Positions 1 through 64,000 of a DNA stretch of 64,000 bases are shown here, one piece after another. The stretch is from Halarcobacter sp. Its GTDB lineage: Bacteria; Campylobacterota; Campylobacteria; Campylobacterales; Arcobacteraceae. The position numbers and the translations under genes are program-made. The notes below the pieces were generated by a model. It worked only from the letters and a program-made list of their open reading frames with translations, had not been told where the DNA came from and searched no databases. Location of the stretch: the NCBI GenBank assembly GCA_963676565.1, contig OY781089.1, positions 672,001-736,000 on the forward strand, given 5' to 3'. Numbering within the stretch: the stretch's first letter is position 1; every line of letters starts with the position of its first letter.

Positions 1-124
1 GATTTCTATTTTAATCCCATGCCATAGAATAATACAAAAAAATGGAACTTTAGGTGGTTACTCAAGTGGTATTGATAAAAAAGAGTTTTTGTTAAATCTA
101 GAAGAAAAGAATTTTAGAGTATAA
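1..124 (+). CDS. ogt: methylated-DNA--protein-cysteine methyltransferase, C-terminal part (truncated by window start)
   Basis: Frame starting at base 2 reads ISILIPCHRIIQKNGTLGGYSSGIDKKEFLLNLE...*, containing the PCHR active-site motif. Not in the ORF track. Confidence 0.85.
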   Translation, partial: ISILIPCHRIIQKNGTLGGYSSGIDKKEFLLNLEEKNFRV

Positions 125-154
125 TAATGGTTATTGTTATACAAAAAGAGATGC

Positions 155-1567
155 ATGATTGATAAAACTATATTCAGACAATATGATATTAGAGGACTTG
201 TCCCAACACAATTAGATTTTGAAAAAGCAAAATTGATTGGATATTTTCTAGGTGTTAAACTTAAACAAGAGATAAGTGAAGATTTATATATAGTTGTTGG
301 GTATGATATTAGAACCCACTCTAAAGAGCTTTTTAATGGTTTAATTTCTGGATTAAATAAAGCATCTTGCAATATTCTAGATATAGGACTTGTTGCAACG
401 GGTGTTAACTATTTTGCTTCATATCAAGAGTATGAAATAGATGGTGAAAAAATCAAGCCCCATGCTTCAATTATGATAACAGGTAGTCATAATGACAAAA
501 AATATAATGGTTTTAAAATTACCTTTAAAAATGAACCTTTTTTTGATAAACAACTACTTGATCTTTATGAAGAGATAAATAAAAATAAAGATATTAAAAT
601 AGAAGATAATTTTAAAACTATAAAAATAGATGCAAAATCTTTATATATTGATTTTATGGTAAATGAATTTAAACACCTAAAATCACTTCCTACTTCCTTT
701 GCAATAGATTGTGGAAATGGGGTAGCTGATACTGTTATAACTAAAATCTTTGATAAATTAGACTTAAATTATAAAGCTATTTATACTAAGCCAAATGGAG
801 AGTTTCCAAATCATCATCCTGACCCTTCAAAAAATGAAAACTTAGTTGATTTAAAGTCTTTACTAATAGATTCAAATCTTGGTTTTGCCTTTGATGGAGA
901 TGCAGATAGAATAGCTGTATTAACTAAAAATCATCATATAAAAGGGGATACTTTAGCGTATCTTTTTTCAAAAACTATGAAAAATCCAGTAATTATTGGG
1001 GAAGTTACCTATTCCCAAAATATCTTTGATGAGATAAACACTCATGGTACAACTATTATGAATAAAACTGGTTATTCAAATCTAAGACTTAAACTAAAAG
1101 AGTTAAATGCAGATTTAGCAGCTGAAGTCTCAGGGCACATTTTTTTTAATGATAGGTATTATGGTTTTGATGATGCTATATACGCATCTTTGAGAGTTTT
1201 AGAATTGATTTATTTAGGGTTTAACTTAGATAAAGAGGTGGAAAAATTACCAAAAGTGTATACAAGTTCAAATATAGAAATTGAGGTTAAGGATGAAGAA
1301 AAATCTTTAATAATAGATAAACTTAACAAATTGATTACAAATCCTCAAAGGGGATTTCCTATTATAAATGATATAATTTGCGTTGATGGCATAAGAATCA
1401 TTTTTGAATATGGCTGGGCATTGATTAGAGCATCAAATACAAATCCTGTAATTGTTACAAAATATGAAGCAAGTTCCCATGCAACAGCACTTACGTATCA
1501 AAATGCAGTAGAAAATTTGATAAAAAAGGTATTGAATGAAATTAATAGCACTTCAAACAAAAACTAA
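155..1567 (+). CDS. phosphomannomutase/phosphoglucomutase family protein
   Basis: FRQYDIRG N-terminus, TGSHN phosphoserine loop, FDGDADR metal loop, RASNT. ATG at 155 preferred to TTG at 134. Confidence 0.9.
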   Translation: MIDKTIFRQYDIRGLVPTQLDFEKAKLIGYFLGVKLKQEISEDLYIVVGYDIRTHSKELFNGLISGLNKASCNILDIGLVATGVNYFASYQEYEIDGEKIKPHASIMITGSHNDKKYNGFKITFKNEPFFDKQLLDLYEEINKNKDIKIEDNFKTIKIDAKSLYIDFMVNEFKHLKSLPTSFAIDCGNGVADTVITKIFDKLDLNYKAIYTKPNGEFPNHHPDPSKNENLVDLKSLLIDSNLGFAFDGDADRIAVLTKNHHIKGDTLAYLFSKTMKNPVIIGEVTYSQNIFDEINTHGTTIMNKTGYSNLRLKLKELNADLAAEVSGHIFFNDRYYGFDDAIYASLRVLELIYLGFNLDKEVEKLPKVYTSSNIEIEVKDEEKSLIIDKLNKLITNPQRGFPIINDIICVDGIRIIFEYGWALIRASNTNPVIVTKYEASSHATALTYQNAVENLIKKVLNEINSTSNKN

Positions 1568-2258
1568 AAAAAATTTTAAAAAAAATCTTGATAACTTATT
1601 AGAACTTATTAACAAATGTGAAGAGGGTTCTTTTATTTTAGCCCCTGAAGTTTGTTTAACTGGCTTTTCATATGATAGGATGGATGAAGCTTCAGAGTTT
1701 ACAAATAAAGCAAAGAAAAAGATAAAAAAGCTTTCATGCAATAAAACAATAGCTATGACTTTTATTGAAAAAGAGGATATTGAATTTTACAACACCTTGT
1801 ATATTTTTCATAAGGGGAAAGTTGTACATAGACAAGCAAAACATAGATTATTCCCCCTTGGTGATGAACCTTCACACTTTGCAAAGGGTAAATTAGAAAA
1901 TATGGAAATCATTGAGATTGATGGAATTAAGATTGCTGCATTAATCTGTTTTGAGATTAGATTTCCTGAATATTGGTTAAAGGTTTTAGGCGCAGATTTG
2001 ATTTTAAATCCTTCAATGTGGGGACTAAAAAGAAAAAATCACTTTGAAACAATGACTAAAGCCTTAGCTGTAGCAAATCAATGTTATGTATTAACTGCAA
2101 ATAGTGCAGATGACAATATGGCAAAAGGAAGTGGAATAATCTCTCCATGGGGAGATGAAATTAGAGATGATTCCCAAGAACTTATAAGTGGAGATTTAGA
2201 TTTAGAAGAGATAAGTAAGGTTAGAAAATATATTGATATAGGATTAAAAAACAAATGA
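1536..2258 (+). CDS. carbon-nitrogen hydrolase (nitrilase family)
   Basis: PE, K and ICFEIRFPE Glu-Lys-Cys triad motifs. Confidence 0.88.
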   Translation: MKLIALQTKTKKNFKKNLDNLLELINKCEEGSFILAPEVCLTGFSYDRMDEASEFTNKAKKKIKKLSCNKTIAMTFIEKEDIEFYNTLYIFHKGKVVHRQAKHRLFPLGDEPSHFAKGKLENMEIIEIDGIKIAALICFEIRFPEYWLKVLGADLILNPSMWGLKRKNHFETMTKALAVANQCYVLTANSADDNMAKGSGIISPWGDEIRDDSQELISGDLDLEEISKVRKYIDIGLKNK

Positions 2259-2701
2259 AATCGGTACTTTTTGTATGTTTAGGTAATATTTGTAGGTCAC
2301 CATTAGCCCAAGGTATAGCAAATGAGTATTGTAATCAAAACAATATTGAATTGATATGTGAAAGTGCAGGAACTGGAAGCTGGCATATTGGTGAACCTCC
2401 GTGTGAAAACTCTATTAAAATTGCAAGAGATAATGGCATTGATATTTCTACTCAAAGGGCTAGACAAGTAAAAGTAGAAGATTTTGAAAAGTATGACATT
2501 ATTGTAGGATTAGATGATTCTAATATTAAAAATCTAAAAAAATTAGGTTGTAAAAATCCTCTTAAATTAGGTGATTTTGGTTTTGATGGAGAGGATGTAC
2601 CAGACCCTTATTTTTTTGATGGCTTTGAAGGGTTTGATAAAGTTTATAATATGATAGAAGTTTGTGTGAAAACTTTAATTAGGCAAAAGGTTATACAATA
2701 G
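2255..2701 (+). CDS. low molecular weight protein-tyrosine phosphatase
   Basis: VCLGNICRSP P-loop and DPY motif. Confidence 0.93.
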   Translation: MKSVLFVCLGNICRSPLAQGIANEYCNQNNIELICESAGTGSWHIGEPPCENSIKIARDNGIDISTQRARQVKVEDFEKYDIIVGLDDSNIKNLKKLGCKNPLKLGDFGFDGEDVPDPYFFDGFEGFDKVYNMIEVCVKTLIRQKVIQ

Positions 2702-3092
2702 TTGATAAGCCTTTTGCTTGCTCTACCCAGTTTTGTTCTTTAATTTGGTCATCTTCTAAAGTTAAATACTCTTCAATCCAATGGCAGTTTTTAGGACTCC
2801 ATTTAGCAATTTGGTCAAAATGATAAATTCCTAATTCATTTAGTTTTTCTTCCAATTCAGCATCAATACCTTCAATATTTTTTAATATATCTTTTCCATT
2901 TGGTCTTGGGGCACTTCTAATTAGTGGTTTATTATAGATATTACCAGCTGCTGCACCACCATGGGCCGTTACAGTATTGTAAACAGGAGTTCTATCTCCT
3001 GCAAATGCTTTTCCTATTATAAATCCAATTAGGATACCAATTATCGCTGCAATTACTAAACATAAAATCATCTGAGATGCTATTTCTATCAC
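2691..3092 (-). CDS. membrane-anchored protein with C-terminal helix-hairpin-helix-like domain
   Basis: N-terminal TM helix; DILKNIEGI...LNELGIYHFDQIAKW...WVEQA pattern. Confidence 0.65.
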   Translation of the reverse strand: MIEIASQMILCLVIAAIIGILIGFIIGKAFAGDRTPVYNTVTAHGGAAAGNIYNKPLIRSAPRPNGKDILKNIEGIDAELEEKLNELGIYHFDQIAKWSPKNCHWIEEYLTLEDDQIKEQNWVEQAKGLSTIV

Positions 3093-3095
3093 TTT

Positions 3096-3887
3096 TTATT
3101 CCTCTACAATATTAAATTCAACTCTTCTGTTTTCAGGAGAATAAACATTTTTCGCATTTTTTGGGATACCTTCACCATATCCTCTAGCCTTAATTCTATT
3201 TTCATCAATTCCAAGGTTTTCCATAACTTTTACAACTGTTTTCGCTCTTTCAAGGGAAAATATTAAGTTCACATCTTTTGAACCTGCTGCATCAGTATGC
3301 CCTGCAATTTCTAATTTTATATTTGGATTTTCTTCTAAAATTCTAACAATCTCTTTTATTGAGTTAACACTTTTATTATTTGCAATTGTATATTTACCTC
3401 TTTTAAATGAGATTGGGTTGTTATCTATATATTCATTTATTTGAAGTTGAAGTTCCTGTGTTGGAAAAGATAAATCTTCAATTCTTTTTTCATTACCCTC
3501 TCTAATATAATCTTTTGGTGTTTTGATTAAAGGTTCTTTCGGTTCTTCAATAATCTCTTCAACAATCTTTTCTTTTAAAGTAGGGTCTTCTTTTACTACC
3601 TCTTGAGTTTCAACAGTAGTATCTTCTACTGTAGGAGTATCTTCTTTTGTTGTTTCATTAGGTTCAACTAAAGTTTCATTCTGTTGAATTGTAGGTTCTT
3701 CTAAATCTTTAGTCTCTTCATTTACTGAAGTTTGTTCTTGTGTATTATCTAAAATTACTTCTTGTTTAGGTTCAACTTGAAGCTCTTGCTGTTTTCTCAT
3801 CATTTCAGGCAGATGATAATAAACACAGCCAACAATAAAGGCAATTAACAGTAAAAATAGAATTATTACTTTTCTTTCTGAACTCAT
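3096..3887 (-). CDS. OmpA/MotB-family peptidoglycan-binding protein
   Basis: TM anchor, acidic linker, GHTD...LSLERA-like and NRRVEF motifs. Confidence 0.88.
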   Translation of the reverse strand: MSSERKVIILFLLLIAFIVGCVYYHLPEMMRKQQELQVEPKQEVILDNTQEQTSVNEETKDLEEPTIQQNETLVEPNETTKEDTPTVEDTTVETQEVVKEDPTLKEKIVEEIIEEPKEPLIKTPKDYIREGNEKRIEDLSFPTQELQLQINEYIDNNPISFKRGKYTIANNKSVNSIKEIVRILEENPNIKLEIAGHTDAAGSKDVNLIFSLERAKTVVKVMENLGIDENRIKARGYGEGIPKNAKNVYSPENRRVEFNIVEE

Positions 3888-4048
3888 TTTTAATCTTTAT
3901 TTTATTTTTGTATAACATTCTATCTTATTGTTAATCAAAATACTTTAAAACAAGCCCTAAAATAAGAATTTTATTTAACAAAAAATTCTAAGTTTAATTT
4001 GTTTGCATTTAAATATAATCTAAAAATGCATTAAAAGGAGCAATATAT

Positions 4049-4363
4049 ATGAATAAAATTTTCACATTATTTTTTTTTATATCATTATGTTCATATCTAT
4101 TTGCAAATGATATAGATGATGTTTTCAAAAGATGTGTTGCCTGTCATGGTATAAAAGGGGAAGTTCCCGCATTAGGTAGAAGTATTCTAATCTCAGAATT
4201 ATCAAAAGAAGAGTTTATAACATCACTAAAAGAGTATAAAAATAGCAATAAAAATATAAGTGGTTTAGGTGGTATTATGCAAGCGCAAGTTTATAACCTA
4301 GATGAAAAGGATTTTAAAGATTTAGCCCAAATGTTTAATTTGTTAAATAAAAAGGAGAAATGA
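4049..4363 (+). CDS. monoheme c-type cytochrome (c553-like)
   Basis: Signal peptide, CVACH, distal Met (GIMQAQ). Confidence 0.85.
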   Translation: MNKIFTLFFFISLCSYLFANDIDDVFKRCVACHGIKGEVPALGRSILISELSKEEFITSLKEYKNSNKNISGLGGIMQAQVYNLDEKDFKDLAQMFNLLNKKEK

Positions 4364-4845
4364 TGAAATCTATAGTTCTATTTTTTTGTTTTGTTGGTTC
4401 TTTATTTGCTTTACCTGATGAATTTGATAGAGAATTATACAATGAAGGGGAAAAGATATTTGAAGCCAAGTGTAATAGCTGTCATCAAAAATCTATAAAT
4501 ATGCAATCACTTTTAAAAAACTTTTTAGAAGAGGATAACAAAACCCTAAAACTTTTAGCTCCAACGGGGAATCAAATTTCATATCGTCTGAAATCTCAAG
4601 TAGGTAGTCCTGATGATAGGGAGTTCCATTTGATGGAAACTGCTGATTTTTTAGTTAATTATGTAAATAATCCTGATAAATCAAAATCAATTTGTCTTGA
4701 GGGTGTTGTTAAACACTTTGATACGATGCCAAGCTTAAAAGGTCAAATTAGTGAAGATGAAATTAGAACTGTGAATCATTTTCTTTATTTTTTAGAAGGG
4801 TTTAATGGAGTAAATAAATACTACCACAAAGAGGATGAGTTTTAA
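4360..4845 (+). CDS. monoheme c-type cytochrome
   Basis: Signal peptide, CNSCH, MP motif. Confidence 0.8.
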   Translation: MMKSIVLFFCFVGSLFALPDEFDRELYNEGEKIFEAKCNSCHQKSINMQSLLKNFLEEDNKTLKLLAPTGNQISYRLKSQVGSPDDREFHLMETADFLVNYVNNPDKSKSICLEGVVKHFDTMPSLKGQISEDEIRTVNHFLYFLEGFNGVNKYYHKEDEF

Positions 4846-4856
4846 ACTCAACCTCC

Positions 4857-5471
4857 TTATGCTTTTGCAATAAGTACTCCACCTGCAGTCATCATAACAG
4901 AACCTGCCGCTACATTCATTCTTTTTTTAGCTTTTTTACTTTTAAACAATTTTTTTGCTCCACTTGCACTATAGGCATAACTTAATAATACTATTGCAAT
5001 TACTGTTATTGTAATTATTGTAATTAAAACAATATCAATAGCTACCAAAGTTTGTAGATTAACAAAGGTTGGTAGAAAACCTAAATAAAAAAGTATAACT
5101 TTTGGATTAGACAAAGTTATTAAAAGTCCTGTTAAAAAGTTTTTCTTCCATGATAATTCTATAATACCGCTAACATCTATTTTTTCATCTTTTGAAGTTA
5201 GAATCTTATATCCTAAATAGATAAGATATGCTCCCCCAATAAGTTTAACAAAAATAAAAAAATCACCTAATACTAAAGCAATTGACTTAAGTCCAAAAAT
5301 TGCTAACAATAAAAAGATTACATCTCCAAGTATAATACCTAATACTACAAAAGCTGCATTATTAAAACCTGAAGCCAAACCTCTTGAAATTGTTGCAAAC
5401 ACTCCAGGTCCAGGAGTGATTGCTAATAAAAACATCGCACCAGCAAATGCTAGCATAGTGTAAAATGTCAT
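4857..5471 (-). CDS. LysE/RhtB family exporter
   Basis: TPGPG and NPK motifs, multiple TM helices. Start moved to ATG 5471 behind a GGAGG RBS. Confidence 0.88.
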   Translation of the reverse strand: MTFYTMLAFAGAMFLLAITPGPGVFATISRGLASGFNNAAFVVLGIILGDVIFLLLAIFGLKSIALVLGDFFIFVKLIGGAYLIYLGYKILTSKDEKIDVSGIIELSWKKNFLTGLLITLSNPKVILFYLGFLPTFVNLQTLVAIDIVLITIITITVIAIVLLSYAYSASGAKKLFKSKKAKKRMNVAAGSVMMTAGGVLIAKA

Positions 5472-5579
5472 TATTTCCTCCTTATTTAATTTAAACTTAA
5501 TTATAGGTCTTTCAAGCAGTTTTATCAATCATCTATGTAATAAAATATAAACAAATTTTGTATTATTTTCAAAAAAAAC

Positions 5580-5640
5580 TTGACAATAGTTTGATATCAA
5601 ACTATAATTCTTTTATCTATTTGGTTTGACATCAAACTAA
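5580..5640 (+). promoter_or_regulatory. consensus sigma70 promoter overlapped by two palindromic operators (probable MarR sites)
   Basis: TTGACA 5580-5585, 17-bp spacer, TATAAT 5603-5608. Perfect palindrome ATAGTTTGATATCAAACTAT 5586-5605; second copy TTGGTTTGACATCAAACTAA 5621-5640. Confidence 0.85.
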
Positions 5641-5664
5641 ATAAAAAAATAAAAGGGGATTAAA

Positions 5665-6522
5665 ATGAAATTTTTTAATAGAAAAACAGTTATGTCATTA
5701 TTTCTTATCACTTCTGTTTTTTCAGGATGTGCAATTTCTCAACAAATAGATGAGGGAAATATGATTACAAATAAACAAAAAGTTGTAGAGTTACTTAACT
5801 CTATAGAAAATGGAAATACAAAGCCAGCTAGGTACATAAACCCTAATAAATATATACAGCATAACTTATCTGCTAAAGATGGGATTTCAGGATTTGGAGA
5901 AGTTTTATCTAAACTTCCTAAAGATAGTGCAAAAGTTGAGGTAAAAAGGGTGTTTGAAGATGGTGATTTTGTATTTACACATACAAAATACAATTTTTTT
6001 GGTCCAAAAGTTGGTTTTGATATCTTTAGATTTGAAGATGGAAAAATTGTAGAACATTGGGATAACTTACAAGAAATTGTAGAAAAAACTGCAAGTGGCA
6101 GAAGCCAGATTGATGGAGAAACTAATATTATTGATTTAGATAAAACTGGAGAAAATATACAGTTAGTCAAAAATTTTGTTCAAGATATATTACTTGGCAA
6201 AAATCCTAATAAAATCACAGAATATATTTCATCTAAAAAATATATACAACACAATCCATTTATAAAAGATGGTCTTAAGGGCTTAAATGAAGCAATTACG
6301 TATTTAATTAGTCAAAATGATATGTTTATTTATAAAAAAGTTCATAAGGTACTTGGGGAAGGTAATTTTGTTTTAACTGTAAGTGAAGGTTCTTGGCATG
6401 GAAAAGCACACTCTTTTTATGATCTATTTAGAGTTGAAAATGGAAAAATTGTGGAGCATTGGGATACAATCGAAGAGATTCCTCCACGAAAAAAATGGTT
6501 AAATGATAATGGTAAGTTTTGA
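5665..6522 (+). CDS. tandem SnoaL/NTF2-like domain lipoprotein
   Basis: Two repeats of YIQHN...FDxFRxExGKIVEHWD; lipobox-like FSGC. Confidence 0.82.
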   Translation: MKFFNRKTVMSLFLITSVFSGCAISQQIDEGNMITNKQKVVELLNSIENGNTKPARYINPNKYIQHNLSAKDGISGFGEVLSKLPKDSAKVEVKRVFEDGDFVFTHTKYNFFGPKVGFDIFRFEDGKIVEHWDNLQEIVEKTASGRSQIDGETNIIDLDKTGENIQLVKNFVQDILLGKNPNKITEYISSKKYIQHNPFIKDGLKGLNEAITYLISQNDMFIYKKVHKVLGEGNFVLTVSEGSWHGKAHSFYDLFRVENGKIVEHWDTIEEIPPRKKWLNDNGKF

Positions 6523-6587
6523 TAAAATTTCACAGTTTTAAAGAAATTATAGTTATTATTTTAAAAAAATAGTAGGATATAAAACTA

Positions 6588-7028
6588 ATGATTAAAATAA
6601 ATTCGATTATTTCAACAATAGCAACCATTGATAATAGTGCAAATAAGCTTATTGTTGATGAATTAAAAAAACATAATCTTAATGGTTTAGCACCCTCTCA
6701 TGGAAGTATTCTTGTAGTTCTTTATGCTAATGAAGAGGGTGTTCCTATGAGTAAAATCACTCAAGAGATAAATAAAGATAAGTCAACAGTTACTGCCCTT
6801 GTTAATAAGCTAGAAAAGATGGAACTTCTTGAAAAGTTAAAAAATGCAGATGATAGTAGAAGTACTTTAGTAAGGCTTACAAAAAAAGGTCTTGATACAA
6901 AATATATAGTTATGGATGTGATTTCTAAGAAACTTTTGGATTTGACATATAAAGGTTTTACAGAAGATGAAAAAGAACTTGTATGTAATCTTTTAGAAAG
7001 AATTAAAAACAATTTTTTAGAAAAATAG
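6588..7028 (+). CDS. MarR family transcriptional regulator
   Basis: DKSTVTALVNKLE helix-turn-helix and DDSRS wing motif. Confidence 0.9.
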   Translation: MIKINSIISTIATIDNSANKLIVDELKKHNLNGLAPSHGSILVVLYANEEGVPMSKITQEINKDKSTVTALVNKLEKMELLEKLKNADDSRSTLVRLTKKGLDTKYIVMDVISKKLLDLTYKGFTEDEKELVCNLLERIKNNFLEK

Positions 7029-7042
7029 TTTTTTGTAAATAT

Positions 7043-7780
7043 TTAAATTGTCTGAATAAAAAGGGCAATTGCTATTAAAAAAAGTACACCTTTAACCATT
7101 TTTGCATAAGCGGTTGGGTTGATTTTATTTCTGATTTTAATACCAACGAATATTGCTATTGAAATAAAAACTAAAGGGATAAAAGAGTGCGATATTTCTG
7201 TTTGTGTAAAAATACCTGCACTAGTAAAAAGAATAATTTGAACTATTTTACCAAATAAAAAACAGATATTAAAAGATTGGACAATCTCTTTTTTTGTAAA
7301 CTTTGATTCTAAAACATATATGATTAATGTAGCTGACATTACATTTGTAAGACCTCCAATTATCCCTGAGCCAATTCCAAATATAGTTTTAGATAGATTT
7401 GGATTTTCTCTAATAAATGGAAACTCTACTTTTCTGTAATCGAAAAACAAATATAAAAAAATAGCAAATACAAGAATAAACTTGAATAAATCAGTGTTAA
7501 AATAAATTATGATTTGAGTACCTATTGCACTACCAATCATTGCTAATATAGCTAAAGGATAAAATTTTTTTACAGCTTCAAAGAAGTTTCCTTCACTTCT
7601 AATACTAAGTATATTTACAAGTAATGTTGGAATAAGTGTATAGATAATAGCAGTTTGTAAGTCTGTAAACATTGCTATAAGTGGTGTTGCAATCATAGGG
7701 AAGCCAAATCCTACACTTCCATGTACAAAGGCTGCAGTAGTTAAAAAAACAGTGATATAAATTAAAATCTCAAATTCCAT
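7043..7780 (-). CDS. sulfite exporter TauE/SafE family membrane protein
   Basis: GSVGFGFPMIATP motif, about 8 TM helices. Confidence 0.82.
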   Translation of the reverse strand: MEFEILIYITVFLTTAAFVHGSVGFGFPMIATPLIAMFTDLQTAIIYTLIPTLLVNILSIRSEGNFFEAVKKFYPLAILAMIGSAIGTQIIIYFNTDLFKFILVFAIFLYLFFDYRKVEFPFIRENPNLSKTIFGIGSGIIGGLTNVMSATLIIYVLESKFTKKEIVQSFNICFLFGKIVQIILFTSAGIFTQTEISHSFIPLVFISIAIFVGIKIRNKINPTAYAKMVKGVLFLIAIALFIQTI

Positions 7781-7849
7781 TCAAAATTATATCTTTTTAG
7801 TTCTTCACAAGAGTATTTTTGTAATATTACTTATAAAAAAGGATTTAAA

Positions 7850-8209
7850 ATAGATACTATAAAACTAGAATACAAAGATATTTTTGATAATAATAAAACA
7901 AAAGAATTACTTATAAAAAAGCAAGCAATAGATGACGAGTATAGTGAAAAGTCTCTTTTTGCTCTAATTGTAGATGGAAAATCGATGCAACCAAAGATTT
8001 TAGATAAAGAGGTTATTGTTGTAGATTTGTCACAAAAAATGCTTTTAGATGAAAAAATTTATGTGGTACACTTTGAAGGAAAAATGTGGGTTAAAAAATA
8101 TGATGAAACCTCTAAAAACTTTATTTCTATAAACCCAGAGTTTTCACATCTAGTTTATAATAAAGATGAGGTTCATATTGTGGGAAAGGTTTTAGAGATA
8201 AGTAGATAG
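7850..8209 (+). CDS. stand-alone S24 (LexA/UmuD-like) peptidase domain; probable ATA start
   Basis: Frame is open upstream of ATG 7985 and gives FALIVDGKSMQP (Ser nucleophile) ... VKKY (Lys). AAGGA RBS lies 6 nt before ATA 7850. Confidence 0.7.
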   Translation: MDTIKLEYKDIFDNNKTKELLIKKQAIDDEYSEKSLFALIVDGKSMQPKILDKEVIVVDLSQKMLLDEKIYVVHFEGKMWVKKYDETSKNFISINPEFSHLVYNKDEVHIVGKVLEISR

Positions 8210-8575
8210 CTCTATAAGATTTAAATCTGGGTCTCTTATATAAATTGATTGTATAGGCCCATTTGCTCCCGTTCGTTTAACTATTCCCTCTTCTATGTCA
8301 ATATTTCTTGAAACTAAAAAGGCAAAGATATCTTCAATGGATTCTTCAACAATAAAGCATAGGTCTGCACTACCTTCTTTTACATTAAAAGCTTTTGGTT
8401 CAAACTCTTTTCCTAATAGGTGTAGGTTTATTTTTTGATTACCATATTTTAATGCAATTCGATTTTCTTTGAAAATCTCTTTTTTCATACCAAGAATATT
8501 TGTATAAAACTCTACAGTTTTGTTTATATCTTTTACTGTTAGAACTAAATGATCTAGTCTATTTATACTTATCAT
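8192..8575 (-). CDS. VOC/glyoxalase family protein
   Basis: LDHLVLTV, GSADLCF, RDPDLNLIE motifs. Confidence 0.9.
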   Translation of the reverse strand: MISINRLDHLVLTVKDINKTVEFYTNILGMKKEIFKENRIALKYGNQKINLHLLGKEFEPKAFNVKEGSADLCFIVEESIEDIFAFLVSRNIDIEEGIVKRTGANGPIQSIYIRDPDLNLIELSTYL

Positions 8576-8576
8576 T

Positions 8577-9017
8577 TTAATCTCCTAATTCTTCTATCTC
8601 TTTAGGCCAAGCTTTTTGAAAAAAGTGTTCTTGTAATTTATCTTTAATATCATCAGGTATTTTCATTGATTGTTTCGTTTCGAAATTATAATGAACGATT
8701 ATAGCCTTTCCTGTTGTACATAACTTATTGTCTTGATAAACGGCATGAACCAATTCAATTGAAGAGTTTCCAATTTTTGAAATTCCTGTTTTTATAACAA
8801 CATCTTTTCCCCAAAAAACTTCATTCAAAAAATCAAAAGAGCTATGAGCCATAACTAGATTCCACTCTTTTATATTTGAACTAGGATTAAAAATACGAAA
8901 AAACTTATCCCTTGCAGCTTCAAACCATACCCCATAAGAATTATTATTTATATGCCCTAAGGCATCAGTTTCTAAAAATCTGGGTGTAATTATCTCTGTA
9001 AACATCTTGAACTCCAA
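8577..9017 (-). CDS. 4HBT-like acyl-CoA thioesterase
   Basis: ETDALGHINN hotdog-fold motif. Confidence 0.87.
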   Translation of the reverse strand: MEFKMFTEIITPRFLETDALGHINNNSYGVWFEAARDKFFRIFNPSSNIKEWNLVMAHSSFDFLNEVFWGKDVVIKTGISKIGNSSIELVHAVYQDNKLCTTGKAIIVHYNFETKQSMKIPDDIKDKLQEHFFQKAWPKEIEELGD

Positions 9018-9070
9018 AATAAAGTGATGTAGTTTATCACAAAGATTTTAAGAATTATTTGAGTTGTTGA

Positions 9071-9964
9071 TTAAATATATTGAATAGGGATATAATAAGT
9101 TCCCTCAAATTTCTCATCCTCTTCTAAAAATTGGTTCTTTCTAAATATCGCATGAGATGGTTTTGTTGTAGTCTCAAAACCACTTTTAGGTAACCATTCA
9201 TGATATACCCATTGAATAAATCTAAGAACATCTCCAATTTTCCCACTTATCTCAAAAGTAGCGTATATTGCCTCTGCAGTCATAAAAGATGGTAAGCTAG
9301 TATTTGATAAATCAATATCCTCTTTAGGAATAATCCCTGCCACATAGAAACAATCTTCATGGGGAGTTATAGCAGGATTGTCATGATAGATTGCTATTTG
9401 GGCGTATTCTTTAATATTATTTGTATAAACCCAAGCTAATAGTTGTCTCCATACTTTTTTTGCATCTTCTGTTATATAGCCTTTGTTTCGAATATAATAC
9501 ATTTTTTTTGGAGTACTCTTTACAATTTTTGGTTGAAGCATATTAAAATCGGGTTTTTTATAAAAAGAGATTATTGATTTTTCTAAAATCAATTTTGAAT
9601 ACTCTTTATATCCACCATTTCTCCAATCTTTTGGGGTTTGATGAAATCTTTCTTTAAAAGCTCTGATAAAAGAGGTTTGAGAACTATATCCACACAAATT
9701 GGCAACTTCTGTAATTGTAGAGAGTTTATTTGTCAAAAGAAGACTTGAGGCTTTTTGTAATCTATTTGATTTTATAGTTTCATATAGATTTATCCCCATA
9801 AACTCTTTAAATACTTTATGAAAATGAAACTTACTCATACCAAAACTTGCTGCTAACTCATTTATATTTATATCTGTATCAATATGCTCATAGATATAAA
9901 ACATAGTGTCATTTACTATTTGAATATTTTTATTATATGTTTTTCTTTTTTGCAAAATAAACAA
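9071..9964 (-). CDS. AraC family regulator with GyrI-like effector domain
   Basis: N-terminal double HTH (CGYSSQTSFIRAFK) and C-terminal GyrI-like domain (YHEWLPKSG). Confidence 0.88.
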   Translation of the reverse strand: MFILQKRKTYNKNIQIVNDTMFYIYEHIDTDININELAASFGMSKFHFHKVFKEFMGINLYETIKSNRLQKASSLLLTNKLSTITEVANLCGYSSQTSFIRAFKERFHQTPKDWRNGGYKEYSKLILEKSIISFYKKPDFNMLQPKIVKSTPKKMYYIRNKGYITEDAKKVWRQLLAWVYTNNIKEYAQIAIYHDNPAITPHEDCFYVAGIIPKEDIDLSNTSLPSFMTAEAIYATFEISGKIGDVLRFIQWVYHEWLPKSGFETTTKPSHAIFRKNQFLEEDEKFEGTYYIPIQYI

Positions 9965-10095
9965 CCTTAAGTAAAAAATAAAACAAATTATAGCACTTTT
10001 AATGACAAAAATAGATAACTTTTAGAACATTAATAGTATAGAGTAAAAAAAAATTAACTGCTAAAATATGTTTCCATTTTTTTAAAAGAGTATGT

Positions 10096-10977
10096 ATGAA
10101 AGAAAAAGATTTTTTATTAGCTATATTAATTACATTTATTTGGGGAGTTAATTTTTCTGTAATAAAACTAGGATTAACCTCTCTTGATCCCTTTATCCTT
10201 TCAGGGATGAGGTTTTTATTATGCTCTTTACCTTTGATATTTTTTATTAAAAAACCAGATGTAAATATGAAATATATCATCACCTATGGATTACTTTTTG
10301 GAGTTGGTTTATGGGGAATCGTATCTTTAGGTATATATTTTGGAGTCTCTGCAGGAATGGCATCACTTATTTTACAGTTTAGTGCATTTTTTACTGTTAT
10401 TCTTGCGGGATTATTTCTACAAGAAGAGATTGATATTTTAAAAAAATTTGCATTTGCAATAGCTATATTAGGTTTGACCTTGATTATTAGTGTAACTGAT
10501 GGTTCAGTTACACTTATTGGATTAGTTTTGCTTTTAATTGCTGCATTATCTCTAAGCTTTACAAATATAATTATAAAGAAAGCAGGAACAAAAAACCTTT
10601 TTTCTTTTATGGTATGGGCTAGTATATTTTCTCCTATTCCACTTTTTGTATTAGCATTTTTAACACAAGGGGAAATTGTATTTACTAGTTTTTTTGAACA
10701 TTTAGATAATACAGCAATATTTTCTATTCTTTTCCAAGTATATCCAACAACACTTTTTGGATATTGGGTTTGGAATAATTTGTTACATAAATATCCTGTG
10801 TCTAGTGTTGCTCCAATTTCATTATTGGTACCAATTTTTGGACTTATGGGCTCATATTTTATATTTCATGAACAAATTGGGCTAATAAAAATACTTGCTT
10901 CATTTTTAATTGTTTTGGCATTGATTGTCAACTCTTTTGGAGAAAGAATTTATTTAAAATTATATGGAGAGAAATAA
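10096..10977 (+). CDS. EamA/DMT family transporter
   Basis: IWGVNFSVIK start, about 10 TM helices. Confidence 0.88.
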   Translation: MKEKDFLLAILITFIWGVNFSVIKLGLTSLDPFILSGMRFLLCSLPLIFFIKKPDVNMKYIITYGLLFGVGLWGIVSLGIYFGVSAGMASLILQFSAFFTVILAGLFLQEEIDILKKFAFAIAILGLTLIISVTDGSVTLIGLVLLLIAALSLSFTNIIIKKAGTKNLFSFMVWASIFSPIPLFVLAFLTQGEIVFTSFFEHLDNTAIFSILFQVYPTTLFGYWVWNNLLHKYPVSSVAPISLLVPIFGLMGSYFIFHEQIGLIKILASFLIVLALIVNSFGERIYLKLYGEK

Positions 10978-11594
10978 TGGAAAGTTTCTATACCCTTACT
11001 ATGCTTTTTTCTATAGGGACATTTGCAATTACAAGTGCAATTACACCAGGGCCAAATAATATAATGCTTTTATCTTCTGGTTTAACCTTTGGTTTTAAAA
11101 GAACAATTCCTCATATAGGGGGAATTATAGTTGGTTTCCCTTTTATGCTTTTATTAATTGGATTAGGAATGGGAATAATCTTTGAAAAATATCCTATTGT
11201 TTTATCAGTATTAAAAATAGTTGGGATTTTATATCTTATTTGGATGGCATATAAAATAGCTACAAATACAAGCACTTATGATGTGATAGATGGGGAAGAT
11301 AGTAAACCTTTTACTTTTTTACAAGCAGCTATATTTCAGTGGGTTAATCCAAAAGCTTGGATTATGGGTGTTACAGCTATTTCTATTTTTATAACAGCAA
11401 AAGAGGATAACTATGGACAAATTTTAATTTTAGTTTTTATCTTTTTACTTTCGGCCATTGTTTCATGTAATACTTGGGCATTAGGTGGAGTTGTTTTAAA
11501 AAAATTTATAAAAGAGGAAAAAAGCATTAGAATATTTAATATTTTTATGGCAATACTTTTAGTAGCTTCAGTTCTTCCAATTATTTTAGAATAG
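10977..11594 (+). CDS. LysE family exporter (EamB-like)
   Basis: TPGPNN and FQWVNPKAW motifs. Confidence 0.88.
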   Translation: MESFYTLTMLFSIGTFAITSAITPGPNNIMLLSSGLTFGFKRTIPHIGGIIVGFPFMLLLIGLGMGIIFEKYPIVLSVLKIVGILYLIWMAYKIATNTSTYDVIDGEDSKPFTFLQAAIFQWVNPKAWIMGVTAISIFITAKEDNYGQILILVFIFLLSAIVSCNTWALGGVVLKKFIKEEKSIRIFNIFMAILLVASVLPIILE

Positions 11595-11610
11595 AGTATT
11601 GATGTGAATA

Positions 11611-11703
11611 TTAATATGAAATTAAATAAAAAAATGCAGCTGATGCATAGTAACAAATAGATACAGCTACAAAAAATAAACTGTCTTCATATCTCTTTAA
11701 CAT
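11611..11703 (-). CDS. unannotated 30-aa hydrophobic small protein (MLKRYEDSLFFVAVSICYYASAAFFYLISY)
   Basis: AAGGAG RBS 5 nt before the ATG, single TM-length hydrophobic stretch, sits in an otherwise empty intergenic gap. Confidence 0.55.
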   Translation of the reverse strand: MLKRYEDSLFFVAVSICYYASAAFFYLISY

Positions 11704-11822
11704 AGGTTCTCCTTAAAATTATTTTCTTGTAAAATTAAACTCATACCAATATTCTATTATTGTTTTGTTACATTAAAGTAGCAATTCTTATTGGGGTTAC
11801 TTTTTAAATTTATAGAATTAAT

Positions 11823-12446
11823 TTAAGCTGTTATATCTGCACTTTTTTCATTTGATTCAGTATTATTTTGTTCATACTGATTTTTGGCATTTTGTGAATA
11901 TTTATTCGATTCTAGCATTTTTTCTTGAATCTCTTGTGCAAATTCTTGTTGGGCTTTCATCAACATAACCCTAGCTTTTGATGCCACTGATAAATCTTGA
12001 GGGCTTGGGTCTGCGGGAGCTAAGGCCGTAGCAATCACTCCTTGTAAATTTGAAATACTCTCTTGTGGAGTTGAACCTGTTTGTATTCTAACTGGAACTT
12101 CTCCTGCAACAGCATACATAACCCCATCTGGACCTTTTTGATAGGTAAATGAAGCTCCACCTGAAGCTGCTGGTCCACTTTGGTGTGCTGCTTCGTGAGC
12201 TCGCACTTTTGTATCGGCTGCTTTTAGTTTTGTTAGTTCGACTTTTTCTTCTTGAGTTAATTGGGTATTGTCTTTATTAGATTGTTCTTTATTTTCTTCA
12301 GATTTTTTTGAGGCATCATTTTTTTCAAGACCTCTTGTATCTTCTTGTGTTCCATTCTTTTCTGACACAATTTGTTTTTGGGCATTTGCCCTTGAAAAAT
12401 AGTCGACATTGTAGCCGAAGGTTGAAGTGTTGTTTCCTATTTCCAT
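11823..12446 (-). CDS. SprA-related family protein
   Basis: VRAHEAAH, YQKGPDGVMYAVAGEV, ALAPADPSPQD motifs. Confidence 0.8.
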   Translation of the reverse strand: MEIGNNTSTFGYNVDYFSRANAQKQIVSEKNGTQEDTRGLEKNDASKKSEENKEQSNKDNTQLTQEEKVELTKLKAADTKVRAHEAAHQSGPAASGGASFTYQKGPDGVMYAVAGEVPVRIQTGSTPQESISNLQGVIATALAPADPSPQDLSVASKARVMLMKAQQEFAQEIQEKMLESNKYSQNAKNQYEQNNTESNEKSADITA

Positions 12447-12509
12447 AATATAGATTTTATAACAACTTGAAAAAAATGTAAAGTAATGAAGATTTATTCA
12501 GTACTAGGT

Positions 12510-12983
12510 CTATTTTAATTTGATATTTTGGCTTTTCCCTTTGATAAATGATGTTGTATCATGTATTTCTCTTAAAAACAAAAGTAATGCAACAATCAAT
12601 GAAATCATAGAAAAAATAAATAAAACTGATATCACAAAATGTGAGTCAAAATTCATCAATGAACTTGCAAAAATACTTAGGATAACTAAAGCAATCATAA
12701 AACCTGTAGTTGTACCAAAAAAGATTGCTCTATTTATATTTTGCATTCGTCTAACTAGAAACTTTCTTCTTTTTTCTTGTGCTTCTGTCATCTTGAAATT
12801 TGGATTTTCTTCTTCTGCTTGAACTAATGAGTTATCTAACTTCTCTAATCTGTCTATAATTCTTGCTAACCTTCCTGTAAATACATTTAAAAGCCCCGCA
12901 ACACCTGCAATTAAAAATACCGGTGCAACTGATACTTGTATAAGTTGAGTGATTGTATCTATTGTAGTTTGTTCTTGTATCAT
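12510..12983 (-). CDS. DUF2721-like membrane protein
   Basis: IQVSVAPVFLI...RLARIIDR pattern, 3 TM helices. Confidence 0.75.
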   Translation of the reverse strand: MIQEQTTIDTITQLIQVSVAPVFLIAGVAGLLNVFTGRLARIIDRLEKLDNSLVQAEEENPNFKMTEAQEKRRKFLVRRMQNINRAIFFGTTTGFMIALVILSIFASSLMNFDSHFVISVLFIFSMISLIVALLLFLREIHDTTSFIKGKSQNIKLK

Positions 12984-13188
12984 TGTTTTCCATTTTATTT
13001 CTTCTTTTCTAAATAGGAAGAAAGTAAGTAGTCAAAGTTTTAAAGATTTTTGACTTTTTTCGTATTTTATCATATTTTCTAAACTGTAAGAGATATAAAA
13101 AGAGTGATTTTTACTCTTTCATACTTTTTTATTGAAAAAAGTATGGCCTGTGCTTGCACTCTCTTTGAGAAAAACAACAGCCAGGTTG

Positions 13189-14043
13189 TTAAACTCCATT
13201 ATATTTATCTATTAAAGTTTGATTTGAACCAAAAGCATTAATATCATATTCTTTTAATGATTTTTCGATATCAACATTATAAGTAATATGTTCAAAAAAT
13301 TCATATTTTTCTATTAATCCTTTAAATTTCCTCTTTCCTATATTCCCTAAACAATGATAAAACAATAATTCAAGTTCATTTTCTGTAAATTGAGCTCTAA
13401 AGATATTTATATATCTTTGTTTTGAATCAATATCACTATCATCTATAAATTTTATAATCTGGTATATTTGAGAAAAGTAACTACCAGTTAAACACTCATG
13501 ACTATTATTAAATTTCTCATAATCTCCTAAATATTGTAGTTTAAGCTCATCTAAAAAACTATGAATTGTTTCATGATAAGTCATTTCTCTTATTATAAAA
13601 TTGGTTGTAGGACTACCATTTTCAAAACCATCTACTCTTTCTCTACGACTAACTGTAAAGTTAGATTTTAATTCAATAAAAATACTTATAAGTTGGAAAA
13701 AAGTATTTTCAAATATCTGTAATTTTGTTGCTTTGTTTTGTAGTTTTAAAGATTTTGCTTGTTTTTTTTGTGCTGTCACAGTCTTTTTTAATTCTTTACG
13801 GGTTGCTTTTAATTCATCTGATTGAAGTTTAATTGTATATAGTAATGCAATCAATGCAAGAAAAGCAAGAATTGGATTTAATGTACCTCCAATAAAATCT
13901 CCAAAATTTGCAAATTTATTTATTTCAGTCGGAACAGTATCTCCAAATTTTTTTGTAAAAAAAGCTAATACTCCCCCAATAAAAAGTATGGCAATTATAA
14001 AAATTATAGTTAAAAAAATTAATGTATTATCATTTTTCTTCAT
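13189..14043 (-). CDS. putative phage abortive infection protein (putAbiC-like)
   Basis: Two TM helices, FGDFIGGTLNPILAF, coiled coil, FENTFFQL, YQIIKFID, RAQxxxxELxLLFY. Confidence 0.7.
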   Translation of the reverse strand: MKKNDNTLIFLTIIFIIAILFIGGVLAFFTKKFGDTVPTEINKFANFGDFIGGTLNPILAFLALIALLYTIKLQSDELKATRKELKKTVTAQKKQAKSLKLQNKATKLQIFENTFFQLISIFIELKSNFTVSRRERVDGFENGSPTTNFIIREMTYHETIHSFLDELKLQYLGDYEKFNNSHECLTGSYFSQIYQIIKFIDDSDIDSKQRYINIFRAQFTENELELLFYHCLGNIGKRKFKGLIEKYEFFEHITYNVDIEKSLKEYDINAFGSNQTLIDKYNGV

Positions 14044-14108
14044 TTTTCATCCAATAAATAAGATAACTTATTATAACTAAAAAGAGTTTTAGTGATTGCA
14101 ATTTTTTA

Positions 14109-14194
14109 GGAAGTTCAAGGCTAGCGTGGAGATTTTATTAGGAGCTTACTGTAGTAAGTGACTGGTGAAATTTCCGCGATAACGCAGAAATTCC
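14109..14194 (+). repeat. structured intergenic element (long hairpin; ncRNA or REP/MITE-like)
   Basis: Nested stems: GGAAGTTC/GAAATTCC, a 16-bp stem 14125-14178 with 5 G.U pairs, and inner CTTAC/GTAAG. Confidence 0.55.
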
Positions 14195-14197
14195 AAC

Positions 14198-14222
14198 AAA
14201 GAGTTATTAATAAAACTCTTTT
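14198..14222 (-). terminator. hairpin after nrdB
   Basis: AAAGAGTT-N-AACTCTTT inverted repeat abutting the nrdB stop. Confidence 0.5.
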
Positions 14223-15241
14223 TAGAAGTCGTCGAAGTCGATAGACCCTTTCGAATAGTTAACTACGTTTCCTTCAAAGAAGTTAGTTCTTTGATCATTA
14301 AAACTCGCATACCCATCAACCCATGGTATTGGGTGCTTAACATTATACATTGGTTTATATCCAACTGCTTCAAGTCTTCTATCAGCAAGGTATTGAATAT
14401 ATTGTTCAATGATTTTATCTGTAAATCCAAGGATTTGACCTTGAGTTACATATGCTCCCCATGAAGCTTCAAGTTCAACTGCTTTTTTAAACATAGCTCT
14501 TACTTGTTCTTCAAGTGCTGGCGTGAATAAATCAGGTCTTTCTTTTCTAGTAGAGTTAATCATATTTTGGAATAAAAGTAAGTGAGTTACTTCATCCCTT
14601 TGAATAAATCTAATCATCTGTGAAGAACCTAACATTTTCCCAGATTTTCCAAGTGCATACATAGCAGCAAAACCAGCATAAAAATATAAACCTTCTAAAA
14701 TTTGGTTAGCAAACATTGCAAGAACGATTTTTTCATCAGTAATATCTCCTGCAAGGTTTTTATATACAGCAGCGATATAGTCATTTTTTTCTTTTAATTT
14801 AGCATCTGTTTTCCACATATTGTAAATCTCATCTGTATTATCAGAAATTGACTCAACCATAACTGCGTATGATTTAGAGTGATTTGCTTCTTCATATGAT
14901 TGTCTTGAAAGACAAGCATTGATTTCTGGAACTGTGATGTATGGATTGATATTGTCCATAAGATTGTTAGTTTGTAATGAATCCATAAAAATCAACTGAG
15001 ATAAAACTAAGTCATACATTCTTTTTTCTGCAACAGTAAGATACTTATAGTCTTTTGCATCGCCTGTCATTTGAACTTCTTTAGGAAACCAAGTATTTGC
15101 TTCCATCGTATCCCAAAGATTTAATGCCCATTGGTACTTCATCTTAGTAAAGTTAATCATACCATCAGGGTTTCCACCAAAAATTCTTCTGTCGTTTAAG
15201 TTCTCTTTTGATTCTGGGTTATATATTGTTTTTCTTCCCAC
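14222..15241 (-). CDS. nrdB: ribonucleotide reductase class Ia beta subunit
   Basis: EANH and DEVTH diiron ligands, NFFE C-terminus. Confidence 0.95.
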
Positions 15242-15316
15242 TTAATTTTCCTCTATATTTTTTGATATTTTATTTTATTTACAAAACTTTTCGTATATAT
15301 AAAATGTAAGGCTATC

Positions 15317-17701
15317 TTATTGACAACCTGAACATTCCATACTTCTGTCTTCTACATCATTTGATGCTTCAGGTGATTGAGATCTTAAATAATATGTTGA
15401 TTTAAGTCCAAGTTTCCATGCTAGCATATAAATCTCGTGTAAATATTTTCCACTTGCTTTATCTAAGCTCATAAAGATATTTAAAGATTGTCCTTGGTCA
15501 ATCCATTTTTGTCTAACTGCACCAGCTCTAATGATATCTAATTGGTCAACATCATAAGCAGGAATATAATATGTCCATGTTTCTGGACTTAGGTTTGGTA
15601 CAACTACAGGAATAAGTCCTGATAAGTTTTCTTCATACCACTTTCTTTTATAAACTGGTTCAATAGCTTGTGTTGTTCCAACAAGGATTGAAATAGATGA
15701 AGTTGGTGCAATTGCCATTAAGTATCCATTTCTCATACCATTTGTTTTAACTTGTTCTCTTAATGCATCCCAATCATATCCTGCATCAAAAAGGTCTTTA
15801 TCTACAAGTGCATTAACAGCTTGTGGTGCATGGTCGTGTGGCATAATACCTTTTGACCAGTTAGAACCTTCAAATGTTGGATAAACACCTTTTTCAACAC
15901 TAAGTTCGCTTGATGCTTTAATTGCATTGTATGAGATTGCTTCCATAATTGAATCAATCTTTTTAAAGTGGTCATTGCTTCCCCAAACAAGTTTTTGTTC
16001 AGCAAGCATTTGTGACTCACCCATTACACCAAGTCCAATAGATCTTGATTTTAGGTTTGTTGCTTTTACTTTTCTAAGTGGATAGAAGTTTAAGTCGATT
16101 ACATTGTCAAGCATTCTAACTGCTGTTGGAACAACTCTTTCTATATCCTCTTTTGTATTTATTCTAGAAAGGTTAATTGATGCTAAGTTACAAACAGCTG
16201 TATCACCATCAGTTTTTTCTTTTTCAACAATAAATACTCTTTTTCCATTTATTGAATCAAGAGCAGTTACTTTATTTGCTTTTTTCTCTTGACCTGCATC
16301 TACTAAGATTAAATCTTCTTCTTCATAAGTTTCAATTGTACCATCTTCAAACTCTAACTTAATTTTATAGTGATTAGGGTTTGTATTTTGGAAAATCTCT
16401 GTACAAAGATTTGAAGATCTAATATGTCCAACATGGTTATTTGGATTAGCTCTATTTGCATTATCTTTAAAGCAAAGGAAAGGCGAACCAGATTCAAAAT
16501 AAGAAGTTAGAATTTTTTTCCATAACTCTTTTGCTTTCATTCTTTCTTTTGTGATTGATTCATCATTTTCATATTGAATATATCTTTCAATAAATGCTTC
16601 ACCATGTAATTCAGATAAATCTTTTACTTCATATGGATCAAATAAAGTCCAGTATGAATCCTCAGCAATTCTTTCCATGAAAAGGTCTGTAATCCAAAGG
16701 GCAGGGAATAAATCATGTGCTCTTCTTCTTTCTTCACCTGAGTTTTTCTTTAAGTCAATGAAATCAACAATATCCATGTGCCAAGGCTCAAGGTAAACAG
16801 CTATTGCACCTTTTCTTGTACCTAATTGGTCAACTGCAATTGCAATATCATTTGTGATTTTAAGAAATGGAACAGTACCCCCAGCAGCACTTTTGTGGTC
16901 ATCGATAACTCCACCTAATGCTCTAATTTGGTTCCAATCCCAACCAATACCACCACCATATTTAGAAAGTAGTGCCATCTCTTTATATCCATCAAAAATA
17001 CCTTCAATATTATCAGGACTTGAACCAATATAACAAGAAGATAATTGGTGTCTGTTTGTTCTTGCATTTGATAATGTTGGAGTTGCTAACATAACTTCAA
17101 ATTTTGAAACTACATCATAAAACTCTTTTGCTCTTTGTTGTTTATTATCTTCATCTTGAGCTAAGAACATAGCAATCGCCATAAACATTTGTTGAGGAAG
17201 CTCTATTGGTATACCTTGTCTATTTTTGATTAAATATCTATCGTATAAAGTTTTAATTCCAAGATAATTGAATAAATAGTCTCTTGTTGGATCCATATAA
17301 TCATTTAAATCATCTAGATCATAACCTTCACCTAAAGCAGGAAGTAGTCTTCCAGCTTCTTTTCCATATTTTAGGTAATCTTTTAAATGGCAGTATGGTT
17401 CACCTTTGATTCCATGAGTAGCTTTTCCAACTTTATGATACAGGTCAAATACAAAAAGTCTTGCGGCAACAAAAGTCCAATTTGGGACATCAATATCGAT
17501 TTTTTCAACCGCAGTTTTTATTAATGCATCTTGAATATCTGAAGAACTCATTCCATCAATAAATTTAATTTGAGCATCAAGCTCTAATTCACTTTGAGAT
17601 ACACCATCTAAGCCTTCAGTAGCTTCAATAGTCATCTTTTGGATTTTAGTAATATCTAAAATCTCTTTTCTACCATTTCTTTTTTGAATCATTATTGCCA
17701 T
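15317..17701 (-). CDS. nrdA: ribonucleotide reductase class Ia alpha subunit
   Basis: ATP cone, SNLCTEI, APTSSIS, YY pair, C-terminal CxxC. Confidence 0.96.
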   Translation of the reverse strand: MAIMIQKRNGRKEILDITKIQKMTIEATEGLDGVSQSELELDAQIKFIDGMSSSDIQDALIKTAVEKIDIDVPNWTFVAARLFVFDLYHKVGKATHGIKGEPYCHLKDYLKYGKEAGRLLPALGEGYDLDDLNDYMDPTRDYLFNYLGIKTLYDRYLIKNRQGIPIELPQQMFMAIAMFLAQDEDNKQQRAKEFYDVVSKFEVMLATPTLSNARTNRHQLSSCYIGSSPDNIEGIFDGYKEMALLSKYGGGIGWDWNQIRALGGVIDDHKSAAGGTVPFLKITNDIAIAVDQLGTRKGAIAVYLEPWHMDIVDFIDLKKNSGEERRRAHDLFPALWITDLFMERIAEDSYWTLFDPYEVKDLSELHGEAFIERYIQYENDESITKERMKAKELWKKILTSYFESGSPFLCFKDNANRANPNNHVGHIRSSNLCTEIFQNTNPNHYKIKLEFEDGTIETYEEEDLILVDAGQEKKANKVTALDSINGKRVFIVEKEKTDGDTAVCNLASINLSRINTKEDIERVVPTAVRMLDNVIDLNFYPLRKVKATNLKSRSIGLGVMGESQMLAEQKLVWGSNDHFKKIDSIMEAISYNAIKASSELSVEKGVYPTFEGSNWSKGIMPHDHAPQAVNALVDKDLFDAGYDWDALREQVKTNGMRNGYLMAIAPTSSISILVGTTQAIEPVYKRKWYEENLSGLIPVVVPNLSPETWTYYIPAYDVDQLDIIRAGAVRQKWIDQGQSLNIFMSLDKASGKYLHEIYMLAWKLGLKSTYYLRSQSPEASNDVEDRSMECSGCQ

Positions 17702-17733
17702 CTTAGTTTAACCCCTATCCCTTTTTAAGTTAA

Positions 17734-19062
17734 TTATTTAAATACTCTTTTAAATATAGCATCCACATTTTTTGTATAATAATCGTAGTTAAAACACTCT
17801 CTGATTTGTTCTTCAGATAGTTTTGCTCTTAAGTCTTCATCTGCTAATAAGTGACCTAAGTATAAAGACTCACCCTCTTCATTTAATGTTGGTTTACCTT
17901 GTTGAATCTCTTCCCAAACCTTCATAGCGTTTCTTTGAACGATTTTGTAAGCATCTTCTCTGCTTACTCCAGCTTTTGGTAACTCTAGCAAAACTCTCTG
18001 AGAAAAAACTAAACCACCAGTTAAGTTTAAATTTTTCATCATATTTTCAGGCATAACAGTTAAGTTAGCAATTACATTGTTCATTCTATGTAACATAAAG
18101 TCTGTTGTAATAAATGCATCAGGTAACCAAAATCTTTCATTTGATGAGTGTGAGATATCTCTTTCGTGCCATAATGCTACATTTTCCATCGCTGGATTAG
18201 CATATGCTCTAATTGTTCTTGCTAAACCTGTGATATTTTCAGTTAAAATAGGATTTCTTTTGTGTGGCATAGCTGAACTTCCTTTTTGCCCTTTCGCAAA
18301 AAACTCTTCAGCTTCGTATACTTCTGTTCTTTGTAAGTGTCTAACTTGAACAGCAAATTTTTCGATTGATGATGCCATAGATGCTAAAGCAGTAGCAAGT
18401 CTTGCATATCTATCTCTATGAACTACTTGGTTTGAACAAGGTTCTGGTTTTAAACCTAATTCTGCCATAGCTAATTCTTCAAGTTCTAATGGAGCATGAG
18501 CAAAGTTACCCATTGCACCAGAGATTTGACCAACAGAGATAACTTCCATTGTTTGCTCTAGGTTTAATAGGTGTCTTGACATCTCATCATACCAAACAGC
18601 TAAAGTTAAACCAAATGTAATAGGCTCACCATGAATACCATGAGATCTTCCTACCATAAGTGTAAATTTATGCTCTTCAGCTCTTTTTTTAATTGATTCC
18701 ATTAACATCTTAACATCATCAATAATAATATTTAAAGAGTCTCTCATTTGAAGGGCAACACCTGTATCAACTGCATCAGATGAAGTCATACCATAGTGGA
18801 ACCATCTTGATTCTTCCCCTAATGACTCTGAAACACTTGTGTTAAATGCAATTAAGTCATGTTTTGTAACAGCCTCAATCTCTTCAATTCTCTCAACTGA
18901 AAATGTTGCATTATTTACAATTTTTTCACAATCATCATCTGGAATAAGACCTAATTTATTCCAAGCCTTTACTGCTGCTTTTTCTACTTCTAACCATGCT
19001 GCATATCTTGCGTGTTGAGTCCAGTGTTTTGACATCTCTTCTCTAGCATATCTTTCAACCAT
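17734..19062 (-). CDS. purB: adenylosuccinate lyase
   Basis: GSSAMPHKRNP signature; start MVERY at 19062. Confidence 0.96.
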   Translation of the reverse strand: MVERYAREEMSKHWTQHARYAAWLEVEKAAVKAWNKLGLIPDDDCEKIVNNATFSVERIEEIEAVTKHDLIAFNTSVSESLGEESRWFHYGMTSSDAVDTGVALQMRDSLNIIIDDVKMLMESIKKRAEEHKFTLMVGRSHGIHGEPITFGLTLAVWYDEMSRHLLNLEQTMEVISVGQISGAMGNFAHAPLELEELAMAELGLKPEPCSNQVVHRDRYARLATALASMASSIEKFAVQVRHLQRTEVYEAEEFFAKGQKGSSAMPHKRNPILTENITGLARTIRAYANPAMENVALWHERDISHSSNERFWLPDAFITTDFMLHRMNNVIANLTVMPENMMKNLNLTGGLVFSQRVLLELPKAGVSREDAYKIVQRNAMKVWEEIQQGKPTLNEEGESLYLGHLLADEDLRAKLSEEQIRECFNYDYYTKNVDAIFKRVFK

Positions 19063-19199
19063 AAACAAATCCCTTGTATTCAAATATCTATTAGTTTTTA
19101 TCAATTTTTTCTAATAATTTAAGTATGATATGCTATCTAAATAAGACAAAATATATGTTTAATTTTTGTTGAATTTTTACTTAATTTCAGGAAATAATA

Positions 19200-20111
19200 T
19201 TGCCGTTTACTTTAAAAAAATTTGATGCCATAAAAGATAAAAAAATACAACTATTTATGTTGCAAGACTTGGGCTACAAGCCCCGTCCTGCCAATCGTTT
19301 GATAGCAAGATCAAGGGTTTTTGACTCAAACCATGTTCCCTATGAAATCAATGAATTAATAAAAGAAGATGTCATCTACATTGCTTTGTTTGAGGGGCAT
19401 ACAAGGGGCTTAAGACCTTTACATATTTTTAAAGATTTTGCAATCTTTGATAAGCCTTCAAATTTAATGATTCATCCTATTTCAAAAAACACTCCTTATT
19501 CACTTTTGGATGAGATTAGATACCATTTAGGAGAGAGTGCAAACCAAGCTCACAGAATAGATGCAGAGACATCAGGACTAGTATTAGTGGGAAAAAATGA
19601 GAAGGTTACAAATAAACTTGCAACCATGTTTGAGAACAAAGAGTATAAAAAATCTTATCTTGCAATAGTTGAAGGAAAAATAGAAAAAGAAGAGTTAATT
19701 GATAAAAATTTAAAAAAAGAGGGGAAGGCTATTGGTGTTAGAATGGCAACTTGCTCAAAAGATGAGGGTAAAGAATCAATTACAAAGGTAAAACCTTTAA
19801 AATACAACGAGAAAAAAGATATTACATTAGTTGAAGTTACTCCAATAACAGGTAGACAACATCAAATAAGAGTACATCTATACTCAATTGGGCATAAAAT
19901 ATTAGGTGACCCAATATATGGAATAGATGATGATATTGCAGAAGATTATCTAAATAAAAAGCTTAGTGATGATGATAGAATTAAAGCTTCTAAATCCCAT
20001 AGGTTATGGTTGCAAGCAAATTACCTTGAATTTACTTACGATAAAGTAATTTATAAAATCTATTCTAAAAATAAAGATATATATAATGAGTTTAGCTCTT
20101 TAAGAAGCTAA
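19200..20111 (+). CDS. RluA family RNA pseudouridine synthase
   Basis: HRIDAETSG catalytic Asp, TGRQHQIRVH, GDPIYG. Confidence 0.9.
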   Translation: MPFTLKKFDAIKDKKIQLFMLQDLGYKPRPANRLIARSRVFDSNHVPYEINELIKEDVIYIALFEGHTRGLRPLHIFKDFAIFDKPSNLMIHPISKNTPYSLLDEIRYHLGESANQAHRIDAETSGLVLVGKNEKVTNKLATMFENKEYKKSYLAIVEGKIEKEELIDKNLKKEGKAIGVRMATCSKDEGKESITKVKPLKYNEKKDITLVEVTPITGRQHQIRVHLYSIGHKILGDPIYGIDDDIAEDYLNKKLSDDDRIKASKSHRLWLQANYLEFTYDKVIYKIYSKNKDIYNEFSSLRS

Positions 20112-20420
20112 CTCACAATTAAAACAATTTGATATATCTTTACATGTAGAACAAGCTGGTGCAGTTTTACCTATAGAATCGTAAAGATATTTTTTCCATC
20201 TTACATCTTTTGGTTTTATTTTTGCCAAAGATGGAAAGTTGTTTGTCATTAACCTATTCATCTCTTTTCTACTGATTAAGCCTAAATCAGAGTACAAATG
20301 CCCCATTCTTAATGAAGTTTTAGCAATCCAAGGCGCCAATGTATTTTTTGCATAATCATCATCTGCATTTTTTTGAAGTAAGCTTAATACTTCAACTTCC
20401 ATCATTTCAAATTCACTCAT
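20100..20420 (-). CDS. nifQ: short NifQ (Mo donor for FeMo-co)
   Basis: HLYSDLGL.SR..M..LM...FP.LA......VRWKKYLY...APACSTC....C. Confidence 0.82.
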   Translation of the reverse strand: MSEFEMMEVEVLSLLQKNADDDYAKNTLAPWIAKTSLRMGHLYSDLGLISRKEMNRLMTNNFPSLAKIKPKDVRWKKYLYDSIGKTAPACSTCKDISNCFNCELAS

Positions 20421-20437
20421 AGTTTTTTCCTCCTTAT

Positions 20438-21436
20438 TTAAACTACATCACAATATTCAAGATCCATTCCCGCAGGTCTTGATAAATCTTTATTTCCGCC
20501 AATATAAAGATTTTTTAAATTCATTAACTCCTCAATTGAATCAGGTAAAACGCTAATTTCATTATCCTCTAAATCCAATTCTTCAAGCTTTTCAAGGTTT
20601 CCTAAATCATTTGGTAGCGAAACTAGAGAATTGGAACTTACACTTAAACTTGTAAGTTTTTTTAATTGACAAATTTCATTGGGTAGATAACTTAGGTTAT
20701 TGTTATCTAAAATCAATATTCTTAAATCTTCTAATTTACTAATGTTAAAGTTTAAAGATTCAAGGTTATTATCACTTAAATCAAGTTTTATCAACATATC
20801 ATGGGATTCCAACGAGGGTAGGTTTTTTAGATGATTCCCTTCTAAAAGTAGAGTTTCAAGCTCTTCAATACTAGATATTGATTCTGGAAGAAAACTTAGA
20901 TTATTAAAAGATAGATCTAAATAATATAAAGATTTCATTTTAGAAAAAGAATCGGGTAATTCCTCTAGTTCATTGGTATCAAAAGATAGATACAACAACT
21001 TTGTAAGATTTCCTAAACTAGGGCTAACATTTTTTATTTTATTAGCAGCTAGGGTTAATCTAGTAAGTGAACTAAGATTGTAAATCTCTTCAGGTAATGT
21101 TTCAAGTCTATTTCCATTTAGATTTAAAATCATAAGTTTCTCTAGATTGCCAATAGACGAGGGTAATTCTTCAATAAGGTTGTTTTCACATTGAAGATTT
21201 TTTAGATTTTTTAATTGTCCAATTGAATTAGGTAATTTAGAAAGTCTATTGTTTGAAAGTTTTAAAACACTTAAAGATTTTAAAACATGAATAGACTCAG
21301 GTAATTCACGAATTTTTTTCTTAGTTAAATCTAAATGGGTCATCATAAAAATATCATCATCATTTGTTGAAATGGTAGATTCTAATCTATTAGTTCTAAC
21401 CCATCTTACAAAATCATCAATATCACTCATGCTCAT
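20438..21436 (-). CDS. leucine-rich repeat protein
   Basis: About a dozen 23-aa LxxLxLxxNxLxxLP repeats. Confidence 0.9.
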   Translation of the reverse strand: MSMSDIDDFVRWVRTNRLESTISTNDDDIFMMTHLDLTKKKIRELPESIHVLKSLSVLKLSNNRLSKLPNSIGQLKNLKNLQCENNLIEELPSSIGNLEKLMILNLNGNRLETLPEEIYNLSSLTRLTLAANKIKNVSPSLGNLTKLLYLSFDTNELEELPDSFSKMKSLYYLDLSFNNLSFLPESISSIEELETLLLEGNHLKNLPSLESHDMLIKLDLSDNNLESLNFNISKLEDLRILILDNNNLSYLPNEICQLKKLTSLSVSSNSLVSLPNDLGNLEKLEELDLEDNEISVLPDSIEELMNLKNLYIGGNKDLSRPAGMDLEYCDVV

Positions 21437-21675
21437 CCCTTTAACCTGTCATTCATTGCGTCAATTAAAAAAGAAATCTCTTCATAATCAATAAATCCAA
21501 AGTCAACCATATTGTATAAAGCCATTAAAGGCTTTCTACAACAAGTTTTACTACATCCAGTTACTAGTTTTTTAGCTTTTTTATATGGAAGATCTGTATC
21601 TTGAAAAATCTTTACTGCATCTTGGATAGTTTTCTCTCCACATTCGCAGATTCTTTTATTTTTTAAATCTTCCAT
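21433..21675 (-). CDS. BFD-like [2Fe-2S]-binding protein
   Basis: ICEC ... GCSKTCC cysteine pattern. Confidence 0.65.
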   Translation of the reverse strand: MEDLKNKRICECGEKTIQDAVKIFQDTDLPYKKAKKLVTGCSKTCCRKPLMALYNMVDFGFIDYEEISFLIDAMNDRLKG

Positions 21676-21687
21676 AATATTTCCAAA

Positions 21688-21897
21688 TTATTTTAAGTAT
21701 GGATGTGCTTCTTTGAAAGTATTAACATCTTTCATAGCAACAGCAATTTTTTCACTTAATTCTGGTAATTTATCATAATCTGTCCAGATTGTATCTTCAA
21801 CAATATCATGAACAACACCAGCAAGTTCAACAACTTTTCTTTTATACTTTGCTAGTTCTTTTTTCTTCTCTTTTTGTTCTTCTGTTAATCCTGCCAT
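21688..21897 (-). CDS. Rop-like / CCE_0567-family nitrogen-fixation small protein
   Basis: Helical hairpin with HDIVED resembling the HDLxEE family motif; nif context. Confidence 0.65.
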   Translation of the reverse strand: MAGLTEEQKEKKKELAKYKRKVVELAGVVHDIVEDTIWTDYDKLPELSEKIAVAMKDVNTFKEAHPYLK

Positions 21898-21949
21898 AAT
21901 TTCGTCTCCTTTTTTTAAATTTATTGTCTATTTTTTATATATTTTATGA

Positions 21950-22756
21950 TTATATTGCGTATAAATTTTCTAATTTTAATTGTGGTTTTTCCCCTAAATA
22001 CATTAAAGAATAGGTACCATCTTTTTTAAATTTATAACTATCATAAAGTTCAGTTATCTCTTTGATATCTTTTGGGGTATAGGCAAAAATCTTTTTTAAT
22101 CCCCTATAATATAAAACACCCCTTAGAAGTTTTTCTGCATCTAAATAAGACTCACTTTGCATAAGCCAGGGTGAAATTCTAATAAATCTTTTATTTACTA
22201 CATATGAGTGTAAAAAGCCTGTTTGAGTTGATAGTTTTAAAGAGTTTGAGAAGGTACAATCAGTTTTTATATAATCTTCTCTATTGTCCATAAATACTTG
22301 TTTATCAATTTTTATTGAAATGTCATCATAGTTTTCACCACTTACTTGCTTTGCAATAGAGTTTGAAAAATTAAAGGGAACGGCTTCTCCACTATGCATA
22401 TATCTAGAAAATAAAGAATGCTCTTGAAAATTAAAAGCTTCTACAAAGTGTTTTTTCTTAAAATCAATTAATACAAAAATATTCATACTAGGAGTATTTT
22501 GTATAAGAAGCTTTAAAAGTCTTGTTAAAACTTCTTCATGGGATTCTAATGCATTTATTACATTTATAAAAATATGTTTATGAAACTCATAAGCACTAAC
22601 TACACCAACTATATTTCCATTTTCATATGCTGCAAAGCAATATTGAGGAAATACATTATAAGTTTGTTTCAATAACTCCAATTCAAAAAGCTTATCACTT
22701 TCTAATAAATCAGAGATATCATCTTCAAAATCGTTTCTTAAATATCCAACGAACAT
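21950..22756 (-). CDS. GNAT-fold-like hypothetical protein
   Basis: CFAAYENGNIVGVVSAY strand pattern; overlaps the nifV stop. Confidence 0.5.
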   Translation of the reverse strand: MFVGYLRNDFEDDISDLLESDKLFELELLKQTYNVFPQYCFAAYENGNIVGVVSAYEFHKHIFINVINALESHEEVLTRLLKLLIQNTPSMNIFVLIDFKKKHFVEAFNFQEHSLFSRYMHSGEAVPFNFSNSIAKQVSGENYDDISIKIDKQVFMDNREDYIKTDCTFSNSLKLSTQTGFLHSYVVNKRFIRISPWLMQSESYLDAEKLLRGVLYYRGLKKIFAYTPKDIKEITELYDSYKFKKDGTYSLMYLGEKPQLKLENLYAI

Positions 22757-23853
22757 AGGTATAACTCTTTTAATTCAGTACTATCTAATACTTTTTTTCT
22801 ATTTGTAACAATCTCTCTTACTAATGGTAAAAGTTCTTGCAGTCTTTTTTTGTCTGGATTAATCCCCATAGCTTGTAAGTGATATAATAAAGTTGAGGTT
22901 CCTGAATGTTTTCCAATGGGGAAAGCCCTTTGTAAACCAACCTCTTTTGGGGTAAATGGTTCATAGGCTGATTTTGATTTCATCATCCCATTTACATGAA
23001 TTCCTGATTCATGGGCAAAAATATACTCTCCAATAATTGGAAGATTTGTATCTATTCTTCTATTTGATGCAAGACTAACACTTTGAATTAAAGATTTTAA
23101 TTTTTCAGAGTTAATATCTACAGCTTTTCCAAAAAGTCTTGTTAAACTCATTAAAACCTGCTCGAAAGATGCATTGCCCGCGCGTTCACCTAAACCTATT
23201 ACAGTTGTATTAGCACTCATTGCTCCTGCTTCAAAACCAGAAATTGCATTTGCTGTTGCCATACCAAAATCATTATGTGTATGCATCTCAATATCGAGCA
23301 GTTTTAATGAACTTAACTCTTTTATATTTTCGTATGTTTTTTGGGGAGTTAATATCCCAACGGTATCACAATACCTAAATCTATCAGCGTTAATAGATTT
23401 TCCTAAACTCATAATCTCTTTTAAAAATCCTAAGTCTGCACGGCTAGAGTCTTCTCCTCCAATACAAACAAAAAGCCCCTCTTTTTTTGCTTCTAAAACT
23501 ACTGTTTCTAATTGTCTTAAAAGTTTTTCCTTGTCTCCTCCAAATTTTACATCAATTAAGATATCTGAGACAGGAATTGAAAGGTCTACTGCTTTTAATC
23601 CGCAGTTAATTGAAGCTTCTAAATCACTTAAGGTTGCTCTATTCCAACTCATAATTCTAATAGGTAAATTTAATGCTAAAATTTCTTTAAGGTCATCTTG
23701 CTCTTTTTGTCCCATTGCCGGAATTCCAACTTCAAGCTCATCGGCGCCTGCTTCATAGAGTTTTTTAGCAATATCTAATTTTTCTTTAGTATTAAATGCA
23801 ACATATGGGGCTTGTTCACCGTCTCTTAAAGTTGTGTCGTTGATTAGAAACAT
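22738..23853 (-). CDS. nifV: homocitrate synthase
   Basis: DTTLRDGEQAP, HTHNDFGMATAN, GLGERAGN, HESGIH; nif context. Confidence 0.93.
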   Translation of the reverse strand: MFLINDTTLRDGEQAPYVAFNTKEKLDIAKKLYEAGADELEVGIPAMGQKEQDDLKEILALNLPIRIMSWNRATLSDLEASINCGLKAVDLSIPVSDILIDVKFGGDKEKLLRQLETVVLEAKKEGLFVCIGGEDSSRADLGFLKEIMSLGKSINADRFRYCDTVGILTPQKTYENIKELSSLKLLDIEMHTHNDFGMATANAISGFEAGAMSANTTVIGLGERAGNASFEQVLMSLTRLFGKAVDINSEKLKSLIQSVSLASNRRIDTNLPIIGEYIFAHESGIHVNGMMKSKSAYEPFTPKEVGLQRAFPIGKHSGTSTLLYHLQAMGINPDKKRLQELLPLVREIVTNRKKVLDSTELKELYLCSLDI

Positions 23854-23887
23854 TTAATTTACCTTTTTATTAGTATTAAACTAATAT

Positions 23888-23904
23888 ATGCAAAAAGTGT
23901 TCCT
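23888..23904 (-). promoter_or_regulatory. sigma54 -24/-12 promoter of the nifV operon
   Basis: Minus strand aGG-AACACTTTTT-GCat (GG-N10-GC). Confidence 0.85.
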
Positions 23905-23910
23905 TTATGA

Positions 23911-24189
23911 TTAAATTTTAAGTATCTCTAAACTATGGATTTTATTTAAATCCTCTTTTTCTAAAGAATCATATGAGTATACAAAACAACAAGGTTTGTC
24001 TTTTATTGTTTTTTCAATTTCCCAAAAAGTATCAAGGGAATCAACTAAGTAGATTTTATCTGCACGTAAAGATTTCAAAGGAAAACCAATAGCTCCATGA
24101 CAGGTAGTTGCTGGGTATAGTTCTAATAATTCACTGTTAATAGATATAGGACCATTACCCTTTAGAAGTAAAACTTTTGGATTTTTCAT
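23911..24189 (-). CDS. hypothetical protein downstream of nifB
   Basis: 92-aa ORF filling the nifB-nifV gap; no family recognised. Confidence 0.6.
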   Translation of the reverse strand: MKNPKVLLLKGNGPISINSELLELYPATTCHGAIGFPLKSLRADKIYLVDSLDTFWEIEKTIKDKPCCFVYSYDSLEKEDLNKIHSLEILKI

Positions 24190-24215
24190 TTGTTTTTTTG
24201 AAAATGAATTAGGGA

Positions 24216-25664
24216 TTACCCTAATTCAGCTTCTAACTCTTTTTCTTGGAAAAAATATTTTTTTGCAGCTTCAAAAACAGATTTTTCAATTGGTTGAAGT
24301 GCATATGAATCATCTGAAATTAAATTAATAGTTGCTAATTCATCTTGTGGACAACCACCTATTTTTTCTGTTAAAAGAATATCAATATCTTTTAAAGTAT
24401 TTTTAATTTCTTCAATTGGATAAGAACCATCACAATCTTCAGGACCTTTACAGTAAGCATTTTCTACTTTTCTGTGCATTACAAATTTAAGTGCTTTATC
24501 TCCAACTTCATAGATTAAGAACTCTGTTGCATTACCAAAGTGTAAATTAATTGTTCCCTCTCCAGCTGTTGTAACAGCTACAAGTTTAGTTTCACCTGTA
24601 CTACTTAATTCCTCTTTTGTAGCTTGTTCGATTTTAATTCTATCGTTTGCAGCATCAAGTGCAGCTCTCCAGTTTTCAATAACTTCGTGTTTCTTTTTTC
24701 TACCTTCAATATCATATTGCTCTTCTAAAGCTTCCCAAGTCATATCTTGGAATACATCAGGAGTAAACTCTTCCCCTCTATCTTCACCAATTAAACCAAC
24801 AGCATCTGCACGACATTGTCTACAGTGGCTCATTAGTTTCATATCCATACCACATGCTTCTTGTGCTGCCATAACCTCTTGGTCTGTAGCACTTCTTTGT
24901 CCATTTAATCCATAATATGTTCCATATTCTTCTTTTGATAAAAGTGGCATGATATTGTGTAAGAAAACACCTAATTCTTTTAGCTTTTTAGCTACATTTG
25001 GTAATTCTTGGTCATTTACACCAGGGATTAAAACAGAATTTGCTTTTACTAAAATCCCATTTTCAACTAACATCTTAATACCTTTAAGTTGTTGCTCTAA
25101 TAAAATTTTTGCACCCTCGGCTCCAAATACTTTTTTATGATTCCAGTGAATCCATGGATAGATTTTTGCACCAATTTCACCTGTTTCATCAACAGAGTTT
25201 ATTGTTACAGTTACATGGTCAACATTGTATTTAATCATCTCATCTACATAATCAGGAAGTTTAAGTCCATTTGTTGATAAACATAGTTTTTGATCAGGTG
25301 CTTTCTCGTGTAACATTTTAAATGTATCAAATGTTTTTTTAGGGTTTGCAAGGGCATCACCAGGCCCAGCAATACCAACAACTGAAAGTTGTTGAATATC
25401 TCCACCAACATATAATACTTTTTTAACAGCATCTTCAGGGCTTAATTTATTTGAAGTAACACCTGGTCTAGATTCGTTTGAACAGTCAAACTTTCTATTA
25501 CAATAGTTACATTGAATATTACAAGCAGGGGCAACTGCTACGTGGATTCTTGCATAGTGTTGGTGGGCACCTTCACTATAACATGGGTGATTGTTAATCT
25601 TATCCATTACCTCTTGTTCTAAACTTTCTTGCGTGCTACTTGATGTACATGAACAACTCATCAT
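24216..25664 (-). CDS. nifB: FeMo-cofactor biosynthesis radical SAM protein NifB with C-terminal NifX-like domain
   Basis: HPC, CNIQCNYCNRKFDC, ESRPG, AGPGD, CRQCRADA. Confidence 0.97.
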   Translation of the reverse strand: MMSCSCTSSSTQESLEQEVMDKINNHPCYSEGAHQHYARIHVAVAPACNIQCNYCNRKFDCSNESRPGVTSNKLSPEDAVKKVLYVGGDIQQLSVVGIAGPGDALANPKKTFDTFKMLHEKAPDQKLCLSTNGLKLPDYVDEMIKYNVDHVTVTINSVDETGEIGAKIYPWIHWNHKKVFGAEGAKILLEQQLKGIKMLVENGILVKANSVLIPGVNDQELPNVAKKLKELGVFLHNIMPLLSKEEYGTYYGLNGQRSATDQEVMAAQEACGMDMKLMSHCRQCRADAVGLIGEDRGEEFTPDVFQDMTWEALEEQYDIEGRKKKHEVIENWRAALDAANDRIKIEQATKEELSSTGETKLVAVTTAGEGTINLHFGNATEFLIYEVGDKALKFVMHRKVENAYCKGPEDCDGSYPIEEIKNTLKDIDILLTEKIGGCPQDELATINLISDDSYALQPIEKSVFEAAKKYFFQEKELEAELG

Positions 25665-25699
25665 CTCTCCTTTTCGCGTTTTTATATTGAAAATGAATA

Positions 25700-25716
25700 A
25701 TGCACATAGTGTTCCA
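25700..25716 (-). promoter_or_regulatory. sigma54 promoter of nifB
   Basis: Minus strand tGG-AACACTATGT-GCat. Confidence 0.85.
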
Positions 25717-25736
25717 TTGAAAAAAAATTAAAATTT

Positions 25737-25753
25737 AGGAATAAAAATTGCAT
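25737..25753 (+). promoter_or_regulatory. sigma54 promoter of the 61-aa ORF
   Basis: aGG-AATAAAAATT-GCat, back-to-back with the nifB promoter. Confidence 0.7.
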
Positions 25754-25782
25754 ATAAGTAGATAATTTTAAAAGGAATCTCT

Positions 25783-25968
25783 ATGACTATTCAAGAACAA
25801 ATAAAAGAACAATTGATAAAAGAAGTGTTTTCAAATATAGACAATATATACGAATTTATGGATACTAGGTACAATCTAGACAAACCTTGCAACGATGCGG
25901 TTGTAAAAAAACTTAATGAACTAAAAGATGTTATATATAAAGTTTCAGGACTTAGTGAATTAAATTAA
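25783..25968 (+). CDS. hypothetical 61-aa helical protein
   Basis: AAGGA RBS and a sigma54-like promoter upstream. Confidence 0.7.
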   Translation: MTIQEQIKEQLIKEVFSNIDNIYEFMDTRYNLDKPCNDAVVKKLNELKDVIYKVSGLSELN

Positions 25969-25977
25969 CTCCTTTTA

Positions 25978-26006
25978 TTGACTTATGTCAATGATAAACA
26001 TTATCA
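25978..26006 (+). promoter_or_regulatory. Crp/Fnr-type palindrome plus adjacent Fur/PerR-like box
   Basis: TTGAC-TTAT-GTCAA 25978-25991; TGATAAACATTATCA 25992-26006. Confidence 0.6.
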
Positions 26007-26048
26007 AAATAGCTATATTTACTTTATAATTTTTTATAAGGTAAATAA

Positions 26049-26642
26049 ATGAAATATCCAAAGTTTTTCGATGAAATTGAAACAATAAAATTAAAAGATG
26101 ACTTATCAGCAGTTCTTGGTTCATTAGAGGATGGAGTTGTAGAGTTTTCATATTTAGATATTGTAAAAAGTGCAGGGCACTCTTGCCCAACAGTAGCTGG
26201 AGCATATCTAATGACTCAAATTGCACTAAAGAATTTATACAAAAATGAAACTCCAAAAAGGGGAGAGATTTTTGTAAGTTTTAAAGAGGATTTACTAGAG
26301 GGTACTGCAGGAGTTGTTGCAAATGTTGTTTCTCAAATTACTGGGGCAACGGAGTTTTTAGGATTTAAAGGCTTAAATGGTAAGTTCACTAGATATGGTT
26401 TGATGCAATTTAATGATAAAATCACAACTAGTGCAAAGTTTACAAGAATAGATACAAAAGAATCATTGGAATTAATCTACAATCCAAGTATAATACCACC
26501 AGATGAAAAAATACCACAATTAATGGAAAAACTAATACAAGATAAAGCTTCTCTTGAAGAGAAAAAAGAGTTTGCGAAACTTTGGCAAGAACGAGTTGAA
26601 AAAATATTTAGCAATAAAAATAGGGTGATAAAAATATTATGA
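26049..26642 (+). CDS. FmdE-family protein
   Basis: GHSCPTVAGAY motif. Confidence 0.72.
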   Translation: MKYPKFFDEIETIKLKDDLSAVLGSLEDGVVEFSYLDIVKSAGHSCPTVAGAYLMTQIALKNLYKNETPKRGEIFVSFKEDLLEGTAGVVANVVSQITGATEFLGFKGLNGKFTRYGLMQFNDKITTSAKFTRIDTKESLELIYNPSIIPPDEKIPQLMEKLIQDKASLEEKKEFAKLWQERVEKIFSNKNRVIKIL

Positions 26643-26977
26643 CAGAAGAAAAATTTCAAAGTGAAATTGATACTCTAAATAGATTTTTTACAAAATATTG
26701 TAAAGATAAACATGAAAATCAAAAAAGTAAGCTTTATAAATTTGAGTATAAAAATCTTTCCTTTGAAACTTCTATTTCCCTTTGCGAGGAGTGTAATTCT
26801 CTAATCTCTTACTCTTTTGATAGATTAAAAGAATGTCCCCATGAAATAAAACCTAGATGTAGAAACTGTGAAAAACCATGTTATGAAAAAACTCAATGGA
26901 AAAGCTTGTCTAAAGTTATGAGATATAGTGCAATTAGATTAAATTTAGCAAAAAGAATAAAAAAAATATTTTCTTGA
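26639..26977 (+). CDS. YgbA (nitrous oxide-stimulated promoter) family protein
   Basis: YC...H, CEEC, RL.ECP...KPRCRNC..PCY, VMRYS. Confidence 0.82.
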   Translation: MTEEKFQSEIDTLNRFFTKYCKDKHENQKSKLYKFEYKNLSFETSISLCEECNSLISYSFDRLKECPHEIKPRCRNCEKPCYEKTQWKSLSKVMRYSAIRLNLAKRIKKIFS

Positions 26978-27041
26978 CCTTAGTCTATTTTTTTTCCACA
27001 ATTTTTTATTACAATTTTTAAACAATAAAAAAGGAGAAGAA

Positions 27042-27317
27042 ATGAAGAAAGTTTTACTTTTAAGTTCAGTGTTAGCATGTGTTGCTTTTGCAAATCCATA
27101 TGCAAAGTGTGTTGCATGTCATGGAGCAAATGGTGAGAAGGTTGCCTTAGGAAAGTCAAAAATCATTAAAGATATGACTAAACAAGAGATTGTAGATTCA
27201 TTAAAAGGTTACAAAGATGGATCTTACGGAGGACCTATGAAAGCTCTTATGAAAGGTCAAGTTGTTTCTTTATCAGATGCTGATATCCAAGCTATTGCAG
27301 ATAAAATTGGTAAATAA
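27042..27317 (+). CDS. cytochrome c553
   Basis: Signal peptide, CVACHG, YGGPMKALM. Confidence 0.9.
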   Translation: MKKVLLLSSVLACVAFANPYAKCVACHGANGEKVALGKSKIIKDMTKQEIVDSLKGYKDGSYGGPMKALMKGQVVSLSDADIQAIADKIGK

Positions 27318-27340
27318 ATAATTTAACAATAAAATCAATA

Positions 27341-27397
27341 GGTGATGAGTATAAGTATTAGTTTTAGTCAAAGGTACTGTAATTTATACTCATCACC
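27341..27397. terminator. long inverted repeat between convergent genes
   Basis: Perfect 14-bp arms GGTGATGAGTATAA / TTATACTCATCACC with a 29-nt loop. Confidence 0.6.
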
Positions 27398-27399
27398 AA

Positions 27400-28641
27400 T
27401 TAATTCATAGTAATTTCTATCATCTTACCATTTAAAATTTCACCGAATTCTACCCCATAATTATAGCATTGGTTTAGCTCCTCTTTTGTAGGGATTAATT
27501 TTATTTTCATAGACTCCATTGGAGGCACTCTAAAACTTAATGATTTTAGTCTATGGTTAATCATATCAACAGCTTCACCACTCCACCCATATGAACCAAA
27601 GGCACCACCAGTTTTCCCCCGTTTTTCTAGATACATCATACAAGAGAGTAAATCCCAAACTGGTTTAGGAGCATCGGAGTTAATTGTTGGCGATCCTATT
27701 AAAATTCCATCACTTTCTTCTAATATATTTATCATGTTTGACTCTTCAAGTGAGGTCAAATCATACACATTTGCTATAATCCCCTCAACACTTTCTGCTC
27801 CATCGAAAATTGCTTCAGCCATATCTCTAGTATTTTTATAGCTTGTGATATAAAAAATTGATAAAATCTTATTTCCATGACTTATCTCTTTATAATCTTT
27901 TTGACTCCAACTTCTATAATACTCCATATATTTATAGGGTTTTTGTCTTAATATTGGTCCATGAAGTGGTGCAATCATTTCTATACTTAACTTATCATAC
28001 AACTTCAAAGCATTTAAAACATAAGATTTAAAGGGTCTCATAATATGATCATAATAATATTTAAAAGCATAAAAGAAATCACTAACTTGGTCATCAAACA
28101 ATCTTTTATCATGGTAATGGCTTCCAAAAACATCCCCTGAAAACAATAAACAATCCTCTTCTACAAAAGAACTCATTGTTTCAGGCCAATGTAAATAAGG
28201 AGTTGTTAAAAACCTAATTGTTTTATTTCCAAGTTTTAAACTTTTGTTTGTCCAAACAGTTTCAAAATCGATATTTTCCCTATGGGTAATTGCTTTTAAC
28301 ATTGATGTTGCTTGCGGTGAAATTAAAACTTTCACATCATCATTTACTCTATTCATTAGTTCTGGTATTGCTCCAGCATGATCTGGTTCCATATGGTGTA
28401 AAATCACATATTTTATCTCATCATATGAACACAAGCTTTCTATTTTTTTAAAAAATTCTGCTTGAAACTCTACTTTTACGGTGTCAACTATTATTACACC
28501 TTCATCAGTTTTTATCAAATAAGCATTATATGATGAACCATTTGCAGTTTTCATTATAATATCAAAGGTTCTAATATCAGGGTCAAAGGCACCAATAAAA
28601 TATATATCGGGTGCAATTTCTATTGGCTTATTTGTATCCAT
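27400..28641 (-). CDS. fprA: flavodiiron protein (FprA family)
   Basis: HMEPDH, LHWPE, SGD, PLHGP metallo-beta-lactamase ligands plus flavodoxin domain (FGSYGWSGE). Confidence 0.9.
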   Translation of the reverse strand: MDTNKPIEIAPDIYFIGAFDPDIRTFDIIMKTANGSSYNAYLIKTDEGVIIVDTVKVEFQAEFFKKIESLCSYDEIKYVILHHMEPDHAGAIPELMNRVNDDVKVLISPQATSMLKAITHRENIDFETVWTNKSLKLGNKTIRFLTTPYLHWPETMSSFVEEDCLLFSGDVFGSHYHDKRLFDDQVSDFFYAFKYYYDHIMRPFKSYVLNALKLYDKLSIEMIAPLHGPILRQKPYKYMEYYRSWSQKDYKEISHGNKILSIFYITSYKNTRDMAEAIFDGAESVEGIIANVYDLTSLEESNMINILEESDGILIGSPTINSDAPKPVWDLLSCMMYLEKRGKTGGAFGSYGWSGEAVDMINHRLKSLSFRVPPMESMKIKLIPTKEELNQCYNYGVEFGEILNGKMIEITMN

Positions 28642-28657
28642 AATCTATCCATTTTTT

Positions 28658-29017
28658 TTATTTTGCTATTAATCTTCTCATCCAAATTGGTGGATTTTCT
28701 TGCATCTTAATTAAAGAGTTTAAAACATCTTCAATCTTTTCATTTTCACGGCTTGCTTGCATAGGAAAAATTTGACATTTCTTTACCATCATTGCAGCTT
28801 TTGGTCCTATTTGTTGAACATATAATATATCACTATCTTCTAGACACTCGATTTTATATGTAAGTTTTTCAATCTCATCATCAATCTCAAGTGAAGAATC
28901 AATAGATTTAACAAAAGTATATTCATCACCATGAATCTCATAAATATAAAACTCTTTACACCAACCAAAATGTTGATTAACGTGAATATTATCTTTTGAA
29001 GCAAATGCAATTCTCAT
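28658..29017 (-). CDS. NifX/NifY/NafY-family cofactor-binding protein
   Basis: MRIAFASKD...VNQHFG, IGPKAA, NPPIWM. Confidence 0.85.
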   Translation of the reverse strand: MRIAFASKDNIHVNQHFGWCKEFYIYEIHGDEYTFVKSIDSSLEIDDEIEKLTYKIECLEDSDILYVQQIGPKAAMMVKKCQIFPMQASRENEKIEDVLNSLIKMQENPPIWMRRLIAK

Positions 29018-29985
29018 AATATAAATATCCTAACTCTTTCATCAATGATTTTTTGCATAGTGTCTGCAATCATTGTATATGTTCCAGTACTTGCAATAGA
29101 ACATCCAACACATGCACCTTGATAAGCTAATCTAATCTCAACTTCTGGCTCGCTTATATAATCAATTAAAACAATATTTCCACCATCTTTTAGAAGTATT
29201 GGTCTAACAAATCTATCTAAGGCATCGTTTATAATTTCTAATTGTTTTTCTTTTGTTTGCGCTCTAAAATCTGTATTTAATTCGCAGGCATCATTTAAAG
29301 GTTTGTCCATCCCTGTTAATTGTACATTTGCCATAGCATGACCATTTTGTGCAGCCTTTAACATACAATCAAATCCCTCTTTAACTAAATCAAGTTTTGT
29401 TCTATCTTGTAGTAAAATTAAGGCTAATCTAAAACAAGCTTGCGTATGGTTTTTAGCTACGGCCCTTCTAAAGTAGTCAATAGCTTTATTTAAATCTTCT
29501 TCTACCCCAATTTTTGTTTGATACATTAAAGCTAAGTTGAAATTTGCTGAGTCATTATCGTATTTACTCGCTTCTTCAAACCACTCTTTTGCTTTTGTAT
29601 AATCTTTTTGAACACCTTCACCTTTTAGATACATTAATCCAAGGTTTGCCATTGCTCTATCACTTTTTGTTTTTGCTTCCTCTTTCCAAATAGAAAGTGC
29701 TGTATCAAAATCTTTACTTTTGTATGCAGCTAATGCTTCTTTGTGTCTCATAAAATTTCTTCCTTCCCCTGGATTTGGAAGTTCTTTCCCCATCTCCAGT
29801 TGTTTATATATATGTTCTATTAAAAACTTATGGGCAAGTTCAACTGCTTCTTCGTAATCTTCACTTGCTGCTTTAATATCAAAATCTAAAAATTCAACTA
29901 AAAATGCATCACCAAGTTCATTTTCCCCACTATAACACTCAAAGGGATAATCTAAAGATGCATAATATTTTAAATCTTTTTCCAA
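29014..29985 (-). CDS. fusion: HicB-like N-domain + Sel1 repeats + NifU C-terminal (Nfu) domain
   Basis: FLVEFLDF...EDYEEAVELA...GKELPNP; NLGLMYLKGEGVQKDYTKAKEWFEEA repeats; VRPILLKDGGN...GACVGC. Confidence 0.78.
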   Translation of the reverse strand: MEKDLKYYASLDYPFECYSGENELGDAFLVEFLDFDIKAASEDYEEAVELAHKFLIEHIYKQLEMGKELPNPGEGRNFMRHKEALAAYKSKDFDTALSIWKEEAKTKSDRAMANLGLMYLKGEGVQKDYTKAKEWFEEASKYDNDSANFNLALMYQTKIGVEEDLNKAIDYFRRAVAKNHTQACFRLALILLQDRTKLDLVKEGFDCMLKAAQNGHAMANVQLTGMDKPLNDACELNTDFRAQTKEKQLEIINDALDRFVRPILLKDGGNIVLIDYISEPEVEIRLAYQGACVGCSIASTGTYTMIADTMQKIIDERVRIFIL

Positions 29986-29993
29986 AATAGTTC

Positions 29994-30374
29994 CTAAAAT
30001 TCTAATGGTTTATGTTCTAGTCTATCTTCCATACTAATAAGCTCTCTAAAAGGCCTTGGTTGATTCTCAGGAGAGAATATACCTTTTTTCTTATGAACTC
30101 TGATTTTATAAGTTCCTTCCTCATGGCCACTTAAATAGTAGTCATTAAACTCTTGAGTATAAGGCATATCCCAAGCTATAGCTCCTGGTGTAGGACAAAC
30201 GTCAAAACATTTTGGTACAGAACAATCTACACACTCTATACACTTTTCAGGTTTTACATATACATATTCTGCATCTTCAATGGGTGAATCATCTGCACTT
30301 ACAATCGCCGTTGCAGGGCATTCATCAACACATGAATCACAACTGATACATTCATCTGTAATAACTACTGCCAT
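29994..30374 (-). CDS. 2[4Fe-4S] ferredoxin (FdxN-like) with C-terminal extension
   Basis: CISCDSCVDECP and CIEC...CFDVCP. Confidence 0.88.
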   Translation of the reverse strand: MAVVITDECISCDSCVDECPATAIVSADDSPIEDAEYVYVKPEKCIECVDCSVPKCFDVCPTPGAIAWDMPYTQEFNDYYLSGHEEGTYKIRVHKKKGIFSPENQPRPFRELISMEDRLEHKPLEF

Positions 30375-30377
30375 ATT

Positions 30378-30761
30378 TTACTCCTTAGAACCGCATGTGC
30401 AACTTGCACTACCTGAATCAAGTAGTGTTTTTGCATTATCCTTAGTTACAGCAATTGTTTCTTCATTTAAAAAGTTTTGGTAAATCTCATCAATTGAAAG
30501 AAAGTTCTTTTTTGAAGTGAATACTTTTACTTGCTCTTTATAAAGAGTATTAAATACACCTTCTCCCATATGATAAAAAATAGTGCTTGTAGCACCACTT
30601 TTTTTTACAAACATTGCTGTATCAGAACCGCTTCCACAACCATCATTTTTTTCAACTGTCATCTCTCCAGTTAAAGTATTTAAAAATGCAAAAAATGGTG
30701 CATTCCCATATAAATCTGAAATAGTTGTAGAACTACTTTTACTAAGTGGTATTGCTAACAT
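30378..30761 (-). CDS. NifB/NifX-family (FeMo-co-binding fold) protein
   Basis: LAIP...YGNAPFF...MGEG pattern; Cys-containing tail. Confidence 0.72.
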   Translation of the reverse strand: MLAIPLSKSSSTTISDLYGNAPFFAFLNTLTGEMTVEKNDGCGSGSDTAMFVKKSGATSTIFYHMGEGVFNTLYKEQVKVFTSKKNFLSIDEIYQNFLNEETIAVTKDNAKTLLDSGSASCTCGSKE

Positions 30762-30795
30762 TTTCTTCTCCTAAGCAATTATCTTATGAAGTTAT

Positions 30796-30812
30796 ATGCA
30801 AAAACTGTTCCG
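30796..30812 (-). promoter_or_regulatory. sigma54 promoter of the NifX-like-ferredoxin-Nfu-fprA operon
   Basis: Minus strand cGG-AACAGTTTTT-GCat. Confidence 0.82.
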
Positions 30813-30834
30813 TAATTTATAAAAAACATTTAAA

Positions 30835-30851
30835 GGGAATAGAACTTGCAT
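30835..30851 (+). promoter_or_regulatory. sigma54 promoter of nifE
   Basis: gGG-AATAGAACTT-GCat. Confidence 0.78.
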
Positions 30852-30905
30852 AGGTTAAGGAATAAAAAGCTAGCTGAAGGAGTAACCTTCTGTAAGGAGT
30901 AGACA

Positions 30906-32246
30906 ATGGTAAATAAAAAACTAATTAGAGAACTATTAAGTGAAACTGCATGTTCACACAATAAGACTAAAAAATCTTCATGTGATAAACCAAAACCAGG
31001 GGCAACTTCTGGTGGTTGCGCCTTTGAAGGTGCTCAAATTGCATTATTTCCATATGCTGATGTTGTTCATCTTGTTCACTCCCCTTCAACTTGTATTGGT
31101 GCATCTTGGGAAACGAGACAAACTTTAACTTCCCACAAAGGGGAAAATAATACTGTAACAGGATATACAACAGATGTTAGTACAAATGATGTAATTTTTG
31201 GGGGAGATAAAAAATTAGAAGACTCAATTAATTATATAGTAGAACATAAAAATCCTAAGGGAATTTTTGTATATGAAACCTGCGTTACTGCAATGATAGG
31301 TGATGATATCGATAATGTTTGCAATAGAATGGAAACAAAACATGGCATACCTATTGTAGTTATTCACTCTCCTGGATTTGTAGGAGGTAAAAACTTAGGT
31401 TCAAGGCTTGGAGGTGAGTCTGTGCTTCATCAACTAATAGGAACAAAAGAACCTGAAGAGATACACCCATTTGGTATAAATTTAATAGGTGAATATAATG
31501 TAACAGGAGATATGTGGCAATATACTCCAATTTTGGAAAAAATAGGTATCAAAATTGTTTCAACTTTAGCTGGAGATGGAAGAATTGAAAATATACAGAT
31601 GGCACATACTGCAAAATTGAATGTAATTGTTTGTGCTAAATCATTAATTAGTTTAACAAGAAAAATGCAAGAAAAATATGAAATCCCATATATATCTATT
31701 TCTTTTTACGGGAAAAGGGATACTACAAATGCTATTAGAAGTATTGTAAATGCCTTTGGAGATGAAGAATTAACTGCAAGGGCAGAGAAAGTAATCGCTG
31801 AAGAAGAAGCAAAATTAGAAGAAGCCTTAATCCCATATAGAAAAATACTTGAAGGGAAAAAAGCTATTTTAAATACAGGTGGAAATAAAACTTGGTCTAT
31901 AGCTTCAGCCTTACAAGATATTGGTATTGATGTTGTTGCAACAAGTGTAAAAAAAGCAACCTTAGAAGATAAAGAGATTTGTGCAAAATATGTTGATATT
32001 TTGATGACAGATCCAGGAACTGAACAAGCAAAGTTAATTGATGAGCATAATGTTGATATTTTATTAGCAGGAGGAAGAAGTTTATATACTGCTATTAAGA
32101 AAAAAGTTTCCTTTGTAGATGTTAATCAAGAGAAAAAAGTTAGTTATGGGGCATATGCGGGATTAATTAATCTTGCAAAAGATGTTTCCGATGCAGTAAA
32201 CAATAGAGTTTTTAAAATAGTTGCAAATCCAGAGCCTTGGAAATAA
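30906..32246 (+). CDS. nifE: FeMo-co scaffold subunit NifE
   Basis: GGCAFEGAQ, TCVTAMIGDD, KNLGSRL, NLIGEYNVTGD, DVNQE. Confidence 0.94.
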   Translation: MVNKKLIRELLSETACSHNKTKKSSCDKPKPGATSGGCAFEGAQIALFPYADVVHLVHSPSTCIGASWETRQTLTSHKGENNTVTGYTTDVSTNDVIFGGDKKLEDSINYIVEHKNPKGIFVYETCVTAMIGDDIDNVCNRMETKHGIPIVVIHSPGFVGGKNLGSRLGGESVLHQLIGTKEPEEIHPFGINLIGEYNVTGDMWQYTPILEKIGIKIVSTLAGDGRIENIQMAHTAKLNVIVCAKSLISLTRKMQEKYEIPYISISFYGKRDTTNAIRSIVNAFGDEELTARAEKVIAEEEAKLEEALIPYRKILEGKKAILNTGGNKTWSIASALQDIGIDVVATSVKKATLEDKEICAKYVDILMTDPGTEQAKLIDEHNVDILLAGGRSLYTAIKKKVSFVDVNQEKKVSYGAYAGLINLAKDVSDAVNNRVFKIVANPEPWK

Positions 32247-32311
32247 GCCTTTATCCATAAATACTTTCTTTAAAAGAATCTCGTTATAATTATTCTTTTA
32301 AAAGGAAGACC

Positions 32312-33337
32312 TTGGAAGTCACTAGTGTAAAAAACTATTTTTTCTATTTTGCAAGTTTAGTATTAATATTAGCAGGGATAAAAGCTGCAGCAGAAATAGT
32401 GATTATCCTTTTCTTGGCAATTTTTATTGCATCAATTATCTCAACATTTATTATTTTCCTTGAAAAAAAACATATACCAAAGATAATAGCTTATCTTTTT
32501 GTATTAGGTGGTTTTGTATTACTTACTATTCTTCTAGGGTATGTTTTAAATATCTCTTTAAAAGATTTTATATCAAATTTACCCCAATATGAAAAACAGC
32601 TACAAGCTTTAGTTGTAAAAGGGATTGCCTTTGCTGAAAACTATGGTTATGAGATTGATAAAAATACTATTTTAGATGCTTTAAGTCTTAATTCTTTTTT
32701 TGGGATTACAACAAATTTAATTGGTAGTATAGGAACTTTTCTTTCTAAATTTTTATTGATTATTATTGGAATTGCTTTTATTTTAGCAGAAGCTAAATCT
32801 TTTGAAAAAAAATTAAAAGTAATTTATGATAGGGATAGAAAAAAATTAGAACACTTTAAACTTTTTTCATCAAATATTCAAAAATACTTCTCTGTTAAAA
32901 CAACAACAAGTTTCTTTACGGGCTTTCTTGTAACAATAGTTTTAATGTATTTTGATATTGAGTATCCAATTTTATGGGGTGTAATTGCGATGCTTTTTAA
33001 TTTTGTTCCAGTTGTTGGTTCAATTATTGCAGCAATACCAGCTATTCTTCTATCTTTAGTTGGTGGGGATTTAAATACAACATTAATTTTAATTGTTTTA
33101 TATGTCTGTATCAATGTGGGTATTAGTAACATTATAGAGCCAAAATTTATGGGAAAAGAGTTAGGTCTTTCGCCAATGGTGATTTTCTTCTCACTTATTT
33201 TATGGGGATGGGTTTTAGGACTAGTTGGAATGTTCTTAGCTGTTCCAATTACTATGACATTAAAAATAGCTTTTGATTCAGATAAATCAACTAAATGGAT
33301 ATCTTTATTAATGTCAAATGTTGGAAGTAGAAAATAG
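32312..33337 (+). CDS. AI-2E family transporter
   Basis: NFVPVVGS, EPKFMG..LGLSP, GMFLAVP. Confidence 0.9.
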   Translation: MEVTSVKNYFFYFASLVLILAGIKAAAEIVIILFLAIFIASIISTFIIFLEKKHIPKIIAYLFVLGGFVLLTILLGYVLNISLKDFISNLPQYEKQLQALVVKGIAFAENYGYEIDKNTILDALSLNSFFGITTNLIGSIGTFLSKFLLIIIGIAFILAEAKSFEKKLKVIYDRDRKKLEHFKLFSSNIQKYFSVKTTTSFFTGFLVTIVLMYFDIEYPILWGVIAMLFNFVPVVGSIIAAIPAILLSLVGGDLNTTLILIVLYVCINVGISNIIEPKFMGKELGLSPMVIFFSLILWGWVLGLVGMFLAVPITMTLKIAFDSDKSTKWISLLMSNVGSRK

Positions 33338-33381
33338 TTTTAATCTTTTTTAACCTTTCTACATAATCTCTCTAGACATAT

Positions 33382-33448
33382 CAATAATAATTATCAAAAT
33401 TAGTATATTTTAAGTTTTAAGTCGATAATATTTTGATATCTATTATCA
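33382..33448 (+). promoter_or_regulatory. two Fur-box-like sites
   Basis: CAATAATAATTATCA 33382-33396 and TGATATCTATTATCA 33434-33448 versus the 7-1-7 consensus TGATAATnATTATCA. Confidence 0.6.
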
Positions 33449-33461
33449 AAAAGGAGAAGAG

Positions 33462-33632
33462 ATGTCAGAATTATTGATAAAAAGGGAAATAAGAAAGATG
33501 TTGAGAAGTTCGGGACAAGATGTAAATCATAAAATGGTATGTCCTATTCTAAAACTATTTAAAATGAAATATGGAGAAGTTGATAAACAACATATTTCGT
33601 CAATTGCCGTTAAACTTATTAATGAGTATTAA
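33462..33632 (+). CDS. unannotated 56-aa protein
   Basis: AAGGAG RBS; MSELLIKREIRKMLRSSGQDVNHKMVCPILKLFKMKYGEVDKQHISSIAVKLINEY. Confidence 0.65.
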   Translation: MSELLIKREIRKMLRSSGQDVNHKMVCPILKLFKMKYGEVDKQHISSIAVKLINEY

Positions 33633-33730
33633 AATGGAAGAAAATGAAAAATTAGATATTAATGTACTTCAGAAAAGATTTAATGAATTAAAAAAAGAAG
33701 TTATTAAGAACACCCAAAATCCATCTTTAA

Positions 33731-34117
33731 TTAATCTTTTTTTGTAACTAAAGATAGATTATTTAAATCATATTTTTGTAGAGTATCAAGTATTTTTACA
33801 ACTCTTTGATACTCTACATTTTTATCAATTCTAACTATTATGGTTCTTTTTTTATTATCAATTTTAGATAACTGTTTATCAAAATCTTCTAAAGAAATCT
33901 CTTCCCCAAACAAAGCTAATTTATCACTGCTTAGTTCTATGAAAATCTCTTTTTCTTTTATCTCTAAAGCTTGTGCCTGTGAACTTGGTAAATCTAAAAC
34001 CAAGGCAAGCTCCTCTTTTTTAAAAACAGAAGATACAATAAAAAAAATCAATAAAATAAAAACAACATCAATTAATGGGGTCAAATCAGGGGTGATTGTT
34101 TCTCTTTTTGTTCTCAT
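33731..34117 (-). CDS. exbD: biopolymer transport protein ExbD
   Basis: DLTPLIDVVFILLIFF. Confidence 0.92.
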   Translation of the reverse strand: MRTKRETITPDLTPLIDVVFILLIFFIVSSVFKKEELALVLDLPSSQAQALEIKEKEIFIELSSDKLALFGEEISLEDFDKQLSKIDNKKRTIIVRIDKNVEYQRVVKILDTLQKYDLNNLSLVTKKD

Positions 34118-34650
34118 AATTTTGAAATAACTCTCTCTTCAATTTTATGTTCTATATTATCGATAAAACCAACTAAGTAGTTATATCCAATATAATGGGG
34201 GATTGAAACAATTAAACCAGCGACTGTTGTAATAAGTGCAACTGAAATACCTGTTGAGAAAATAGAAGGATCCCCAAGTCCAGATTTAGAAATGGCATCA
34301 AAAGAGTTTAAAACACCAACCACAGTTCCAAGTAATCCTAACAAAGGTGAAATTGAAGCAATTATTTTTACAGTATTTAATCCACTTTCAAGACCACTAA
34401 GATATTTATTTAAAGCATTTTGAATAGTTTTTTCTTCAAATCTTTTATCATTGTTTTCTAACTGTTGTACTATTTTTTGTGCTGTTGCTTCTTTTCTTAG
34501 TTTTGCTATCATTATTATTAAAAACTTCCATAACATAATAGAAAATCCAATAATATTTAATCCAATTAGGATATAAACTATAATCCCACCTCTATTGATG
34601 TAATCTATCAAATTTAATTCATTTACGTGATTTATTAAGCTAATTAACAT
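34114..34650 (-). CDS. exbB: MotA/TolQ/ExbB proton channel
   Basis: SPLLGLLGTV.G, GISVALITTVAGL. Confidence 0.9.
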   Translation of the reverse strand: MLISLINHVNELNLIDYINRGGIIVYILIGLNIIGFSIMLWKFLIIMIAKLRKEATAQKIVQQLENNDKRFEEKTIQNALNKYLSGLESGLNTVKIIASISPLLGLLGTVVGVLNSFDAISKSGLGDPSIFSTGISVALITTVAGLIVSIPHYIGYNYLVGFIDNIEHKIEERVISKL

Positions 34651-34657
34651 ATTTCTC

Positions 34658-35344
34658 CTATGCTCTTAAAATTTTATAACTTATGGGTATCTCTATTACC
34701 CATTTATTTTTTCCCAATTCATCGGGAATTTGTTCAAACCTTGAAATATTGTTTAAAAGTTCAAGGGCTGCTTTATTTAATTTTTTATATTTTGAACTAT
34801 CTTTTAAAGAGATATTTTTAAAAGTTCCCTCTTTTGTTATTAGGAATGAGACAATAACTCTTCCTTGCTGTTTAAGTCTTTTTGCACTTTTAGGATAGAT
34901 CTTTTTATCCTCAATTAAACTTCTTAATCTATTTAAGTACTTATTTTTAATAACATTAAGCTCTTCAACTGAAACCATCTTCTCAACTTTTTTAGGCTTT
35001 ATAATCTTTTTTGTAACTTGTGGTTGAACTTTTGGAGTTGTTTTTTTTACAACTTTTTTATTGTTTTCTTTCTTTTTTATCTCTTTTTTTACAATTTTCT
35101 TTTTTGTTTTTTTCACAACTTTCTTAAGAACTTTTTGTTTAACAACTTTTTTTACTTCTTTTTTTTGCTCTACTTTTTTCACCTCAGGTTTTTTTAAAAT
35201 CACATTTTGTAGTGAAATCTTTTGTACTGTTTGAGGTTGTGTAACTACGACTTTTTCTATCCTCCTTTCTGTAGATGCAAATAAAGTAAAATGGAGAAAC
35301 AAAATAAAAAATACTGATGTAACCATTAGAAATTTATTTAACAT
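34658..35344 (-). CDS. tonB: energy transducer TonB
   Basis: TM helix with His, Lys/Val-rich linker, YPKSAKRLKQQGRV C-terminal domain. Confidence 0.88.
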   Translation of the reverse strand: MLNKFLMVTSVFFILFLHFTLFASTERRIEKVVVTQPQTVQKISLQNVILKKPEVKKVEQKKEVKKVVKQKVLKKVVKKTKKKIVKKEIKKKENNKKVVKKTTPKVQPQVTKKIIKPKKVEKMVSVEELNVIKNKYLNRLRSLIEDKKIYPKSAKRLKQQGRVIVSFLITKEGTFKNISLKDSSKYKKLNKAALELLNNISRFEQIPDELGKNKWVIEIPISYKILRA

Positions 35345-35365
35345 TTTGGAATTTTATATCAATAT

Positions 35366-35424
35366 TGATAATAGTTATCTTAATTGTAATAGAATTTATA
35401 GTATTTTCGATAATCATTATCATT
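35366..35424. promoter_or_regulatory. Fur boxes in the divergent tonB / hemP-receptor promoter region
   Basis: TGATAATAGTTATCT 35366-35380; CGATAATCATTATCATT 35408-35424. Confidence 0.8.
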
Positions 35425-35499
35425 GTTAATATAAAATTAAGATTTTTCTGTTAATATTCCGTTGGTTTTTAATTCAATTTCATTTAATATCGGAGAAAA

Positions 35500-35622
35500 A
35501 TGGGTAAAAATATTGATAGCAAAGAGATTTTTAAAGATAAAAATACAGTAATAATTGTTCATGATGGACAACAATACTATCTACGAATTACAAAATCAAA
35601 CAAATTAATTTTAACTAAATAA
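35500..35622 (+). CDS. hemP: hemin uptake protein HemP/HmuP (40 aa, missed by the ORF track)
   Basis: MGKNIDSKEIFKDKNTVIIVHDGQQYYLRITKSNKLILTK, ending in the family's Y.LR.T...KLILTK; GGAG RBS. Confidence 0.88.
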   Translation: MGKNIDSKEIFKDKNTVIIVHDGQQYYLRITKSNKLILTK

Positions 35623-35680
35623 AAAACTAGCCAGCCAATCTTAAATAGCCAGCAATAATATACACAATATAAGGATAAAT

Positions 35681-37678
35681 ATGGATATTAAGTTATCAAG
35701 ATTAACTGCTGCACTTTTAATTGCACAAGTTTCATTATTGGCAGAAAATACACAACTACAGGATTTAGAGGTGGTTACTTCAGCATTTGATGCACAAGTA
35801 AAATCAGTATCATCAAAACAACTTGAAGAGCAACAAGCAAGTGATATAAAAGATATTTTAAAATCACTTCCTAGTGTTATGGTAGATGGAAATGCTAGAT
35901 ATGGACAAAGGGTTTACGTAAGAGGTTTAGAAGATAAGTATGGAAATATTACTGTTGATGGAGCAAAACTTGGCGGGCAATTATTTCACCATTCAGGGGA
36001 TCAAACAATTGATGCTTCTCTTTTAAAAATCACATCTGTAGAACTTGGACCAAACTCTGCTCTTAGTGGAAGTGGTGTTATAAATGGTTCATTTGTTTAT
36101 GAAACAAAAGACCCAAGTGACTTTTTAAAAGAGGGTGAGAAATTTGGAGGGAAAGTTACTTTAGGATATCAATCTGGATATGAAAGAAAAAGTGGTACAG
36201 TCGCAGTATTTGGTAAGGTAAATGAAAAAATTGAATTTGTAGGAATTGGTACAATAGCTGCAGATGGTACACTAAGACTTGGAAATGGTGAAAAAGTAAA
36301 TTCTAAAGAGAGTAAATTAGAAAGTGGTTTAGCAAAACTTGTTTTTAAACCAAATGATTATAATAGTTTTAAACTATCATTTAATAAATATAAAGATGGT
36401 GGGAATAGACAATTAACTGGTGAAAAGATTGGTACTGATATTAATGATAACGATTATAATTCAATTTCAAGGGATACACTTACATTAAAATATAACTATA
36501 CTCCAGATAGTGAACTTGTAAATTTTGAAGCAAAGGTTTACACCAATAAACAATACCTTACAAGGGAAGCAACAACAGGTACAGATAGTACTTCAGGACT
36601 TACATATGAGGAGCCTGAAAGGGAAGATATAAATAGTTCTATGGGGTATGATTTTAGAAATAGTTCATTACTTGGAATTCATAAACTAACATATGGGACT
36701 GATTATACCCATGAAAAACAAGAGAAAAAAGCAGACTCATTAAGAGTTTATTCTGACTCATCTACAGAAGATTTAAATTTTGATGGAGGAGAAACTGATA
36801 ATTATGGTTTATATCTTGAAGATGAGATGGCTTATGATAAAATAACTTTAACTTTAGGTGCAAGATATGACCACTATAAATTAGGTGGTATTTATGATGG
36901 AACATTTAATCATCTATCTCCTAAAATGAAATTAAAATATCAGGCTACTGATAACTTATCTTTTAGAGCTGGTTATGGGCACATTTTTAAAGGTCCTGCA
37001 CTTAGTGAAACAATGTTGTTGTCTCCAACAGCAGTACAATCATCTAATACTAAAGCTCAAATAGGTAACAACTTTGAACTTGGATTTGATTACTCTTTAA
37101 CGAATACTTTAAATGCTGATGATGCAATTATTGGGTTTAATGTATACAGATATAATGTAGATAACTATTCTACACTTGCAAGAAATAGTGCTTTAGAGAG
37201 TCAAAGTGACGTTATAATTTGGGGAACAGAAACAATGTTTTCTTACCAAAAAGGAAAACTAGGTCTTAATGCAAGTCATACCTATACAGATGGAAGTCAA
37301 AAAGATTTAGCAACTGGGATTAGTTATGACCCAAAAACTGCAAAAATTCATGTATTTAAACTTGGAGCAAACTACAAAGTAACAAATGAATTTAAAGTAA
37401 ATTATAATGCTGAATTTGTACCTGGAAACAGTTGGATAAATTATTCATCAAGAAGTGGTCTTGTAACAGAGTATGATAGAAAAGCTTACGCAGTTCATGA
37501 TGTAAACTTCACATACAATCCAAATAGTATGAAAAACACTACATTTAACTTTGGTATTGGAAATATTTTTGATAAATCATATGTAAGACATAGTGCATTC
37601 CTTGCTCAATCATCAACAACTGACAAATCTTATGAAGTTGGAAGAAATTTTAAATTCCAAGTCTCTTATAGATTCTAA
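35681..37678 (+). CDS. TonB-dependent outer membrane receptor (heme/iron type)
   Basis: Signal peptide, plug (VRG...TVDG), NIFDKSY..H, GRNFK..VSYRF C-terminus. Confidence 0.88.
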   Translation: MDIKLSRLTAALLIAQVSLLAENTQLQDLEVVTSAFDAQVKSVSSKQLEEQQASDIKDILKSLPSVMVDGNARYGQRVYVRGLEDKYGNITVDGAKLGGQLFHHSGDQTIDASLLKITSVELGPNSALSGSGVINGSFVYETKDPSDFLKEGEKFGGKVTLGYQSGYERKSGTVAVFGKVNEKIEFVGIGTIAADGTLRLGNGEKVNSKESKLESGLAKLVFKPNDYNSFKLSFNKYKDGGNRQLTGEKIGTDINDNDYNSISRDTLTLKYNYTPDSELVNFEAKVYTNKQYLTREATTGTDSTSGLTYEEPEREDINSSMGYDFRNSSLLGIHKLTYGTDYTHEKQEKKADSLRVYSDSSTEDLNFDGGETDNYGLYLEDEMAYDKITLTLGARYDHYKLGGIYDGTFNHLSPKMKLKYQATDNLSFRAGYGHIFKGPALSETMLLSPTAVQSSNTKAQIGNNFELGFDYSLTNTLNADDAIIGFNVYRYNVDNYSTLARNSALESQSDVIIWGTETMFSYQKGKLGLNASHTYTDGSQKDLATGISYDPKTAKIHVFKLGANYKVTNEFKVNYNAEFVPGNSWINYSSRSGLVTEYDRKAYAVHDVNFTYNPNSMKNTTFNFGIGNIFDKSYVRHSAFLAQSSTTDKSYEVGRNFKFQVSYRF

Positions 37679-37693
37679 GAAATTGTACAAAGG

Positions 37694-39787
37694 ATGATAA
37701 TGAACAAAAAAGCAATAATCCTATTTTCTTTATTTAGTAGTCAGATTTTACTTTATGGTGAAAAGTTAGAAGAGGTTTATGTAACAGTTGAACAAGAGTC
37801 TTATTTTGAGAATCTCTCAACAAGTAGTACAAAAAGTGAAAAAAGTGATAACAAAACACCAAGTAGTATTATTGTTACAAAAGAGAATTTAATAAATGAC
37901 ATACAAGCACAAAGAATAGAAGATACATATGACTATACAACTGGTGTAACAAAGGTTGGTAAAAATGCTGATGCTATTATGATTAGAGGATTTGAAACTA
38001 GTCTAGAAAATTTAAAAGTAAATGGAATGTCAGGTTCTATTAGTAGAATGGGTTCTCCCTCAGCCTCAAATGTTGAAAAAATTGAAATTGTAAAGGGACC
38101 AAGTTCTGTATTATATGGTTCAATGGAACCAGGTGGAATGGTTAACATAATTACTAAAAAACCTTATGGAAAAGAATCTTATTCTATTGAAACATCATTT
38201 CAAACATATATGTCTGGTGTATCTTCTTTTGGGGAAGATAAAGGAATAAGTACAAGTTTTGATGCAAATATTCCTCTTGGTGAAAATTTATATTATAGAT
38301 TTATTACTGTATATGAAGATTTAAACTCTTATAGAGACAATGTAGATTTTCAAAATCTATATATCTATCCTAGCTTATTATGGAATGTAAATGATGAAAC
38401 ATCTTTATTAGTTTCAATGGAGTATGGAAAAGAAAAGGGTAGTGCAGATGATGGATTAGCTGTAATTAATCATGATATCTCTACAGCAGCAGCTATAAAT
38501 ACTGTTTATCAAGAAGAGAGTGATTTTGACAACGATGAAGGTTTTTCTCTTGATTTGAGTTTGGATCACTTTTTTAATGATAATTTATACTCAAAGTTTT
38601 CATGGAGAAGTGTACTTCATAATGATGAAAGAAAATTATATGAACAAACTGCCGTAAATTCAACAGCTGAAACTATTAAAAGAAGAAATAGACATCAATA
38701 CAATGAAAGAGATTGGCATAGTTTTGATGCAACATTAACTTATGATAGCAAAATATTAGGTTTAGAAAATAGTTTATTAAGTGGAATTTCTGGAACATAT
38801 AGAAAAACTGATTATGATAGGATTATTCAAGGAAGTAGTAATAATGTATCCCCTGATATTAGTATTTATAATCCAGTTTTAGGGGGAACAGCAGCTTCAA
38901 ATGCAGGGAATAGAAGACTGACAGAATATTATAGTTCAGGGCTTTACTTACAAGATAGTTTATCTTTAAATGAAAACTTAACACTTATTGGTGCTACAAG
39001 GTTTGATAGAACAAAAATTGACTTTATTTGTAAAAGTGGCTCTTGTAATGATGATTCAACAACATATTCTAGTAATGTAACTGGTTCACTTGGATTAATC
39101 TATAATCTAAATAGCATAGTTTCTTTTTATGGAAATATTGCACAAAGTTATAACCCAATAACTGCAGAGAGATTTGATATTAATGGACAAGGTTTAGAAA
39201 CAGAAAAATCAAATCAAATTGAATTGGGAACAAAACTAAATTTTTCAGAAAATCTAAATTCACATTTTGCTGTATATAAAATTCTAAAAGAAAATGTATC
39301 TGAAAAAGTTTCTGGACAAAGCTATTATGAAACAATTGGAGAAATTGAATCAAAAGGGTTTGAGACAGAAGTGCAATGGTTACCTACTAAAAATTGGCAA
39401 TTATCTTTAGGATACGCATATAATGAAGCAGAATACACATCAGGATCTAGCATAGGGAATCAACCAAAAAGTACTCCAAAAAATACTGCACAATTATTTA
39501 CAAGATATATCTTCCCAACAAAGATTTACAATGGTACTTTAGGTGTAACATCGGGAGTGGTTTTTAGAGATTCTATTTATACTAGTTCATCTAAAAATTC
39601 AAGGGTAAAGCTTCCTTCATACACTAGATATGATTTAGGATTAAGTTATACAAAAAGAGATTGGGAATTTAGTTTAAACATTGAAAATTTAACAGATAAA
39701 GTTTACTATGAATCAGGGACAAATGATTATAAAATTCATTCAGGCGAACCTAGAAAATTAACTTTAAGTGTTAGAAAAAGTTTTTAA
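37694..39787 (+). CDS. TonB-dependent siderophore receptor
   Basis: IRGF, VEKIEIVKGPSSVLYG..EPGG.VN, NLTDKVY, GEPR, C-terminal Phe. Confidence 0.9.
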   Translation: MIMNKKAIILFSLFSSQILLYGEKLEEVYVTVEQESYFENLSTSSTKSEKSDNKTPSSIIVTKENLINDIQAQRIEDTYDYTTGVTKVGKNADAIMIRGFETSLENLKVNGMSGSISRMGSPSASNVEKIEIVKGPSSVLYGSMEPGGMVNIITKKPYGKESYSIETSFQTYMSGVSSFGEDKGISTSFDANIPLGENLYYRFITVYEDLNSYRDNVDFQNLYIYPSLLWNVNDETSLLVSMEYGKEKGSADDGLAVINHDISTAAAINTVYQEESDFDNDEGFSLDLSLDHFFNDNLYSKFSWRSVLHNDERKLYEQTAVNSTAETIKRRNRHQYNERDWHSFDATLTYDSKILGLENSLLSGISGTYRKTDYDRIIQGSSNNVSPDISIYNPVLGGTAASNAGNRRLTEYYSSGLYLQDSLSLNENLTLIGATRFDRTKIDFICKSGSCNDDSTTYSSNVTGSLGLIYNLNSIVSFYGNIAQSYNPITAERFDINGQGLETEKSNQIELGTKLNFSENLNSHFAVYKILKENVSEKVSGQSYYETIGEIESKGFETEVQWLPTKNWQLSLGYAYNEAEYTSGSSIGNQPKSTPKNTAQLFTRYIFPTKIYNGTLGVTSGVVFRDSIYTSSSKNSRVKLPSYTRYDLGLSYTKRDWEFSLNIENLTDKVYYESGTNDYKIHSGEPRKLTLSVRKSF

Positions 39788-39798
39788 TAGGGATTTGA

Positions 39799-40890
39799 AT
39801 GTATAAAAAAGTTTGGTTTAAAATTCATTTATATTTAGGTTTAATTGCAGCAGTAATTTTATTTACTGTTGCAATAACAGGGGCAATCTTATCTTTTCAA
39901 AAAGAGATTATTTATTTAATAAATAAAGATAGTTTTGTTGTAAAAGTTGAAGAAAATAAATTAACAGAAAAACAAATACTTGAAAAGTTTCAAGAAAAAT
40001 TTCCAAGTGAAAAAATAAAAGCCTTATCATTTTTTAATGACCCAAAATCTTCTTATATAATAAACGTTGCTATAAAAGGTGCAAAAGGGAAAGCAGCTTT
40101 TAAAGGGAAAAACTATTATGTAAATCCTTATAATATGGAAATACTTCCTTTTGTAAAAGGGGAAGAGACTTTTAAATTTATTGAATTGATTCACAGAGGT
40201 TTAATTGCAGATAAAATTGGGAAACAAATAGTTGGAGTATCTGTAGTATGTTTACTTATTTTAATTGTAAGTGGAATAGTAATATATTGGGATAGGTTGA
40301 AAAAATCTTTTATAAAAAGTATTACGTTTAGTTTTAAATCAAAAAATAGAAAATTGTTATCAACTATGCATAGTTCAGTTGGAATGTGGATTATTCCCTT
40401 TTTATTATTGGCTAGTATTACTGGACTTACTTGGTCATATCCTTATTTTAAAGAAAATTTATTTACTTTATTAGGTGTCGAGAAAACTATAAAAAAAAGA
40501 TTTAAACAGGATATTTCAAATACAAGTAGTTTTAACGATATACAAACCGCTATTTACTTATTTAAAAAAAATATATCAAATTATGATAATGCAAGAATTA
40601 GTTTGATAGAAAATAAAAACGATATCTATACCTTGAGATATATAAAAAATAATCCTATTCATAATAGAGCTAGAAATAGTATTTCAATTGATATAAAGAA
40701 TCAAACAGTCTTAAAACATGAACAGTTTTCAAATCTTCCTTTTAATAAACAACTAACAAAAAGTATTTATCCTTTGCATACTGGTGAATATTTTGGTGTG
40801 ATTGGACAAACCTTGATGTTTCTATCAAGTTTAGCATTAGGCTTACTTTGTGTAACTGGGGTATGGATGTATATAAAAAGAAAATTTTAA
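39799..40890 (+). CDS. PepSY-associated TM helix protein (iron-reductase type)
   Basis: IHLYLGL, IHRG, MHSSVG, LHTGE heme-ligand His pattern. Confidence 0.85.
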   Translation: MYKKVWFKIHLYLGLIAAVILFTVAITGAILSFQKEIIYLINKDSFVVKVEENKLTEKQILEKFQEKFPSEKIKALSFFNDPKSSYIINVAIKGAKGKAAFKGKNYYVNPYNMEILPFVKGEETFKFIELIHRGLIADKIGKQIVGVSVVCLLILIVSGIVIYWDRLKKSFIKSITFSFKSKNRKLLSTMHSSVGMWIIPFLLLASITGLTWSYPYFKENLFTLLGVEKTIKKRFKQDISNTSSFNDIQTAIYLFKKNISNYDNARISLIENKNDIYTLRYIKNNPIHNRARNSISIDIKNQTVLKHEQFSNLPFNKQLTKSIYPLHTGEYFGVIGQTLMFLSSLALGLLCVTGVWMYIKRKF

Positions 40891-40896
40891 ATATTT

Positions 40897-40922
40897 GTGT
40901 ATCTACTTAAATGTGGATACAC
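40897..40922. terminator. hairpin between convergent genes
   Basis: GTGTATCTAC-ttaaat-GTGGATACAC. Confidence 0.55.
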
Positions 40923-40923
40923 C

Positions 40924-43900
40924 TTAAAAGAAACACACCTTATTTCTTCCACTTTTTTTAGCTTGGTATAAAGCATCATCAGCACGTTTTATCACAGTTT
41001 CAATTCCATCATATTCTGTTGTTACAGTAATCCCAAAACTTGCAGTCTTTTTACCAACTTTTTCAAAATTAAAATTTTCAATTTTTACTCTTAGTTTTTC
41101 AGCAAAAGCTGTTAGATTTTCTTTATTTGTTTTTGGAACAATTATTACAAACTCTTCACCACCCCATCTTCCAACATAGTCAGTTTCCCTAACAGAGTTT
41201 TTAAGTAAATTTGCAAAAGAGATTAAAATTTCATCTCCTACTAAATGTCCAAAATTATCATTTGTTGATTTAAAATAATCTATATCTAAGATACAAAATC
41301 CAAAACTACATTCAAACCTTCTACATCTAGTTATTTCATCTAATAAAATTTCATCTAGTTTTGTTCTGTTATAAACACCTGTAAGTTTATCTGTAATTGC
41401 TAGTTTTTCAAGTGCGATATTTTTATCTTCAATCTCTTTTTGAGCTTTTTTTAACAAGGTATTAGTTTTTTCAATCTCTTGTTTAGCTTTGTATATTTTT
41501 ATATTCCAATAAACAATTAAAAGAATAAAAAAAGTAGCTATAAAAATAACTTTCCATACAAGTGTATAGTCAGTGACTTTTTGTTGTTCTACAGCTATCC
41601 ATTTTCTAAAAATACGATCTTTGTTTTCTTTGCTAATACTTGTAATTGCTTTTTGAATAATACTAAAAAGCTCTTTTTCTGTTTTTATAGTTCCATAAGA
41701 TAAATTGTAATCAATGGGAAGTTTTCCAATAATTTTTAGATTATACATCTCATTTTTATCAATGGCATAACCAATAGAAGATGTTGAATCTATATAACCG
41801 TAAACTTTATCTTCTTGAACTAGTTTTAAACCCTCATCTATTGATTTAATTTGTATTATTTGAGTGTTTGGGTAGAACTCTTTTATCTCTTCTTCCACTG
41901 CAGAACTTCTTATAACTGCAAACTTATTGTCCTTTATCTCCTCAAAACTATCAATAAAAAATTTATCTTTTTTAGTAACAATTACATAAGGAATATTATA
42001 AATTGGATTAGTAAAGTTTAAATATTCTGATCTAGCTTTAGTTTTTTTAGATAAAGATAAAATCTCACATTTTTTGTTTTTAACAGATTCTAATGATTCT
42101 TCCCATGAGTTTGTCTTAACTAATGATATCTTTTTGGAAATTTTTTTAGAAATTAATTCCTTAATATCTGAGCCCATTCCAATATGTTTATTATTTTCAT
42201 CTATTGCTTCAAAGGGCATCCAGTTAGGAGATACGCATATTTTTAATTCATCTTTTTTGTTTAAATATTCTTTCTCTTTTGTAGTTAAAAGGCTGTTATT
42301 ATATGTTGGGGTTTCTTTTCTTGGTTGTATTAATCCTTTAGCGTTTAAGCCAATCCATTTATTTGTTAAATTTCTCCACTCTTGAGGCTCTATTGCTTCT
42401 AAGCCTTTTTGCATAATACTATATAGTAAAGGTTGATCAGTATTTACACCAAATCTTAAATCTTCACGATTTACAGTTTTTAAATTCAATTCATCAATTG
42501 CTTTGATATTTGATAATGCATTTTTCTTTATGTAATAGTTCATTGTTAAAAGATTCATTATGGCAATATCAATTTTTCCATAACTTAATGCTTTTGCCAT
42601 CTCTTCAATACTCTCATTCTCAACTAAGGTAATTCCATCCATCTCTCCCACTTCCTTAGCATAGAAAATACTTTTTTGAACACCAACTTTTTTACCTTTA
42701 AAACTTTCTAATCCTTTGTATTCACCAAAGTCATCACGTATAAAAATTAATGTTGGTATCTCATAATAAGGTTTTGTAAATAAAGTGAACTCTTCTCTTT
42801 CTTTTTTGTGTGAAATATCAGCAATGATTTTTGTTTCTTTGGCTTTAAAACGTTGAAGATTAGGAACCCATTGTCCTATAACTCTTTTAAATTTTAAACC
42901 TGTTTTCCCTTCTATTAAAGATAATATATCATCTACGAAACCTTGATAAACTCCATTTCTTTCAAAAGAAAATGGTGAAAAATCTTGCATTACAGATATA
43001 GGTACAACTTTATTTTTTTCAATATAATTTATCTCTTGTTTTGTTAAATCTGCTATATTTTCTATTTTTTGAAACAAGATAGATTGGTATTCATAAAAAG
43101 GTTTAGTCATACCCTTTTCAATAAAAAAGTCTCCCATTTTTTTTACTTTTTTATAATCTACACTCCCTATTGGATAAATATTTGGAAGCATCATTTTTTT
43201 TGTTTCTTGTGCCTCAAAAAGAAGGTGTCCTTTACTCTTTTTTTGAGTGTTGTATTTTTCTAAAATTAAATCTACAACTTCTTCTTCATGGCTTAGGGCA
43301 TATTCCCATCCTTTATTTGAAGCTTCAATAAAATTCTTTACAAGTTGGGGATTATTTTCAACAAATTCTTTAGATGAAAATAGATTTACATCATACATCT
43401 CAATACCATAATTGTTTGGGTCTAAGATATTGTGTCTAATCCCATCTTTTCTCAAAATATAAGGTTCATTTGTTAGAAAAGATGAGTAAGCATCAACTTT
43501 TTTATCTATAAAATCTTGGATGTTAAAAGATGAGGGAATAATTTCAATATCATTTATATTTAAACCAAACAGTTGAAACATTTGATGATAATTTACACTA
43601 TCAAAATCAGACCTAGGAATCATTAGTTTTTTACCGGCTAATTCTGAAGGTAAAATTATATCACTTTGGGTGATTATTGCTAAAGGGGATCTTTTAAAGT
43701 AATTAGCCAATAAAACTAAAGGCCTTCCTTTCATTGCTTGCTCTATTACACTACTACCCCAAATACCAAACTCTTTTTCACCATTTATTACCTCTTGTGC
43801 AATGTCAATATCTGCATCATATTCAAAAAGTTCTACGTCAAGTCCAATATCTTTATAATATCCAACTTCCTTCGCTACATAAAAACCTGCAAATTCAAAT

Positions 43901-44004
43901 TGATGTTTCCACTGTAAACGTAAAGATACTTTTTCTAAAGTAGTTGCATGAAGTGTAAGAAAAAAGAAAAAAGAAATTAGTAATATTTTTAAAAGCTTTT
44001 TCAC
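40924..44004 (-). CDS. diguanylate cyclase with NMT1/THI5-like and two periplasmic solute-binding domains
   Basis: LQWKHQFEFAGFY.A, two PF-containing SBP domains, TM helix, TDKLTG.YNR, RWGGEEF. Confidence 0.9.
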   Translation of the reverse strand: MKKLLKILLISFFFFLTLHATTLEKVSLRLQWKHQFEFAGFYVAKEVGYYKDIGLDVELFEYDADIDIAQEVINGEKEFGIWGSSVIEQAMKGRPLVLLANYFKRSPLAIITQSDIILPSELAGKKLMIPRSDFDSVNYHQMFQLFGLNINDIEIIPSSFNIQDFIDKKVDAYSSFLTNEPYILRKDGIRHNILDPNNYGIEMYDVNLFSSKEFVENNPQLVKNFIEASNKGWEYALSHEEEVVDLILEKYNTQKKSKGHLLFEAQETKKMMLPNIYPIGSVDYKKVKKMGDFFIEKGMTKPFYEYQSILFQKIENIADLTKQEINYIEKNKVVPISVMQDFSPFSFERNGVYQGFVDDILSLIEGKTGLKFKRVIGQWVPNLQRFKAKETKIIADISHKKEREEFTLFTKPYYEIPTLIFIRDDFGEYKGLESFKGKKVGVQKSIFYAKEVGEMDGITLVENESIEEMAKALSYGKIDIAIMNLLTMNYYIKKNALSNIKAIDELNLKTVNREDLRFGVNTDQPLLYSIMQKGLEAIEPQEWRNLTNKWIGLNAKGLIQPRKETPTYNNSLLTTKEKEYLNKKDELKICVSPNWMPFEAIDENNKHIGMGSDIKELISKKISKKISLVKTNSWEESLESVKNKKCEILSLSKKTKARSEYLNFTNPIYNIPYVIVTKKDKFFIDSFEEIKDNKFAVIRSSAVEEEIKEFYPNTQIIQIKSIDEGLKLVQEDKVYGYIDSTSSIGYAIDKNEMYNLKIIGKLPIDYNLSYGTIKTEKELFSIIQKAITSISKENKDRIFRKWIAVEQQKVTDYTLVWKVIFIATFFILLIVYWNIKIYKAKQEIEKTNTLLKKAQKEIEDKNIALEKLAITDKLTGVYNRTKLDEILLDEITRCRRFECSFGFCILDIDYFKSTNDNFGHLVGDEILISFANLLKNSVRETDYVGRWGGEEFVIIVPKTNKENLTAFAEKLRVKIENFNFEKVGKKTASFGITVTTEYDGIETVIKRADDALYQAKKSGRNKVCFF

Positions 44005-44078
44005 TAATACTCCAAGGGTGATTTATTTTATTTTATAATAAATAAGATAAAGATATAGAAAGAAATGATTTTTGCTTT

Positions 44079-44095
44079 AGGAACACTTCTTGCAT
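44079..44095 (+). promoter_or_regulatory. sigma54 promoter of the nifN operon
   Basis: aGG-AACACTTCTT-GCat. Confidence 0.85.
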
Positions 44096-44123
44096 CTACT
44101 CTTAAAACTCTTTAGGAATAGAT

Positions 44124-45410
44124 ATGGAAGCAATTAGTTCAAAACCATTACAGCTTAATCCAATTAAACTATCTCAACCAATGGGCGCGATGCTTTGTTT
44201 TTTAGGTATAAAAAACTGTATGCCTCTTATGCATGGTGCGCAGGGGTGTGCTTCCTTTTCAAAAGTTTTCTTCACAAGACACTTTAATGATCCAATTGCT
44301 GTTCAAACAACTGCAGTTAGTGATATTACAGCAGTTATTGATGGTGGAGATTATTCTATATCTGAATCAATAAAAAACATTACGAAAAAAGTAAAACCAG
44401 ATTTAGTAGGTCTTTTTACAACTGGTCTCACAGAAACAAAAGGGGATGATATAAGAGGTGCTTCCCTTTTAGTTAAAGACCAACAAGATATGGTTTATGT
44501 AAATACTCCAGATTTTGAGGGTTCTATTGAAAGTGGTTTTGCAAAATCTGTTGAAGCTATAATTGATCAAAAAGTAGAAGAAACAGAAAAGATTGATAAA
44601 ACAAAAGTAACAATTATTCCAAATGTAAATCTAAAGCCAATAGAGGTTGAAAAAATCAAAGATACTATTTCTTTATTTGGTTATGAGGCTTTAGCCCTTC
44701 CTGATTTAAGTGATTCTCTTGATGGTCACCTAGGATTAAAACAAGGAGCTTTAACTTCAGGTGGAATAAGTTTTGATGAAATAAAAAACCTAGCTTCCTC
44801 TTCCCTTGTGATTTCAATTGGAAGTTCTGTAAAAAAAGCAGGGGAAAAACTCAAAGAAAAAAATGAAAATATAAAACTTTTTCATTTTGATTCACTTGGT
44901 GGATTAGAGGAAAGTGATAGGTTTTTTAAAGTTTTATGTAAAGAAAAAAATATATCACAACCCCATCCAAGTATTGTAAGATGGAGAAAAAGGTTACAAG
45001 ATGCCTTATTAGATTGCCATTTTGCAATAGGAAGCTCATCTGTTGTTTTAGCCCTAGAGCCAGATCAGTGTATCTCAGTAGCTAATACAATTATTGAAGC
45101 TGGAGCAAACATAAAAGCAATTGTTACAACCCATAAAAACGACTTATTAGATGAAATTGAATGTGAAAATTTATTAATTGGTGATTTTGAAGATGTTGAA
45201 AAATATTTAAGTGATAGTGAAGTTTTAATCTCAAGTTTTCATGGGGAAAGATATACAATGAAACACCATAAGGCTTTGATGTTAAGAGGTTTTCCAGATT
45301 TTGAAGGATTAGGGAATCAGCTTAAAAATGATTGTTTATATGAAGGAAGTTCATATCTACTTTTTGAACTTGCTAATTTAATTAATACCCACAGGCATCA
45401 TGGAGCATAA
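44124..45410 (+). CDS. nifN: FeMo-co scaffold subunit NifN
   Basis: NPIKLSQPMGA, HGAQGCASF, RHFNDPI, TGLTETKGDD, PDLSDSLDGH. Confidence 0.94.
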   Translation: MEAISSKPLQLNPIKLSQPMGAMLCFLGIKNCMPLMHGAQGCASFSKVFFTRHFNDPIAVQTTAVSDITAVIDGGDYSISESIKNITKKVKPDLVGLFTTGLTETKGDDIRGASLLVKDQQDMVYVNTPDFEGSIESGFAKSVEAIIDQKVEETEKIDKTKVTIIPNVNLKPIEVEKIKDTISLFGYEALALPDLSDSLDGHLGLKQGALTSGGISFDEIKNLASSSLVISIGSSVKKAGEKLKEKNENIKLFHFDSLGGLEESDRFFKVLCKEKNISQPHPSIVRWRKRLQDALLDCHFAIGSSSVVLALEPDQCISVANTIIEAGANIKAIVTTHKNDLLDEIECENLLIGDFEDVEKYLSDSEVLISSFHGERYTMKHHKALMLRGFPDFEGLGNQLKNDCLYEGSSYLLFELANLINTHRHHGA

Positions 45411-45411
45411 A

Positions 45412-45789
45412 ATGAGCATAAATCTAAATAGACCTATAGTCCCAGCTATTGCAATTGAGATGATAAGTGGAAGAACAAGATTAATTGGAATTCCAAAAGA
45501 AAAAATCCAAGTGGTTATCACTCTACCAGATATAAAAGAGTTTAATAAAGAGTTAAATGAAGCCATAGAATTTTTTAAACATAGAGCAGATTCTTTTGTA
45601 ATCACATCAAGCAAGAAAGAAGAGTGCAGTGATGTGATGGATAAATTTGATTTAAATGAACACCTAATCTCAAATGAACACAGAGATTTTTCAAAAATAT
45701 TTAAAATGAGAGATGAAGCTAAAAAACTAAAAAAATCACTAATGATAATAGATACAAATTGTCAAATTACACATAAGGATGTTTTATAA
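45412..45789 (+). CDS. degenerate redoxin/thiol-peroxidase-fold protein (paralog of the next ORF)
   Basis: Shares PA...M...T..IG....KIQV.ITLP.IK..N.EL with 45790-46311; start placed after a GGAG RBS. Confidence 0.6.
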   Translation: MSINLNRPIVPAIAIEMISGRTRLIGIPKEKIQVVITLPDIKEFNKELNEAIEFFKHRADSFVITSSKKEECSDVMDKFDLNEHLISNEHRDFSKIFKMRDEAKKLKKSLMIIDTNCQITHKDVL

Positions 45790-46311
45790 ATGGAAGTAAC
45801 TTATAAAAAAGAGGTTTTCAGCCTAGGAAAAAGAGAAAGAAAAGTTGAGAGTGAAGCTCCAGCAGTTAGAGTTAAAATGATAAATGAAGATACAAAAGTG
45901 ATTGGTATGATGGCACCAAAAATCCAAGTTATGATTACCTTACCTTGTATAAAAGCTTATAACAATGAGCTTCATAATATCTTAACAGAGTATTCATCAA
46001 AAATATTGGTTTATATTGTTACAAAAAGCAATGATGATAATTTAAAAAAGATAAAAGAAGAGTACTCAATAGAGGATGGATTTATCTCAAATGATTTTAA
46101 AAATTTTTCCCTTAAATTTGGAGTAAATATGAGTGATGAACTTATTGCAAAGTCTATTTTTATTGTTGATAAAGAAGGCATCATAAAATACAAAGAGATA
46201 CCTTCAAATATTGAAACAAGTTTTGATTTAGAAAAGTTCAAAACTACTCTTACCGAAGTTGTAAACTTCAAACAAAAGGGTCATACCCATGAAAATTGGA
46301 TGGGTGTATAA
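45790..46311 (+). CDS. Tpx-like redoxin-fold protein lacking the PxxxTxxC motif
   Basis: VTYK...KV.SEAP N-terminus and FGV......AKSIFIVDKEGIIKYKEI C-terminus resemble Tpx. Confidence 0.68.
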   Translation: MEVTYKKEVFSLGKRERKVESEAPAVRVKMINEDTKVIGMMAPKIQVMITLPCIKAYNNELHNILTEYSSKILVYIVTKSNDDNLKKIKEEYSIEDGFISNDFKNFSLKFGVNMSDELIAKSIFIVDKEGIIKYKEIPSNIETSFDLEKFKTTLTEVVNFKQKGHTHENWMGV

Positions 46312-46757
46312 TGTCTTTTTCTGATAAAACTAGAATGTGGTTATCTGCTAATGAATATGATTTAAATAATCTTAGTAAACAAGGAAAACATGGTAATTCT
46401 GCTGTAATGAAAGCAGCAAGGGAAGGTGAAACCCATATTGTAAGAGAGTTGATTGGATTAGGAGCAAATTTAGATCAAAAAAATGTTGATGGAAATTCTG
46501 CTTTGTGGAATGCATGTTTTGCTAACTCTTATGATTGTTTTTATGCCCTTATTGATGGGGGAATAGATATAAATTCACAAAATGTTAATGGTGTAACATC
46601 TTTAATGTATTGTGCAAGTGCAGGAAAAGAGGATTTTGTAAAACTCTTACTTGAATGTAATGCCAAAGCAGATTTAGAAAACCTTGATGGATTTAAGGCA
46701 ATTGATTTAGCTGTAACTCCTAAAATATACAAAATGTTAAAAGCTGCAACAAAATAA
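46311..46757 (+). CDS. ankyrin repeat protein
   Basis: GNSAVMKAA, GNSALWNAC, GVTSLMYCA repeats; TAATG coupling with the upstream stop. Confidence 0.9.
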   Translation: MSFSDKTRMWLSANEYDLNNLSKQGKHGNSAVMKAAREGETHIVRELIGLGANLDQKNVDGNSALWNACFANSYDCFYALIDGGIDINSQNVNGVTSLMYCASAGKEDFVKLLLECNAKADLENLDGFKAIDLAVTPKIYKMLKAATK

Positions 46758-46763
46758 AACTTT

Positions 46764-48017
46764 ATGCAAATTTTCCATGATAAAACTGAAATAACGCTCA
46801 AAAACTCTTTTGAGCAAACTGCTTTTATTGATTGGAGAACGCAACCTAGAAATTATAAGAGGTATCCAGAGTTTTTTAGAAGATATAAAATTGATGAGTT
46901 TGATGAGCTTAAATTTATAAAAAATTTTGGAAAAATTACCCAGACAAAAAAGTATGGTAAAGAGGAAGTAAGCCTTCGAACAAATCCCAGTGCAGGTGGG
47001 CTTTATCCTTGTGAGGTTTATATTCAAATTAGAGGTGTGAAAGGATTTTTAAGTGGTATTTATCACTATGAACCTTTAGAAGACAATCTTGTTTTAATCC
47101 ATGAATTAAGCAATGATGGACTGGAATACTATTTTGAAAAAAATAAACAATATAGATTTGTAATATTAATTAGTAATGTATACTTTAGAAGCTCTTGGAA
47201 ATATGAAAATAGAGCGATTAGATATTTACTTCTAGATACTGGTCACCAAATTGGTTCTATATATTCTTCTTTGAAACTTGAAGATATTGATTTTAAAATA
47301 GAATTTGAATTTGACAGAAACCTTATAAATGAATCTTTCGGTTTTGAGGGGTTTGAGTTTTTTCAAGTTGCAATATTAAGTGAGTTTTATAAAGAAAAAG
47401 AGACAAAAGCTTTAAGGGAAAACCTTGTAAATGTTAGTGCCTGTGATTATCAAATAAGAAATAGTTTTATTGATAATTTTATAAACCATTTAGAACATGA
47501 AAACTTCTCTTCAACAATACATTTTGATTTTTTAGAAGAACTAGAGAAAAAGAATTTAGAGGATTCAATAAATAAAAGAAGGTCAATTAGAGCTTTTAAA
47601 CAAGAAGCTATAACAAAAAATGATTTTAATCTTATCACTAAAGATATATTTGAATATTCCCACTCTTTTGGAATTGAAATATACATTATAGTCAATAATA
47701 TTATGGGTTTACAAAGTGGTATTTACAAAAATGTAACATTGTTAGAAGAGGGTAACTTTATAGAACATTCAAAAAAACTTGCCTTTAATCAAAAACTTGG
47801 CGGCGCTAGTTGTTTTACACTTTTTTTTACTTCAAAAGTAGATTCCAATTATATACAAAACTATATCTTATGTGGTTTCTTAGCTCATATGCTAAGTATA
47901 AGAGCTATAAATTTAGATATCGCATCAAGTGGAATTGGGGCATATTTTGATGATGAATGTAAAAAAACATTTAAAACCCAAAACAATATTTTATATTTGC
48001 AGGCAATTGGAAAATGA
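46764..48017 (+). CDS. SagB-type nitroreductase family protein (two domains)
   Basis: LRTNPSAGGLYP.E, WKYENRAIRY..LD.GH, RRSIRAF, GIGAYFDD. Confidence 0.85.
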   Translation: MQIFHDKTEITLKNSFEQTAFIDWRTQPRNYKRYPEFFRRYKIDEFDELKFIKNFGKITQTKKYGKEEVSLRTNPSAGGLYPCEVYIQIRGVKGFLSGIYHYEPLEDNLVLIHELSNDGLEYYFEKNKQYRFVILISNVYFRSSWKYENRAIRYLLLDTGHQIGSIYSSLKLEDIDFKIEFEFDRNLINESFGFEGFEFFQVAILSEFYKEKETKALRENLVNVSACDYQIRNSFIDNFINHLEHENFSSTIHFDFLEELEKKNLEDSINKRRSIRAFKQEAITKNDFNLITKDIFEYSHSFGIEIYIIVNNIMGLQSGIYKNVTLLEEGNFIEHSKKLAFNQKLGGASCFTLFFTSKVDSNYIQNYILCGFLAHMLSIRAINLDIASSGIGAYFDDECKKTFKTQNNILYLQAIGK

Positions 48018-48313
48018 GTAAAGAAACCTATTTAAACCTTTATAAAAAATATGAACTTTATCGAAGTGATATTTATATGCTTACAGAAGATAAACCTGCA
48101 GAGATTTTCTTTTTATTTGAAGAGGTATGTGAAGAGTTGGTTAAAGATAGAGCTATTAATAGACAACTACCACCAGAGTTTGTAAAAAATGCAAATCTTC
48201 TACTAGCACAAAACACTTTTGCAAATGTTTATTTCTCCTTTATTGATAATCGTGCTTTCTTTCTTAGTGATTTAATTGATTTCCTTGCCCTTATTAGAAG
48301 TGCCAAAAAATAG
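48014..48313 (+). CDS. hypothetical protein
   Basis: 99-aa ORF overlapping the upstream stop. Confidence 0.65.
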   Translation: MSKETYLNLYKKYELYRSDIYMLTEDKPAEIFFLFEEVCEELVKDRAINRQLPPEFVKNANLLLAQNTFANVYFSFIDNRAFFLSDLIDFLALIRSAKK

Positions 48314-48337
48314 GCTATCTTTTATCTTTTTTTCTTG

Positions 48338-48354
48338 TGGAACACTATTTGCAT
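48338..48354 (+). promoter_or_regulatory. sigma54 promoter of the nifX operon
   Basis: tGG-AACACTATTT-GCat. Confidence 0.87.
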
Positions 48355-48383
48355 ATATACTCATAAATTTATGAGGATGTAAT

Positions 48384-48779
48384 ATGAGCAGTATAAAAAT
48401 CACATCGAACACATCAAGTGAAGGTATGTTACAAGTAGCCTTTGCAACTAAAGACTTAGAGAATATTGATTCACACTTTGGAAGTGCAAAACAGTTTGCT
48501 ATATATGATATTAGTAAAAACTCTATCTCTTTAAGCGAAATAAAAAAGGTTGAGGAGAAAGATACAGATAAAACTGTAGCTTTATTAAAAGGAGTTGATA
48601 TTGTGTATTTTACAAATGTTGGAGCAATAGCTGCAGCTAAACTTATCAATTCAGGGATATTTACAATTAAGTATAAAGAGGTTGTAGGTATTGAGGAAGA
48701 GACAAAAAAACTTCAAGATATGTTAAATGCAAATCCTCCTCCATTTATCAAAAAAATAATTGAAAAGAAGGCTGCATAA
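48384..48779 (+). CDS. nifX: nitrogen fixation protein NifX
   Basis: VAFATKD...IDSHFGSA, GAIAAAKL, NPPPF; followed by a DUF269 gene. Confidence 0.85.
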   Translation: MSSIKITSNTSSEGMLQVAFATKDLENIDSHFGSAKQFAIYDISKNSISLSEIKKVEEKDTDKTVALLKGVDIVYFTNVGAIAAAKLINSGIFTIKYKEVVGIEEETKKLQDMLNANPPPFIKKIIEKKAA

Positions 48780-49216
48780 TGGAACTAAAAGAACTATTCT
48801 TAGACACACTAACGGGACAAATTAGAGCATTAGATCAATTTGGTACTTGGACTAATAAATCAGATGATGAACTTATTAAAGAAAAATATGTAAAAACAAA
48901 AGATGAATTAAAAGATATCCCAATTATTGCAGATATAGATGAGATGCAAATTAAAGATATTAGATTAATTTATCAAGCAGTTGCCCTTGCCTTTGAAAAA
49001 ATTACAGGTGTTATGGCTTCTGTTGTTATGGAGATGAGTCATGAAGGTTTTGGTCGAGTTGTAGTATTTGCAGATGATATTGTTCTTTGTGAAAAATACT
49101 TCAAAGATGCCCATAGATTTTCATTTAGAACATATGAAAAACTTGAAGAAGAGGGTGAGAAATATCTTAAAAAAGCTCAAGAGAAATACAACAAATATAA
49201 ATTAGAAACGGTGTAA
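48779..49216 (+). CDS. NifX-associated nitrogen fixation protein (DUF269)
   Basis: QIRALDQFGTW, MSHEGFGR, DAHRFSF. Confidence 0.88.
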   Translation: MELKELFLDTLTGQIRALDQFGTWTNKSDDELIKEKYVKTKDELKDIPIIADIDEMQIKDIRLIYQAVALAFEKITGVMASVVMEMSHEGFGRVVVFADDIVLCEKYFKDAHRFSFRTYEKLEEEGEKYLKKAQEKYNKYKLETV

Positions 49217-49253
49217 GTAAAGTAAAAAAGACTATTTTGAAGGAGAAGAAAAG

Positions 49254-49775
49254 ATGGCAAAAATGGGAATTTTTTGTGGAACAGCAGGTGGTACATCAAT
49301 GGTTGTTGCAGATGCTTTGGCTGAGGCATTTGGTATAGAAGAGGACGATATTATCAATATGGAAGAGGATTTTGATGATATTGAACAATTTGAAGATTAT
49401 GATGTTTTATTTATAGGTAGTTCAACTTGGGGACAAGGGGATGTTCACTTTTCATGGGTTGATGCACAACTTGAAATGGAAGATGAAGAGATGGATTTAT
49501 CTGGTAAAACTGTAGCATTATTTGGTGCAGGGGATAGTGTAAAACATGGAGAACATTTTTGTTCTGCATTGGGAAAACTTCATAAAACATTTACAGGTTT
49601 AGGAGCAAAAGTTGTAGGTTATGTTCCTAAAGATGGATATAAATATGAGTTCTCTTTGGCACAAATGGATGATAAATTATGTGGTTTAGCTATTGATCAA
49701 CATAATGAAGAAGATAAAACAGAAGAAAGAATTGAAAACTGGATTTCAAGTTTAAAAACACAAATTCCAGCATAA
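49254..49775 (+). CDS. long-chain flavodoxin (NifF-like)
   Basis: GTAGGTS, SSTWGQG, ALFGAGD, GLAIDQ.N, RIENW. Confidence 0.9.
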   Translation: MAKMGIFCGTAGGTSMVVADALAEAFGIEEDDIINMEEDFDDIEQFEDYDVLFIGSSTWGQGDVHFSWVDAQLEMEDEEMDLSGKTVALFGAGDSVKHGEHFCSALGKLHKTFTGLGAKVVGYVPKDGYKYEFSLAQMDDKLCGLAIDQHNEEDKTEERIENWISSLKTQIPA

Positions 49776-49795
49776 TCTGTAAGAAAGGATATATC

Positions 49796-50146
49796 GTGGC
49801 AACAGTAGAAGAATTTTATAGATGTAGAGATACAGAAGATTACTTTAAATTTTTTGGGATTGAATTTGATCAATCTTTAATAAATGTAAAGAGATTTCAT
49901 ATGATGAAAGAGTATGGAACACTTATTAAAAATGGTATTAACAATATTAAAGAGGAAAATAAACTTTTAGATTTCTTGAAATTTTCACTTTTAAGGGTTT
50001 ATGGTGATTATAAAAATGGACATGCACCAAGTGCTGCTGATGTTTGGAATATGTATGAAACTGGAAAACTTGAAGGTTGTTCATCATGTGGAACAACACC
50101 AGGTATGACTGGTTCAACTTCAACAGGTGGAAGTTGTGGCTGCTAA
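49796..50146 (+). CDS. nifW: nitrogenase-stabilising protein NifW
   Basis: EDYFKFFGIEFD...INVKRFHMMK; adjacent to nifZ. Confidence 0.82.
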   Translation: MATVEEFYRCRDTEDYFKFFGIEFDQSLINVKRFHMMKEYGTLIKNGINNIKEENKLLDFLKFSLLRVYGDYKNGHAPSAADVWNMYETGKLEGCSSCGTTPGMTGSTSTGGSCGC

Positions 50147-50543
50147 GGGCTTAGACCATGATTATATAGTCGATCCTAATACATTCTTTCATGATAATGT
50201 AACAGGTCCTAGGTCAGGGAAAGATGAAGATGAACCCAAATTTGGAGTTGGTCAAAAAGTAAAACTTATAAAAGAGATTGTAAACGATGGAACATATCCA
50301 CATTCTCCAATAGGTACATTAATGATGCCAAAGGATTCAATTGGATATATAAAATCTGTTGGAGAATTTCTTCAGGTAATTAGAGTTTATGAAGTGCATT
50401 TTTTAGGTGTAGAAGAGGCTCCTGTAGAGATAGTTGGATGTAGAGAAAATGAACTTGAAGCTATGGAAGATTATAAAGATGAAGTTAGAGAAGAGATTGA
50501 GTGGATGAGAAAACACAGAGAGAAATACTACAGTAAAGATTAA
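50127..50543 (+). CDS. nifZ: nitrogen fixation protein NifZ
   Basis: PKF..GQKV......NDGTYP....G, GEFLQ...VY.VHF, VGCRENEL. Confidence 0.9.
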   Translation: MEVVAAKGLDHDYIVDPNTFFHDNVTGPRSGKDEDEPKFGVGQKVKLIKEIVNDGTYPHSPIGTLMMPKDSIGYIKSVGEFLQVIRVYEVHFLGVEEAPVEIVGCRENELEAMEDYKDEVREEIEWMRKHREKYYSKD

Positions 50544-50546
50544 TCA

Positions 50547-50604
50547 TATGCTCCAAGTCAAACGAAAGAATTTTTTGGAATTTTTTCGTATGACTTGGAG
50601 CATA
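50547..50604 (+). other. long intergenic stem-loop
   Basis: Perfect 14-bp arms TATGCTCCAAGTCA / TGACTTGGAGCATA plus an inner stem. Confidence 0.7.
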
Positions 50605-50629
50605 ATTAATTTAATAAAGGAGAAGAAAC

Positions 50630-50968
50630 ATGGCAAAAGTTATTTTTATGCATTTTGATACTGAATCAGATGGTGTTTATGATGCAAAGATTGGTGAGCC
50701 TATCATTAGGTTAGCAAAGGAGAAAGGGATTCCTCTTCCTGCGGATTTAAAAGATTATTCTAAATGTTTAATTAAGGTTGAAAATTTGGCTGATGAAGAA
50801 CCTACAAGCTATATGGAAGATGAAGAACTAGAAGTATTAGTTGAACTTGGTGCTATTACAGAAGATGAAGCACATCAGTGTCAACAATTCACTATAAGTC
50901 CAAAAATTAGAATAGCACCTATGATGTTAGTTAAGGGTGATATTTTAGTTAAACCATATTCACTATAG
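50630..50968 (+). CDS. ferredoxin-fold protein resembling Shethna protein II (FeSII) but lacking most cluster Cys
   Basis: AKEKGIPLP-ADLKDYSKC-LIKV...long helical insert...RIAP-MML...GDILV; AAGGAG RBS. Confidence 0.7.
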   Translation: MAKVIFMHFDTESDGVYDAKIGEPIIRLAKEKGIPLPADLKDYSKCLIKVENLADEEPTSYMEDEELEVLVELGAITEDEAHQCQQFTISPKIRIAPMMLVKGDILVKPYSL

Positions 50969-51190
50969 TAATAAATTGAAGTATTAAAAGAGTAACTCGC
51001 AACGGTACCCTTAAAAAATGTCCATTTTTTAAGGAATCCGATGCTCTCTTTAGGATTTTGCTACTTTTTATCTTCACTGCGTTTGCTACAAGACTGCGCT
51101 ATGAAGAAGGATTTTTTATAAATCCTGCTAAAAAGTAGATAAATATGAAAAGGTCCCTTTAAAATTGGGACAATTTAAAAGGAAACAAAA

Positions 51191-51487
51191 ATGACAACAA
51201 GAGTAGAGATAGTAAATGATTTTTTAGCTATTAATGTTAAACCAGGAAGTACAATTCAAGATGTAGTTGAAGCATCTGGTTCAGCTTTACCATTTGGGTG
51301 TAGAGATGGTGAGTGTGGAACATGTGTAGTTGAGATTGAGCAAGGTATGGAATTTTTATCTGATATCAATGAAAAAGAGATAAAAGTTATTAATGAAGTT
51401 TGTGCAGGAACTTGTACTGAAAAGACAAGACTTTCTTGTCAAATGAAAATAGTTAAACCTAACGGTATCGTTAGAATTAAGTATTAA
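51191..51487 (+). CDS. [2Fe-2S] ferredoxin
   Basis: PFGCRDGECGTC ... RLSCQ. Confidence 0.92.
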   Translation: MTTRVEIVNDFLAINVKPGSTIQDVVEASGSALPFGCRDGECGTCVVEIEQGMEFLSDINEKEIKVINEVCAGTCTEKTRLSCQMKIVKPNGIVRIKY

Positions 51488-51540
51488 AAAATATACACTT
51501 TTTTGTCTAAATTCGTTTAGAATTTAGGCAAAATAGGACT

Positions 51541-52794
51541 ATGAGTATGGCACCTACATTATCAACATCAGTTGCACAAAAACAAAATCTTAATTTATCA
51601 CTTAAAATGTGGTTACCAATGTTGCAGTCATCACTGCAAGACCTAGAGAAACACCTAACAAATGTATCTTATGAAAACCCATTTTTAGAGATTAAAAAGC
51701 CAAAAGAGTTTTATAATAACTTTATGCCACAAGGAACAAGTGGAGAGTTTATTGAATCTTTAGCTTTATATGATGAATCATTACATGATAAAATCAGTGA
51801 ACAAATTTGTGCACCAAATTTTCCAACACCAAATTCACAAAAAGTTGCAATGGAGATTTTATGTGACATAAATGAAGATGGATATTTTGATGGAGATATT
51901 GAAAAGATTGCTGTAACATGTGGAGTATATAAAGAGTATGTTGAATCAATTAGACAAAGGTTTTCAAGACTAGAGCCATCTGGAGTTGCTTCAATGAACT
52001 TATCAGAATCATTTGAATTTCAATTAGATGCTTGTGATAAAGATATTGATGATGAGCTTTATAATTTTATTAAAAAAGTTGTAAAAGATATTGCTCACTT
52101 AGATAAATATGCTGCTCACCATAGATTTGATGATGCAAAGGATGTTATAAAATACTTTAATAATCCACCAGCAATCAATTATCTAAATACAAATACTCAG
52201 GTTATTCCTGATTTTTATGTGGATATTGGTGAAGATATTAATGTTAAGATTAATCACGCTTATTATCCTGATATTGAGGTAAAAGATCCTTTTTCTTCGA
52301 AGAATCAAAGTATAAAAGATAAACTAAAAGAAGCAAGGGATTTAGTAAATCTTTTAAATCTAAGAAAATCAACTTTATACAAAATTGTACTGTTAATTGT
52401 GGAGAAACAAATTTCATTTTTTGTTGGAGGAGAACTTAAACCTTTTTCAATGCAAGAATTAGCAGGAGAGCTAGGTTTTGCAGAATCAACAATAAGTAGA
52501 GCAGTTGCAAATAAACATATAGAGTGTAACCTTGGAATTTTTCCATTAAAACATTTTTTCACTAATGCTGTAAATGATAAAGATTTATCTTCATCTCAAA
52601 TTAAAAGTTATATTAAATCTCTAGTTGAATATGAAAAAAGAGAAACACCACTTACAGATCAACAGATATTAGAAATGATTTATGAAAAGTTTGATTTGAA
52701 AATGGTTAGAAGAACTATCACTAAATATAGAAAGATGTTAAATATTCCCTCTTCAAAAGAGAGAAAGAAACTTTATAAGGTAGAAAACCTATAA
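51541..52794 (+). CDS. rpoN: RNA polymerase sigma-54 factor
   Basis: Gln/Leu-rich region I, ESTISRAVANK HTH, RpoN box VRRTITKYR. Confidence 0.95.
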   Translation: MSMAPTLSTSVAQKQNLNLSLKMWLPMLQSSLQDLEKHLTNVSYENPFLEIKKPKEFYNNFMPQGTSGEFIESLALYDESLHDKISEQICAPNFPTPNSQKVAMEILCDINEDGYFDGDIEKIAVTCGVYKEYVESIRQRFSRLEPSGVASMNLSESFEFQLDACDKDIDDELYNFIKKVVKDIAHLDKYAAHHRFDDAKDVIKYFNNPPAINYLNTNTQVIPDFYVDIGEDINVKINHAYYPDIEVKDPFSSKNQSIKDKLKEARDLVNLLNLRKSTLYKIVLLIVEKQISFFVGGELKPFSMQELAGELGFAESTISRAVANKHIECNLGIFPLKHFFTNAVNDKDLSSSQIKSYIKSLVEYEKRETPLTDQQILEMIYEKFDLKMVRRTITKYRKMLNIPSSKERKKLYKVENL

Positions 52795-52799
52795 GTATC

Positions 52800-53429
52800 T
52801 TAAGAATTGTTACTTTCTAATGTGGACAAAAAATCTTTTTTATAAGACTTGGCAATACAATCCAAGTTTAAAATCTCATCTATAATTCTTTTATCACTTG
52901 GTGGAGTTTTTAAATAGTTACTTAAATCTTTTATTGACAAATTTGAAACTCTTTTTTCTAAAACCATTTTATCTTCAATATTAATAACACCTTCTTTTAG
53001 TACTCTCACATACCAACCAGTTGCATGATGTTCATTTATGTACCTTTTAACCTCTTTTGAAAAAAGTGCACCTATTTTCCAGCAAGGTTGTCTTGGTTGG
53101 GTTACTTCAAGTTTAACTTCTCCAATTTTGTAAATATCCCCTACACAGATGTCAACTTCACTTACATCTTCAAGTAAAATATTACATCCTATAGCTAGTT
53201 TATCAAAGTCTTCATTTATTTGTAAATGTTTATATGCACCAAAATGTATTGCTTTATCAACTCCACCATGAAATCTTTTATCAACTTGGAAATCTCCTTC
53301 AAGTCCTAATTTATTTACTTTTATTTTATTTACAAAATTATCTTTTTTGTAGGCACTTTCAAACTCTTTTTGCCCAAATTTGTATTGTTTTGCTTTTCCA
53401 AATGCAATACTTTTAATTGTACTTTCCAT
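52800..53429 (-). CDS. MOSC domain protein (YiiM-like)
   Basis: HGGVDKA, VTQPRQPCWK, TGWYVRVL.EG. Confidence 0.88.
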   Translation of the reverse strand: MESTIKSIAFGKAKQYKFGQKEFESAYKKDNFVNKIKVNKLGLEGDFQVDKRFHGGVDKAIHFGAYKHLQINEDFDKLAIGCNILLEDVSEVDICVGDIYKIGEVKLEVTQPRQPCWKIGALFSKEVKRYINEHHATGWYVRVLKEGVINIEDKMVLEKRVSNLSIKDLSNYLKTPPSDKRIIDEILNLDCIAKSYKKDFLSTLESNNS

Positions 53430-53453
53430 ATTATTAATCTACCTTATTATTAA

Positions 53454-54047
53454 TTATTCACATTTAGTGTTCTTTAAAATCACATCCTCTTTTTTTAAAC
53501 TCTCACATTGAGCTTTTGTTAAAATTGAATCTTCAAACATAGCTTTAAATCCTAAAATATTTTCTAAAGAAACTAATCTTAGATCGTTTTCTAAAAACTT
53601 AGCTTCGGCAATTCGTGAACCATTCATATTAACCTCTTTTAAAGTAGCTTCTTGAAATAGTGCATCCCATAAATTTGCATTTTTAAAAGAAGTATTTGAT
53701 ATCTCACTAAATTGAAATCTTACAGCTTTAAATATACTATCTTCAAAATTAGAGTTTGAAATTATAGCACCTTCAAAGTTTGCTAATCTAAAATTAGAGT
53801 TTATACCTTTTACATTTTCAAGTGTTGCTCCCCAAAAATTTGCAAAAGCAAAATTGGATAAAGAGATATTTGAACCACTTAAATTAGATTCACTTAGATT
53901 GGCTTTTTGTAAATTAAGTCCAGAAAGATTTGCATTGGTTAAATCACACCCTATACAAGAGTTAGTTTCTTTTAGTTTTTGTAAGTGTATTTTATCAAAA
54001 GAGAAAAGGGAACTAATTAAAAACAAGAAAATTAAAAGATATCTCAT
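53454..54047 (-). CDS. pentapeptide repeat protein
   Basis: Signal peptide, C..CDL then A(N/D)L/F pentapeptide repeats. Confidence 0.88.
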   Translation of the reverse strand: MRYLLIFLFLISSLFSFDKIHLQKLKETNSCIGCDLTNANLSGLNLQKANLSESNLSGSNISLSNFAFANFWGATLENVKGINSNFRLANFEGAIISNSNFEDSIFKAVRFQFSEISNTSFKNANLWDALFQEATLKEVNMNGSRIAEAKFLENDLRLVSLENILGFKAMFEDSILTKAQCESLKKEDVILKNTKCE

Positions 54048-54427
54048 TGATTAACCTTTGATGCAAAATCTAAAAACTGTTCTTTTTTCATACCACCCAT
54101 CTTTTTCTTTAAAACATTTTCTCCATCTTTAGAGATATAAAATCTAGGAATCCCCCAAAATTGCATTTGCTCTGGGATATTTTTGTCTTTAATATCAAGA
54201 TCTACAGCTACATAATTTTTATTAATATAGTTTGAAACTTCATCCTGTGTGAAAATATGCTTTTTCATATAATTACATTCAGGGCAGGTTTTAGAACTAA
54301 TCATTACAAGAAGTTCTTTATTTTCAGATTTTGATTTTTCCAATGCTTTGTTGTAGTCTTTTTCAAAATTAATTGAAGCTAACAAGGAGATAGCAGAAAT
54401 AATAGATATTAATAAAAGCTTTACCAT
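54044..54427 (-). CDS. periplasmic thioredoxin-fold protein (SoxW-like)
   Basis: Signal peptide, CPEC, GIP cis-Pro loop. Confidence 0.82.
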   Translation of the reverse strand: MVKLLLISIISAISLLASINFEKDYNKALEKSKSENKELLVMISSKTCPECNYMKKHIFTQDEVSNYINKNYVAVDLDIKDKNIPEQMQFWGIPRFYISKDGENVLKKKMGGMKKEQFLDFASKVNQ

Positions 54428-54539
54428 TTGTAGTCCCTTAATTGTTTTTTATAATCATAGGACTTATTTAATTAGGAAGTTTATAAATTGTAAAACTAAA
54501 TAAAAATTTAAAGTTAAATATGAATATTTACTTTAACTC

Positions 54540-54755
54540 TTAAGAAGCAATTTTAAAAAGTAAGTCATCAACTTGAAGTTCTAGTCTTGCAATAACTTTT
54601 TTTATATCTGTATCACTAAGGTATTTATTATCTTCCATTGTTTTTTTATATCTATAGGAAATATAATTGATATCATTAACTAAATCATTTGTGATTTCAA
54701 AGTTTTTTCTTTTTAATAAATTGTTTAATTCATCAAATTTTTTTTCAAACATCAT
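54540..54755 (-). CDS. hypothetical protein
   Basis: AAGGAG RBS before ATG 54755; divergent from nifH. Confidence 0.6.
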   Translation of the reverse strand: MMFEKKFDELNNLLKRKNFEITNDLVNDINYISYRYKKTMEDNKYLSDTDIKKVIARLELQVDDLLFKIAS

Positions 54756-55026
54756 TATTTCTCCTTTTTCTTTTAAAAATAATATCATTAAATAATACTT
54801 CAAAAGTATCATTATAGATTTTTAAGGAGTACCTTTTTGATATTTTTTTAAATTCAAAAATTCAAAAATTTACACTTTTTTACAAAATTTACACTCAAAA
54901 AACAAATGTGTAAATAAGATAAATTTTATCTTATTTTAAGAATTTCGAAATTTTTTTTTAAATTTAATCCCATAAAATGGGGCTTTATTGAAAATTTCAA
55001 ATTTTTTCTTTTCTTTTTTACTCTTG

Positions 55027-55043
55027 TGGAACACTTAGTGCAT
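55027..55043 (+). promoter_or_regulatory. sigma54 promoter of nifH
   Basis: tGG-AACACTTAGT-GCat. Confidence 0.87.
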
Positions 55044-55064
55044 TAATCATTTTCGTAAATATGA

Positions 55065-55991
<927 letters not shown>

Positions 55992-55997
55992 GCTTAG

Positions 55998-56024
55998 CCT
56001 TTAAAAGTCATTGATTTTTAAAGG
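55998..56024 (+). other. stem-loop after nifH (mRNA stabiliser or attenuator)
   Basis: CCTTTAAAAGTCA-t-TGATTTTTAAAGG. Confidence 0.55.
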
Positions 56025-56076
56025 GACTTTGTCCCAAATAAATAAGATTAAAAAAATAAAAAAATAGGAGAAGAAA

Positions 56077-56436
56077 ATGTTTATATGTGGATACCACTTT
56101 CCAGCAAGTGAAGGAAATGATGTAGCTTTTGATAAAGTTGTAGAAAAAATTGAAGATGGTTTAGAGGCAACAGGTAAAACTGTAACTCTTACAAGTGAAA
56201 CTAGAGAGGGTGTATTATTAGAAACTCTTGAAGTATCTGAAGGTACATTTCTTCATAAAGCACTAGTTGATTACTATGTAAACACTGAGTGTAAAGAAAA
56301 AGATGGTTTCAAAATGATGTATTATACAAACAAATACCAAATTGCTGAAATCTCTAAATCTGTTGATGGTGAAGCTACAAAAGAGCTTTGTAAAAAATTA
56401 GATGACATGAATCTATACAGGGTAAAAGTAGCTTAA
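56077..56436 (+). CDS. unknown 119-aa protein between nifH and nifD
   Basis: AGGAG RBS, same strand and operon position; no family recognised. Confidence 0.85.
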
Positions 56437-56468
56437 TAATCTTAAGCCTAAATATAAAAGGAGAAGAG

Positions 56469-57926
56469 ATGGGACCAGAAACATTAGAGAGTCTACAACA
56501 AGAAGCTATTGCTGAGGTACTTGAAGCATATCCAGCAAAAGCTGCAAAAAATAGAGCAAAACACTTAGGTGTTGATACACCAGAAGGTGTAAAAGGTGCT
56601 TGTGATAAAACAAGATCAAACAAACAAACAGTACCAGGAGTTATGTCGCAAAGAGGTTGTGCTTATGCGGGTTCTAAAGGGGTTGTTTGGGGACCAATTA
56701 AAGATATGATTCATATTTCTCACGGACCTATTGGATGTGGACAATATTCAAGAGGTGGTAGAAGAAACTATTATATTGGTACTACAGGTGTTGATACGTT
56801 TGTTACAATGAATTTCTCAACTGATTTTAACGAAAAAGATATCGTATTTGGTGGTGATAAAAAATTAAAGAAAGCTTTAGAAGAGATTGATGAATTATTC
56901 CCACTAAATAATGGTGTATCTATTCAGTCAGAGTGTCCAATTGGATTAATTGGGGACGATATTCAAGCAGTTGCAAAAGTTCACAAAAAAGAAACAGGTA
57001 ATCAAACAATTGCTGTTTCATGTGAAGGGTTTAGAGGGGTTTCACAATCTCTTGGTCACCACATTGCAAACGATATGATTAGAGATCACGTTATGCCAGA
57101 TGCATCATATAGAAAAGACTTAGATTCTACAGAATATGATGTATCAATTATTGGAGACTATAACATCGGTGGAGATGCTTGGTCTACAAGAATTATCTTA
57201 GAAGAGATGGGATTAAGAGTTATCTCTCAATGGTCTGGTGATGCTACTTATAAAGAGATTGCAAATGGACCAAAAGCAAAATTAAACTTACTTCATTGTT
57301 ATAGATCTATGAACTATATTTCAAGACACATGGAGCAAGAGTTTGGTATTCCTTGGATGGAATATAACTTCTTTGGACCAAGTAAAACTACTGAGTCTAT
57401 TAGAAAAATCGCTTCATTCTTCGATGAATCAATCCAAGAAAAAGCTGAAGCTGTAATTGCTAAATATACTAAAATGACTGATGAAGTTATTGCTAAATAT
57501 AAGCCAAAATTAGAGGGTAAAAAAGTTATGCTTTATGTTGGTGGATTAAGACCAAGACACGTTATTGGTGCTTATGAAGATTTAGGAATGGAAGTTATTG
57601 GTACTGGTTATGAGTTCGGACATGGTGATGATTATAAAAGAACTAAAGAAGATTTAGGAAGATCAACAGTTATCTATGACGATGCTAACGAATATGAGTT
57701 AGAACAATTTGTTAAAAAATTAAGACCAGACTTAGTTGCAGCTGGGGTAAAAGAGAAATATGTATTCCAAAAAATGGGTTTACCATTTAGACAAATGCAC
57801 TCTTGGGATTATTCTGGACCATACCATGGGTATGATGCATTTGCAATTTTTGCAAAAGATATGGATTTAGCTATGAACTCTCCTGTATGGGCTCATACTA
57901 CAGCTCCATGGGAAAAAGAAGCGTAA
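56469..57926 (+). CDS. nifD: nitrogenase MoFe protein alpha chain
   Basis: RGCAYAG, HGPIGC, SECPIG P-cluster Cys; HCYRS and QMHSWDY FeMo-co ligands. Confidence 0.98.
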
Positions 57927-57937
57927 GGAGAAGTGTT

Positions 57938-59485
57938 ATGCAAGACGTAGAAAATATAGTAAACGGACAAAAACTATTCTTAAAACCTGAATATCAACAA
58001 GTTTTAAAGAATAAGAAAGAATTTGAAGGGGCTGCTGGTGCAGTTGCTCCTGAAAAAGTAGCAGAAATTGCTGAGTGGACAAAATCTTGGGATTATAGAG
58101 AGAAAAACTTGAGCCGAGAAGCAATTACTGTAAATCCAGCTAAAGCATGTCAACCTTTAGGTGCTGTTATGGTTGGATTAGGTTTTGAAAACACTATGCC
58201 TTATGTTCATGGTTCTCATGGATGTGTTGCATATTTTAGAACATATTTTACTAGACACTTTAAAGAACCAACTCCATGCGTTTCTGACTCAATGTCTGAA
58301 TCTGCAGCGGTATTTGGTGGTTTAGCAAATATGAAAGATGGTTTAAGAAACTGTAATGCTTTATATAAACCTGAAATGATTGCAGTATCTACTACTTGTA
58401 TGGCAGAAGTTATCGGTGATGACTTAAATGCCTTTATTACAGGTGCTAGAGAAGATGCTGAAGGTGAATTAGATAATATCGAAATCCCTTATGCACATAC
58501 TCCTTCATTTGTTGGGTCTCATATTACAGGTTATGATAATATGATGAAATCTACTTTAGAACAGTTAAACCCAACTAAATCTGAAGCAGTTTTAGATGAA
58601 GAAAGAATTAATATCATTCCAGGTTTTGAACCATATTTAGGATCTTTAAGAGAAATCAAAAAAATCTCTAAATTATTTGGTGATAAAATCATTATGATTG
58701 GTGACCATGAAGAGCAATGGGATACAGGAGCTGGTAAATATTCTATGTACGCAGGTGGTACTTCAATTGCAGATGCTAAAACAGCAATTAATGCAAAAGC
58801 AACTATCTCTTTACAAAAATATTCAACAGTTGCAACTGCTAAAACTATTAAAAACAAATGGAAACAAGACTTTGCTACTTGTAACCCAATTGGATTAAGT
58901 GGTACTGATGCCTTTGTTATGAAGTTAGCTGAATTAACTGGTAAAGATGTTCCTGAAGAATTAAAAGTTCAAAGAGCTAGATTAGTTGATGCAATGCAAG
59001 ATTCATATCCATATATGCATGGTAAGAAAATTGCAATCTGGGGAGATCCTGATTTCCTATTAGGAATGGTTTCATTCTTAATTGAAATGGGTGCGATTCC
59101 AACTCATATCGTATGTCACAATGCTCCAAGAAAAGGTTGGGCTGATGATATGAATGCTATCATTGAAAAATCAAATGCAAAAGATGAAATCAATGTATGG
59201 CCAGGTAAAGACCTTTGGGCATTAAGATCGTTATTATTTACAGAGCCAGTAGACTTTATGATTGGTAATGTTTATGGTAAAGAACTTTACAGAGATACAA
59301 AAATTCCATTAATCAGAATTGGTTTCCCAATTTTTGATAGACACCATTTACATAGATACTCAATGAGTGGATATGAAGGTGCATTAAATCTATTAACATG
59401 GATTACAAATGGTATTTTAGATCAACTAGATGAAGAGACTAAAGATATTGCCGAAACAGATTATTTCTTCGATTCTGTAAGATAA
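57938..59485 (+). CDS. nifK: nitrogenase MoFe protein beta chain
   Basis: NPAKACQPLGA, GSHGCVAY, TTCMAEVIGDD, GFPIFDRHH; start moved to the ATG after AAGGAG. Confidence 0.98.
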   Translation: MQDVENIVNGQKLFLKPEYQQVLKNKKEFEGAAGAVAPEKVAEIAEWTKSWDYREKNLSREAITVNPAKACQPLGAVMVGLGFENTMPYVHGSHGCVAYFRTYFTRHFKEPTPCVSDSMSESAAVFGGLANMKDGLRNCNALYKPEMIAVSTTCMAEVIGDDLNAFITGAREDAEGELDNIEIPYAHTPSFVGSHITGYDNMMKSTLEQLNPTKSEAVLDEERINIIPGFEPYLGSLREIKKISKLFGDKIIMIGDHEEQWDTGAGKYSMYAGGTSIADAKTAINAKATISLQKYSTVATAKTIKNKWKQDFATCNPIGLSGTDAFVMKLAELTGKDVPEELKVQRARLVDAMQDSYPYMHGKKIAIWGDPDFLLGMVSFLIEMGAIPTHIVCHNAPRKGWADDMNAIIEKSNAKDEINVWPGKDLWALRSLLFTEPVDFMIGNVYGKELYRDTKIPLIRIGFPIFDRHHLHRYSMSGYEGALNLLTWITNGILDQLDEETKDIAETDYFFDSVR

Positions 59486-59507
59486 TCAAGATATTAATCT
59501 GAAAATT

Positions 59508-59538
59508 AACTAGAGGGATTCCCTTCTAGTTTTTTTTA
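59508..59538 (+). terminator. rho-independent terminator of the nifHDK operon
   Basis: AACTAGAGGG-att-CCCTTCTAGTT followed by a T run. Confidence 0.8.
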
Positions 59539-59542
59539 ATAT

Positions 59543-59636
59543 ACCGTTATATACTAAGGTAAACAATGGTATGATTTTGTTTCGAGCTTTTGCTCTTTTT
59601 TTTAATATATCGTTATATACCTAGATATATAACAAT
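59543..59636 (+). promoter_or_regulatory. two ModE boxes
   Basis: ATCGTTATATA-CCTAGA-TATATAACAAT 59609-59636; weaker ACCGTTATATA-CTAAGG-TAAACAATGGT 59543-59570. Confidence 0.85.
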
Positions 59637-59647
59637 AAGGAAAAACA

Positions 59648-60430
59648 ATGGAATTTACTTCATCACTTGCTATTTTAAATTCTCAAACCCCATTTCTTCT
59701 TGAAAAAAGAATTAAACTTTTAAAGGAGATTGCAATAGTCGGGTCAATCTCAAAAGCAGCTAAAAATGTTCCTATGAGCTATAAAACTGCTTGGGAAGCC
59801 ATTGATACTATAAACAATCTATGTCCTGAAAAAGTTGTAACAAAAGAAACTGGTGGAGTTGGTGGAGGTGGAGCAAAATTAACACCCTATGGAAAAAATC
59901 TAATTGAAACCTATGAAAAAGTTCAATATGAACATGAGAAGTTTTTAAAAACTCTCTCAAATTTAACAGATTTCAACACAGGAAGTTTAAAATCACTTCG
60001 AAGGATAAATATGCAATTAAGTACAAGAAATCAAATACAAGGTATAGTTGAACTTATTAACAAAGGGGGAGTTAACTCAGAAGTTTTTATAAAACTTAAA
60101 AGTGGATATACCCTTGTGGCAATTATTACTAATAGTGCAGTTGATTCACTAGATCTTGCGATTGGAGATGAGGTGACTTCTTTATTTAAATCAAGTTCAG
60201 TTTTAGTAACTACAGATTGTAGTTTAACAATTAGTGCAAGAAATAAACTACAAGGAAAAGTTACAAATATAACTGATGGAGAAGTAAATTCAGAAGTTAG
60301 TATTGATATTGGTAATGGTGATATTGTTGCATCAATAATTACCTCAGATTCTGTAAGAAGCCTAGGTTTAAAGGTTTCAGATGAGGTTAGTGCTGTAATA
60401 AAAGCTAGTGATGTAATGATTGGAAAATAA
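59648..60430 (+). CDS. modE: molybdate-responsive regulator ModE
   Basis: GSISKAAK...MSYKTAW HTH, GGVGGGGA, two TOBE (STRN/SARN) domains. Confidence 0.93.
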   Translation: MEFTSSLAILNSQTPFLLEKRIKLLKEIAIVGSISKAAKNVPMSYKTAWEAIDTINNLCPEKVVTKETGGVGGGGAKLTPYGKNLIETYEKVQYEHEKFLKTLSNLTDFNTGSLKSLRRINMQLSTRNQIQGIVELINKGGVNSEVFIKLKSGYTLVAIITNSAVDSLDLAIGDEVTSLFKSSSVLVTTDCSLTISARNKLQGKVTNITDGEVNSEVSIDIGNGDIVASIITSDSVRSLGLKVSDEVSAVIKASDVMIGK

Positions 60431-60453
60431 AAAATAAGAAAAAAGGAAAATAG

Positions 60454-61194
60454 ATGAAAAAGATTTTAGTATTTGTATTTTTAGGTTTGGTATCACTTTA
60501 TGGTGAAAAGATAAATATAGCAGTTGCTGCAAATGTGAGTTATGCAATTGATGATTTAATAAAAGAGTTTAATAAATCAAATCCTGATACAGAAGTTCAA
60601 GTAACCCTTGGAAGTAGTGGAAAACTAACTGCTCAAATAAAAAATGGTGCCCCATACGATTTATTTATGGCTGCAAATATGAAATACCCTGAAGCTCTTG
60701 AAAAAGACGAGATTGCAGTTACAAAACCAATAGTTTATGCCCAAGGAAGTTTAGCAATGCTAAGTGCAAAAAAGATTGATTTTTCAAAGGGTTTAGCTCT
60801 TTTGAAAGAGGATAAAATAAAAAAAATTGCTATTGCAAATCCAAAAACTGCACCTTACGGAAAAGCAACAATTGAAGCTTTAAAAAATGCAAAGATTGAT
60901 GTTACTAAAAAGTTTGTTTATGGTGAATCTATCTCTCAAACAGTAAGTTATGCTATTACTGCGGCTGATTTAGGTTTTATTGCAAAGTCTTCATTATACA
61001 GCCCAAAAATGAAAAAGTTTGAAAAAAACTCAAATTGGGTAGATGTTGACCCCAAACTATATACGCCTATAAATCAAGGTATAGTAATATTAAGAAAAGC
61101 AAAGTCATCAAAGGATACAAAAGCATTTTATGATTTTATCCTAAGTGATAGTGCAAAAAAAATATTTAAAGAGTTTGGTTATTTGGTTCCATGA
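60454..61194 (+). CDS. modA: molybdate ABC transporter substrate-binding protein
   Basis: AVAAN, GSSGKL.AQI.NGAP.D.F, ANPKTAPYG. Confidence 0.93.
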   Translation: MKKILVFVFLGLVSLYGEKINIAVAANVSYAIDDLIKEFNKSNPDTEVQVTLGSSGKLTAQIKNGAPYDLFMAANMKYPEALEKDEIAVTKPIVYAQGSLAMLSAKKIDFSKGLALLKEDKIKKIAIANPKTAPYGKATIEALKNAKIDVTKKFVYGESISQTVSYAITAADLGFIAKSSLYSPKMKKFEKNSNWVDVDPKLYTPINQGIVILRKAKSSKDTKAFYDFILSDSAKKIFKEFGYLVP

Positions 61195-61592
61195 ATAAAT
61201 TAGAGGTAATTGTCAAAAAAATTGACGCTGTAGAGTCTTTGCATATTGTGAGTTTTGATTTCTTTGGAGTCGAGCTTAAAATGATGAGTTTAGAACTTAA
61301 TGAAAAAATATCTGTAGGAACAAAAGTTGTTCTTGCAGTAAAACCTACTCATGTTAGTTTTGCTAAAAACTTTGCTGGGCATATAAGTGTTACAAATCAG
61401 TTTAAAGCAAGAATTAAAGGTATAAATAAAGGTAAACTTCTAAGTAGTGCAATTTTTGAGGCAAAATACACTCTAATTGAATCTGTTTTTACAAGTGATA
61501 GTCTAAGGAGATTAAATCTTCAAGTAAATGATGAGTTTTTAATTCTTATAAAAGCAAGTGATATATCAATAAAGGAGATAATAAATGATTGA
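61191..61592 (+). CDS. TOBE (Mop) domain protein
   Basis: Two TOBE-like repeats ending VKPTHV / IKASDI. Confidence 0.78.
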   Translation: MNKLEVIVKKIDAVESLHIVSFDFFGVELKMMSLELNEKISVGTKVVLAVKPTHVSFAKNFAGHISVTNQFKARIKGINKGKLLSSAIFEAKYTLIESVFTSDSLRRLNLQVNDEFLILIKASDISIKEIIND

Positions 61593-62268
61593 GAATTTTA
61601 ATTTTGAACCCTTTCTTATCTCTTTTAAGTTAGCTTTTTTTACAACAGTAATATTGTTTATACTAGCATTACCCCTTTCATGGTATTTATCTCAAACCAA
61701 ATCAAAATATAAACCTTTTATTGAAGCTATTACCGCATTGCCAATTGTTCTTCCCCCTTCTGTTTTAGGCTTTTATATCCTTTGGGCATTATCTTATAAT
61801 TCACCAATTGGAAACTTTTTCGAAGAAACATTTGGCATAAAACTTGTTTTCAATTTTACAGGACTTATAATAGCTAGTTGTTTTTATTCTTTGCCTTTTA
61901 TGGTACAACCCCTTCAAAGTGGCTTTGAAAGTTTAAATAAAAATATGTTAGAAGCTAGTTTTGTTGCTGGTAAAGGTAAAATTGAAACTATATTTAAAAT
62001 AGCTATTCCAAATATAAAACCAGCATTATTAACAGCTATTATTGTAACATTTGCACATACTGTTGGTGAGTTTGGAGTTGTTTTAATGGTGGGAGGAAGT
62101 ATCCCCGGAGAAACGAAGGTAGCCTCAGTTGCTATTTATGAATTTGTTGAGATTATGGATTATACGTCAGCTCACATTTATAGTGGGATTATGATTGTTA
62201 TTAGTTTTTTAGTATTGCTTAGCGTGTATATCTTTAATCAAAAACAAAATAAAAAATTTGGTATTTAA
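61585..62268 (+). CDS. modB: molybdate ABC transporter permease
   Basis: LPIVLPPSVLGFY, FAHTVGEFGVVLMVGG.IPGET. Confidence 0.93.
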   Translation: MIENFNFEPFLISFKLAFFTTVILFILALPLSWYLSQTKSKYKPFIEAITALPIVLPPSVLGFYILWALSYNSPIGNFFEETFGIKLVFNFTGLIIASCFYSLPFMVQPLQSGFESLNKNMLEASFVAGKGKIETIFKIAIPNIKPALLTAIIVTFAHTVGEFGVVLMVGGSIPGETKVASVAIYEFVEIMDYTSAHIYSGIMIVISFLVLLSVYIFNQKQNKKFGI

Positions 62269-62278
62269 AGAGAAAATT

Positions 62279-62956
62279 ATGAAACTTGAAAATAAAAAAC
62301 TTATTATATTTGATTTTGATGGAACTTTAATTGATAGTGCCCCTGATTTAACTGAGGCAGTTAATTATATGCGTGAGAAACTTCATATGGAGCCTGTTTC
62401 TATTGAAAGTGTAAGGCTATGGATTGGAAATGGTGCTTCAAAACTTGTAAAAAGAGCCTTATGTAGTAATGTAGTTGTAGATAAAGAAAAATTTAATGAA
62501 GAGGTTTTTACAAAAGCTTTAGGATATTTCTTTGACCATTACTCTTTAAATGTTGCAAAGCATACAACACTTTATGAGGGAGTAGAAGAGACCTTAGATG
62601 AGTTAAAAGAAAAAAAATATAGTTTTGCTATAGCTACAAATAAACCCCACGAATTTATTGAACCAATTTTAGAAAAATTTGAATTAAAATCATATTTTAA
62701 ACTTTATCTTGGTGGAAATAGCGTTGAAAAGAAAAAGCCAGATCCTATGATGTTACTTAGAATTTGTGAAGAGTTAGGCCATTCAGTTGAAGAGAGTGTT
62801 ATGATTGGTGATTCTAAAAATGACATATTATCAGCAAAAAATGCAAATATGGATTCAATTGCTATGACCTATGGTTATAACTATGATGAGGATATAAAAA
62901 TTTATGAACCAAATATAATATGTGATAAATTCAAGCAGTTAAATGAGGTTTTATAG
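62279..62956 (+). CDS. gph: phosphoglycolate phosphatase (HAD family)
   Basis: FDFDGTLIDSAPDL, TNKP, KKPDP, IGDSKND, YGYNY. Confidence 0.88.
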   Translation: MKLENKKLIIFDFDGTLIDSAPDLTEAVNYMREKLHMEPVSIESVRLWIGNGASKLVKRALCSNVVVDKEKFNEEVFTKALGYFFDHYSLNVAKHTTLYEGVEETLDELKEKKYSFAIATNKPHEFIEPILEKFELKSYFKLYLGGNSVEKKKPDPMMLLRICEELGHSVEESVMIGDSKNDILSAKNANMDSIAMTYGYNYDEDIKIYEPNIICDKFKQLNEVL

Positions 62957-62973
62957 TTTAGATGCAAGAGAAG

Positions 62974-64000
62974 ATGAAGATTGCAATTATTGGTGCAGGA
63001 ATAGCAGGTAGTACAGCGGCAATTTATTTAGGAAAATTAGGTCTTGATATAACTTTATTTGAAAGGGGAAACTCAATAGTTAGTGGTCCTCCCTTTTGTC
63101 ATCTACATGCAGGTGGTAACCTTTATCGTGAGATATCTGATGAAGCTTGTGTAACTTTATTAAAAGAATCAATTGAGTTATTAAGAATGTATCCACAAGT
63201 AATTGATTATAGACCAACAGTTTTAGCTATACCTACCGTTGATAATGGTGAAGCAAAAGATCTGTTTAAAAGACTTGATATTTTAAAAGAAGAGTATAGA
63301 AAACTTGTAGATGAAGATGTTAAAAATGAAGTTCTAGGGAAAGTTGAAGATTATTATAAGGTTTATTCAAAAGAAGAATTAAAAAAATTAAAAGAGAAAA
63401 AGACTGAAAAAAACCCTAAAAGTTTTGATGAGTGGATGATCCCTGTTGCAAAAAATGTAGACCTTGATAAAATAAAAGATACCTTGATAATGGTACAAGA
63501 ATATGGTTTAAATATTTTTAGATTAAGTGCAAGTGCTAAAATGACCTTAGATGAAATGTCAAATGTAAATATTAAACTAAATACTACAGTTTCCAATATT
63601 ATAGAAGATGAAAGTCTAAAAAACTTTGTAATTGAGTTTAAAAATGATGAGCTAATAAATGAACAAAGATTTGATTATATAATCAATGCCGCAGGTTTTA
63701 GAACAGGTAAGATTGATGACATGCTTAAAGTAAAGGCTAAAAGATTAGTTGAGTTTAAATCTGCATATGTTAGTAAATGGAATGACTGTGATACTATTTG
63801 GCCAGAGGTTATTTTTTATGGGACAAGGGGAACACCACAAGGAATGGCTCAATTTACACCATATCCAAATGGCCATTTTCAAATACATGGGATGACAGAA
63901 GAGATTACATTATTCAAAAATGGTCTAGCAAAAAGTTGTGAAAATAGTTCTCAACCAAAATTAGAAAAAAAGTTTGTGAAAAAGATTACCCAAGGTTGGG
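62974..64000 (+). CDS. FAD-dependent oxidoreductase (truncated by window end)
   Basis: MKIAIIGAGIAG Rossmann motif, then SGPPFCHLHAGGNLY; frame appears open to the window end. Confidence 0.8.
   Translation, partial: MKIAIIGAGIAGSTAAIYLGKLGLDITLFERGNSIVSGPPFCHLHAGGNLYREISDEACVTLLKESIELLRMYPQVIDYRPTVLAIPTVDNGEAKDLFKRLDILKEEYRKLVDEDVKNEVLGKVEDYYKVYSKEELKKLKEKKTEKNPKSFDEWMIPVAKNVDLDKIKDTLIMVQEYGLNIFRLSASAKMTLDEMSNVNIKLNTTVSNIIEDESLKNFVIEFKNDELINEQRFDYIINAAGFRTGKIDDMLKVKAKRLVEFKSAYVSKWNDCDTIWPEVIFYGTRGTPQGMAQFTPYPNGHFQIHGMTEEITLFKNGLAKSCENSSQPKLEKKFVKKITQGW

Follow-up and report, generated by a model that had tools for sequence, protein, structure and literature searches.

The window analyzed here, a stretch of 64,000 nucleotides from Halarcobacter sp. 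(contig OY781089.1), carries on its forward strand a nif gene cluster in which an open reading frame (ORF) at 50630..50968 encodes a protein of 112 amino acids. This ORF starts with ATG and is preceded, 7 nt before the start codon, by the Shine-Dalgarno sequence AAGGAG (50617..50622). Upstream of it on the same strand lie nifX at 48384..48779 (TIGR02663, E = 1.2e-29; PF02579), a gene for a NifX-associated protein (DUF269) at 48779..49216 (TIGR02935, E = 5.5e-41; PF03270), a long-chain flavodoxin gene at 49254..49775 (TIGR01752, E = 2.7e-46), nifW at 49796..50146 (PF03206, E = 5.6e-13), and nifZ at 50127..50543 (PF04319, E = 4.8e-23). Downstream of it, again on the forward strand, follow a gene for an intact four-cysteine [2Fe-2S] ferredoxin of 98 amino acids at 51191..51487 (PF00111, E = 1.7e-11), rpoN (sigma-54) at 51541..52794 (NF004602, E = 1.1e-166), and nifH at 55083..55991, which matches TIGR01287 and whose product is closest, among solved structures, to NifH chains (E = 2.6e-134). 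A pattern search placed a sigma-54-type promoter-like motif (TGG-N8-TTGCA, TGGAACACTATTTGCA) at 48338..48353 of the forward strand, 31 nt before the nifX start; the loose form of this pattern has 14 matches in the window against 4.5 expected. A preliminary description of this DNA had reported a 112-residue ORF with a strong ribosome-binding site in a sigma-54-type nifX-nifW-nifZ setting, and the ORF was confirmed at the coordinates given there.

Several other features of the region were recorded. The segment 45790-48313, which separates a nifN-like gene (44124-45410) from nifX, encodes redoxin-like and ankyrin-repeat proteins, a 417-residue SagB-type/nitroreductase dehydrogenase, and a 99-residue ORF without a family. 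These genes are unusual passengers of a nif cluster and may have a redox-protective role. An ORF of 119 residues at 56077-56436, between nifH and nifD, matched no Pfam family at E up to 1e-4. Among the sequencing datasets listed as containing 49796-51487 there was none of RNA. Four RNA sequencing runs carrying the same species label as the DNA datasets that contain it gave 0 reads over 48300-51600, and the presence of the organism in those runs is itself unproven. DNA nearly identical to 49796-51487 (0.97-0.98 of sampled words) was found in four runs of one study filed under a different organism code, and the other libraries under that code are oligo-dT or polyA RNA-seq. The bacterium may be an associate of a eukaryotic host, or contamination may account for its DNA in those differently labeled runs.

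Two intercistronic spacers flanking the ORF are strongly structured. First, a long and nearly perfect RNA hairpin is predicted at 50540..50609 on the forward strand, in the interval between the nifZ stop codon and the ribosome-binding site of the ORF (-35.6 kcal/mol, z = -9.2, with none of 200 shuffled sequences folding as well). This hairpin is single-copy in the genome, 5 of 30 related loci (L001, L006, L012, L024, and L025) have a similar one, and it may serve as an intra-operon processing, stabilizing, or attenuating element. Second, the spacer 50969-51190 before the ferredoxin gene is 222 nt long and also strongly structured (z = -5.25), compared to only about 14-60 nt in most relatives; it could be an insertion, a promoter region of its own, or a small RNA. 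Since Rfam gave 0 matches in the whole window at the gathering threshold, both are structured spacers without a known family.

The product of 50630..50968 matched no Pfam or NCBIfam model, save a chance-level match to GAAD (E = 0.076), and the Fer2 model PF00111 did not match it even at E up to 1. In a single-sequence phmmer search against all PDB chains, however, FeSII came first, with A. beijerinckii FeSII (9iey) at E = 8.7e-5 and A. vinelandii FeSII (5ffi) at E = 9.5e-4, the latter with residues 24-107 aligned to 26-113 of 122. A profile built from 17 family members matched FeSII at E = 2.5e-20 to 7.5e-17 over the full length (1-109 vs 1-113), while the best non-FeSII ferredoxin was found at E = 2.6e-4. 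The protein is thus closer in sequence to FeSII than to other [2Fe-2S] ferredoxins, and with a single-sequence E value of 8.7e-5 and a full-length profile E value of 2.5e-20 the resemblance is not a matter of chance.

Structure prediction leads to the same family. An AlphaFold2 model of the protein, made from a 41-sequence alignment, has a mean pLDDT of 87.4 and a pTM of 0.77. Its helices 64-73 and 78-86 map, by the phmmer/HMMER alignment, onto hN1 (69-78) and hN2 (84-91), the two helices that the available portions of PMC11754109 assign to the FeSII N-loop. The top Foldseek match of the model is the nitrogenase-bound FeSII chain 9cu1_N (TM 0.80, rmsd 2.7), and VIA-align superposed 111 of its 112 residues on that chain with a Z of 15.9 and an rmsd of 2.1, compared to a Z of up to 11.2 for other FeSII chains, whose loops are disordered or open, and up to 10.5 for ordinary ferredoxins. 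The predicted structure therefore combines the adrenodoxin-type fold with the inserted N-loop, and the model suggests that it sits in the compact "locked" shape of nitrogenase-bound FeSII. In FeSII, the salt bridge E71:R99 ties the N-loop to the core (PMC11754109, in part); the equivalent residues here, E66 and R94, are invariant in both the 17- and the 41-sequence family alignments. These and all other residue mappings are hand counts on HMMER alignments. Collectively, phmmer, the profile, Foldseek, and VIA-align agree on the FeSII-type homology, helical insert included, that the preliminary description had put forward. The scaffold strings it quoted are all present in the translation, the HMMER alignment to 5ffi_A pairs its two insert strings with each other, and the structural likeness to FeSII on which it had made its proposal depend is provided by the Foldseek and VIA-align matches.

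The same alignment shows what has become of the cluster site. Cysteine C42 of FeSII corresponds to L40, C47 falls in a two-residue deletion, C50 is kept as C46, and C102 corresponds to P97. The four-cysteine ligand set of the FeSII family is thus reduced to C46, the former cluster loop (residues 36-46) is two residues shorter than in FeSII, and the only other cysteine, C84, lies in the second helix of the insert; this is the loss of three of four ligands, with one other cysteine in the insert, that had been read from the sequence beforehand. A word-indexed protein search gave 188 matches at E up to 0.01 among 190 candidates, and the 120 of these that were listed are 69-98% identical to the query, with those carrying a name coming from Arcobacter, Halarcobacter, Marinarcus, and Sulfurospirillum. 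Among these 120 homologs, cysteine is absent throughout at ligand positions 2 and 4 and is found in the ligand-1 column of only 4. An exhaustive search of 1.84 billion representatives returned only 14 matches at E up to 0.001, all within a narrow family; its distant matches (28-43% identity) keep the full CxxGxCGxC...RLAC pattern, and Azotobacter FeSII fell short of the 0.001 threshold when this single sequence was used. One divergent cysteine-poor member, in genome G313 (59% identity), has a cysteine near ligand position 1 and has lost both C46 and C84.

The distribution of the family was followed in one draw of 401 Campylobacterota genomes, in which related genomes are not independent observations. 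The family is present in 35 of these genomes and nifH in 51; by hand comparison of the tables, every genome with the family also has nifH, and the family is absent from all 350 genomes that are nifH-negative. The 35 copies comprise 21 intact cysteine-poor, 12 intact four-cysteine, 1 frameshifted cysteine-poor (G352), and 1 with stop codons (G296). The order nifW, nifZ, FeSII-like gene, ferredoxin is kept in 29 of 30 loci, with rpoN after the ferredoxin in 27 of 30, and this order does not depend on whether the FeSII-like copy is four-cysteine or cysteine-poor. The gene is thus confined to nifH-positive genomes and holds a fixed slot, as a nif accessory gene would. The four-cysteine form has a fixed place in the nif cluster of Campylobacterota, which reads flavodoxin, nifW, nifZ, FeSII-like gene, FdC-like ferredoxin, and rpoN. 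These four-cysteine relatives (for example L004, L005, L007, and L026-L032) occupy the same slot between nifZ and the ferredoxin, reach about 70% identity, and share the acidic N-loop motif of the window's protein, with the CQQF cysteine present in the nearest of them; they differ in keeping the Cx4Cx2C...C ligands and in a loop two residues longer. Literature searches found no characterization of them, and one of them, a Sulfuricurvum protein, is named only as a [quoted passage not shown]

In a maximum-likelihood tree, all cysteine-poor proteins fall on one side of a single branch and are nested among the four-cysteine proteins, with support of 100/99 both with 30 and with 33 rows. The sister of the cysteine-poor clade is a four-cysteine protein from the window's own family. 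As the cysteine-poor label is defined by residues within the alignment, the tree was repeated after masking of the loop and of the segment around the fourth ligand; the grouping was recovered, but support fell to 82/88, and it appeared in 77% of bootstrap trees. A single ligand loss is the simplest reading of these trees and is moderately supported by them. Present-day members of the cysteine-poor lineage belong to Arcobacteraceae, Sulfurospirillaceae, and one other family.

The FeSII-like gene is not essential to every nif cluster, as it is missing from 16 of the 51 nifH-positive genomes and from, or broken in, two members of one genus. In G273, a close relative, it is cleanly absent, with nifZ followed directly by the ferredoxin gene, and in G352 it is frameshifted near residues 92-95, while a third genome of that genus, G375, has an intact gene. 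These two genomes amount to natural knockouts within a single genus. In G296, where the copy contains stop codons, the rpoN match is fragmented, and nifH gives a short match that does not reach the cut-off.

The protein is, then, a member of the FeSII structural family that is poor in cluster ligands, under selection, and restricted to nif clusters. Its function probably lies in binding to other proteins rather than in electron transfer or cluster-based sensing of O2. The reading that we favor, with somewhat more confidence than doubt, is that it is an apo FeSII-type descendant serving as a cluster-independent protein binder in the protection or maturation of nitrogenase, whose likeliest partner would be a nitrogenase component or a maturation intermediate. 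Nitrogenase components and their precursors are suggested as partners by the strict nif linkage, the position in the operon, and the whole-length match to nitrogenase-bound FeSII.

The adjoining ferredoxin gene offers another partner. The closest solved relative of the 51191..51487 product is FdC (ferredoxin-4) of Rhodobacter capsulatus (PDB 9I2A, chain 9i2a_A, E = 3.9e-13), a working [2Fe-2S] protein that shares the core fold of the FeSII-like protein (Z = 10.5) and differs from it in having no N-loop insert. R. capsulatus FdC reportedly serves as an electron donor to nitrogenase. The FeSII-like protein could pair with this FdC-like ferredoxin, or with the flavodoxin, as a heterodimer subunit or as a docking adaptor, and in this way adjust the flow of electrons to NifH, or the cluster of the partner could be the redox sensor. 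The ferredoxin gene comes next in the 29 loci of conserved order, the Fer2 fold is common to the two proteins, and the neighbor gives a weak match to the family profile (E = 1.1e-5). Furthermore, the FeSII-like protein is strongly acidic (22 acidic vs 12 basic residues by hand count), as nitrogenase electron donors are, and FeSII is described as an obligate dimer (PMC11754109, in part). However, the adjacency is older than the cysteine loss. The FdC-like ferredoxin adjoins four-cysteine and cysteine-poor copies alike and was thus not recruited to replace the lost cluster, G273 has the ferredoxin at 92% identity without the FeSII-like gene, and the FeSII dimer contact D93:K53' is not kept here, where T88 and the variable position 49 take its place. 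Such pairing is therefore unlikely on the whole, and of the partnership that had been suggested earlier the adjacency itself stands, whereas the partnership drawn from it is weakened.

The genes on the other side suggest a role in assembly. The FeSII-like gene directly follows nifW and nifZ, the hairpin and Shine-Dalgarno arrangement between nifZ and the ORF points to one transcription unit, and the gene is strictly nif-linked; its product could help NifW and NifZ to mature or assemble NifDK, in P-cluster formation, instead of protecting the finished enzyme from O2. However, the searches revealed no homology to any known assembly factor, the closest relatives are ferredoxins that bind finished components, and nearly a third of the nifH-positive genomes dispense with the family. 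These points leave the proposal improbable, about as much so as pairing with the ferredoxin.

A further possibility is that a metal or cluster is still bound in some non-canonical manner, with C46, C84, H8, or H82 as conceivable ligands, or at a site to which more than one subunit contributes. All 120 homologs listed have C84 and 95 of them have C46, H8 is invariant in 24 sequences, and two methionines follow the position of the lost fourth ligand. Against this, C84 is the only near-universal cysteine; the remaining 25 of the 120 have serine in place of C46, and C84 itself is lost in the G313 copy and is already present in the four-cysteine sisters, which have a normal site. As the former cluster loop is also the least conserved segment of the protein, binding of this kind is very unlikely.

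Selection on the gene was assessed by two approaches. First, the cysteine-poor genes (n = 20) gave a median Nei-Gojobori dN/dS of 0.072 (range 0.012-0.316), calculated from 124 usable pairs of 190, the other 66 being saturated at synonymous sites. Second, column conservation was scored in the 120 homologs listed, where 48 of the 112 columns of the whole protein are at least 99% identical. Variability is highest in the former cluster loop (1.83 bits, none of its 11 columns at or above 99%), compared to 12 of 18 such columns in the hN1 region, 8 of 9 in the N-terminal strand, and 5 of 10 in the segment around the lost fourth ligand. With the loop so variable and hN1 and the N-terminal strand nearly invariant, constraint has been relaxed at the cluster site but retained on the N-loop and core. 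At the same loci, the FeSII-like proteins are 68-85% identical to the window's copy, vs 50-83% for NifW and NifZ. Neutral decay, which the preliminary description had said would overturn its proposal, is ruled out by the dN/dS values together with the near-invariance of the FeSII-specific insert. That the protein is a decaying remnant without function is scarcely credible, even with the deletion and frameshift in one genus and the stop codons of the G296 copy, for a gene whose reading frame is intact and whose ribosome-binding site is strong, and which evolves at so low a dN/dS, and is conserved as well as nifW and nifZ or better.

If the favored reading is right and nitrogenase is the partner of a cluster-independent binder, the contacts must differ from those of FeSII. 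According to the available portions of PMC11754109, FeSII contacts NifH through R72, N73, and K76 on hN1, which form salt bridges, and through E118 and the C-terminal A122, its tail placing A122 over the NifH cluster, and contacts NifD through K63 and R24. Here R72, N73, and K76 are replaced by L67, E68, and V71 within a strongly acidic helix, so that the NifH-contact residues of the FeSII family are not retained. The E118/A122 cap is missing as well, since only 5 residues follow the last strand, vs 9 in FeSII; K63 corresponds to T59, and R24 and R92 have no equivalents. The partner residues on the NifH side (E69, R101, N108, and E112) are unchanged in the NifH of this genome by hand count, which rules out a charge-swap co-adaptation of NifH. 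Thus, any binding to nitrogenase must use other contacts. The four-cysteine Campylobacterota relatives have the same acidic helix, and for this reason their own FeSII-like function is unproven and the whole branch may, judged from its sequences, have a mode of docking unlike that of Azotobacter FeSII, or another docking target. A complex prediction with two NifH chains and the FeSII-like protein scored 0.00 in both runs, for which the controls were not folded, and this score counts neither for nor against binding. The NifH proteins of this group have a peculiarity of their own: at residues about 83-94, an acidic insertion of 12 residues distinguishes the window's NifH from the Azotobacter-type NifH chains of the PDB, and all 31 Campylobacterota NifH sequences in the alignment share it.

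The observation of an FeSII-like protein at 50630..50968 is confirmed, and its earlier interpretation as a cluster-less nitrogenase-binding or protective protein is partly supported. The protein descends from the four-cysteine FeSII-type ferredoxins, which are adrenodoxin-like [2Fe-2S] proteins with a two-helix N-loop. One lineage lost ligands 1, 2, and 4 and shortened its cluster loop by two residues, and it has remained under strong purifying selection throughout the time since. The descendant would no longer carry electrons or sense O2 by means of a cluster, and would bind protein through its near-invariant N-loop and N-terminal strand. Its role may be that of a cap or adaptor, independent of any redox cluster, on a nitrogenase component or maturation intermediate. 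With no cluster of its own, control could come from sigma-54/NifA-dependent expression, from the conserved thiol of C84, or from a partner protein.

A bolder version of this proposal is that Arcobacter and Sulfurospirillum protect or switch off nitrogenase by a cluster-free cap held permanently in the "locked" shape. Engagement of such a cap would be set by oxidation or disulfide formation at C84, or the FdC-like ferredoxin would act as the sensor. We regard it as rather doubtful. If true, it would represent conformational protection uncoupled from an intrinsic [2Fe-2S] switch.

Compared to the FeSII proteins of Azotobacter vinelandii and A. beijerinckii (PDB 5FFI, 8RHO, 9CU1, and 9IEY/9IEZ), the protein described here is alike in the Fer2 core with its two-helix N-loop, the core-to-loop salt bridge, the size (112 vs 122 residues), and the association with nitrogen fixation. 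It differs in the loss of three ligands, the shortened cluster loop, the acidic helix in place of the NifH-contact residues, the tail shorter by 4 residues, and the absence of the K63, R24, R92, and D93 equivalents; its gene, moreover, lies inside the nif operon. As both the ligands and the NifH-contact residues depart from FeSII, the protein is best filed as a cluster-free offshoot of the FeSII-type nif ferredoxins and not as FeSII itself. In FeSII the cluster is the O2 sensor (PMC11754109 and PMC11301756, in part), and as far as the available text of PMC11301756 extends, FeSII-type protection has been demonstrated only in the two Azotobacter species. An FeSII gene has also been reported in a Planctomycetota nif cluster (PMC12628686, in part). 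An O2-protective role has been proposed for FdxD of Rhodobacter capsulatus and for a nif-linked ferredoxin of Gluconacetobacter (PMC11301756, in part); these are likewise small and nif-linked, but they are described there as cluster-bearing ferredoxins and are set apart from the present protein by that description. An Atlas cluster named "Ferredoxin-5" (score 0.88) is a lead only. Literature searches, whose coverage leaves out most subscription journals, found no paper on a cluster-free relative of FeSII, and among the matches listed no paper named both "FeSII" and "Campylobacterota."

The Campylobacterota concerned are diazotrophs of sediments and roots. In their nif operons, in micro-aerobic or sulfidic habitats, an FeSII-type protein has discarded its sensor and has nevertheless been kept under strong selection. 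The four-cysteine and cysteine-poor sisters, about 70% identical and set in the same gene slot, constitute a natural swap experiment, and the genus that includes G273, G352, and G375 would be useful for a comparison of O2 tolerance. If the protein still binds nitrogenase, it would show binding by the FeSII scaffold to be separable from the redox trigger and would reveal how much of the scaffold suffices for docking. In that case, attempts to stabilize nitrogenase in foreign hosts would also gain a small, cofactor-free protein. If its partner is something else, the gene would mark an unrecognized accessory function of the nif system.

Follow-up and report, generated by a model that had tools for sequence, protein, structure and literature searches.

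ORF119, a 119-codon open reading frame between nifH and nifD of a Halarcobacter sp., probably encodes an accessory, lineage-specific partner that is predicted to bind NifH, the Fe protein of nitrogenase. We put the probability of this reading, which draws on sequence comparisons and structural models, at about 0.6. The gene lies in a stretch of 64,000 nt (contig OY781089.1, positions 672,001 to 736,000), hereafter called the window. The first-pass annotation had seen in it a candidate for a novel accessory subunit, chaperone or regulator, and this view held up: ORF119 belongs to no known family, pairs one-to-one with group-I-type nifD, keeps a fixed place in the gene order, decays together with the nif genes and passes a co-folding screen with NifH.

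The gene and its operon

The coordinates of ORF119, its own AGGAG ribosome binding site inside the structural operon and its nifH and nifD flanks were all verified (Table 1), and a GGAG-containing site precedes the start codon in all five distant orthologues examined. Since the sole terminator-like site that a terminator scan found on the plus strand from nifH to the end of nifK follows nifK, and since the stem-loops after nifH lack a T-tract (the scan made no terminator call there), nifH, ORF119, nifD and nifK look like one transcription unit. The element upstream of nifH would, judging by its motif, function as a sigma-54-type promoter. A NifA-like gene (509 bits, just below the cut-off) lies 4.7 kb past the window end.

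Table 1. Features of the nif region of the window
Feature	Position	Strand	Details
rpoN	51541..52794		
Sigma-54-type promoter-like element, 5' of nifH	55027..55042	+	TGG-N9-(G)TGCA; read from sequence
nifH, nitrogenase Fe protein	55083..55991	+	302 aa; TIGR01287, 425.8 bits, cut-off 394
Lineage-specific NifH insertion, residues 84-95	55332..55367	+	12 residues; gap in alignment to solved NifH chains
Predicted ORF119 docking surface, NifH residues 201-269	55683..55889	+	co-fold interface
Two small stem-loops right after nifH, no T-tract	55998..56035	+	RNA fold of 55985-56080: -16.9 kcal/mol, z -2.5
Ribosome binding site of ORF119	56066..56070	+	AGGAG, 6 nt 5' of ATG; read from sequence
ORF119	56077..56436	+	119 aa, ATG start, TAA stop; intergenic between nifH and nifD
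nifD	56469..57926	+	TIGR01282, 818.9 bits, cut-off 654
nifK	57887..59485	+	TIGR01286, 754.6 bits
Intrinsic-terminator-like hairpin and T-run after nifK	59508..59541	+	hairpin 59508-59531, 10-pair stem, then TTTTTTAATA

The window also carries nifV, nifB, a nifX-like gene, nifE, nifN, nifX, a gene for a NifX-associated protein, a flavodoxin gene, nifW, a 2Fe-2S ferredoxin gene and rpoN, with modE, modA and modB located 3' of nifK. Within it, about 12 kb separate nifE (30906-32243) from nifN (44124-45407) (region 30906-45407), and the genes between them encode an AI-2E transporter, ExbB, ExbD and TonB, two TonB-dependent receptors and a 1026-aa GGDEF protein. Unusual genes of the nif region (46296-48014; 20441-21436) encode an ankyrin-repeat protein, a SagB-type dehydrogenase domain protein beside nifN and nifX, and a leucine-rich-repeat protein near nifV.

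ORF119 is a real gene and more than a chance ORF, because a word-indexed search among 5.8 billion proteins matches it to 276 clusters at E<=0.01, because its dN/dS is 0.08-0.21 (Nei-Gojobori, eight orthologue comparisons) and because its motifs are kept in distant orthologues at about 35-40% identity. These motifs are an N-terminal M-F-x-x-G-x-H-F-P-A-x-x-G-N and a central Y-T-N-K-Y-Q, together with K94, D97 and D109. Among the matches listed (120 of the 276 clusters), lengths range from 119 to 148 aa and named rows read 'hypothetical' or 'uncharacterized', the exception being two JGI rows whose transporter label is evidently unrelated. Alignments and synteny define a family of proteins of about 116-125 aa that carry both motifs and are encoded between nifH and nifD, ORF119 among them; by these sequence features it represents a new Campylobacterota nif-operon protein family that is narrow and tied to one nif lineage.

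The three cysteines (residues 4, 72 and 105) and the FICGYHFP motif that had been singled out are indeed present, the N-terminus being MFICGYHFP, but the cysteines did not prove to be conserved. Residue 72 is Cys in only 28 of 84 distinct orthologues, and in a 15-sequence alignment Cys4 is replaced by Leu in the three most distant members, while Cys105 is nearly, not fully, invariant. A Cys-liganded cluster is thus unlikely, and we rejected the idea of a metal-cluster protein built on the three cysteines.

Codon comparisons indicate that the ORF119 protein sequence is under purifying selection, the nifH dN/dS at the same loci being 0.05-0.12. The synonymous divergence (dS) of ORF119 is 2-4 times that of nifH in six of the eight comparisons and lower in the two closest. 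This hints at codon selection weaker than that on nifH, and expression may lie below the need of a strict 1:1 subunit. With regard to transcription, three metatranscriptome runs were mapped at >=85% likeness (DNA can be present in such libraries), and contigs of relatives covered nifH, the conserved ends of ORF119, and nifD. One 5400-nt contig (X2) ran from the ORF119 start into nifD at a depth of 9.2, with the nifH contig at 9.1, and elsewhere (X13) depth was 121 in the 5' bin of ORF119, 188 in that of nifH and 195 in a nifD bin. A raw-read RNA run (X20) yielded 0 reads; it came from an oligo-dT library and was thus no test. The contigs lend weak support to transcription of ORF119 and are no measure of its level. 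Nitrogenase-like expression, which the position of the gene had been taken to imply, is therefore weakly backed overall: an operon free of internal terminators and the RNA contigs of relatives over ORF119 speak for it, whereas the elevated dS in six of eight comparisons speaks against it.

Profile searches, suggested along with the first-pass annotation, matched ORF119 to no characterised family. At E<=1, Pfam returned no family, only two sub-threshold chance rows, and NCBIfam returned none; NifT, NifW, NifZ, NifX/NafY and CowN were all without a match in these two collections, and separate nifX, NifX-associated and nifW genes lie elsewhere in the window. Searches by structure gave no usable lead to a fold-derived function either. 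The AlphaFold2 model (pLDDT 88.7, pTM 0.83) is alpha/beta with a long helix at 83-108. A PDB sequence-profile search found nothing below E 0.8, Foldseek of the model against the PDB gave 0 matches at E<=0.001, and the best rows of the ESM Atlas were clusters without annotation at 0.90 or less. The only structural neighbours were N-terminal domains of long-form DapD (PDB 2rij, 3r5a), the best of 48,161 chains in VIA-align (Z 5.8, rmsd 4.2 A, 103 aligned residues; Foldseek E 0.024, TM 0.42). The Z score is under 8, the range of common arrangements, the identity to ORF119 is 8-13%, and DapD offers no functional link.

An ORF119 profile run against 1.84 billion representative proteins gave 31 matches at E<=0.001, about 10 of them full-length clusters and the rest fragments or chimeric calls. 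Remote homologues beyond the phylum were rejected. Four giant repeat proteins (P0129, P0138, P0146 and P0150) are each met by many weak profile stretches, and another long multi-stretch match (P0145; 996 aa, 8 stretches) has no SdrD_B domain in a Pfam scan. ORF119 residues 5-63, in its N-terminal half, weakly resemble the beginnings of all SdrD B-like repeats in the giant surface proteins (best BLASTP E 6e-4, 35% over 63 aa, in P0146), a likeness of uncertain meaning that could reflect convergence or a trace of origin. An identity of ORF119 as an SdrD B-like repeat (PF17210) was rejected, there being no Pfam match at E<=1 and no D-x-N-x-N-G-x-Q-D loop visible in the aligned segment.

Linkage to nif clusters

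Among 61 relatives, ORF119 was found in 22 and a nifD-like gene in 24. One genome with a nifD-like gene and no scored ORF119 (G057) has a contig that ends 220 nt 5' of nifD, and the last 22 residues of an orthologue are still encoded there; another genome (G051) has a nifI1/nifI2-type cluster without ORF119, with two PII genes (123-125 aa) between H and D and a longer NifD below the cut-off. Profile searches for ORF119 and nifD in a sample of 401 genomes drawn evenly from the phylum found ORF119 in 50 and nifD-like matches in 51 (49 over the cut-off), the two sets differing by G051 alone. All 49 genomes with nifD over the cut-off carry ORF119, and the 50th carrier (G338) has a decayed nif cluster. 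ORF119 was never met away from nif in the 401 and 61 genomes; it is thus exclusively linked to nif, in group-I-type clusters, and one-to-one with nifD.

The gene order is likewise fixed across the Campylobacterota diazotrophs, where the first-pass annotation had called for a synteny check. All 17 genome loci with full context read nifH-ORF119-nifD, as do 79 of 80 species loci, the 80th starting 77 nt 5' of ORF119. These species loci were taken from 185,579 species genomes, a scan of which returned 215 stretches encoding an ORF119 relative; the 80 kept have Campylobacterota or unclassified labels, two being labelled only 'bacterium'. ORF119 is the single ORF between nifH and nifD in the window and in 79 of the 80 loci.

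In the decayed cluster (L104, G338:C1:1433500-1441000, in a 1.6-Mb genome), nifH is split, nifD and nifK are in pieces, and a remnant of ORF119 without the YTNKYQ motif is fused in frame behind a NifH fragment. ORF119 here decays jointly with the nif genes.

Marinarcus sp. PCE-1 harbors two copies of ORF119, 11 kb apart (loci L060 and L064, the latter at NZ_CP182357.1 791324-796680), which differ in 2 of 119 residues. The copy in L064 is followed by an anfD-like gene (519 aa), a G-like gene (122 aa) and a K-like gene, and the anfD-like protein is 35% identical to NifD. Promoter and nifH of the two loci are 92.6% identical over 1292 nt and ORF119 is 96.4% identical over 393 nt, with homology ending exactly at the ORF119 stop codon. 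Because homology is confined to this segment, the copied unit is promoter-nifH-ORF119, which favours a link between ORF119 and the Fe protein. The copy is young, however: at 93-96% nucleotide identity the duplication is recent, and that its second copy is intact is therefore little guide to selection beside anf genes. A second D gene, of the alternative type, occurs in five more genomes of the phylum sample, each of which nevertheless has a single ORF119 match. In one of the five (G058; L102, G058:C1:1422500-1431000), anfDGK is adjoined by neither an H gene nor ORF119, and a serine-acetyltransferase-like gene lies upstream of the anfD/G/K-like cluster.

The duplication bears on another reading, in which ORF119 would bind the MoFe protein NifDK, or both components, and would work in the manner of NifI1/NifI2, CowN or the Shethna protein, turning nitrogenase off, or shielding it, when ammonium, CO or O2 is present. 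ORF119 occupies the very slot held by nifI1 and nifI2 in G051, and the host bacteria live at oxic-anoxic interfaces. Sulfurimonas isolates, in the account of PMC12029903, fix N2 with O2 as an electron acceptor. DraT, moreover, gave no match in the source genome, a point of little weight since control genomes were equally silent. The module duplicated in PCE-1, however, consists of H and ORF119, not of ORF119 and D, and the D protein that it serves there shares only 35% identity with NifD; co-folding, described below, places ORF119 on NifH with all controls at 0.00; and the protein has no PII, ferredoxin or CowN signature and no conserved set of cysteines. We therefore regard binding to NifDK as quite improbable.

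Predicted docking on the Fe protein

Co-folding with NifH, which had also been proposed at the outset, passed its controls. Two NifH chains (21-row alignment) and one ORF119 chain (21 rows from the same loci), with NifH the sole partner modelled, gave scores of 0.86, 0.86 and 0.85, compared to 0.00 for the best of three controls. The mark used is reached by 116 of 157 solved complexes and by 2 of 215 mismatched pairs, a calibration from which our custom alignments and 2+1 chain set-up depart. The runs agree in >=93% of contacts, with a partner pLDDT of >=90. Since ORF119 has no solved relative, the pass is not the memory of a like complex.

The predicted contacts on one copy of NifH are residues 201, 203, 208, 212, 215-216, 219-221, 223-230, 248, 250, 253-254, 256-257, 260-261 and 264-269; those of ORF119 are residues 1-2, 5, 7, 9-10, 14-15, 43-44, 71-73, 80, 82-84, 87, 109, 111 and 113. 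The near-invariant N-terminal and YTNKYQ motifs of ORF119 thus touch NifH 201-269 in the models. In 84 distinct NifH/ORF119 pairs, the contact columns of ORF119 have a mean entropy of 0.505 bits against 0.898 for the rest, and the contact residues M1, F2, H7, P9, A10, T84, Y87 and D109 are invariant. The co-fold score and this conservation are not fully independent, because the model was fed the same alignments.

The NifH side of the interface is distinctive as well. NifH proteins linked to ORF119 carry A201, M203, Y208, S/N229, K256, E257, R260, D266 and K268, nine contact residues common to sequences labelled Arcobacteraceae, Wolinella, Lebetimonas and Sulfurospirillum and differing in both the nifI-type NifH of G051 and a solved NifH; Tyr replaces Asp at 208, for example, and Ser, Asn or His replaces Asp at 229. 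At position 253, 80 of 84 linked NifH proteins have a hydrophobic residue in place of Asp, with Glu or Lys in more distant Wolinella- and Sulfurospirillum-labelled proteins. This substitution check is likewise not fully independent, since the model saw the same alignments.

ORF119-linked NifH also carries an insertion of 8-12 residues, found in all 21 examined. It is present too in all 45 of 68 NifH matches where a regex found both flanking motifs, the named sources being Campylobacterales, Sulfurimonas, Wolinella, Lebetimonas and Sulfurospirillum. We rejected the insertion (residues 84-95 here) as a docking site for ORF119, because it is absent from the predicted contacts, and treat it as a co-occurring lineage marker only. 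Two NifH clusters labelled 'Marichromatium sp.' (P0213 and P0216, from MAGs) are of the Campylobacterota type, sharing both the insertion and the interface residues, which could reflect a binning error or gene transfer.

According to the preferred reading, in which ORF119 is a partner of the Fe protein, it would be made from the same nifH-ORF119-nifDK transcript and would have a stoichiometric role, one copy being predicted to attach laterally to each NifH monomer, on its outer face. The ORF119 strand around Y82-Y83-T84 would run along the NifH strand I223-P227, and the N-terminal motif (M1, F2, G5, H7, P9, A10, N14) would pack on NifH helix 254-268. With an offset of 15, taken from the alignment to solved NifH, the predicted site corresponds to about residues 186-254 in Azotobacter. 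In the Azotobacter Fe protein with MgADP bound, the adenine is held by two loops, near Asn185 and near Pro212-Asp214. The predicted site flanks both, and on this basis ORF119 may affect nucleotide handling. The docking site would also lie away from the surface that meets NifDK. The residues that the review PMC9571451 names in its treatment of NifDK docking, Arg100, Glu112, Arg140 and Lys143 in Azotobacter numbering, correspond to about 115-158 here and fall outside the predicted interface, so ORF119 need not block catalysis. ORF119 would thus ride on NifH rather than block it, and might stabilise the Fe protein, tune its nucleotide cycle, or both.

A bolder version of the preferred reading is that the Fe protein of these bacteria is NifH2-(ORF119)2, with ORF119 capping the outer wall of each nucleotide pocket and gating ATP/ADP exchange, as a means of post-translational control in microaerophiles. 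We consider this version unlikely. A search of the PDB by sequence profile and of the literature turned up no solved structure or paper with a partner on the lateral face of the Fe protein, and we know of no such partner.

The predicted binding to NifH would equally suit a transient maturation or folding factor, a functional analogue of the prolyl isomerase NifM. On NifH, the last residues of the predicted site, 264-269, come shortly before a conserved I-P-x-P turn, only a few positions away, to which NifM dependence in Azotobacter was reportedly mapped. A genome-wide search of the source genome found no NifM over the cut-off, the best being generic isomerase-domain matches of <=66 bits, similar to those that appear in 7 of the 14 control genomes without nif. 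Many diazotrophs manage without NifM, however, and ORF119 has neither an isomerase or chaperone domain nor a fold match. It also sits inside the structural operon with a strong ribosome binding site and no terminator, whereas catalytic chaperones are usually encoded elsewhere. We thus consider a maturation role distinctly unlikely.

At longer odds still, ORF119 might be a conserved passenger that acts off nitrogenase, be it a small regulator, an RNA- or ligand-binding protein, or a spacer for nifD translational coupling or mRNA stability. The evidence for an interaction is prediction, and ORF119 evolves several times faster than NifH and NifD, with 35-60% identity across the order versus 75-92%. 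On the other hand, selection on ORF119 acts on the protein sequence, its invariant surface motifs coincide with the high-confidence predicted interface, and its confinement to nif clusters holds throughout the 401 and 61 genomes.

Comparison with known nitrogenase partners and significance

NifI1 and NifI2, switch-off proteins of the PII family, have their genes between nifH and nifD in organisms that include methanogens, clostridia and Chlorobi. ORF119 shares with them the operon slot, a similar size (119 aa versus 123-125 aa in G051), apparent co-transcription with the structural genes and a likely binding to a nitrogenase component. Nevertheless, we rejected a PII identity, since Pfam and NCBIfam gave no P-II profile match, in agreement with the original remark that no PII signature is visible, and since there is a single ORF rather than a nifI1/nifI2 pair. 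ORF119 also differs in its predicted order of secondary structure, in its predicted partner (NifH, versus NifDK for NifI1/NifI2) and in its occurrence in group-I-type clusters, the sole nifI-type cluster of the sample being without it.

The delta subunits AnfG and VnfG are, like ORF119, small extra proteins from a structural operon, and they bind a nitrogenase component stoichiometrically. They are encoded between D and K and bind D, whereas ORF119 lies between H and D and, as had been noted from the sequence, bears no resemblance to them, their profiles being absent from its Pfam and NCBIfam matches; this identity was therefore rejected. In addition, L064 has its own 122-aa G-like ORF after the anfD-like gene, besides the ORF119 paralogue before it. 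NifM of Azotobacter and Klebsiella is also dedicated to NifH, but we rejected it as the identity of ORF119, which is half its size, lies in the structural operon and has no PpiC-type prolyl isomerase (rotamase) domain (TIGR02933) in Pfam or NCBIfam searches.

FeSII and CowN are described in PMC13474568 as small non-catalytic nitrogenase binders with a modulating or protecting function. ORF119 has no sequence or clear fold similarity to either. FeSII (Shethna protein II) holds a Cys-liganded 2Fe-2S cluster, and this identity was rejected because ORF119 has three cysteines, none of them invariant, against four ligands, and no ferredoxin family match. CowN, for its part, binds NifDK.

We found no paper on a gene between nifH and nifD in Campylobacterota or Epsilonproteobacteria, although supplementary gene tables could list the ORF as hypothetical. 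In their descriptions of Campylobacterota nif clusters, PMC12029903 and another genome paper treat the operon as plain nifHDK. Campylobacterota (Arcobacteraceae, Sulfurimonas, Sulfurovum and Sulfurospirillum) are reported, in PMC12029903 among others, to play an important part in dark, chemolithoautotrophic N2 fixation in sediment, mangrove and vent habitats.

The partners of nitrogenase are few, and each of them, NifI, DraT/G, FeSII, CowN, NifM and the G subunits, has been instructive on its control or protection. If the NifH2-(ORF119)2 arrangement were true, these bacteria would have a built-in nucleotide-exchange regulator, responsive to energy, O2 or nitrogen, of a kind not known for any nitrogenase, and ORF119 would have to be co-expressed for the enzyme to work elsewhere. 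More generally, ORF119 may be an unrecognised part of how N2-fixing Campylobacterota run or control nitrogen fixation. If it is needed for the stability or cycling of the Fe protein, it would be a missing component when these nitrogenases are expressed or assayed, a marker gene of this nif lineage and a handle on nitrogenase regulation in microaerophiles.
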